Of a DNA stretch of 32,000 bases, positions 1 to 32,000 are shown piece after piece (within the stretch, counting starts at the first letter, position 1; every line of letters starts with the position of its first letter). A program made the translations under genes and the position numbers. The notes under the pieces were generated by a model, which worked only from the letters and a program-made list of their open reading frames with translations, ran no database searches and was not told where the DNA came from. The DNA is taken from assembly GCA_028700905.1 (NCBI GenBank), contig JAQVRT010000001.1:1-32000 (forward strand), given 5' to 3'. This stretch comes from Candidatus Iainarchaeum sp. Lineage in GTDB: Archaea > Iainarchaeota > Iainarchaeia > Iainarchaeales > CSSED10-239.

Positions 1-12
1 AAAATAAATATA

Positions 13-20
13 TTTATAAA
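13..20 (+). promoter_or_regulatory. TATA box (TTTATAAACAT-type) for CDS 44..901
   Basis: tatTTTATAAAcat at 11-23. Its centre lies about 27 nt upstream of ATG 44, so the transcript would be leaderless or nearly so. The same 11-mer recurs at 6988 and 19116. Confidence 0.45.
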
Positions 21-43
21 CATTAACTCTATATAATTATATA

Positions 44-901
44 ATGAACTATAAAATTATATTTTTATTTTTAGCATTAATTATATTAACTCCAGGGATT
101 TTTTCTCATGTAAATTTATCAGTAGATCCTTCTGTTTCAAATAATACTGTTTATTTATCAAAAAATATTTCAAAAGAGGTTTTATTTCATTATACTTCAA
201 ATTATTCTTCAACAATTAATAATACTTATAGAGCTGAATATGATTTAAAAATATATTCTCAAGAACTAAAAGAAATAGATTTGTCTTTATCAAAAACAGA
301 AGAATATTTTGTTTCAGATGTCTTTTCTTCTTTTGCTTTAAATATAAGAAGTTTAAATTTTATTGATCAAACCATTAATTTAAGAATAAAAGTTTCAATT
401 TATGATTCTTTAAATAATTTGATTGATAGTGATTATTTATTTTTAAAAATAATTTCAAATAATTCTGAATATGAATTTTCAGACTCTCCAATTAACAAAG
501 TTCCAGAATATAAGGGATATTCTTTATCTAGAGATAAAATGATACTTTTAAATTATTTAGATAAAGATAAGATTTCAATTCAAAATCATGTTGATTATTC
601 TTTTGTATATGATGTTAATTGTACTTCTAATAACAAAGAACTTTCTTTAGATTTAAGATATGATGGAGATAACAAACATATTTTAGAAGTTTCAATAGAT
701 AATAATTCTGTTCAAGAAGATGTATTTTTTATTTCTTGTTATGCTTTTAATAAAGATGATGTTAAAGACATTAGAACAATTACTGTTAATTATTTAAATC
801 AAGATATTAATGTTAGTGATGAAACTATTATTGAAGAAGAAATTATAGAAGATAACAAAATTAAAACTTTTTTTAAAAATATTTTTGAAAAATTAAAATA
901 A
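44..901 (+). CDS. Secreted or surface protein, function unknown
   Basis: N-terminal hydrophobic signal/anchor (MNYKIIFLFLALIILTPGIFS). About 9 N-x-S/T sequons by manual count and one Cys pair. Amphipathic Lys-rich C-terminus KTFFKNIFEKLK. No family recognised. Confidence 0.6.
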   Translation: MNYKIIFLFLALIILTPGIFSHVNLSVDPSVSNNTVYLSKNISKEVLFHYTSNYSSTINNTYRAEYDLKIYSQELKEIDLSLSKTEEYFVSDVFSSFALNIRSLNFIDQTINLRIKVSIYDSLNNLIDSDYLFLKIISNNSEYEFSDSPINKVPEYKGYSLSRDKMILLNYLDKDKISIQNHVDYSFVYDVNCTSNNKELSLDLRYDGDNKHILEVSIDNNSVQEDVFFISCYAFNKDDVKDIRTITVNYLNQDINVSDETIIEEEIIEDNKIKTFFKNIFEKLK

Positions 902-909
902 GTTTATTT

Positions 910-1338
910 CTAAAAACTATCTGCAAGTAAGTGTACTACAACTCCTAAAAAACCTGCAAAAAAATAAACTGGATCTAAAAAAAGCAAAGGACTTGCTGTT
1001 AATATTCCAAAAGTAAACGAGTGTAGTGGACCTCTATGTTTTATTACTGTTAAAATAATTTCTAATAATAAAAGTATCCCTGCAATTATTAAAGCTGTTT
1101 GATCATTATTAATAATACTTATTCCTGTAAAAAATATTAATAAAAGAATAATAATTTTATCTAATTGTTTTCTTATCCAGGAATTATTTTTATCAATATC
1201 TGGTAGAAGTGTGTATACTATGAATATAAAGTATGCAATTAATATTTTTTCAATCTCAAGTTCCATTAAGTTTGAGATTACAACATATACAAAAGTAAAT
1301 ACAAATGTTGCAAATAAAACATGCCCTAATTTATTCAT
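910..1338 (-). CDS. Membrane-bound metal-dependent hydrolase, YdjM/DUF457-like
   Basis: Polytopic membrane protein with an N-terminal GH followed by LPDID, HRGPLHS and HLLADS. This pattern is typical of the DUF457/YdjM family. Confidence 0.6.
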   Translation of the reverse strand: MNKLGHVLFATFVFTFVYVVISNLMELEIEKILIAYFIFIVYTLLPDIDKNNSWIRKQLDKIIILLLIFFTGISIINNDQTALIIAGILLLLEIILTVIKHRGPLHSFTFGILTASPLLFLDPVYFFAGFLGVVVHLLADSF

Positions 1339-1384
1339 TTTTAAAAAATCCTTTTTTCTTTATAATATATATACTATAGATTTA

Positions 1385-1392
1385 TTTATAAA
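1385..1392. promoter_or_regulatory. Palindromic TATA box between divergent genes 910..1338(-) and 1443..2273(+)
   Basis: TTTATAAA is its own reverse complement. It lies 47 nt from the minus-strand start and 51 nt from the plus-strand start, and could serve either or both. Confidence 0.3.
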
Positions 1393-1442
1393 TTCTTATC
1401 TTCTTTAATATATATTAATATATTTTTAAAAATAGACTAAAA

Positions 1443-2273
1443 ATGAATGAAATTATAAGTTATATCATAATTGGTATTTTACAAGGGGTAGTTGAATGGC
1501 TTCCTATAAGCTCTCAAGGAAATTTAATGATATATTTATCAAATATTTTAAATTTATCTTCTCAATTAAGTTTAAATTATTCTATTCTTTTGCATACAGG
1601 TACACTTTTAGCAGCTATTGTTTATTTTTATAAAGAAATTAAATCTCTTTTAACTTTTAAAAATATTTCTTTACTTTTTAAATATAATTTTAAATTATTA
1701 AAAATTAAAGAAAATACTTTGGAAAAAGATTTTTCTTATTTAAGATTTATTTTTATAACTGTTATTGTAACTCTTTTAGTTTCTGGTCCAATTTATTTTT
1801 TAATAAGTGATGGAATAAATAATTTCAATATACTTTTAATAAATTTAATTATTGGTTTATTATTATTTATTACTGGTTTTTTAATATTCTTTTCAAGAAA
1901 AATATTTTCAAAAAAACCTATTTTCTCAATTAAAAATTCTTTTCTCTTAGGATTATTTCAAGGTTTTTCAATACTTCCAGGGTTAAGCAGAAGTGGGCTT
2001 ACAACTTCTTTACTTCTTTTTAGAGGTTTTAATCCAGAGAATGCTTTTAAAATTAGTTTTTTAATTTCAATTCCAACTATTTTTATTGGAGAAATTGCAC
2101 TTTTAGTTTTTAATGGTTTATTTTTCTCTCCATATATTTTAATTTCAATTGTTGTTTCTTTTATAGTCGGTTATTTTACAATTGATCTTTTAATTAAATT
2201 TGCAAAGAAAATTAATTTTTCTTACTTTTGCTTTATTTTAGGTGCGATATATATCTTGACTTACTTTATTTAA
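1443..2273 (+). CDS. uppP: Undecaprenyl/dolichyl-diphosphate phosphatase (BacA/UppP family)
   Basis: EWLPISSQGN motif near the N-terminus and PGLSRSGLT motif in a protein with about 8 TM segments. Both are BacA/UppP signatures. Confidence 0.85.
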   Translation: MNEIISYIIIGILQGVVEWLPISSQGNLMIYLSNILNLSSQLSLNYSILLHTGTLLAAIVYFYKEIKSLLTFKNISLLFKYNFKLLKIKENTLEKDFSYLRFIFITVIVTLLVSGPIYFLISDGINNFNILLINLIIGLLLFITGFLIFFSRKIFSKKPIFSIKNSFLLGLFQGFSILPGLSRSGLTTSLLLFRGFNPENAFKISFLISIPTIFIGEIALLVFNGLFFSPYILISIVVSFIVGYFTIDLLIKFAKKINFSYFCFILGAIYILTYFI

Positions 2274-2847
2274 ATTTTAATAATATTCCTTCAATTCTTT
2301 TATATGTAATTTTAGGATCATTTAATCTTATTAATAATTCATTAATGTAATTTTCATTATTTTTTATTTTTTTAATTAAAACATTTGTAATATTTTCTTT
2401 TTTAATTTTAGGGATTTTTTTTAAAAAGTTTGAATAATTAATAATTATTTCTCTTGCTTCTTTTGAATTATAATTAAGAGAGATTAATGATATTATTTCT
2501 TTTGCTTTTTTAGAAGAGACTTCTTTATTGATTAAAAACTTTAAATATGTCTTTTTTTGTTCTATTGTTAGTTTATCTTCTTTGACAACTTCTCTTTTAT
2601 TTATTTTTTTAAGAATTTCTTCTTCTTTTTTTAAATTAGTAAAAAACTTTTCTAAATTAAACTTTCCTTCTTTAATAGATGTTTTAATTCTTTCATAAAT
2701 TACAGGATTTTTTTTAATGTTTTTTGTTAATAAATCTATTTCTTTAATAGTTAAATCTAATTTATATAATTCAGGATATTTTTTATCCATTTTAGCAAGA
2801 ACTTCTTTTGTTCTTCTTAATGCTGTTTTATTTATGTTTCTTGGCAT
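2266..2847 (-). CDS. Hypothetical Lys/Glu/Ile-rich helical protein
   Basis: Uninterrupted 193-codon ORF in AT-rich DNA with no recognisable motif. It is convergent with uppP, and the 3' ends overlap by 8 nt. Confidence 0.5.
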   Translation of the reverse strand: MPRNINKTALRRTKEVLAKMDKKYPELYKLDLTIKEIDLLTKNIKKNPVIYERIKTSIKEGKFNLEKFFTNLKKEEEILKKINKREVVKEDKLTIEQKKTYLKFLINKEVSSKKAKEIISLISLNYNSKEAREIIINYSNFLKKIPKIKKENITNVLIKKIKNNENYINELLIRLNDPKITYKRIEGILLKFK

Positions 2848-2949
2848 GTATAATCTTTCTTTTATCTATATTAATTTAAAAGAGGTATATTCTTTTAAAT
2901 GTATTCTATAATATATTATATAAAAGATAAATTAAGGAGTGAATTAATT

Positions 2950-3267
2950 ATGTCTGAATTTATTACAGAATTAAATGATACTAATTTTAAAGAAAAAATT
3001 AATGGCAAAGAAATTGTAGTTGTTGATTTCTGGGCTGCATGGTGTGGTCCTTGTCAAATGTTTGCTTCAATTTTTGAAAATTTTGCAAAAGAAAATCAAG
3101 ATGTCTTTTGTGTAAAAGTTAATGTTGACGATTCTCCAAATATTTCTAAAGAATATCAAGTAATGTCAATTCCTACAATACTTTTTATTAAAAATGGAGA
3201 AGTTGTAAAAAAACAAGTAGGAGTAATTTCTAAAGAAATTATTAAACAAATTATAAGTGAATTATAA
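2950..3267 (+). CDS. trxA: Thioredoxin
   Basis: WCGPC active site and thioredoxin-fold length (105 aa). AAGGAG at 2934-2939 sits 10 nt upstream of ATG 2950, which favours this start over the track start at 2899. Confidence 0.9.
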   Translation: MSEFITELNDTNFKEKINGKEIVVVDFWAAWCGPCQMFASIFENFAKENQDVFCVKVNVDDSPNISKEYQVMSIPTILFIKNGEVVKKQVGVISKEIIKQIISEL

Positions 3268-3307
3268 ATCATTTTATATTTAAAGATTTAAAAGGAGTTT
3301 TTCAAAA

Positions 3308-4813
3308 ATGAAACTAGAATTAAAAATTAAAATATTGGATATTTATGCAAATTATCCAATTGTTATTTTGCATCCAAGATCTTCATTAAGTTTAGGTGCA
3401 CAAAATTTAGATCGATTAGAGGTTTTTAATGAAACAATAAATACTGTTTTTGTTTTAGATACTTCAACATCTTATGTAACTGAACAAGAAATGGGTATTT
3501 TTAGAGATACTGCTAAAGATTTAAATTTAAATGACGGAGATAAAGTGATTGTAAAACTTCAAAATCCTCCTCTTGCAACAAAATATATAATGGATAAAAT
3601 AAAAAATAAAACTTTAGAAAAAGAAGAAATTGATGAAATTGTAAAAGCTATAGATAAAAATTCTTTATCAGAAGTAGAATTATCTGCTTTTGTAACAGGA
3701 GTTTATATAAATGGACTTAATCTTGAAGAAACTAATTTTTTATGTAATTCTTTAGTTGATATTGGAGATAGAATTAATTTTGGAGAAAACATTATTTTAG
3801 ACAAACACTCTATTGGTGGAATTAATGGTAGAGTTTCAATGATATTAACTCCTATAATTGCATCTTTAGGTTATAAAATTCCAAAAACAGCATCAAGATC
3901 TATTACTTCTGCAGCTGGAACTGCTGATGCTATGGAAGTATTAGCTCCAGTAAGCTTTGATGTTGATGAAATTAAAGAAATTATTAATAAAACTGGCGGA
4001 GTTGTTGCTTGGGAAGGTAAATTTGATCTTTGTCCTGTTGATAATAAATTAATTGATATTGAGCATGCTTTAGGAATTAATCCAGAAGGAATAATGATTG
4101 CATCTATTCTTTCAAAAAAGAAAAGTATAGGTTCAACCCATCTTGTAATTGATATTCCTGTTGGAAGAGATGTAAAGATTAAAAATAAAGAAGATGGTGA
4201 ACGTCTTGCAAAGAAATTTATAACTATTAGTGAGTCTTTAGGAATTAAATCTAAAGTTATTTTAACTGACGGTGATAAACCTTGTGGAGATTTCTTTGGT
4301 CCTGCTCTTGAAGCTAAAAATGTTTTAGAAGTTTTAGAAGGAAAATATCAAGATTCTGTTTTAGAAAAAGCTTGTCTTCTTTCAGGTGAACTTTTAGAAC
4401 TTGTAGGTAAAGCAAAGAATGGAGAAGGTTATCTTCTTGCAAAAGAAATTGTAACATCTGGTAAGGCTTTAGAAAAATTCCAAGAAATAATTAAAGCACA
4501 AGGTGGAACTATTTTAAGATCAGAAGATGTTCCAAAAGCTAAATTTATACAAAAGATTTATTCTTCACAAGCAGGAGATGTAAATAACTTTGATGTTTCT
4601 AAAATAACTCATCTTGCAAAACTTTTAGGGGCTCCAAAAGATATTGAAGCTGGAGTTGTTTTATTTTGTCAAGTAGGAGATTCTGTACAAGTTAATGATG
4701 CTATATTAGAGTTCCATGCAAATACAGAAGAAAAAATATCAAGAGCTATTGAGTATTTAAAAGATAACAATCCTGTAATCTTTGATAAAATGGTTTTAGA
4801 AGAGTTTGAATAA
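3308..4813 (+). CDS. deoA: AMP phosphorylase (archaeal thymidine-phosphorylase-family enzyme)
   Basis: 501 aa. It has the N-terminal extension (KIKILD...) characteristic of archaeal AMP phosphorylase ahead of the glycosyltransferase core. Motifs DKHSIGG and SRSITSAAGTADAMEV. It aligns by eye with my recollection of the Thermococcus kodakarensis AMP phosphorylase. Confidence 0.85.
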   Translation: MKLELKIKILDIYANYPIVILHPRSSLSLGAQNLDRLEVFNETINTVFVLDTSTSYVTEQEMGIFRDTAKDLNLNDGDKVIVKLQNPPLATKYIMDKIKNKTLEKEEIDEIVKAIDKNSLSEVELSAFVTGVYINGLNLEETNFLCNSLVDIGDRINFGENIILDKHSIGGINGRVSMILTPIIASLGYKIPKTASRSITSAAGTADAMEVLAPVSFDVDEIKEIINKTGGVVAWEGKFDLCPVDNKLIDIEHALGINPEGIMIASILSKKKSIGSTHLVIDIPVGRDVKIKNKEDGERLAKKFITISESLGIKSKVILTDGDKPCGDFFGPALEAKNVLEVLEGKYQDSVLEKACLLSGELLELVGKAKNGEGYLLAKEIVTSGKALEKFQEIIKAQGGTILRSEDVPKAKFIQKIYSSQAGDVNNFDVSKITHLAKLLGAPKDIEAGVVLFCQVGDSVQVNDAILEFHANTEEKISRAIEYLKDNNPVIFDKMVLEEFE

Positions 4814-4825
4814 AACTCTTTTTTT

Positions 4826-5623
4826 TTATTTTTTTATTAAATTATATATTTTTTCAAATTCCTTTACAGATATTTGTTTTACTTTTTTTGTTTGTATTTT
4901 TTCAGGAATAAGCTTTATTTTATCTAAAGAAATAATTTCTTTATTTTCAGAATTAGAATGTTTAAAACTATTTACAATATCTTTATTTGGATATCTAAAT
5001 ATATTTTTAATAAATTGATTAAAGTTTTCATCAACTTTTGTATTCTTCTTTGGAATTATTGAAACTATTGATGAATCAACTTTTGGTTTTGGAAAAAAAG
5101 ATGCTTTTCTAATATTTCTAATTATTTTTATATCACTATGTGATTGTAAAAGTACACTGATTGAAACATAGTTTGCAAAACCTTCATATGCAACTAATTT
5201 TTCTGCAAATTCTTTCTGTACTACAAGACATGCTGGTTTTGTAGCTATTATCTTATCAATTATTTTTAAAGAAATTGAATAAGGAATAAATCCAACTATT
5301 TTATCAAAGTTAAGTTTAGATAAATCTACTTCTAAAAAATCAAAATTAATTATTTCTAGATTTTTATCTGGATATTCTTTTTTTAAAATTTCAATCATTA
5401 TAGGATCTTTTTCAATTACAATTACTTTTTTAAAAACTTTTAAAAGTTCTTTTGTTACAAACCCAAGTCCAGGGCCAATTTCAAGAACTGTTTCTTCTTT
5501 ACTTGGTTTTATTGTTTCAATTACTTTAGAAATAGAGTTTTTATCTATTATAAAATTTTGATCTAATTTATGATTAGGTTTAAATCCATGAATAAGCATT
5601 AATCTATATATTTCTTTTTGCAT
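4826..5623 (-). CDS. ksgA: 16S rRNA (adenine-N6,N6)-dimethyltransferase KsgA/Dim1
   Basis: SAM-binding motif VLEIGPGLGFVT and a length of 265 aa. It sits in the conserved archaeal L21e-RpoF-DUF655-KsgA arrangement. Confidence 0.9.
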   Translation of the reverse strand: MQKEIYRLMLIHGFKPNHKLDQNFIIDKNSISKVIETIKPSKEETVLEIGPGLGFVTKELLKVFKKVIVIEKDPIMIEILKKEYPDKNLEIINFDFLEVDLSKLNFDKIVGFIPYSISLKIIDKIIATKPACLVVQKEFAEKLVAYEGFANYVSISVLLQSHSDIKIIRNIRKASFFPKPKVDSSIVSIIPKKNTKVDENFNQFIKNIFRYPNKDIVNSFKHSNSENKEIISLDKIKLIPEKIQTKKVKQISVKEFEKIYNLIKK

Positions 5624-5637
5624 AATAACTATGTTTT

Positions 5638-6159
5638 TTATTTTTTAATAAGATATGGCATTGTAAATAAATTATATTTAATTTCTGGGCCACCAATAAT
5701 TTCATCAATAACCCTATTTACAATTACCTTTACAGGATCTGGCATCATTTCTATTTCTCTAATATCATCAAAAGAAGTGAATTTTCCTTTTTTCTTAATA
5801 TGTTCAATGATTGCCATTCTATGCTTTACACCTATCATTGGTAAAAGATCAAGTTGATGTCTTCTAAGTCCAATTGGTTTTGCATTATTGAAAAAATTAA
5901 CAAATTTATCTGAATGTTCAGTTACAATTGTTTCAATTGCTTTGTCAAGTTCTTTTTTTCCAACATTTGATAATCTATTATAATTTATTCTTCTTACAAT
6001 TAGATTTTCTGTGGAAATTTTTTCTTGAATCTTATAATTTTCTGAAGTAACAATTTCAAGTAAAGAAAAGTTAGAGCTACCAATACAGTGAATTACATCT
6101 GTTTGTTTAAATTTAATATCTTTCTTTAGTCTATCTAAAACTATTGCTTCTTTCATCAT
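5638..6159 (-). CDS. DUF655/COG1491 predicted RNA-binding protein (OB + HhH)
   Basis: C-terminal FVNFFNNAKPIGLRRHQLDLLPMIGVKHRMAIIEH...FTSFDDI pattern typical of DUF655. It is in the conserved position between rpoF and ksgA. Confidence 0.8.
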   Translation of the reverse strand: MMKEAIVLDRLKKDIKFKQTDVIHCIGSSNFSLLEIVTSENYKIQEKISTENLIVRRINYNRLSNVGKKELDKAIETIVTEHSDKFVNFFNNAKPIGLRRHQLDLLPMIGVKHRMAIIEHIKKKGKFTSFDDIREIEMMPDPVKVIVNRVIDEIIGGPEIKYNLFTMPYLIKK

Positions 6160-6168
6160 AAAATTAAA

Positions 6169-6492
6169 TCACTCTTTTTTGTATTTCTTTAAAATTTCTA
6201 TGATTTTTTCTTTTTTATCATCATCAACATCTTTTTCTTTTTCTAATATTAAGTTTAATTCTGTAACATTAGGTAAGATGTCTGTTATTTTTGTTGCAAG
6301 CTCATCAGATAATTCTATTTCTATTAAAGCTGCTTTTAACTTTTCTGAAGTTGCAGGTGTTAGGCTTGCAAATAATTTTGCATGCTCATGTGCATGTTTT
6401 TGTTCAAAATTTAATTCTTTTTCTTTTGCTTTTTCAGTTAATACTTTCTTAACTTCGTTTAATGTAACGTCTTCAACATATTTATAATTCAT
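6169..6492 (-). CDS. rpoF: DNA-directed RNA polymerase subunit Rpo4/F
   Basis: 107-aa acidic/basic helical protein with the pattern VTLNEVKKVL...FEQKHAHEHAKLF...LPNVTELNLIL. It lies immediately downstream of L21e with a 4-nt ATGA overlap, as in other archaea. Confidence 0.75.
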   Translation of the reverse strand: MNYKYVEDVTLNEVKKVLTEKAKEKELNFEQKHAHEHAKLFASLTPATSEKLKAALIEIELSDELATKITDILPNVTELNLILEKEKDVDDDKKEKIIEILKKYKKE

Positions 6493-6809
6493 TTTTTCAC
6501 CTTTTTAACTTTAGGTATTTGTTTTATAGGTTTTAAATGAACTCTTTCTGTTATAACTTTCTTTTTTAAATTTCCATCATAAATTTCCATAACTGGAGCT
6601 TTTCCTTGGAAAGAAACTAATTTACCTGTTTTTCCTTGCATTCTTTTATGAGGAAGTCCTTGATGTTTAGAACTGTTAATGTTAATTTGATATGTTCCAC
6701 CAATTTCAACTGGTTTTAATACTTCATTAACTGTTGTTTTTGCTCTAACATTTCTTTTCATTAAACTTCTTGTTTTTGCTCTTTTACCTTGTGCTTTTTT
6801 TCCTGACAT
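6489..6809 (-). CDS. rpl21e: Ribosomal protein L21e (eL21)
   Basis: Basic N-terminus (GKRAKTRSLMKR) and the HKRMQGKTGKLV motif typical of L21e. Length 106 aa. Confidence 0.9.
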   Translation of the reverse strand: MSGKKAQGKRAKTRSLMKRNVRAKTTVNEVLKPVEIGGTYQININSSKHQGLPHKRMQGKTGKLVSFQGKAPVMEIYDGNLKKKVITERVHLKPIKQIPKVKKVKK

Positions 6810-6987
6810 ATTTAATTACCTTTTTTTATATTTTTTAAGATTTTTAAAAAATTAGCCACTAGACTAATAAATATCAAAATCTATTAATTATTCAATATAT
6901 ATTAATAGAATAGATATGTTTTAAAAGAGATTCTTAAAGAAAGAGGTTATTGAAAATTAATTTTATTTATATTCCTTTAAAAACCCC

Positions 6988-6995
6988 TTTATAAA
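6988..6995 (+). promoter_or_regulatory. TATA box for tbp
   Basis: cccTTTATAAAcat. The predicted TSS is near 7018, giving a ~30 nt leader that carries AGGTGA (7037-7042) ahead of ATG 7049. Confidence 0.5.
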
Positions 6996-7048
6996 CATTT
7001 TGTTTTATAATATATCTAGAGTGCATATAAAAAAATAGGTGATTTCTT

Positions 7049-7657
7049 ATGTCTTATAAAATACAAAATTTAGTAGCATCTTCTAATCTTGAAACTACAT
7101 TAGATCTTTATAATCTTGCAGCAGCAATACCAGATGTTGAATATGAACCAGAACAATTTCCTGGAGCAATATTTAAACTTAAAGAACCAAAAGTAACTTT
7201 ACTTTTATTTAAGAATGGAAAATTAATAATTTCTGGTGCTTCAAATGAAGATGATATTGTTGCAGGAATTAAAAAAGCAACAAAATTAATTAATGAAATT
7301 CAAAAAGAAGTTAAAATTAAAAAATCCATTAATTATAATATTGTTAATTTAGTTGCAACTTCAAATCTTAATAAACCAGTTGATTTATTCCAAGCAGCAG
7401 TTACTTTAGATGATATTGAATATGAACCAGAACAATTCCCTGGTGCAATAATAAGAATTCATAATCCTAAGATTACTATTCTTTTATTTAAGAATGGTAA
7501 AATGATTTGTGCTGGTGCAAAATCAGAAGCAGATATTAAGAAAAGTATTACTGTTGTTAAGAAATTATTAAAAGACAATAATTCTGAAGGTGAAGAAAAA
7601 TTATCTTTCAAGCCTGAAAAGAAAACTATTGTAAAGAAATCAGCTAAAAAGAAATGA
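7049..7657 (+). CDS. tbp: TATA-box binding protein
   Basis: Two direct TBP repeats (IQNLVASSNL...YEPEQFPGAIFKL...LLFKNGKLIISGA and IVNLVATSNL...YEPEQFPGAIIRI...LLFKNGKMICAGA). The C-terminal tail is Lys-rich. Confidence 0.95.
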   Translation: MSYKIQNLVASSNLETTLDLYNLAAAIPDVEYEPEQFPGAIFKLKEPKVTLLLFKNGKLIISGASNEDDIVAGIKKATKLINEIQKEVKIKKSINYNIVNLVATSNLNKPVDLFQAAVTLDDIEYEPEQFPGAIIRIHNPKITILLFKNGKMICAGAKSEADIKKSITVVKKLLKDNNSEGEEKLSFKPEKKTIVKKSAKKK

Positions 7658-7702
7658 TTTCTTTTTTCTTCTTTTTTTATCAAAATATTTAAAAACAATC
7701 TA

Positions 7703-7710
7703 TTTATAAA
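7703..7710 (+). promoter_or_regulatory. TATA box for 5S rRNA
   Basis: ctaTTTATAAActt. Its centre lies about 26 nt upstream of the predicted mature 5' end of the 5S rRNA at 7733. Confidence 0.55.
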
Positions 7711-7732
7711 CTTTGTGGTTCTTATTATTTAT

Positions 7733-7849
7733 GTTAGCGGCCATAGGAATGGAGAAACACCTGGACCCTTTCCGAACCCAGAAGTTAAGTCTATTGCCGT
7801 TTTAGTTCGCTGTTAGTTCATGCTAGTAGCGTCTTTAAAGCTGCTAACA
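7733..7849 (+). rRNA. 5S ribosomal RNA (stand-alone, not linked to 16S/23S in this window)
   Basis: GC-rich island in AT-rich DNA. The 5' GUUAGCGGC pairs with the 3' GCUGCUAAC to form helix I. It contains the conserved CCGAACCCAGAAGUUAAG segment. Length is about 117 nt, and T-runs follow directly. Confidence 0.9.
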
Positions 7850-8127
7850 TTTAATATTTTCTTTTTTTAAATTCTGTTTAAAAAAAATATTTATTAAAAG
7901 CTATTTTTTTAAAACAACTTTTTTCTACAGTTAAAATTATTTTTCTTTGTAATATAAAAATCTTTTTTAAAATATATAATTCAATTTTTTTTACAAACTA
8001 AAAATATTATTTAATAGCTGTTTAGATATAACTTAATAAACTTTCTAGTTTTTTTAAATTAAATATCTTTTAATATATTTCCCTACACATTTATTTATTA
8101 TAATTATTTATTTAAGGGGAAAAATAT

Positions 8128-10080
8128 ATGATAGATACAAAAACAGAATCAAATGCATTTAATACATTCTTTACAAAACATAAAAAAATTATATTTATAT
8201 TACTTATTTTTTTAATGGCTTTTGCTGTTAGAGGTCATCTTTTAAAATATGACAATATGTTTGAATTTGATACTTATTGGCACTTAAGAATGACAGGTTA
8301 TGTTTTACAAGGAGATTTGCCTGATAATGATCCATTAGGTTTTTATGCACAGGGTGGATCTTCACTTGAAAATAGGCCTTCCTTTGTATGGTATTTAACT
8401 TCTTTTTTGTATATTTTATTTACTCTCGGAGCTCCCTACAATAAAGCATTACTCATGGAATTTGCAAGGTTTTTGCCAGCCATCTTTGGGGCTTTAATCT
8501 CAGTTGCAATGTATTTTTTAGGTAAAGAAATTTATAATCGTAAAGCAGGATTTATAATGGCAATAATTACTGCTACAATTCCTGCATTTGTTTATAGAAC
8601 CATGGCTGGATTTTATGAAGAAGATGCTTTAGGATTTTTATGGATGATTTTAGGTTTTATTTTCCTTGTTAAAGCAATAAAAAATATGCATTCAAGAAAG
8701 CAAAATATAAGATACTCTTTATTATCTGGTTTGTTTTTTGGACTTATGGCTTTTACTTGGTCTGCATTTATTTTAGTACCTTTAATTGTTGTTTCATTTT
8801 TAATTGCAAATTTAATATATATGGCTTATAAGAATTATTCTAATAAAGATATTGCTTTATTTTTAAGAACTATTGTGATTTCTTTTGTAATCTTTGCAGC
8901 TTTAGCATCAATTGCTCAACCAGGTTGGGTAAAGACTACAGGTAATTATGTAATTGATAATATTCCTTTAAGTAAAGAAAATATTGATAAACTTTCAAAT
9001 AATGTTACTTCTGATACAGATGTTGTAAAAGCGTCTGTTGGGGAAGAAAATACAGGAAAACAATTTTTCTTATACAAGTATAGTTTTCTTTTATGGATTC
9101 CTTTTGTTGTGCTTTTAATAATGCCACTTAATTTATTATTTTCAAAAAAGAAAGATAATTTAACATTATTACTTTTCTTTTGGATTTTTATAACTTTATT
9201 AATGGCTTGGTCAAAATTAAAGTTTACATTCTATTTTGGAATACCGATTGCTGTATCTGCAGGATTTTTAATTTATTTTATAAATGAATGGATTAATAAA
9301 AATTCAACAGTCTTAAGAAAAAGAGTTTTTGCAATATTTGTTGGTTTGATTTTATTAACTTCTATTGCTGCTGGAACTCATGAAGTTTATTCTAAAGTGC
9401 CACATATTGTTGAAAAAAATGACTGGAGAGAGTCAATTTTTTGGATTGGAGAAAATACTTCACCAGATGCAAAAATATTTAATTGGTGGGATTATGGTCA
9501 CTGGATAACTTATTTTTCTGAAAGAAAGGCAAGTACTGATAATACCAATTCAAATATAGAAGGTACAAGTGAATTTGGATTATTTATTTTAAGTCAAGAT
9601 TTAAATTATACTGCAAACCTTATGAAAAAATATGATGCTGATTACTTTATTGCAGATAATGGTTATTTTAATAGATATGCTTCATTTGGATCTTACGGTT
9701 TTATAACTACAAATTATCAAGATCCAAGAATTACAAGTTATATTTCATTTACTTTAGATTGTTATCCTGGATCTTTAGGTGATGGTAAACTTGCATATAA
9801 ATGTGGAGAAAATATCTTTTCTGAAGAAGAAATTAATTCAGTTCCAACAGTTTGGACTGATAAACCAAAAGATGTAATGAATGGAGTTCCAATCTTTATG
9901 TATCGTTTAGAAGATAACTCTAAATTATTTATTTTAAATACTTCTTCAAATAATTCTGCATTTGCAAAAATATGGTTTAATGAAAATATTCATTCTCAAT
10001 TATTTTCTTTAGCTTATGAAAATGGAGATGTAAGAATATATGAAGTTAATAAAGAAAAAGTGAACGAATATGCAGAATAG
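8128..10080 (+). CDS. aglB: Archaeal oligosaccharyltransferase AglB (STT3 family)
   Basis: Polytopic N-terminal domain followed by a WWDYGHW (WWDYG) catalytic motif and a soluble C-terminal domain. AAGGGGA lies upstream of the ATG. Confidence 0.9.
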   Translation: MIDTKTESNAFNTFFTKHKKIIFILLIFLMAFAVRGHLLKYDNMFEFDTYWHLRMTGYVLQGDLPDNDPLGFYAQGGSSLENRPSFVWYLTSFLYILFTLGAPYNKALLMEFARFLPAIFGALISVAMYFLGKEIYNRKAGFIMAIITATIPAFVYRTMAGFYEEDALGFLWMILGFIFLVKAIKNMHSRKQNIRYSLLSGLFFGLMAFTWSAFILVPLIVVSFLIANLIYMAYKNYSNKDIALFLRTIVISFVIFAALASIAQPGWVKTTGNYVIDNIPLSKENIDKLSNNVTSDTDVVKASVGEENTGKQFFLYKYSFLLWIPFVVLLIMPLNLLFSKKKDNLTLLLFFWIFITLLMAWSKLKFTFYFGIPIAVSAGFLIYFINEWINKNSTVLRKRVFAIFVGLILLTSIAAGTHEVYSKVPHIVEKNDWRESIFWIGENTSPDAKIFNWWDYGHWITYFSERKASTDNTNSNIEGTSEFGLFILSQDLNYTANLMKKYDADYFIADNGYFNRYASFGSYGFITTNYQDPRITSYISFTLDCYPGSLGDGKLAYKCGENIFSEEEINSVPTVWTDKPKDVMNGVPIFMYRLEDNSKLFILNTSSNNSAFAKIWFNENIHSQLFSLAYENGDVRIYEVNKEKVNEYAE

Positions 10081-11098
10081 TGTTTTATTCTTTATATTTT
10101 TAGGTTTTTCTTTTTTCTTTTCTTTATTTTTATCTTTGTTTTTAGTTCCAATGTTTATTAAAATTATTTCTAAAACATCTTATCTTGGAAAAGATATGAA
10201 TAAATATAATAAGGATTTAGTTTGTGAGCTTGGAGGAGTTCCAGTTTTTTTAAGTTTTATTTTTTCAATTTTTTTAATAATGTTGTTAAATTTTATTTTA
10301 ATTTCAATTTTTAGTTTTAATTTTTCAGTAATTGATTTTATTCAGTTTAGTTTAATTATTATTGCTTTATTTTCAATATTTTTTGTAGGATTTATTGATG
10401 ATATTTTAGGTTGGAAAAAAGGAATTAGTCAAATACAACATTTCATTTATCCTTTAGTTTTTTCAATTCCTTTAATTATATATGCTTTAATTTATGAAAT
10501 TACAACTCTTTATATTCCTTTATTAGGTGTTTTGAATGTAGGTCTTGTTTATGCATTTATTTTGGTTCCAATTGCATTTACTGCAACTACAAATCTTTTA
10601 AATTTACTTGCTGGATTTAATGGTCTTGAAGCTGGTATGGGAATTATAATTTTTTTAACAATTTCAATTTTTTCTATTTTTCAAGGAAATATTACTCTTG
10701 TAATTATTTTATTTGCATGGATAGGTGCACTTTTAGGTTTTTTAAAATTTAATAAATTTCCATCTAAAATGTTTCCAGGAGATATTATTACTTTAATTAA
10801 TGGTTCATTAGTAGGTATTTCAGCGATTGTTTTAGGTTTAGAATTATTAATTGCTTTTTTAATTATTCTTTTTATAATTGAATTTATTATTAAAGCAAAA
10901 CATAAATTTAAAACAGAATGTTTTGGATTAATTTCAAAATCTGGAATTATAAAACCAAATCCTAAAGGTGGATCTTTAACTCATTTTGTTTTAAGTAAAG
11001 GAAGGTTTACTGAAAAAAAATTAGTTAATGTTTTTTATATTTTACAAGGAGTAATTTCTGCAATATCATTAATTCTTTTCTTTATTGTGTATATTTGA
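10070..11098 (+). CDS. aglH: Dolichyl-phosphate GlcNAc-1-phosphate transferase (GPT/MraY/WecA family, AglH-like)
   Basis: FVGFIDDILGW and NLLNLLAGFNGLEAG motifs in a multi-TM protein. It overlaps the aglB 3' end by 11 nt. Confidence 0.8.
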   Translation: MQNSVLFFIFLGFSFFFSLFLSLFLVPMFIKIISKTSYLGKDMNKYNKDLVCELGGVPVFLSFIFSIFLIMLLNFILISIFSFNFSVIDFIQFSLIIIALFSIFFVGFIDDILGWKKGISQIQHFIYPLVFSIPLIIYALIYEITTLYIPLLGVLNVGLVYAFILVPIAFTATTNLLNLLAGFNGLEAGMGIIIFLTISIFSIFQGNITLVIILFAWIGALLGFLKFNKFPSKMFPGDIITLINGSLVGISAIVLGLELLIAFLIILFIIEFIIKAKHKFKTECFGLISKSGIIKPNPKGGSLTHFVLSKGRFTEKKLVNVFYILQGVISAISLILFFIVYI

Positions 11099-11104
11099 TG
11101 TATT

Positions 11105-11938
11105 ATGAGGTTAATTTCTTTTAGTAAATTTTTAATTATATCAAGGCCTATTCTTTTCCCACTTATTTTTATTTGTTTATTGGTTGCTTTTTTTTATACT
11201 TTTAGGTCTTTTAGTTTTCTACATTTTATTGATTTAATTTTTATTTTATTGTTAACTTTTCTAGTTCCATTTTTTACCTTTTCTATTAATGATCTAGTAG
11301 ATTTTTATTCTGATAAAAAAAATATTAGGAAAAAAAATATTCTTTTTGGAAAATTTCAAAAAGATTTATTATCTTTTAAAAGTTCAATTTATTTATATAA
11401 TTTTTTAATATTTTTAGTTCTATTTGTTTTTTCTTTAATTTTTTATAATTTAGACACTGTGATTATTTTATTACTACTTTTATTTTTTCTTTATTTTTAT
11501 TCTGCAAAACCAATTCGATTTAAAGAAGTTTTTATTTTAGATTTTTTATCAAATGGAATAATTACTTTACTTTGTTTTGCTTTAATTTATTCTTTTAAAT
11601 ATTCTATTTTTAATTTGCCATTAGGAATTTATTTAATTTCTTTGGCAATTTCTTCTTATCATTTAATTGCAGCTCAATTAGATTATTATCCAGATAAACT
11701 TGCAAATCAAAAGACAACTGTTGTATTCATAAATAATAAGCATATAATTTATTCATTAACTTTATTATTAAATTTACCTTTATTTTTAATTTCTTTTAAT
11801 TCTATTTTTAGATATTTAGTTTATTTAAATATAATTATTATTTTAACTTTGTGGTTTTTTCCAAAGGTAAATAAAAAAATAATTTTTTGTTTGTTTATTA
11901 TTTTTTGGACATTTATTTGTATTTTTTATTTAATTTAA
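11105..11938 (+). CDS. UbiA-family prenyltransferase-fold membrane protein, substrate unknown
   Basis: NDLVDFYSD (NDxxDxxxD) and DYYPD (DxxxD) Asp-rich motifs in a polytopic protein. It starts 6 nt after the aglH stop. Confidence 0.7.
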   Translation: MRLISFSKFLIISRPILFPLIFICLLVAFFYTFRSFSFLHFIDLIFILLLTFLVPFFTFSINDLVDFYSDKKNIRKKNILFGKFQKDLLSFKSSIYLYNFLIFLVLFVFSLIFYNLDTVIILLLLLFFLYFYSAKPIRFKEVFILDFLSNGIITLLCFALIYSFKYSIFNLPLGIYLISLAISSYHLIAAQLDYYPDKLANQKTTVVFINNKHIIYSLTLLLNLPLFLISFNSIFRYLVYLNIIIILTLWFFPKVNKKIIFCLFIIFWTFICIFYLI

Positions 11939-13002
11939 AAATCAAATATTCTTTTTTGAAATTTTAATCCTTTTAAAATTTCTGATTTTTGTAAAATCCA
12001 TTTAAGATTTAATTTTTCTTTAATATATTCTATAACTTGATTTAAATCTTCAAAAATAATTTCTTCTTTTTCTAAAGATTCTTTTATTGCTTCTCTAATA
12101 ACCCAAACACCTTTAGAATTATATTTTTCATCAATATCTCTAAGCACAATAACGCTTGCTTTTTTATTTATTTTTTTTAAATGTTCTAAAACTACTTCTC
12201 TTGCAGCATAGTAAGCACCTGTTATTTGATTTGCATATTCTTTTTTTGGAGTGTTAATTTCATAGTCTTGAGCAATTAAATTGCCATTAACATATTCAAA
12301 CATTTCAAAACTCCAAGAATAAGGCATGAATATTACATAAAAAGTATTGCTATAAAAAGTATATTTGTGCATTTTAAATCTATCAATAGTTTGGTTATTT
12401 TCTACTTCTTTAAAAAATTCTTTACCTAAAATATCATCTATTGATGTTATTGACCATCTTGTCGGTACAAATATTCTATTTTTTTTAAGACCTAAAAGTC
12501 CAATAGATAATAGTTGTTCAATCTTATAAACATCTTTTGTTTTATTATAATACTCTACAATTGCATCTTTTGCTTTTATTTGAGTATCTCCAGTTATTTT
12601 ATCAACTGTTCTTGAAACTTTAATATTGTCTATTATTTTTATTTTTTCAAGTTCTAATGCCTTGTTATTTATTCCTGTTATTTTTTCATTAATATTTAAT
12701 TTTTTAATATTGTAATTAATTTCAACTTCAGTTTCTTTATCTGATTTAATTAAATTTTGAAGTTCAGTTATCTCACTTTTATTTTTCACTGCATCTATTT
12801 TAGAATAATTTTTCACTGCAAATATTTGTTTTTGTCTATTTTTTTCAACTTCTGATATTTCACTTTTAATCCATTTTTCAGGAGTATTTGAAAAAGCTTC
12901 TTTTTTATCATTAAATATTCCTGGACCTATCATTAAGTTTGGGTATGTGTTTTCATAAACTATATTATATGGCTTTGAATAGGCTTGTTTTTTAATACTC
13001 AT
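11935..13002 (-). CDS. Nre-family (NreA-like) DNA repair protein, tentative
   Basis: VPTRWSITSIDD and GAYYAAREVVLE...GVWVIREAIKESL resemble what I recall of the COG1602/Nre N- and C-terminal domains. The extreme C-terminus QKRIFDF is a PIP-like box, as reported for NreA. Not verified by search. Confidence 0.45.
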   Translation of the reverse strand: MSIKKQAYSKPYNIVYENTYPNLMIGPGIFNDKKEAFSNTPEKWIKSEISEVEKNRQKQIFAVKNYSKIDAVKNKSEITELQNLIKSDKETEVEINYNIKKLNINEKITGINNKALELEKIKIIDNIKVSRTVDKITGDTQIKAKDAIVEYYNKTKDVYKIEQLLSIGLLGLKKNRIFVPTRWSITSIDDILGKEFFKEVENNQTIDRFKMHKYTFYSNTFYVIFMPYSWSFEMFEYVNGNLIAQDYEINTPKKEYANQITGAYYAAREVVLEHLKKINKKASVIVLRDIDEKYNSKGVWVIREAIKESLEKEEIIFEDLNQVIEYIKEKLNLKWILQKSEILKGLKFQKRIFDF

Positions 13003-13052
13003 GTTATTTATCTATTTTTTCTTCTTTTAACTATATATTATTTTAAGATAGG

Positions 13053-13060
13053 TTTATAAA
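13053..13060 (-). promoter_or_regulatory. TATA box, probably for 11935..13002(-)
   Basis: ggTTTATAAAtta is palindromic. Its centre is about 54 nt from the minus-strand ATG at 13002, implying a TSS near 13030. Confidence 0.35.
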
Positions 13061-13164
13061 TTATTTTATAGATAATTAATATATTATATTTATCGTTTCG
13101 CTATAGAAACAAAATAATAAAGGATATTATAAGACCTTTTAAAAAAAAGGATAGTGATTAGTGT

Positions 13165-13644
13165 ATGTTTAAATTTTTAAGTTTATTTATTGATAAAAGC
13201 AAATCTCCTAAAATATCAAGGAGAAATAATATTGCAATTTTTGTAGATGGTCCTAATATTTTAAGAAAAGAATTTAATGTTGATTTATCAAAGATAAGGA
13301 GATATTTACAAAAAGAAGGTGTTTTAAAAGTTGCAAGAGTATATCTTAATCAATATGCAACAGATAAGCTTATGGAAGCAGTTGTAAATTTAGGTTTTGA
13401 AACTATAATTACTGTTGGAGATGTTGATGTTGCAATGGCTGTAGATGCAACAGACATTGTTCATAATAAAGAAATTGATACAATAGTTTTTGTAACTAGA
13501 GATTCAGATTATCTCCCAGCAATTTTAAAAGCAAAAAAGCATGGAAAGAACACAATGGTTTTCTTAGTTGAAGAAGGTTCTGCAACTGCTCTTAAAAACA
13601 CTGTTGATAAAGTTGTTTTTATGGATAAATTAAAATATGAATAG
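13165..13644 (+). CDS. NYN-domain (LabA/DUF88-like) predicted ribonuclease
   Basis: IAIFVDGPNI, GDVDVAMAVDA and VTRDSDYLPAI acidic motifs typical of NYN/LabA. It is the first gene of a tightly spaced plus-strand run. Confidence 0.8.
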   Translation: MFKFLSLFIDKSKSPKISRRNNIAIFVDGPNILRKEFNVDLSKIRRYLQKEGVLKVARVYLNQYATDKLMEAVVNLGFETIITVGDVDVAMAVDATDIVHNKEIDTIVFVTRDSDYLPAILKAKKHGKNTMVFLVEEGSATALKNTVDKVVFMDKLKYE

Positions 13645-13647
13645 ATT

Positions 13648-14142
13648 ATGAATTTGCCAATATCAAAACCAATTGTTGAAAATGTTTTCTTAGATGTAAT
13701 TGATCCAGTTAAATTGTTATCTGATCTTAATCAAAAACAATTTACTGGTTTTATTTATCTTACTGTTCATTCTTTGAATAATTTTGAAGAAAATATTTTA
13801 TTGTTTTTAAAAGGTAATATATCAGGTTCTATTTATTTAAATAATACTTATAATGTTGAAATTTTTGGAAAAGAAGCATTTGATTTTTCAATTAATAATT
13901 TAGGTTATAATGATGGTATTATAAATATTTATGAATTATCTGCAGAACAATTAAAATTAATATTAATTTTTAATGATAAAATAAAGTATGAAACAAAAAT
14001 AGATGAAAAGTCTATTTTAAAATTAAATTTTAAATATAATGAAAATTTATTTAGAGAAAGATTAAAGAATAAAATTTTAAATGTTAAATTAAGAGAAGAA
14101 TTATTTGATAAATTTAAAATTAATGAGTTATTAAGGTTATAA
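13648..14142 (+). CDS. Hypothetical protein, first of two small genes preceding minD
   Basis: Starts 3 nt after the previous stop. FTGFIYLTV...LLFLKGNISGSIYL...IFGKEA looks like an alpha/beta regulatory fold, but I cannot name a family. Confidence 0.5.
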   Translation: MNLPISKPIVENVFLDVIDPVKLLSDLNQKQFTGFIYLTVHSLNNFEENILLFLKGNISGSIYLNNTYNVEIFGKEAFDFSINNLGYNDGIINIYELSAEQLKLILIFNDKIKYETKIDEKSILKLNFKYNENLFRERLKNKILNVKLREELFDKFKINELLRL

Positions 14143-14145
14143 TTT

Positions 14146-14586
14146 ATGAAAAAAATATTATCTAGATTTCTAACAAGGTTATCTACAAAAATGTTAAATA
14201 TTGATGATTTAAAAACTCCTAAAGAGTTAGAACCATTATTAGAGTATAGACCAGTTAATTTATGTTCTAAAAACTTAGATGATTTTTTATTGAAATTAAG
14301 ACATAAACATATTGTAAATCATATAATTGTTACTGATCTTGAAGGAATAGTTATTGGTAGTACAGAAAAAGACTTAAGAGAGGGTTTTAAAAGTGCTGCA
14401 ATGTATAATTATATAAATACAGAAATTAAAGAATTATCTATTATTTTGATTGAATCAAAAGGATGGAACATAATATTTAAATATAGTGACAATGTATATT
14501 TTATTAAAGCAAATGATAGTCTTAGTAGAATAGAGGTTATGGCTATTGTAAAAGATTTAGAAAATTATTTAAAAGTTATAAAGTGA
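14146..14586 (+). CDS. Roadblock/LC7-like (MglB-like) protein, tentative
   Basis: The core IVNHIIVTDLEGIVIGSTEKD...SAAMYNYI...LSIILIESKGWNIIFKY...VYFIKAN matches the Roadblock/LC7 strand-helix pattern. It has a basic amphipathic N-terminus KKILSRFLTRLSTK. It starts 3 nt after the previous stop. Confidence 0.4.
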   Translation: MKKILSRFLTRLSTKMLNIDDLKTPKELEPLLEYRPVNLCSKNLDDFLLKLRHKHIVNHIIVTDLEGIVIGSTEKDLREGFKSAAMYNYINTEIKELSIILIESKGWNIIFKYSDNVYFIKANDSLSRIEVMAIVKDLENYLKVIK

Positions 14587-14593
14587 AATTTAT

Positions 14594-15382
14594 ATGAGTG
14601 AAATATTAACAATTGCATCAGGAAAAGGTGGTGTTGGAAAAACAACTTTGACAGCTAATTTAGGGATTGCTTTAAGTGATTTAGGTTTCAAAGTTTTATT
14701 GATAGATGCAGATATTGCAATGTCAAATCTTAGTCTATTAATTGGTCTTGAAAATCCTCCAATAACTTTACATGATATATTACTTGGTTCTTCTTCAGCT
14801 CAAGATGCTATTTATGATGGACCAAATGGAATAAAGATTATTCCTTCTGGACTTTCAATTTCTAATTATCAAAGAGTAGATGCTGAAAGATTAATTTCTG
14901 TTGCAAAAAGTTTAATTTCAGATTTTGATTATATTTTAATTGATGCTCCTGCTGGTATTGATAAAAATGTTTTATCAGCAATTTCAGCTTCAACACAAGT
15001 ATTGTTAATAACTGAACCAACATCTCCTTCAGTTGCAGATGTTTTTAAAGTAAAAATTGTTTGTGAAAGATTAAATCAAAAAGTTTTAGGAATTGTTGTA
15101 AATAAAGTAAGTAGTACTAAGGGTGAAATTTCTGAAAAAGAAATCATGAAAATGCTTGAACTTCCAAGCTATGGAACTATACCTTATAGTGTAGATATAA
15201 GAGAGTCTTTCTTACTTAAAAAAATAAAACCTATTCTAATACATAATCCTAATAGTCCTTCTGCAAATTCATTTAGATATATTGCAATAAGATTATCAGG
15301 AAGAGAAGTAAAAGTTAAAGAAGAAAAAAAGAGCAGTGGCTTTTTTAGTTTTTTAAAAAAATTATTTTCAAAAAAAAAATAA
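14594..15382 (+). CDS. minD: MinD/ParA-type P-loop ATPase (archaeal MinD)
   Basis: Deviant Walker A SGKGGVGKTT, LIDADI and IDAPAG motifs. The C-terminal peptide SSGFFSFLKKLFSKKK is amphipathic and basic. Confidence 0.9.
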   Translation: MSEILTIASGKGGVGKTTLTANLGIALSDLGFKVLLIDADIAMSNLSLLIGLENPPITLHDILLGSSSAQDAIYDGPNGIKIIPSGLSISNYQRVDAERLISVAKSLISDFDYILIDAPAGIDKNVLSAISASTQVLLITEPTSPSVADVFKVKIVCERLNQKVLGIVVNKVSSTKGEISEKEIMKMLELPSYGTIPYSVDIRESFLLKKIKPILIHNPNSPSANSFRYIAIRLSGREVKVKEEKKSSGFFSFLKKLFSKKK

Positions 15383-15393
15383 GGTGATTTAAA

Positions 15394-15624
15394 ATGAGTG
15401 ATTCAAAAATAACAAGACCATTTGACATGTTAAACAATGCAATTAATAAGCAAGTTTTAATACAGTTAAAAGAAAATGTTCAAATCAGAGGTAAATTAAA
15501 AGCATTTGATGTTCATATGAATATAGTAATTGAAGATGCAGAAGAAATAATTGATGGAAAAATGAAAACTAAATATGTTGAAACTTTAGTTAGAGGAGAC
15601 AATATAGTTTGGATAACTGTTTAA
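15394..15624 (+). CDS. Sm-like archaeal protein (SmAP/LSm)
   Basis: Sm1 motif (VLIQLKENVQIRGKLKAFDVHMNIVIEDAEE) and Sm2 motif (LVRGDNIVWI). Length 76 aa. AAGGTGA lies upstream. Confidence 0.9.
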   Translation: MSDSKITRPFDMLNNAINKQVLIQLKENVQIRGKLKAFDVHMNIVIEDAEEIIDGKMKTKYVETLVRGDNIVWITV

Positions 15625-15645
15625 AATTTAATTTTAAAATAAGAT

Positions 15646-16590
15646 GTGTATTATATGATATTGGCTATATTTACTAAATTTATTGAAAATTTTAATAATA
15701 ATGTTAAAGATAGTCTTTATGATATAATCCCTCTTAACTATATATTTATTTTTGTAATTGTAATATTTGTTTTAGTTGCAATATTAGTTTTTTCAACATT
15801 AATTTTACCATTATTTAAAAAGTCTTCAAAAAGACTTTATAATAGATATCTTTTTTTAAGAAATGAAATGAAAAGAGTAGATACTCTTTATTCTCAAAAA
15901 AAAATTATTTTTGATGAATATGTTTCTTTGCAATTTCAAAATGCTCAAGAATATTATCAGATTGTAAAAATATTATCTTCAGATCCTAAATTTAAATCTA
16001 AACTTCAAAGTTATACTCTTCAGGATAATTTATCAAAACCAACTCCTCCTTTAAAAAGACCTTTAACAAAAGAAGAAAAAGATTTACAACAAATTGAAAA
16101 ATTAACTTCTGTTTTAAAACCAAAAGCAAGTAATTTTACAAAAGAAGATATATACAGTGTTTTGCTTTACGAAGGTTTTGAAGAAAATATTATTCAAGGA
16201 GTTTTAAGAGCTTTAGTTTCTCAGAATGTAATTTTTTCAAAAGTATCTTCAACTGAAAATAAAAAAGATTTATCATCATTCTTAGATAATTTAATTAAAG
16301 GTAAGGAATCAGATCTTAAAAATCAAGGAGAAACTTCTCAATCAATCTCATTTGATAAAAATAAAGATAATGAGTTCTTTAAAGAAGATTTTAAAAGAAA
16401 AGAACTTAATTTTGATAATATTAAAGATGTGGATTATACTTTTAAGGTTGAAGAAGAAAAAGAAGAAAAAGTTGGTTTCTTTAAAAGATTATTTGGAAAA
16501 AAGAAAAAACCACCTGTTAAAGCATCTATTACAGAAGTTGATAGTATCTTAAAGAATATTGAAAAAGAATTAAAGACTAAAGAAATTTAA
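15646..16590 (+). CDS. Single-pass membrane protein with an internal MinD-like amphipathic motif
   Basis: The track start at 15646 is GTG, and an in-frame ATG follows at 15655. It has an N-terminal TM segment (IFIFVIVIFVLVAILVFSTLILPLF), a long charged cytoplasmic region, and EEEKEEKVGFFKRLFGKKKK near the C-terminus. Confidence 0.6.
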   Translation: MYYMILAIFTKFIENFNNNVKDSLYDIIPLNYIFIFVIVIFVLVAILVFSTLILPLFKKSSKRLYNRYLFLRNEMKRVDTLYSQKKIIFDEYVSLQFQNAQEYYQIVKILSSDPKFKSKLQSYTLQDNLSKPTPPLKRPLTKEEKDLQQIEKLTSVLKPKASNFTKEDIYSVLLYEGFEENIIQGVLRALVSQNVIFSKVSSTENKKDLSSFLDNLIKGKESDLKNQGETSQSISFDKNKDNEFFKEDFKRKELNFDNIKDVDYTFKVEEEKEEKVGFFKRLFGKKKKPPVKASITEVDSILKNIEKELKTKEI

Positions 16591-16593
16591 TCT

Positions 16594-16749
16594 TTAATCT
16601 CTTCCTGAATTTATTAAAAGTATAATTCCAATAATAATTAATATTAATCCAAGATATATATTTAATCTTGATAATACTCCTGGAAGATCTGGAATGTACA
16701 TTCCAATCCCAATTCCCATTATTATTCCACTAGCAAGAGATTTTCCCAT
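16594..16749 (-). CDS. Small (51 aa) two-TM membrane protein, absent from the ORF track
   Basis: My translation: MGKSLASGIIMGIGIGMYIPDLPGVLSRLNIYLGLILIIIGIILLINSGRD. GGAG lies about 8 nt upstream of the ATG on the minus strand. It is below the track size cut-off. Confidence 0.45.
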   Translation of the reverse strand: MGKSLASGIIMGIGIGMYIPDLPGVLSRLNIYLGLILIIIGIILLINSGRD

Positions 16750-16879
16750 ATTTTCTATTCTCCTATTTTAATTGTTCTTTTATTATTTTATATATTGATG
16801 ATAAGGTTTTTAAATTAATTTAGTTTAACAAATACATTCTTTTTAATATTTATCTAATCTATTATTATATTGAGAAAAT

Positions 16880-17509
16880 ATGAATTTTGAAAATATAATT
16901 TTTGGAAATATTAATAATTTTGATAAAGCTTTATTAAAAGAAATTATTGATCATCTTAATGAAAAAAAAATAAACTATTTCTACTTAAGTGGACTTTGTG
17001 AAGATTTTGGAAAAGAGTATATAAAAAACAATAATTTAGATTATTTTTTTAATATTAATAAAATCTATCATGTAGATCAATCTTATTTAGACACTCTTTC
17101 TGAAATTGATTTAGAGATTAGAAAAGAGAAATATAAAGTTTCAAAAGATTATATTGACCAATATTATAAAATCTATTTTTTAACTAAATTAAAACCTAAC
17201 CTTAATAATGAAAAAACTCTATTTATAGGGAGTGATATTTGGACTGATGCTTATTATATATCTGAATATACTCTTGCAAATGTTGTTTTATTAAAACCAG
17301 AAATTACATTTAATAAAGAAGAATTTAATAAAGATTTAAAAACAATTAATTGTTTTGAAAATATATCTGATTTTAAAAAAATAATTGAAGAAGAAACTGA
17401 ATTTAATTATTCTAAACTAAAGTCTTTTGCAAAAAGTTATTTAATTTCAAAGACTGTTGGTAAATTAGATTTAGATTTAAGTAAAATATATAAAAAGAGT
17501 GATAAGTAA
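16880..17509 (+). CDS. Hypothetical protein, possibly a degenerate HAD-like fold
   Basis: LFIGSDIWTD resembles HAD motif IV, but the N-terminal DxDxT position reads FGNINN. The stop overlaps the enolase ATG (TAATG). Confidence 0.45.
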   Translation: MNFENIIFGNINNFDKALLKEIIDHLNEKKINYFYLSGLCEDFGKEYIKNNNLDYFFNINKIYHVDQSYLDTLSEIDLEIRKEKYKVSKDYIDQYYKIYFLTKLKPNLNNEKTLFIGSDIWTDAYYISEYTLANVVLLKPEITFNKEEFNKDLKTINCFENISDFKKIIEEETEFNYSKLKSFAKSYLISKTVGKLDLDLSKIYKKSDK

Positions 17510-18756
17510 TGGAAATAAAAGAAATAAAAGCAATTAGAGTTTTAGATTCTAGAGGAGTTCCTACAATTAAAACTTTTGTAAAAACAGAAAATGAAACAGG
17601 ATCAGCATCAATTCCTTCTGGAACTTCGGCTGGTTTGTTTGAAGCTTATGAACTTAGAGATACAAAATCTAAAGATTATTTTAATTTAGATGTTTCTAAA
17701 GCTATAAAAAATGTAAACACTGTAATTAATAAAAAATTAAAAGGTAAGTTTGTACTTGACCAAGAAGAGATTGATAAAACATTATTAGAGCTTGATGGTA
17801 CTGATAATAAATCTAGACTTGGTGCAAATGCAATTCTTTCTGTAAGTCTTGCTGTTTCAAGAGCAGCTGCAAATGAATTATCTATGCCTTTATATCAGTA
17901 TATTTCTAGATTAAATAATAATAACAATTTTAAAGATCCAACTCCTCTTTCAAACATTATTAATGGTGGACTTCATTCTGGATCTAATATTGCTTTTCAA
18001 GAATATTTAATAATTCCAAAATTTAAAGAAATCCAAGACTCTATAAAATCAATGAGTGAAATATATCATTCCTTAAAAAATATTATTTCAAAAGAGTATG
18101 GTCCTTCTTCTACAAATGTTGGTTTTGAAGGGGGTTTTGTGCCTAACTTTAAAGATGTTAATGAAGAAAATCCATTAATCTTAATTGAAAAAGCAATTAA
18201 AGATGCAGGATATACAAGAAAAGAAATTGGTTTAGGGCTTGATTGTGCTGCAAATTCTTTTTATAATGAAAAAGAAAAAAAATATTTTTTAAATAATAAA
18301 AATTATTCTTCTACAGAATTATTAGATTATTATTTAGAGCTTATTAAAAAATTTAAAATTAAATCTATAGAAGATCCTTTCTTTGAGAAAGATAAAAAAG
18401 CATGGCAAGAGTTTAGTAAAAAAGTAAATTCTTCAATCAATGTTGTTGGAGATGATCTTTTAGTTACAAATCCAACTTTAATAAAAGATGCTATTTCTAA
18501 AAAATACTGTAATTCTCTACTTTTAAAAGTAAATCAAATAGGGACATTAACTGAAAGTTTAAATGCATTTAATATTTCAAAAAAAGCAGATTGGAAAGTT
18601 ATTGTCTCTCATAGATCAGGAGAAACTGAAGATAATTATATTTCAGATCTTGCATATGGTATTAATGCTGATTATGTTAAATTTGGTGCTCCTTCAAGAG
18701 GAGAAAGAACTTCTAAATATAATAGACTTCTTGAGATTAAAGAAATAAAAAGTTAA
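17509..18756 (+). CDS. eno: Enolase (phosphopyruvate hydratase)
   Basis: SHRSGETED and LLKVNQIGTLTE motifs. The N-terminal IKAIRVLDSRGVPT is typical of enolase. Length 415 aa. Confidence 0.95.
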   Translation: MEIKEIKAIRVLDSRGVPTIKTFVKTENETGSASIPSGTSAGLFEAYELRDTKSKDYFNLDVSKAIKNVNTVINKKLKGKFVLDQEEIDKTLLELDGTDNKSRLGANAILSVSLAVSRAAANELSMPLYQYISRLNNNNNFKDPTPLSNIINGGLHSGSNIAFQEYLIIPKFKEIQDSIKSMSEIYHSLKNIISKEYGPSSTNVGFEGGFVPNFKDVNEENPLILIEKAIKDAGYTRKEIGLGLDCAANSFYNEKEKKYFLNNKNYSSTELLDYYLELIKKFKIKSIEDPFFEKDKKAWQEFSKKVNSSINVVGDDLLVTNPTLIKDAISKKYCNSLLLKVNQIGTLTESLNAFNISKKADWKVIVSHRSGETEDNYISDLAYGINADYVKFGAPSRGERTSKYNRLLEIKEIKS

Positions 18757-18768
18757 AGAGAAAGAAAA

Positions 18769-18939
18769 TTATTCTTTCTTTTTAAGCATAGGAAGTCCAG
18801 TTCTTTTATTTTCTATGACTTTATAACCATTTGGCAAATCTATTGAATCTGTAGAATCTCCAGAAAAGAAAAAAAGATGTCCTTTTTTATGAAGATAATA
18901 TGTTTTTCCATTTTTTTTATTTTCTTGTGAATAACCCAT
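18769..18939 (-). CDS. Small (56 aa) conserved-looking protein, absent from the ORF track
   Basis: My translation: MGYSQENKKNGKTYYLHKKGHLFFFSGDSTDSIDLPNGYKVIENKRTGLPMLKKKE. AGGGGG lies about 9 nt upstream of the ATG on the minus strand. It is below the track size cut-off. Confidence 0.5.
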   Translation of the reverse strand: MGYSQENKKNGKTYYLHKKGHLFFFSGDSTDSIDLPNGYKVIENKRTGLPMLKKKE

Positions 18940-19115
18940 ATTTTAACAACCCCCTTAAAATTGTTTTTAGAATAAAATATTTTTTTCTAATTATTTTAAA
19001 TATTTTTAATCTAGAAACTAAACTATTCAATATATAGAAACAATTCTTTTATAATATAGTTGGTTTTTTAGGTTAATTTATTCACTGTTAAAAATAACGA
19101 TACCTTTAAAAAACA

Positions 19116-19123
19116 TTTATAAA
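19116..19123 (+). promoter_or_regulatory. TATA box for 19172..20026
   Basis: acaTTTATAAAcat. The predicted TSS is near 19146. AGGTG at 19165-19169 precedes ATG 19172 and ATG 19178. Confidence 0.5.
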
Positions 19124-19171
19124 CATATTTATTTATAAGTTTAATATACTTTATAATATTTAAAAGGTGAA

Positions 19172-20026
19172 ATGAAAATGGCAGATGAATTTGATTTAAA
19201 TGAAGACATGGGCTCTACTTCTAAAAGATCTGGAACTTCAAAATTAAGACTTGAAGGAATAATTCCAATTGTAATAATAATTATTGTTGTTTTATTAATT
19301 GCTTTTAAAACAAACATATTTTCTGGATCTTCAGAAATATTTAGTGGAAAAGGATCAGCAGTTTTAATAATTGGTTCTCCAAGCCCTAATTTACAATTAG
19401 TTTTAAACAATGCAGAAAATAAAGATTTAATTAAAGAAAAAAGACAGATAACCATGGATGCTCTTTTGTATAATCCTACTGAAAGGATAAAAGGGTATGA
19501 TGTTATAATATTAGATCAAAGTTTATCTGCTGATAAATCAATTACAAGAACAGCAGGAGAAGCAATAGCTTCTTTTGTAAAATCAGGTGGAAGTTTAATG
19601 GTTGTTTTAAACTCTGGAATTGAAAGACCAGGAGATCCTTCAGTTATTGGTTGGAAACCAACTTTTGGAGACATCATTCCTGTTTCTTGTGATCCTACAC
19701 TTTATAGTACTCCAAGTTGTAAACAACAATTAAGAGTAAATGGTGTTTTACATGCTAATAGATACAATAGTAAACAAGGTGCATATAAGATCATGTATGG
19801 TATTGAAAAAGTACCTGCACTTGAATCTGCTGGACTTATTTCAACAGAGACATATCCTGTAACTGTTAATGGTAATGAAATTGCATATTTAGTTGATTCA
19901 AGAACAGGAACATATTATCCTGCTATTGTTGAAAAACCATTACTTTTAGGAAAAGTAATTTACTTTAATTATGATCCTGGACTTTCAGAAACAATTTTTG
20001 TAAATACTTTAAAATATTTAAGTTAG
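19172..20026 (+). CDS. Membrane-anchored protein with an extracytoplasmic alpha/beta domain, function unknown
   Basis: A short charged N-terminus is followed by a TM segment (IIPIVIIIIVVLLIAF). YDVIILDQS...AIASFVKSGGSLMVVLNSG resembles a GATase1-like fold. It has one Cys pair. The start may be ATG 19178 given the SD spacing. Confidence 0.55.
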   Translation: MKMADEFDLNEDMGSTSKRSGTSKLRLEGIIPIVIIIIVVLLIAFKTNIFSGSSEIFSGKGSAVLIIGSPSPNLQLVLNNAENKDLIKEKRQITMDALLYNPTERIKGYDVIILDQSLSADKSITRTAGEAIASFVKSGGSLMVVLNSGIERPGDPSVIGWKPTFGDIIPVSCDPTLYSTPSCKQQLRVNGVLHANRYNSKQGAYKIMYGIEKVPALESAGLISTETYPVTVNGNEIAYLVDSRTGTYYPAIVEKPLLLGKVIYFNYDPGLSETIFVNTLKYLS

Positions 20027-20201
20027 ATTTTTTTAAAAAAATAAAAAATCTTTCTCTTTTTTCTTCTTTTTTTTAAAAAAATATACATTTAAAAACACTT
20101 CTCTGCTATAATTATATTACTTTTAAAGCTATTTATAGTTTTAATATTATTAAAAAAACCGATATAACTGCTTAAAATAAAGCAGGAGGTGCAAAGTAGA
20201 T

Positions 20202-20858
20202 ATGGATAAAAAGACATTAGAGTCTACCATTAAAGATTTATTTTCAAAACTTAAGAAAAGAAATTTTGATGAATCAGTAGACTTAATTGTAACATTCAAA
20301 AATATGAATATTAAAAATAAAGATCATAGATTTGAATACTTTGTAAGTATACCTCATCCATTTGTAACTAAAATAAAGACACTTGCATTTGTTAAGAATA
20401 AACAATATTTAGAGTCTTTAAAAGGTATTGTGGATAAAGTAATTCCTGATGAAGAAATATCAAAAATTACTAAAAAAGAAGGTAAAAAACTTGCAAATGA
20501 GTTTGATTTAATTTTAGCAGAAGGTCCTGCTATGCTAACTGTGGGAAAATTTTTAGGACAAGTTTTAAGTCCTAGAGGAAAAATGCCTACAATTATGCCA
20601 CCATCAGAACCAGCTGTAAAAAGTTTAATTGAATCTCAACTTTCAAAAGTAAAAGTGACTAATAAAAAAAGTAAATCTTCTGTTTCTTTAATGCTTAGAA
20701 TTGGAAAGAAAAGTCAAGATGCAGCTTTTATTGCAGAAAATACTTTGTCTGTTTTAAGTTCTCTTGGAGAAAAACTTCCAAATGGAAAACAGAATATTAA
20801 AGATGTTATTTTTAAAACAACAATGAGTGCACCTGTTAAGGTAGGAGGTGCTTTATAG
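20202..20858 (+). CDS. rpl1: Ribosomal protein L1 (uL1)
   Basis: LSPRGKMP motif and overall L1 pattern. GGAGGTG lies upstream. It is the first gene of the L1-P0-P1 operon. Confidence 0.9.
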   Translation: MDKKTLESTIKDLFSKLKKRNFDESVDLIVTFKNMNIKNKDHRFEYFVSIPHPFVTKIKTLAFVKNKQYLESLKGIVDKVIPDEEISKITKKEGKKLANEFDLILAEGPAMLTVGKFLGQVLSPRGKMPTIMPPSEPAVKSLIESQLSKVKVTNKKSKSSVSLMLRIGKKSQDAAFIAENTLSVLSSLGEKLPNGKQNIKDVIFKTTMSAPVKVGGAL

Positions 20859-21623
20859 ATGACAAGACATCTTAAAGAATGGAGATTAAAAGAATTAGGT
20901 GTTATTTCTGATCTTATCTCTCAATATAAAACAATTGGTATTGGTGATTTGTATAATTTTCCTTCAGCTTTACTTCATAAGCTAAGAAAAAATACTCCTG
21001 AGATACATTTTAAAGTAACAAATAGAAATATCTTAAAAATGGCTCTTGAAAAAATAGGTCAAAAAGATTTAATTGAAAAGCTTCCTGATCAACCAATATT
21101 GATTTTATCAAATAATAATGCTTTTGAAATATATTCTTCAATTAAGAAAAATAAATCAAAATCAAAAGCAAAGGTTGGTATGTTATCTCCAATTGATATT
21201 GTTGTTCCTGAAGGAGACACTGGTCTTGCACCTGGTCCTGCACTTTCAGATCTTAAAAAAGTTGGTATTAAGGCTCAAGTAAAAGGAGCTACAATCCATG
21301 TTACAAAAGATACTGTTATTGCAAAAGAAGGAGATGTTATCAATGAAGATATTGTAAGTACTTTATCAAAGCTTGACATTAAACCTGTTGAATTAATTTT
21401 AGAAGTTGTCTTTATTAAAGAAGATGGAATAATTTATTCAAAAGATGTTTTAGATGTTGATGCTGAAACAATATATAACAATTTCATAACTGCTGTAAGA
21501 CAATCAATTAATTTAGGTGTTGAAATATCTTACGCAACAGAACTTACAATTGAGCCTATGATAATGATGGCTGAATTGAAAGCAAAAGCCTTAGAAAAAG
21601 AGGTTGAAGAAAAAGGAAATTAA
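20859..21623 (+). CDS. rplP0: Ribosomal stalk protein P0 (uL10), C-terminally short
   Basis: N-terminal KEWRLKEL..., LAPGPALSDLKKVGI, and ISYATELTIEP matching the archaeal P0 core. The ORF ends at 254 aa without the long spine or the GLGxLFG tail. It starts on the base after the L1 stop. Confidence 0.85.
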   Translation: MTRHLKEWRLKELGVISDLISQYKTIGIGDLYNFPSALLHKLRKNTPEIHFKVTNRNILKMALEKIGQKDLIEKLPDQPILILSNNNAFEIYSSIKKNKSKSKAKVGMLSPIDIVVPEGDTGLAPGPALSDLKKVGIKAQVKGATIHVTKDTVIAKEGDVINEDIVSTLSKLDIKPVELILEVVFIKEDGIIYSKDVLDVDAETIYNNFITAVRQSINLGVEISYATELTIEPMIMMAELKAKALEKEVEEKGN

Positions 21624-21673
21624 ATTTTCCTTTTTTTTATAAAAAAAAATTAAAAATAAGAGGGTGAATTAGT

Positions 21674-21964
21674 ATGGATTATATCTATGCAGTTTTATTA
21701 TTACACAATGCAAAAAAAGAAATTACAGATGCAAATGTTAAAGCAGTATTAACTGCTGCAGGCGTTTCTGTTGATGATGGAAAATTAAAAGGTCTTTTAG
21801 CTTCATTAAAAGAAGTAAATATCGCTGAAGCTATAGAAAAAGCATCAATGCCTGTTGCTGCTGCAGCTGGTCCTGCTGCTGAAGTAAAAGAAGAAAAGAA
21901 AGAAGAAGAAGTTGAAGTTTCAGAAGAATCAGCTGCTGAAGGTTTAGGTTCTCTTTTCGGTTAG
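21674..21964 (+). CDS. rpl12: Ribosomal stalk protein P1 (L12e)
   Basis: [14 protein letters not shown]-terminus, Ala/Glu/Lys-rich hinge, and the conserved C-terminus EGLGSLFG. Confidence 0.9.
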
Positions 21965-22025
21965 AGGTTTTCTTTAACCTTTTTTTTTTTTTTAATTAAA
22001 GATTTTTTAATAAACATATAAAGTT

Positions 22026-22050
22026 AAGAAAAAGATTTTTTCTTTTTCTT
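22026..22050 (+). terminator. Perfect 10-bp hairpin downstream of the stalk operon
   Basis: aagaaaaaga (22026-22035) pairs with tctttttctt (22041-22050) across a ttttt loop. T-rich sequence follows. It lies about 60 nt after the P1 stop. Confidence 0.35.
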
Positions 22051-22052
22051 TA

Positions 22053-22077
22053 TTTCTTTTTCTCGGCCTTTTTCTTT
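22053..22077 (+). repeat. Direct repeat copy 1 (tttcttt-tt-ctcggcctt-t-ttcttt)
   Basis: The GC-rich core ctcggcc is conspicuous in AT-rich DNA. It matches 22710-22732 except for a 2-nt indel and one substitution. Confidence 0.6.
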
Positions 22078-22160
22078 AGATATCTTTTTAAACGTTTAGT
22101 AATTATATCTATTTATCAATAAGCCCCAACACCGTTATAAAGTTCTTGCAATAGGACAAG

Positions 22161-22709
22161 GTGTTGGATGATATTATTATGTGTCTGAAAGATAGTTTAA
22201 TAATTTTTATAGATAATGCTTATCTTAAAAAAGTATATTCTTTTTATAATAAATCTAATTTTAATTTTGATATTAAAAAATTTTCAATGAATCTTGCAAA
22301 AGAAAACAAACTTTTTTGTAAAAAAATATATCTTTATGACGCACCTCCTTTTGAAAATAATTCTTTAAAGATGGAAAAATATAATTCCTTTAAAAAGTAT
22401 TTAAAAAAAAGAAATATCTTTATTAGAGAAGGCAAATTACAAAAAATATCTGATAGGTATACTCAAAAGGGTGTAGATAGTTTACTTACAATGGATCTTT
22501 TAATTAACTCTTTTGAAAAAAATGCTTTTAATTTTATAATTATTACTGCTGATACTGATTTTGTGCCTGTTATTGCTGAAGTTAAAAACAAAGCTATAAA
22601 AGTTATTTTGTATTGTTTAATAAATAAATCCAGACATTTCTTTTTATCAAATCATTTATTATCTATTTGTGATGAAGTTAAGATTATTAAAGAAACCCAT
22701 TTTAATTAG
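22161..22709 (+). CDS. NYN-domain (LabA/DUF88-like) protein, second paralog
   Basis: GVDSLLTMDLL and IIITADTDFVPVI motifs. The track start at 22161 is GTG and lies inside a stem, so ATG 22179 is a more likely start. Confidence 0.7.
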   Translation: MLDDIIMCLKDSLIIFIDNAYLKKVYSFYNKSNFNFDIKKFSMNLAKENKLFCKKIYLYDAPPFENNSLKMEKYNSFKKYLKKRNIFIREGKLQKISDRYTQKGVDSLLTMDLLINSFEKNAFNFIIITADTDFVPVIAEVKNKAIKVILYCLINKSRHFFLSNHLLSICDEVKIIKETHFN

Positions 22710-22732
22710 TTTCTTTCTCGGCCTTGTTCTTT
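22710..22732 (+). repeat. Direct repeat copy 2 (tttcttt-ctcggcctt-g-ttcttt)
   Basis: Begins on the base after the NYN stop codon. See copy 1 at 22053-22077. Confidence 0.6.
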
Positions 22733-22771
22733 CAATAAATATATAAACTATTTATTCTATTATTATATATC

Positions 22772-24358
22772 ATGTTAGAAGACAAGTACATTACTTTTCC
22801 ATATATAAAGAAAAATACTGTGGAAAAAAGAGTTTATCAAGAACTATTGACTGCAAAAGCTATTGAAACATCAACTTTAGTTGTAGCTCCAACTGGTCTT
22901 GGTAAAACCATTGTTGCAGTTTTACTTATAGGGTTTATATATAATCCAAAAAAATCAATTTTATTTTTAGCACCAACAAAACCTCTTGTCTCACAACATA
23001 AAAAATCTTTAGAAAAAGTTTTAGACGTTGATCCTGATAAAATAATACTTTTAACTGGACAAATTCCTCCTGAAAAAAGAAAAGAAATTTATTCTCAAAA
23101 AGGTTTAGTTATTTGTGCTACTCCTCAAACAATAGATAATGATATTAAAAATAATCTTTTAAAAGAAGATAACTTTAATTTAATTATTTTTGATGAAGCT
23201 CACAGAGCTGTTGGAGAATATGCTTATGTTTCTATTTCTTCTTTTTTTAATGAAGAAACTAAAAGACTTGCATTAACTGCATCTCCTGGTTATAATAAAC
23301 AGAAAATTAAAGAAATTGCAGATAACTTAAAAATAAAACATATAGAAATTAAAACTGAATCTGATTTAGATGTTATTGATTATGTAAAAGATATTGAGAT
23401 TGAAACTGTTTTTGTTGAGCTTGATGGAGTTTCAAAAAAAATTTCAAAACTTTTAGATTCATTTATTTTAAATAAAATAGAACTTTTAAGAAAACTTAAT
23501 TTATCTGTCTCTTCAAATTTTACAAAAAAACAAATATTAATGGTTCAACAGCAGTTATTCAAAAGACTTGAATCTTCTAAAAATTCATTAAATTTTGTTG
23601 CACTTATAAATGTGTCTTTAGCGTTAAAAGCACTTTATGCAAAAGAGTTAATTGAAACTCAAGGTTTTTTACCTTTAAAACATTATCTTGAAAAAGCTTT
23701 TGTAGATTCTAAATCTTCAAAAACTACAAAAACTTTAAATCAATTTGTAAATTCTAAAGAAATTTTAGAAACTTATTCTTTATTAATTAATCTAGATTAT
23801 TCAAAACCAATTTATTCTAAGGAAAAAGAAATTGTAGAATTGGTTAAAAACTTTATTTTAAATAATCCTTCTTCAAAAATATTAATTTTTAATAATTTTA
23901 GAGATTCTGCTCAAAATATTTCTAATTATTTAAATCAATATGATCAGATAAATAGTGTTAGATTTGTTGGACAATCTTCTAAAGAAAAAGATAAAGGATT
24001 ATCTCAAAAAGAACAATCTCAAATAATTTCTGACTTTAGAGATGGATTAAACAATGTTTTAGTGTGTACTTCTGTTGGTGAAGAAGGACTTGATATTCCT
24101 TCAGTTGATTTAGTTATTTTTTATGATGCAGTTCCTTCAGAAATAAGATCTATACAGAGAAGAGGAAGGACAGGTAGGTTTAATGCAGGTAAAGTCATTA
24201 TTCTTTTAAACAAAGATACAATTGATGAACATTATTATTATGTTTCTTTAAAGAAAGAAAAAACTATGAACAAAAATTTAATTTCCATGTCAAGAGATGG
24301 AGATTTAAAAATTGTTAAGAGAAAGAAAAAAGTTCAAAAAAATTTAGGTGATTTTTAA
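22772..24358 (+). CDS. hef: Hef/FANCM-type SF2 helicase (helicase portion only)
   Basis: Walker A APTGLGKT, DEAH box FDEAHRAV, TASPG, and motif VI QRRGRTGR. It has an insertion domain between the RecA lobes and ends with QKNLGDF (PIP-like). The TATA-like aatatataaa about 30 nt upstream implies a near-leaderless mRNA. Confidence 0.85.
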   Translation: MLEDKYITFPYIKKNTVEKRVYQELLTAKAIETSTLVVAPTGLGKTIVAVLLIGFIYNPKKSILFLAPTKPLVSQHKKSLEKVLDVDPDKIILLTGQIPPEKRKEIYSQKGLVICATPQTIDNDIKNNLLKEDNFNLIIFDEAHRAVGEYAYVSISSFFNEETKRLALTASPGYNKQKIKEIADNLKIKHIEIKTESDLDVIDYVKDIEIETVFVELDGVSKKISKLLDSFILNKIELLRKLNLSVSSNFTKKQILMVQQQLFKRLESSKNSLNFVALINVSLALKALYAKELIETQGFLPLKHYLEKAFVDSKSSKTTKTLNQFVNSKEILETYSLLINLDYSKPIYSKEKEIVELVKNFILNNPSSKILIFNNFRDSAQNISNYLNQYDQINSVRFVGQSSKEKDKGLSQKEQSQIISDFRDGLNNVLVCTSVGEEGLDIPSVDLVIFYDAVPSEIRSIQRRGRTGRFNAGKVIILLNKDTIDEHYYYVSLKKEKTMNKNLISMSRDGDLKIVKRKKKVQKNLGDF

Positions 24359-24375
24359 AAAAGAGTTGTGATTAT

Positions 24376-24834
24376 ATGGATTTATTAGAGTTTATAATTG
24401 AAGCTAAAAAGAATACATATGCATCTTCTCGTTTAACAGATAAATTAAATAAAGATGGTTCTAAAGAATTAATCTTTGAAAAAGCTTCTTTAAAGTATGT
24501 TGATAAATATTATGGATATAATCCTTTTTCAGGTCAAGAAATTATTTTTAAAGAAGATAAAAGTATTTGGGCTATGAATTATTATGGATTTATAAAAGAT
24601 CATTTAGTTTCTGAAAAAGAAGTTTATTCTTTTTTAAAAAAAGCTTTACTTAATGTTGAAAAAAGATTTCCGTTTAGAGGTCCAAATATTTATAGAGAAG
24701 GAGATTTTGAATATTTTTCTGATACTTCTGGATTTATTGAAGAATTTAATGGAAAGGAAAGAATTGATTATAATGGTAAAACTGTGTATCATGGTTTTTA
24801 TCATGGTGGTCTTTTAAGAGATAAATTAATTTAA
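24376..24834 (+). CDS. DUF5680-like conserved protein of unknown function
   Basis: FIIEAKKNTYA, WAMNYYG, FRGP and YHGGL match my recollection of the DUF5680 family. The family name has not been verified. Confidence 0.5.
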   Translation: MDLLEFIIEAKKNTYASSRLTDKLNKDGSKELIFEKASLKYVDKYYGYNPFSGQEIIFKEDKSIWAMNYYGFIKDHLVSEKEVYSFLKKALLNVEKRFPFRGPNIYREGDFEYFSDTSGFIEEFNGKERIDYNGKTVYHGFYHGGLLRDKLI

Positions 24835-24853
24835 TTTTAAAAAATGATTTTTT

Positions 24854-25522
24854 ATGACATCAAAAGAAATAAATATTATTTGCGATACTAGAGAAAAAGC
24901 TTCTTCTGTTTTATCTGAGCTTTCTTCTCTTTCAGATAATGATATAAAAGTTAATGTTATTTTAGAACAATTATCTGTTGGAGATTATCAAATTTCTGAT
25001 GATATTGTAATTGAGAGAAAAACCTTATCTGATCTTGAAACTTCAATTATTGATGGTAGAATATTTTCTCAATTGCAAGATCTTTCTCTTGTTAAAAGAT
25101 CTGCTTTAATTATTGAAGGAGACCCTTTTTTATTGTATAATAGTAGAAGAATAAATGGTAAAGCGCTAATTGGTTTAATTACTTCTGTTGGACTTAATTA
25201 TAGAATTCCTTTATTTTTTACAAAAAATCAAAAACAAACTGCTTTATTTTTGTATACCATGGCAAAAAAAGAACAACTTAAAAATGGAACTTCTGAATCT
25301 AAACTAAGGTATCAAAAAAATAAAATGTCAGGTACTCAATTCCAATTATTTATAATGCAGTCTTTTCCAGATGTAGGACCTACTCTTGCAAAATCTATTT
25401 TAAAAGAATTTAAATCTATTAAAAATATTTCAAATGCAAGTATTGAAGATTTATTAAAAGTTCCAAAACTTGGACCTAAAAAAGCTCAAAAAATAAAATA
25501 TCTTTTTGAAAGAGAATATTAG
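24854..25522 (+). CDS. xpf: XPF/ERCC4-type structure-specific nuclease with C-terminal HhH2 (nuclease portion of Hef)
   Basis: ERCC4 signature VGDYQISDDIVIERKTLSDL. The C-terminal helix-hairpin-helix reads FPDVGPTLAKSIL...LLKVPKLGPKKAQKI. Confidence 0.85.
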   Translation: MTSKEINIICDTREKASSVLSELSSLSDNDIKVNVILEQLSVGDYQISDDIVIERKTLSDLETSIIDGRIFSQLQDLSLVKRSALIIEGDPFLLYNSRRINGKALIGLITSVGLNYRIPLFFTKNQKQTALFLYTMAKKEQLKNGTSESKLRYQKNKMSGTQFQLFIMQSFPDVGPTLAKSILKEFKSIKNISNASIEDLLKVPKLGPKKAQKIKYLFEREY

Positions 25523-25541
25523 TTATATTTAAATATATTTT

Positions 25542-25559
25542 TAAACATAATTATGTTTA
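25542..25559. promoter_or_regulatory. Perfect 18-bp palindrome upstream of the antitoxin gene (candidate operator overlapping the promoter)
   Basis: taaacataa|ttatgttta, ending 31 nt before ATG 25590. Part of it also resembles the local promoter consensus (ATAAACAT). Confidence 0.35.
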
Positions 25560-25589
25560 TATACGTTATTATGTGTAGGTGGTTTTTTT

Positions 25590-25829
25590 ATGGTGAGTGT
25601 TACTTTAGCTGTTTCAAAAGAAATAAAAGAAAAGATGAATAAATATAATGAAATTAATTGGTCTGAGTTTATTAGACAAAAATTAATTTCAAAAATTAAT
25701 GAACTTGATAAAATAGAATATATTTTAAAAGATGAAAAAAAAATAACTGAATGGTCTTTAGATATTCAAAAAAAATCAAGAACTTCTTCAAATAGATTTG
25801 ATTCTCTTAAAAAGATGGGGTTGATTTAA
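25590..25829 (+). CDS. vapB: VapB-like antitoxin (small DNA-binding protein)
   Basis: 79 aa. The N-terminal VTLAVSKEIKEKMNKY..INWSEFIRQKL pattern is seen in archaeal PIN-associated antitoxins. The stop lies 1 nt before the PIN gene. Confidence 0.55.
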   Translation: MVSVTLAVSKEIKEKMNKYNEINWSEFIRQKLISKINELDKIEYILKDEKKITEWSLDIQKKSRTSSNRFDSLKKMGLI

Positions 25830-25830
25830 T

Positions 25831-26256
25831 TTGGATGTAGTTGTTGATTCTAATATTTTATTTTCTTATTTTTGGAAAAATTCAATAACTAAAAAAATAA
25901 TTGATTTAGATATTTTCAATCTTTATTCTCCTGATTTTGCATTAACTGAAATTAATAAATATAAATCTGATATTATTAAAAAAACAAAAATTTCTTCTTC
26001 TGAGTTTAATTTAGTTTTAGATGAACTAAAATCAAAAATAAAGTTTGTGTCTGTTTTAAAATATTCTTCTGAGTTTAAAAAAATTGATTTAAATAAAAAG
26101 CCTGATGTTAATGATGTAGATTTTTTTGCTTGTTCATTATATTTAAATGCTGTAATTTGGTCTAATGATGTTATTTTAAAGAATCAATCTTTATGTGTTG
26201 TTTTTAATACAAAAGATATTTTAGAAATTATTAAAAAAATAAGTTATGTTTTTTAA
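25831..26256 (+). CDS. vapC: PIN-domain toxin (VapC-like ribonuclease)
   Basis: Acidic tetrad candidates VVDSN, ALTEI, DVNDVDFFA and WSNDV. It starts at TTG, and no in-frame ATG would retain the first Asp. Confidence 0.7.
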   Translation: MDVVVDSNILFSYFWKNSITKKIIDLDIFNLYSPDFALTEINKYKSDIIKKTKISSSEFNLVLDELKSKIKFVSVLKYSSEFKKIDLNKKPDVNDVDFFACSLYLNAVIWSNDVILKNQSLCVVFNTKDILEIIKKISYVF

Positions 26257-26768
26257 AATAAAGAAAGTGCTATTTTTTCAATTATTTCTTTTTCAATATT
26301 CTTTTTATTTTTAATATTATAATAGTTTATTATTTCTTTTATTTTAGGAGAGTATTTTTTAGTAATTTTTTTAACATCTAATTTTTTTAAAACATCTTTA
26401 TTTATTTTTTTCTCTTGACTTAAGATATTTAAAAAATAATTGTTTTTTCCTTCTTTAATATACCAATCTTTAGAAATTCCTTTAATTTGATTTGTATTTG
26501 AAAGAATCATTAAAGTTTCTGTAAAGAGGTTCTTTGAAATATTGATGTTTTCTATACATCTTAATTTTCCATTAAAAATAGCCCAATTAATGTGGTTTTC
26601 ATTGTAAATTAGGGGTTCTGGAACCAAAATAATGGATATTTTCCCTTTTTGCTCTTTTTCTATGTTTTCAATTCTTTTTAAATATTTTTCTATATTATTA
26701 ATATCTATAGAGCAATATATATTTTCTATATAATAGCTTTTTTTAAAAATACTAAATGAGTTTTTCAT
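26253..26768 (-). CDS. cgi121: KEOPS subunit Cgi121, tentative
   Basis: FTETLMILSNTNQIKGI and the C-terminal IIEKIALSLF resemble my recollection of Methanocaldococcus Cgi121 (EILVRASGQRQIHEAI and VLEKIALIEL). Confidence 0.5.
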   Translation of the reverse strand: MKNSFSIFKKSYYIENIYCSIDINNIEKYLKRIENIEKEQKGKISIILVPEPLIYNENHINWAIFNGKLRCIENINISKNLFTETLMILSNTNQIKGISKDWYIKEGKNNYFLNILSQEKKINKDVLKKLDVKKITKKYSPKIKEIINYYNIKNKKNIEKEIIEKIALSLF

Positions 26769-26834
26769 ATTAATATATTGAATAATTTAGTTTAAAAACA
26801 TAATTATATTTTAAATCAAGGAGTTGAATACAAA

Positions 26835-27230
26835 ATGGTTGAATGGATTAAAAAATCAAAAAGAAAAAAAACAGGTGGAATAGATAACTCTGTTAATTTT
26901 AAAACAAAAGCTTTATCTGATAGAGGTGGATCTTTTGTAAAAACTGTTGTTGATGATTCTGAAAAGAAATTTAAAGAAAGAACAAGAGGCGGAAATGAAA
27001 AATTAAAAATTTCAAAAGCATCTACTGTTTTAGTTTCAGATAATGGTAAATCTTTTAAAGCAAAAGTTTTAAATGTTGTAGAAAATCATGCAAATAAACA
27101 ATTTGTAAGACAAAAAGTAATTACAAAAGGTTCAATTGTTGTAATTGAAAAAGATGGTAAAGAACATAAAGCAAAAGTTACTTCAAGACCAGGACAAACA
27201 GGTCAAGTTACTGCTGTTTTAGTAAAATAG
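26835..27230 (+). CDS. rps8e: Ribosomal protein S8e (eS8)
   Basis: KSKRKKTGG N-terminus, RTRGGNEKLK, ENHANKQFVRQKVITKGS and VTSRPGQTGQVTAVLV. AAGGAG lies upstream. Confidence 0.9.
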   Translation: MVEWIKKSKRKKTGGIDNSVNFKTKALSDRGGSFVKTVVDDSEKKFKERTRGGNEKLKISKASTVLVSDNGKSFKAKVLNVVENHANKQFVRQKVITKGSIVVIEKDGKEHKAKVTSRPGQTGQVTAVLVK

Positions 27231-27240
27231 ATTTTAAGAT

Positions 27241-27783
27241 ATGTTAACTTTTTTTAAAAAAATTAAAAGAGATTTAAAGACTAAAAAAAAATTAAAAGAA
27301 TCTCTTTATTTTTTATTATTTTTTATAATTTCTTTTTCTCTTATTTATCTTTTATTATCAAAGACATTAATTTATAATTTCATAAATTATTTTTATGGTT
27401 CTCTTTCAAGCACTCTTTTAAATATTTTTTATAATATTCCTTCTACTTTTTATTATGATTTTATAGAACAGGTAACTTTTCTAATAATTCCAAGTATAGA
27501 GTATCCTGTTGCAATTGTTTTCTTGTGCACAGGTATTTTAGAGTTTTCTTTAATTATAAGTGCTATTGTTTCAACAATTGGTTTTTCTTTAAGAAAGAAA
27601 ATAAAATGGGTGTTATTTTCTTCTTTCCTTGTAATTATTTTTAATCTTTTAAGAATAACTTTTACAATATTTATAATTGATTATTTTAATTTAGAAATAG
27701 CTAACTTTTTCCATGGTTTTTTATTTAGATTATTTTTAGTATTTATTGTTATTGGTACTTATTATTTTTTCTTAAAATCTTAA
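27241..27783 (+). CDS. Archaeosortase/exosortase-family transpeptidase (short form)
   Basis: Polytopic 180-aa protein with the ordered Cys/Arg/His signature of the family: VAIVFLCTGILEF, IIFNLLRITF and NFFHGFLFRLF. Confidence 0.6.
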   Translation: MLTFFKKIKRDLKTKKKLKESLYFLLFFIISFSLIYLLLSKTLIYNFINYFYGSLSSTLLNIFYNIPSTFYYDFIEQVTFLIIPSIEYPVAIVFLCTGILEFSLIISAIVSTIGFSLRKKIKWVLFSSFLVIIFNLLRITFTIFIIDYFNLEIANFFHGFLFRLFLVFIVIGTYYFFLKS

Positions 27784-27787
27784 ATTT

Positions 27788-28099
27788 TTATTTTTTAGGA
27801 CCTTTCTTAATCTTTGGTTTTTTCTTTTTACAATTTTCATTAATAATATTAATCTCTTTTGTTAATTTATCATTCTTTTTTTGAAGACTTGAGATTTCAC
27901 AAAGAATAATTTCTGCAAATTCTTTATTTCCTTTATTTGATCTTATCATGTCTTTACAGTATTCTATATTAATGTTATTAAGTTCAATTTTTTCAGAATT
28001 AGAAATTGTACCTACTCTGTTTTTTTCTTGTAATTTATTTTTTCTTTTTGCAATTGGAGATGATGAATGGTTCCATTTTTTATTTATTTCAGTTGTCAT
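27788..28099 (-). CDS. Hypothetical basic protein
   Basis: 103-aa Lys/Asn-rich ORF with three Cys. Its ATG overlaps the upstream gene's stop (ATGA), indicating translational coupling with 28096..28488. Confidence 0.45.
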   Translation of the reverse strand: MTTEINKKWNHSSSPIAKRKNKLQEKNRVGTISNSEKIELNNINIEYCKDMIRSNKGNKEFAEIILCEISSLQKKNDKLTKEINIINENCKKKKPKIKKGPKK

Positions 28100-28488
28100 T
28101 TCTGCATCTCTTCTTTAATAAGTTTTTTCACTTGTTCAATAGTTGTATATTCTAAAGGATTAATATTATCAATTACATATTTCATTTCTTTTAAATCTTC
28201 AGCTCTTGCATATCTTTTTGAAAACATTTCAAGACTTGATTCAATCCCTTTCATTCTGTTTTCAATATCTTTCATTTTTTTAAAAATTTCTTCAATTTTT
28301 TCATTAGATGCAAAAGATCCTTGTGAATCAGAAGTATTGGCTGAAGCAATCTTTTTATTTAAAACAAGGATGTTTCTTCCAAGTATTTTTTCATTATGCA
28401 CAAGATATTTTATTTTTTGTCTTAAAACAAGAAGACTTGATTGTAAGGCTTTAATATCTTGATACACATTTTGTGATTGATCAACCAT
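28096..28488 (-). CDS. Hypothetical coiled-coil protein
   Basis: 130 aa with heptad-like helices on either side of a Ser/Gly-rich linker (ASANTSDSQGSFAS). No family recognised. Confidence 0.5.
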   Translation of the reverse strand: MVDQSQNVYQDIKALQSSLLVLRQKIKYLVHNEKILGRNILVLNKKIASANTSDSQGSFASNEKIEEIFKKMKDIENRMKGIESSLEMFSKRYARAEDLKEMKYVIDNINPLEYTTIEQVKKLIKEEMQK

Positions 28489-28628
28489 GATTAGTTCTTC
28501 TCTTTATTGTTAAATTTTCTATATTTATATAGTAATAGATAATATTTAAAGATGTTTGTTTTATTTTTAAACATTTCTTTTTCTAAATTAACTCATAATA
28601 ATTTAGTTCAGTTATTAAATTAAATACC

Positions 28629-28636
28629 TTTATAAA
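28629..28636 (+). promoter_or_regulatory. TATA box for the Tyr-rich protein / large surface protein transcription unit
   Basis: accTTTATAAActa. The predicted TSS is near 28659. GAGGTG at 28668-28673 precedes ATG 28684. Confidence 0.5.
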
Positions 28637-28683
28637 CTATTTGTCTCATAAATATATAAAAATAAATGAGGTGTTATAAAGAT

Positions 28684-29040
28684 ATGAATAAAAAAATATT
28701 AAATATTTTCGGAGTACTTTCTGTTTTAGTTTTTTTAGTATTTGTTTCTTTAAACTTAAGTGCAGAGAGATTTGATGTTACTGATATTTCTTACTCTTAT
28801 GTAAGTTATAATTATCCATATTACCCTAATGCTCAATACTATAATAATTACTACAATTATTATGACACTTATACTCCTACAGGTTATGTAAATTCATATA
28901 CTGGTTATATTAATTATCCAGTTTATTCAACTTATGTTCCAACTTATTATAACACTTCATATGTTACATATCCTTCATACTATTATAATACAATCAGTTA
29001 TGGAAGTCCAGAAGCATATGTTTCTTTTAGTTGGCAATAG
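28684..29040 (+). CDS. Secreted, extremely Tyr-rich low-complexity protein
   Basis: Signal peptide MNKKILNIFGVLSVLVFLVFVSLNLSA. The mature region of about 90 aa has 28 Tyr by manual count and a Y/N/T/S/P composition. The SD spacing favours ATG 28684 over the track start at 28666. Confidence 0.6.
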   Translation: MNKKILNIFGVLSVLVFLVFVSLNLSAERFDVTDISYSYVSYNYPYYPNAQYYNNYYNYYDTYTPTGYVNSYTGYINYPVYSTYVPTYYNTSYVTYPSYYYNTISYGSPEAYVSFSWQ

Positions 29041-29068
29041 ATAAAAAAGAGGATTTAAAGGTTTTATT

Positions 29069-32000
29069 ATGAACTATAAATATTTTTTTGTATTTTTATT
29101 AGTAGTTTTATTTTCATCAATGGTATTTTCATACACAATTGGTTTTGATTATGCAGAAGTTAGAACTACAAGTTATCCTAACTATCTTAATTATCAATAC
29201 GCTCATTATTATGATAATATTGATTTAAGATATGGAGTTTATGGGAATGGAATTTCTTCTCCAGTAACAGTTATAGTTTCTCCAAAAGTATATGGAATAA
29301 CAACAACTGGTCAAAGAGTTTTTGTTCACAATATCCAAACTCACTCTTTTATAATGAACCCTTCTTCTTTTTATACTTATAGTTATAATCCAATGTTTTC
29401 TTTTGATCCTGCATATCAAAGTTATGAAGTTGTTTTAGATCTTCAAAGTTCAGATGGTTCTTTTAATAACTCTGTAAGTAGATATGTTTATTCTCAAGGA
29501 ACTAATCCAAACCCTACAGGAGATGATCCTACAGGAGATGATCCTAATGTTGTTAGTTGTGATGATTTTTATGTTTCAGGAATGGAAAATATTTATTTAG
29601 ATGAAGATTCAAGAGAATATTATAATCTTTATTTAGTAAATTCAGTTGACTTACCACTTACAATTACTTCAGTTACAGTTTCTCCAGAGAATCCTAGTAA
29701 CTTAGAAATTGAAGATATTACTTATCCTTTTACAGTTTCTGCTCTTCAAACAAGAAGTGCACAAATTGAACTTTTTACAGATACTGTTTCTTCTGATTAT
29801 TCAAATAGTTTTCAAATAGAAGTTAAAGGTAAATATGATAATTCTTTAACTTGTGAAAAAACATATAATGTAAATTATAGAATACTAGATGCTGAACTTG
29901 AAAATAATGGTTCTTGTAGTGATATAAGAATTTTAGATGATTATTTTACAATGAGTGATAATTCTTCTAAAACTTTTGAAATTGAAGTTTCAAATGCTTC
30001 TCAAGATTATTATTTTGAAGTTGATGATATTGATTTAGATACTACAAATGATTCAATAATTGAAGCTAATGTTAGAAACACAATTGATAAAATTTATACT
30101 GATTCTTCTAAGTTTTTAAAAATAAATGTATCTTCAGATGACACTTCTTTTTACAGAACTGAAAAAATAGATTTAGAATTAACAGGTTATTTAAAAAGAG
30201 AAAACAGAGAAGATAAAAAATGTAGAATTAGAGAAGAAGTTTCAATTAGAGTTTCTCCTGATTCATCAACTGGTAATACTTCAAACGAATGTGATGATAT
30301 AAAAATATATACCAGAGATGTCTTCCAAGATTCTCAAGTTACAAAAAATTACTCTCTTCAAGATGGTTTTTATATTTATAATGGAACTAATAAAAAATTC
30401 ACTGTGTCTGGTATTAATTATAAAGACAATACTATGTATGCAGATATTTTTTCAAAATCTTTTGATTATACTCTTTATCCTAGATCTTCTAATGCTTTAA
30501 ATTTTGATATAAGAACAAGTGAAGTTTCAGAAAATAAACTTTCAAATGCAGAAATTTCTATTCAAGGATATTTTGAAGGTGGACTTTCTTGTAGTTATTC
30601 AGATGTAACTTCAAATTTTAATTTAACTATAAGAGAAGAAAACGATCTTTGTTCAAATGTAGGTATTTATGATGGTAGCTTTGTTGAGGGTGAAAATTAT
30701 TTTACAGTTTATAATAATACTAATAAAGACTTTACTGTAAATGATATTATTTCTCAAAATTCAGTTAACTCAAATGTAGGTGTAATTGATTCTTCTTTTA
30801 AAGTTTTAAAAAATTCACAAAAAACTTTTAGAGTAGGTTCTTCAGGAAATGGTAGTTTTGAGCTTTTAGCTAAAGGTATTTTTTCAGATGGTACTTCTTG
30901 TGACTATACTCAAACAAGTAGTGGTTATTTTAATAGCGACTCTGGTTATGATTTTTCAGATACTTCTTGTGAATTTGAATTTAATTATCCAAATGTAAAA
31001 TATATTTCTTTAAATGGAGATTCTCTAAATTTTGATTTTAGAAACTTAACTGGTAAATCTGGTGAGATTAGACTTTCAGCAGTTGGAGCAGTTATTGAAG
31101 ATCCAATTATTAAGTTTTCTTCATATGCATCTTTTAATAAAGAAATAGATCTTTTAAATATTAAAAATCCAAAAATGGTTCTTTATACAATTGAAATTTA
31201 TGGTTGTTCTAAAAAATCATATTTTACAAATCTTTATCCTTTAGAAAATCCTATTCAAGGAGAAGTTTCATTTTTAACATATCCTAGTAATTTAGTTTCA
31301 ACAAAAGATAAGTTTATAAGTTCTTTTTCACTTAAAAACTCAAGTGGAGTTTCAGAAGATGTTGAAATTAAATTTTCAGGATTTACAAATGCATTTAATT
31401 TTGTATCTTCTCCTTATCCATTAAACCCAAATACTTTTTCATCTTCAGATAATATTTCAACAGTTACAATAAATCCAAACTCTACAAAGAATATTTATTT
31501 TGGAGTTAGTGTTTTAGAAGATGCTGAATATAAAAAATATAATGGATATATAGAAGTATATAGTAACAATAAATTATTATTTAAAGAACCTTTATCAATA
31601 GATAGATCAATTACTACAGATAATTTATTAGTAAATACTGTGGTTGAAAAAACATCTGTTAAAAATACTGTTCTTTTAACTTTTACTTTTGAAAATAAAT
31701 TACCTGACCTTACAAGAGAACTTTATTTATCTTTTGAAGATGAGAATAATTTTCAAGTAGATGGTAATAGAAATATATCTGTTGAACCATTAAGTGTTCT
31801 TGAAAGGAGCTTTACTATTGAATATAATGAGGGTTCTTTGTTTAAGTATAATTTAATTGATCAAGATAATTCTTCTCTTGCATATTCAGGAGAAGTGGAT
31901 TTAAAAGAAGTTGATGATTCTTCAAATCTTTTGTCTGGATTTTTTACTCTTTCAGATACAAAAGGATTTATATTTGGAATTGTTCTTATATTACTTATAG
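29069..32000 (+). CDS. Large surface protein (at least 977 aa, 3' end beyond the window), absent from the ORF track
   Basis: I checked every codon from ATG 29069 to 31999 and found no in-frame stop. It has a signal peptide MNYKYFFVFLLVVLFSSMVFS and a Tyr-rich N-terminal region. Ten Cys form five regularly spaced pairs. There are about 19 N-x-S/T sequons. The hydrophobic tail GFIFGIVLILLI lies at the window edge. Confidence 0.85.
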   Translation, partial: MNYKYFFVFLLVVLFSSMVFSYTIGFDYAEVRTTSYPNYLNYQYAHYYDNIDLRYGVYGNGISSPVTVIVSPKVYGITTTGQRVFVHNIQTHSFIMNPSSFYTYSYNPMFSFDPAYQSYEVVLDLQSSDGSFNNSVSRYVYSQGTNPNPTGDDPTGDDPNVVSCDDFYVSGMENIYLDEDSREYYNLYLVNSVDLPLTITSVTVSPENPSNLEIEDITYPFTVSALQTRSAQIELFTDTVSSDYSNSFQIEVKGKYDNSLTCEKTYNVNYRILDAELENNGSCSDIRILDDYFTMSDNSSKTFEIEVSNASQDYYFEVDDIDLDTTNDSIIEANVRNTIDKIYTDSSKFLKINVSSDDTSFYRTEKIDLELTGYLKRENREDKKCRIREEVSIRVSPDSSTGNTSNECDDIKIYTRDVFQDSQVTKNYSLQDGFYIYNGTNKKFTVSGINYKDNTMYADIFSKSFDYTLYPRSSNALNFDIRTSEVSENKLSNAEISIQGYFEGGLSCSYSDVTSNFNLTIREENDLCSNVGIYDGSFVEGENYFTVYNNTNKDFTVNDIISQNSVNSNVGVIDSSFKVLKNSQKTFRVGSSGNGSFELLAKGIFSDGTSCDYTQTSSGYFNSDSGYDFSDTSCEFEFNYPNVKYISLNGDSLNFDFRNLTGKSGEIRLSAVGAVIEDPIIKFSSYASFNKEIDLLNIKNPKMVLYTIEIYGCSKKSYFTNLYPLENPIQGEVSFLTYPSNLVSTKDKFISSFSLKNSSGVSEDVEIKFSGFTNAFNFVSSPYPLNPNTFSSSDNISTVTINPNSTKNIYFGVSVLEDAEYKKYNGYIEVYSNNKLLFKEPLSIDRSITTDNLLVNTVVEKTSVKNTVLLTFTFENKLPDLTRELYLSFEDENNFQVDGNRNISVEPLSVLERSFTIEYNEGSLFKYNLIDQDNSSLAYSGEVDLKEVDDSSNLLSGFFTLSDTKGFIFGIVLILLI
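29513..29542 (+). repeat. Perfect 15-nt tandem duplication (cctacaggagatgat x2) encoding PTGDD-PTGDD
   Basis: Read directly from the sequence. It lies in the linker between the Tyr-rich N-terminal region and the first Cys-bracketed module. Confidence 0.8.

Follow-up and report, generated by a model that had tools for sequence, protein, structure and literature searches.

The locus raises the question of what kind of protein is encoded by the long reading frame that runs off the end of the window, the whole 32,000-nucleotide stretch of DNA that was analysed. Envelopes mediate the contact on which reduced DPANN cells depend, yet to our knowledge those of DPANN archaea have hardly been characterised. 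The sequence-only reading proposed an S-layer or host-attachment protein built from five repeated cysteine modules.

Translation agrees that frame 2 is open from the ATG at 29069 to the window end, giving 977 codons on the forward strand, and an in-frame stop lies at 29042, 5' of this ATG. The run had been judged beyond chance in AT-rich DNA, and at 23.4% GC the probability of 977 stop-free codons is indeed about 5e-41. It had also been called untracked. The frame is missing from the ORF list, but this is an artefact, since the list omits ORFs that run off the window end. The gene is cut by the window edge:

29069..32000, + strand: surface-protein ORF, residues 1-977 of about 1,047

The final 70 residues or so, absent from the window, are the remainder of a transmembrane (TM) helix and a charged tail. 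Recovery of the C-terminus had been suggested as a check, and the orthologous full-length protein of 1,047 aa includes both parts. One public entry for the surface protein is NCP79591.1 from Ca. Forterrea multitransposorum (Iainarchaeota, DPANN), a tiny groundwater archaeon; the entry is labelled hypothetical. An assembly chimera had been named as a possible refutation; it is excluded because 38 contigs and the closed genome CP045477.1 carry this same 1,047-aa protein. The ORF is a genuine, conserved gene. The reading of the ORF as an artefact is already refuted by the open-frame odds, by the 38 contigs and closed genome, and by a dN/dS of 0.12.

A homolog search found ten orthologs, and a second profile search returned the same ten proteins and no further ones. 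Among 1.84 billion proteins the family forms 61 representative clusters. Full-length orthologs have about 1,012-1,050 aa, span Iainarchaeota to Micrarchaeota-like relatives and consist of a signal peptide, an N-terminal beta-sandwich, four Cys-bracketed modules, domain 5, two NEW3/FixG_C-like domains and an anchor. In the window protein these parts are placed as follows (all + strand):

29069..29131, +: signal peptide, residues 1-21 (MNYKYFFVFLLVVLFSSMVFS), by inspection, conserved in orthologs
29132..29503, +: N-terminal beta-sandwich, residues 22-145
29549..29890, +: module 1, residues 161-274, Cys164/Cys262, Ig-like
29906..30259, +: module 2, residues 280-397, Cys283/Cys385, conserved sequon N309-A-S
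30281..30637, +: module 3, residues 405-523, Cys408/Cys508, conserved sequon N438
30641..30934, +: module 4, residues 525-622, Cys528/Cys611, conserved sequon N549
30959..31243, +: domain 5, residues 631-725, Cys634/Cys713, beta-sandwich, conserved sequon N659
31259..31606, +: domain 6, residues 731-846, without Cys, homologous to domain 7
31619..31906, +: domain 7, residues 851-946, without Cys, NEW3/FixG_C-like (CARDB-type Ig)
31934..31951, +: juxtamembrane signature S956-G-F-F-T-L, family consensus [ST][GA][FL][FLVA]x[LF]
31967..32000, +: start of the C-terminal TM helix, F967 onward, cut by the window

The AF2 model contains eight beta-sandwich domains. The signal peptide claimed earlier appears as a signal-peptide-like N-terminal segment in which, judged by eye only, the n-region contains K and a hydrophobic core and VFS|Y follow; the model gives this segment as a helix, with low pLDDT for residues 14-21. 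The N-terminal domain, with VSPKVYG and YNPMFYFD, is the best-conserved stretch in the family and is related to none of the other domains of the protein. Modules 1-4 are homologous to one another (hhalign 93-98%), but domain 5, which also carries a Cys pair, showed no homology to them in hhalign, so that the proposed five-fold repeat is reduced to four modules and an unrelated Cys-bracketed domain. The two Cys-free beta-rich domains that had been described correspond to the mutually homologous domains 6 and 7, and the hydrophobic C-terminal tail is present and cut at the window edge as reported.

The protein has only ten cysteines (164/262, 283/385, 408/508, 528/611 and 634/713), exactly at the positions given earlier. 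All ten are invariant in orthologs down to 23% identity, and the spacing C-96-C / about 24 / C-96-C ... C-80-C is fixed family-wide in about 60 relatives. The homolog alignment proposed as a test of Cys conservation therefore shows a family-wide bracket. Pair 1 has gone as a pair in P0019, P0020, P0022 and P0023; P0013 has lost pair 2 in the same way. Because the cysteines disappear only in concert, pairing within each module is supported, and intramodule disulfides probably form. The model places the first Cys immediately ahead of strand A and the second at the opening of the last strand. If the module is an Ig-type sandwich, the two would sit at the same end of the domain, consistent with the predicted disulfide. 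The habitat is anoxic, which was counted against the best explanation.

The modules had been described as a repeated disulfide-stapled fold that matches no named domain. Scans of the window protein against Pfam and NCBIfam gave nothing significant, and none of 50 modules scanned singly reached the cutoff of a family. Weak PapD/ASH-like sequence matches were seen in 1-3 of the 50 modules (E = 0.001-0.008), and the best match to NF012200, at 28.4 bits, fell short of the cutoff of 45. Profiles run against PDB sequences gave marginal matches only, including a weak one of residues 848-930 to 2r39, a FixG-related protein. Module 3 folded alone with a pLDDT of 92.7 and a pTM of 0.81, and Foldseek matched this model to VesC, VesB, MSP, CEP192 ASH and pilus chaperones (E 3e-5 to 1e-3, TM 0.5-0.67); the whole model matched HYDIN-type arrays at E 1e-28. 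On the basis of these models, modules 1-4 are remote PapD/ASH/HYDIN-VesB-like Ig sandwiches and do not form a new fold. These results also bear on whether the frame encodes a non-gene, a chimeric assembly or an ordinary protein of the well-known CARDB, PKD or Big domains, the last of which had been named as a refutation of the earlier reading. Sub-threshold matches to DUF1573, DUF5001, TMEM131L Ig and HYDIN/VesB Ig point towards ordinary domains, as does FixG_C/NEW3 in the relative P0010, where FixG_C scored 43.2 bits, above its cutoff of 25.6, at the site that corresponds to domain 7. On the window protein itself, NEW3/FixG_C gave no match at E <= 10. Against an ordinary protein stand the lack of any family at curated threshold, in the window protein and in the 50 modules, and a Cys bracket that is specific to this family. 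Together with the artefact readings refuted above, we regard this explanation as having almost no probability.

About 19 N-glycosylation sequons had been counted. Sequons are present, but their number is 18, which shows no excess over the 18.2 +/- 3.6 expected from composition (2,000 shuffles, p = 0.57). The total was therefore rejected as evidence of glycosylation. Four sequons (N309, N438, N549 and N659) are conserved in 15-16 of 16 orthologs. The aglB gene reported for the same window was confirmed:

8128..10080, + strand: AglB/STT3 oligosaccharyltransferase, N-glycosylation capacity (STT3 83.5 bits, AglB core domain)

Glycosylation of the surface protein is predicted.

The surroundings of the gene are conserved. 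It lies directly 5' of the rpl3 ribosomal operon, which also holds for relatives of only 22-26% identity, and its dN/dS of 0.12 compares with 0.04-0.36 for neighbouring genes. Two further genes lie upstream:

27241..27783, + strand: 180-aa exosortase/archaeosortase-family membrane protein (TIGR04178), candidate sorting enzyme
28684..29040, + strand: small secreted Tyr-rich protein (about 24% Tyr), 28 nt 5' of the surface-protein gene

Most loci retain the Tyr-rich protein as a partner upstream, and its gene is probably co-transcribed with the surface-protein gene; the ATG at 28666 given for it in the ORF list is probably not the true start. The codon adaptation index relative to ribosomal genes did not discriminate, with the surface protein 9th of 38 and the ribosomal genes scattered. 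A diversity-generating retroelement beside the P0009 locus was considered as a source of surface-protein diversity and rejected, as its variable repeat sits in a different upstream ORF.

These data support the sequence-only reading in that a reduced DPANN archaeon here exports a beta-rich surface protein of several modules and anchors it in the membrane. The choice that it left between S-layer and host attachment can be narrowed. A symbiotic life has been predicted for Ca. Forterrea (PMC5905446), and the protein could be an adhesin of an episymbiotic cell, in which an Ig-like stalk presents the N-terminal binding domain to the host. Ig-like arrays with a distinct distal N-terminal domain are typical of adhesins, and here the N-terminal domain is the best-conserved part. 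However, strong purifying selection at a rate near that of the ribosomal neighbours argues against it, as does the single fixed ribosomal-operon locus, kept from Iainarchaeota to Micrarchaeota-like relatives, whose hosts presumably differ. In addition, the paper on Forterrea attributes cell-cell interaction to five other proteins, each longer than 1,800 aa, within a 42-kb region. An adhesin is accordingly an improbable explanation, and the best reading of the sequence data is that this is not a fast-evolving adhesin. Because of the purifying selection and the fixed single-copy synteny, a housekeeping role of the envelope or S-layer type is favoured. Our preferred reading is that the ORF encodes the conserved main envelope glycoprotein, an S-layer-type surface coat, of Ca. 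Forterrea and its Iainarchaeota relatives, to which we give a probability of roughly 50%.

The C-terminal sorting-like signal and the adjoining archaeosortase gene, the most informative context of the protein, did not figure in the sequence-only reading. The anchor is tripartite: an [ST][GA][FL] motif precedes a TM helix, and a basic cluster follows it. Where a TM helix is present, nearly every member has [ST][GA][FL][FLVA]x[LF] 8-12 residues ahead of the hydrophobic core, and this small-residue/Gly/aromatic motif is kept at a constant distance from the helix at 22-26% identity. A K/R-rich tail of <= 12 aa follows the helix in 36 of the 56 members that have one. Members of the clade to which the window protein belongs have, past the basic cluster, another 54-69 aa of charged tail with the conserved ending KQITLxELD, which suggests that a bitopic protein with a cytoplasmic function may be retained there. 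CTERM models including PGF-CTERM (TIGR04126) gave no match at E <= 1 in ten full-length members.

The archaeosortase-family gene lies 1.3 kb 5' of the surface-protein gene. Its product scored 42.9 bits with TIGR04178 (cutoff 23) and 19.6 with Pfam Exosortase_EpsH, below the cutoff of 25.7; it carries this generic TIGR04178 signature only, with no ArtA-type equivalog match. Across 12 homologs, down to 43% identity, residues C96, R138, H158 and R163 do not vary. Wherever a Forterrea-lineage locus has sufficient flank, the gene is found 5' of the surface-protein gene and in the same orientation; this includes loci retrieved via the archaeosortase gene alone. The linkage persists although insertions separate the two genes by 0.6-5 kb, and in L013 by about 8 kb. 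When about 0.5 Mb of flanks was scanned, a sorting-type signal was found only in surface-family ORFs. In the short flanks at hand for the distant relatives L009 and L010, there was no archaeosortase gene.

These data allow two views of the anchor. The protein may simply be a type-I membrane protein of the cell surface that escapes archaeosortase processing altogether, the SGFF motif being merely structural and the enzyme having other substrates. The long tail and conserved terminal motif of the Forterrea clade, the L009 and L010 flanks and the unmatched curated sorting-signal models are in line with this. Moreover, the entire S8e-Art...surface protein-rpl3 block is syntenic, so that adjacency is not independent evidence and could be inherited synteny within one lineage. 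On the other hand, most members stop 2-12 residues past the TM helix with a K/R cluster, a classic sortase-type tripartite arrangement. The conserved spacing of the motif, a linkage that outlasts insertions and the lack of an alternative candidate substrate in the flanks also speak against a plain anchor, which we consider possible but clearly short of an even chance. The surface protein is a probable archaeosortase substrate, for which cleavage is predicted.

The envelope glycoprotein would be exported through Sec, after which the signal peptide would be removed and the chain of eight beta-sandwich domains would fold. In modules 1-4, of PapD/ASH-type Ig fold, a disulfide would join the Cys before the first strand to the Cys that opens the last strand, and domain 5 would have an analogous staple. 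Modules 2-4 and domain 5 would each offer one conserved N-x-S/T to AglB. The C-terminal [ST]G[FL] motif, TM helix and basic cluster would hold the protein on the cell. The small archaeosortase-family enzyme most likely recognises this C-terminal signal, and it would cleave and lipid-anchor most family members. In this scheme the ORF, the domain map, the conservation and joint loss of the cysteines, the fold class, the layout of the signal, the synteny and the purifying selection are established, and disulfides, glycosylation, archaeosortase processing, high abundance and lattice formation are inferred.

More tentatively, a minimal 180-aa archaeosortase might be dedicated to this one envelope protein via an undescribed [ST]G[FL] signal. 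The coat might consist of the new Cys-stapled Ig module and the co-transcribed Tyr-rich partner, and the gene pair might be locked to the head of the rpl3 operon as the principal envelope locus in Iainarchaeota and perhaps other DPANN. The protein provides a concrete conserved candidate, with a domain map, for the main envelope protein of Iainarchaeota. It also provides a testable anchoring mechanism through an unclassified mini-archaeosortase and a new variant of the sorting motif. The Cys-bracketed module is a diagnostic feature shared by about 60 clusters of DPANN surface proteins, and together with the sorting features it would aid annotation of "hypothetical" giants in DPANN genomes.

S-layer proteins have been proposed for other DPANN archaea (bioRxiv 10.1101/2021.04.28.441871, 10.1101/2023.10.27.564410, 10.1101/2024.05.28.596244). 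Micr_00292 of Ca. Micrarchaeum harzensis, NEQ300 of N. equitans, MJ1_0160 of Nanobdella and A0A2G9N319 resemble the surface protein in that they are secreted multi-domain beta-sandwiches of about 1,000 aa with many sequons. Micr_00292 has S-layer domains of the TIGR01564/TIGR01567 type, whereas the S-layer models (S_layer_N/TIGR01564, DUF1608/TIGR01567) in Pfam and NCBIfam were unmatched in the window protein and ten relatives. MJ1_0160 differs from the surface protein in having no C-terminal TM helix. A preprint names A0A2G9N319 (1,039 aa), an accession other than that of the present protein, as the Iainarchaeota S-layer protein; the likeness between the two is one of description. The same preprint gives an MSTP-like fold class for phyla outside Thermoproteota, Thermoplasmata, Halobacteriota and some Methanobacteriota. 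The surface protein does not obviously have an MSTP-like fold. This, the naming of another accession and the unmatched S-layer models were counted against the S-layer reading.

At the domain level, modules 1-4 have the fold of PapD-like/ASH/MSP Ig domains (HYDIN/CFA65/VesB-like Ig PF22544, DUF1573 PF07610, choice-of-anchor D NF012200) and share the conserved Asn in the 'x-I-x-N-x-S' strand. They differ in that their sequence matches all fall under curated cutoffs, with TM-scores of just 0.5-0.67. The N-/C-terminal Cys bracket with its fixed 96-residue spacing belongs to the surface-protein family only, and the strand Asn is followed by x-S/T, forming a sequon, in 37 of 50 modules. Domains 6 and 7 resemble the CARDB-type Ig domains NEW3/NPCBM_assoc (PF10633) and FixG_C (PF11614).

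The system as a whole is comparable with the S-layer glycoprotein (csg) of H. volcanii. Both proteins have a Sec signal peptide (PMC6098224), a chain of Ig-like beta-sandwich domains and a small-residue/Gly/Phe motif with TM helix and basic residues, and they are of similar size class (PMC6098224; bioRxiv 10.1101/2024.05.28.596244 supplement). Csg is N-glycosylated by AglB, the gene for which is also in the Forterrea window, and both genomes encode an archaeosortase-family enzyme, ArtA in H. volcanii. A passage of PMC6098224, citing PMC5350275, has ArtA processing a non-terminal tripartite signal. The two surface proteins are not homologous in sequence, the signature reads [ST]G[FL] instead of PGF with TIGR04126 unmatched, and the Forterrea enzyme has only 180 aa and no ArtA-type subfamily match. 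The Forterrea-clade proteins also carry the extra 54-69-aa tail past the TM helix. Unlike csg, the surface protein has Cys-bracketed modules, and here lattice and processing are predicted only. This is a new family of a familiar kind, with nothing categorically new. Current concepts stand, and the halobacterial S-layer/archaeosortase paradigm would be extended to a DPANN lineage.

Translation confirmed the sequence-only reading that a frame is open from 29069 to 32000 (+), with 977 codons and zero stops, and the closest upstream in-frame stop is at 29042. Because the GC content of the window is 23.4%, the probability of 977 stop-free codons by chance was computed as approximately 5e-41. The same reading called the ORF untracked. 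It is absent from the ORF track, but this is an artefact of the listing, which omits frames running past the window edge, and public records, NCP79591.1 among them, carry it as a hypothetical protein. The surface protein of the window shows 96% protein identity to a 1,047-aa protein on 38 contigs, which is also encoded in the closed genome CP045477.1 (Candidatus Forterrea multitransposorum, 839,632 bp). Therefore the ORF is not an assembly chimera, an artefact which had been considered as a ground against it. The window lacks about 70 C-terminal residues of the protein. Ca. Forterrea multitransposorum, from Crystal Geyser, belongs to the DPANN archaea (Diapherotrites/Iainarchaeota), and its lifestyle has been predicted to be symbiotic (PMC5905446).

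A word-indexed search with the surface protein found ten clusters with 22-96% identity and lengths of 959-1,050 aa. An exhaustive search (1.84 billion representatives, E <= 1e-3) found 61 clusters, including about 15 full-length orthologs with lengths of 969-1,051 aa, and no name beyond "hypothetical protein" was found for the clusters. AlphaFold2 modelling with an eleven-sequence alignment gave eight sandwich domains strung along an all-beta chain (mean pLDDT 73, per-domain 70-87). The sequence-only reading had described five Cys-bracketed modules. In profile-profile comparison of sub-alignments, modules 1-4 were homologous to one another (probability 93-98%, E 1e-7 to 1e-13), but domain 5, the fifth bracketed domain, was unrelated to them (probability < 4%), so the five modules are four repeats and one different domain. 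The Cys-free domains 6 and 7 were homologous to each other (95.8%), and the N-terminal beta-sandwich had no homology to other domains of the protein.

Neither the window protein nor any of 50 individually scanned modules reached the cutoff of a Pfam or NCBIfam family, and the Cys-bracketed module had no such match in a scan of ten relatives either. The only recurrent sub-threshold matches were DUF1573, DUF5001, TMEM131L Ig-like, HYDIN/CFA65/VesB-like Ig and NCBIfam choice-of-anchor D, most of which (DUF1573, HYDIN/CFA65/VesB-like Ig and others) we take to be PapD-like/ASH Ig families. Module 3 modelled alone (pLDDT 92.7, pTM 0.81) matched the VesC and VesB Ig domains, MSP, the CEP192 ASH domain and pilus chaperones (E 3e-5 to 1e-3; TM 0.5-0.67). 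For the whole model the matches were ciliary central-apparatus proteins with HYDIN-type ASH arrays (E 1e-28) and alpha-2-macroglobulin MG arrays. These structural matches indicate that the predicted fold of the module is of a known type, the Ig-like sandwich. In the libraries searched, neither its sequence family nor the Cys bracket is described. Domains 6 and 7 are NEW3/FixG_C-like; FixG_C scored 43.2 bits in the relative P0010 (cutoff 25.6), and a FixG-related protein in the PDB gave a marginal profile match to this region.

The ten Cys at residues 164/262, 283/385, 408/508, 528/611 and 634/713 are exactly as first reported, with no further Cys, and in a homolog alignment all ten were invariant among eleven sequences, down to 23% identity. 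Their spacing is strikingly fixed over 68 relatives, as C-96(+/-4)-C with about 19-33 residues between, repeated, and a last C-79/80-C. Among 23 family sequences, full-length or nearly so, Cys disappear solely as bracket pairs and the adjoining Cys are retained each time: 164 and 262 are jointly missing in P0019, P0020, P0022 and P0023, and 283 and 385 in P0013. This pattern of loss favours pairs within a module (164 with 262, etc.) over pairs that span a 20-residue linker. The models place the first Cys just ahead of strand A and the second where the last strand begins. In an Ig-type sandwich this arrangement would bring the paired Cys to the same end of the domain, at an inferred distance.

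The presence of aglB in the same window was also verified, with AglB, a GT4 glycosyltransferase and a UbiA-type gene at 8128-11938. About 19 sequons had been reported. We counted 18 N-x-S/T, which equals the compositional expectation (18.2 +/- 3.6), so the total alone carries no meaning. However, modules 2-4 and domain 5 each have one sequon (N309, N438, N549 and N659, respectively) that is kept in 15-16 of 16 orthologs, and 37 of 50 modules have x-S/T after their one invariant Asn. These four are plausible, putative conserved glycosylation sites. Another product of the window also has sequons:
44-901 (+), signal-peptide-bearing 285-aa protein with several sequons and a few Cys, with neither a family match nor a C-terminal anchor.

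Full-length relatives have a juxtamembrane motif, [ST][GA][FL][FLVA]x[LF] (SGFFTL in the window protein, residues 956-961), followed by a hydrophobic helix and then a K/R cluster. In 36 of 56 TM-bearing members the protein ends 2-12 residues past the TM helix, e.g. ...PLSGFLTLGNAGLIILGLIILVVLVIIFRRR. Motif, TM helix and basic cluster form the tripartite architecture of sortase/exosortase/archaeosortase substrates (PMC6098224), and curated CTERM models had zero matches in ten full-length family members. In the Forterrea clade, to which the window belongs, the basic cluster is followed by a further charged tail of 54-69 aa, which is missing from most other family members. Its end in P0001-P0008 and P0017 is a conserved KQITLxELD, with the pattern [KR]Q[IV]T[LF]x[DEQ][LV][DE]. 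The tail argues for a possible cytoplasmic function. ArtA is described in a passage of PMC6098224, citing PMC5350275, as processing a non-terminal signal too.

The candidate enzyme is encoded next door:
27241-27783 (+), archaeosortase/exosortase-family protein of 180 aa (TIGR04178, 42.9 bits against a cutoff of 23).
Residues C96, R138, H158 and R163 are invariant in its homologs, down to 43% identity. The enzyme has the generic TIGR04178 signature only, with no match to the named Art subfamily models, and ArtA, of about 300 aa, is much longer. In the Forterrea lineage, all loci fetched via the surface protein have the archaeosortase gene upstream on the same strand. Essentially all of 35 metagenome loci fetched via the archaeosortase gene alone had the same order where there was enough downstream sequence, with a spacing of 0.6-5 kb. 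In approximately 0.5 Mb of flanks, ORFs with the motif, a TM helix and a basic C-terminus belonged to the surface-protein family only. The archaeosortase gene is absent from the limited flanks of the distant loci L009 and L010 (22-26% identity); the cluster of the L009 protein contains a Micrarchaeota-annotated member. In the closest strain (L013), an insertion of about 8 kb (10543-18916) separates the archaeosortase gene from the surface-protein locus. The inserted DNA encodes a secreted NHL-repeat giant of 2,138 aa and has two small ORFs for Cys-rich secreted proteins, and the 3' half of the archaeosortase gene is duplicated at its border (a fragment of 86 aa).

In every locus, L001, L002, L009, L010 and L011 among them, the rpl3-rpl4-rpl23-rpl2-rps19 operon directly follows the surface-protein gene. 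This position is kept even at 22-26% protein identity, a depth unusual for a surface protein. Upstream of the gene is another secreted product:
28684-29040 (+), Tyr-rich small secreted protein with no family match.
It contains 22-34% tyrosine, in most loci precedes the surface-protein gene by 25-100 nt, and is also found in a Micrarchaeota-like relative (L009 1035-1613). Its layout is a signal peptide, FDVTDISYSYV, a Tyr-rich low-complexity stretch and then ...VSFSWQ. Could it be a partner or cement protein? Also in the window, 28067-28462 (+) and 28096-28488 (-) are overlapping antisense ORFs; the latter encodes a conserved 130-aa coiled-coil-like protein (98.5% identity to L001, dN/dS 0.04), and the former is probably a shadow ORF. 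The P0009 genome (L002 1-2600, also L003) has a diversity-generating retroelement beside the surface-protein locus, with these parts in L002:
823-1158, Avd-like gene
1548-2600, reverse transcriptase
1224-1345, template repeat
147-268, variable repeat (84% identity)
The variable repeat is in another ORF, which lies upstream and is truncated at the edge of the locus, and the surface protein was therefore rejected as the target.

Comparison of the window strain with the L001 strain gave a dN/dS of 0.12 for the surface protein and of 0.04-0.36 for twelve neighbouring genes. The membrane-proximal domains 6 and 7 are the least constrained part of the surface protein (0.22). This pattern is that of a structural protein with a housekeeping role and does not fit an adhesin or antigen under diversification. 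The initial proposal of an S-layer or host-attachment protein is supported in part and has been refined. The protein would be exported by Sec, built from Ig-like domains, probably N-glycosylated, and anchored via a C-terminal signal on which an archaeosortase-family enzyme acts.

It represents a new, unnamed family. It falls outside both the PGF-CTERM/ArtA families and the known archaeal S-layer families, because their models give no match. The S-layer protein of Micrarchaeum is from another family, TIGR01564. A preprint assigns an MSTP-like fold class to phyla except Thermoproteota, Thermoplasmata, Halobacteriota and some Methanobacteriota, and names A0A2G9N319 (1,039 aa) the S-layer protein of Iainarchaeota. 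A0A2G9N319 may be a member of the surface-protein family or a competing candidate.
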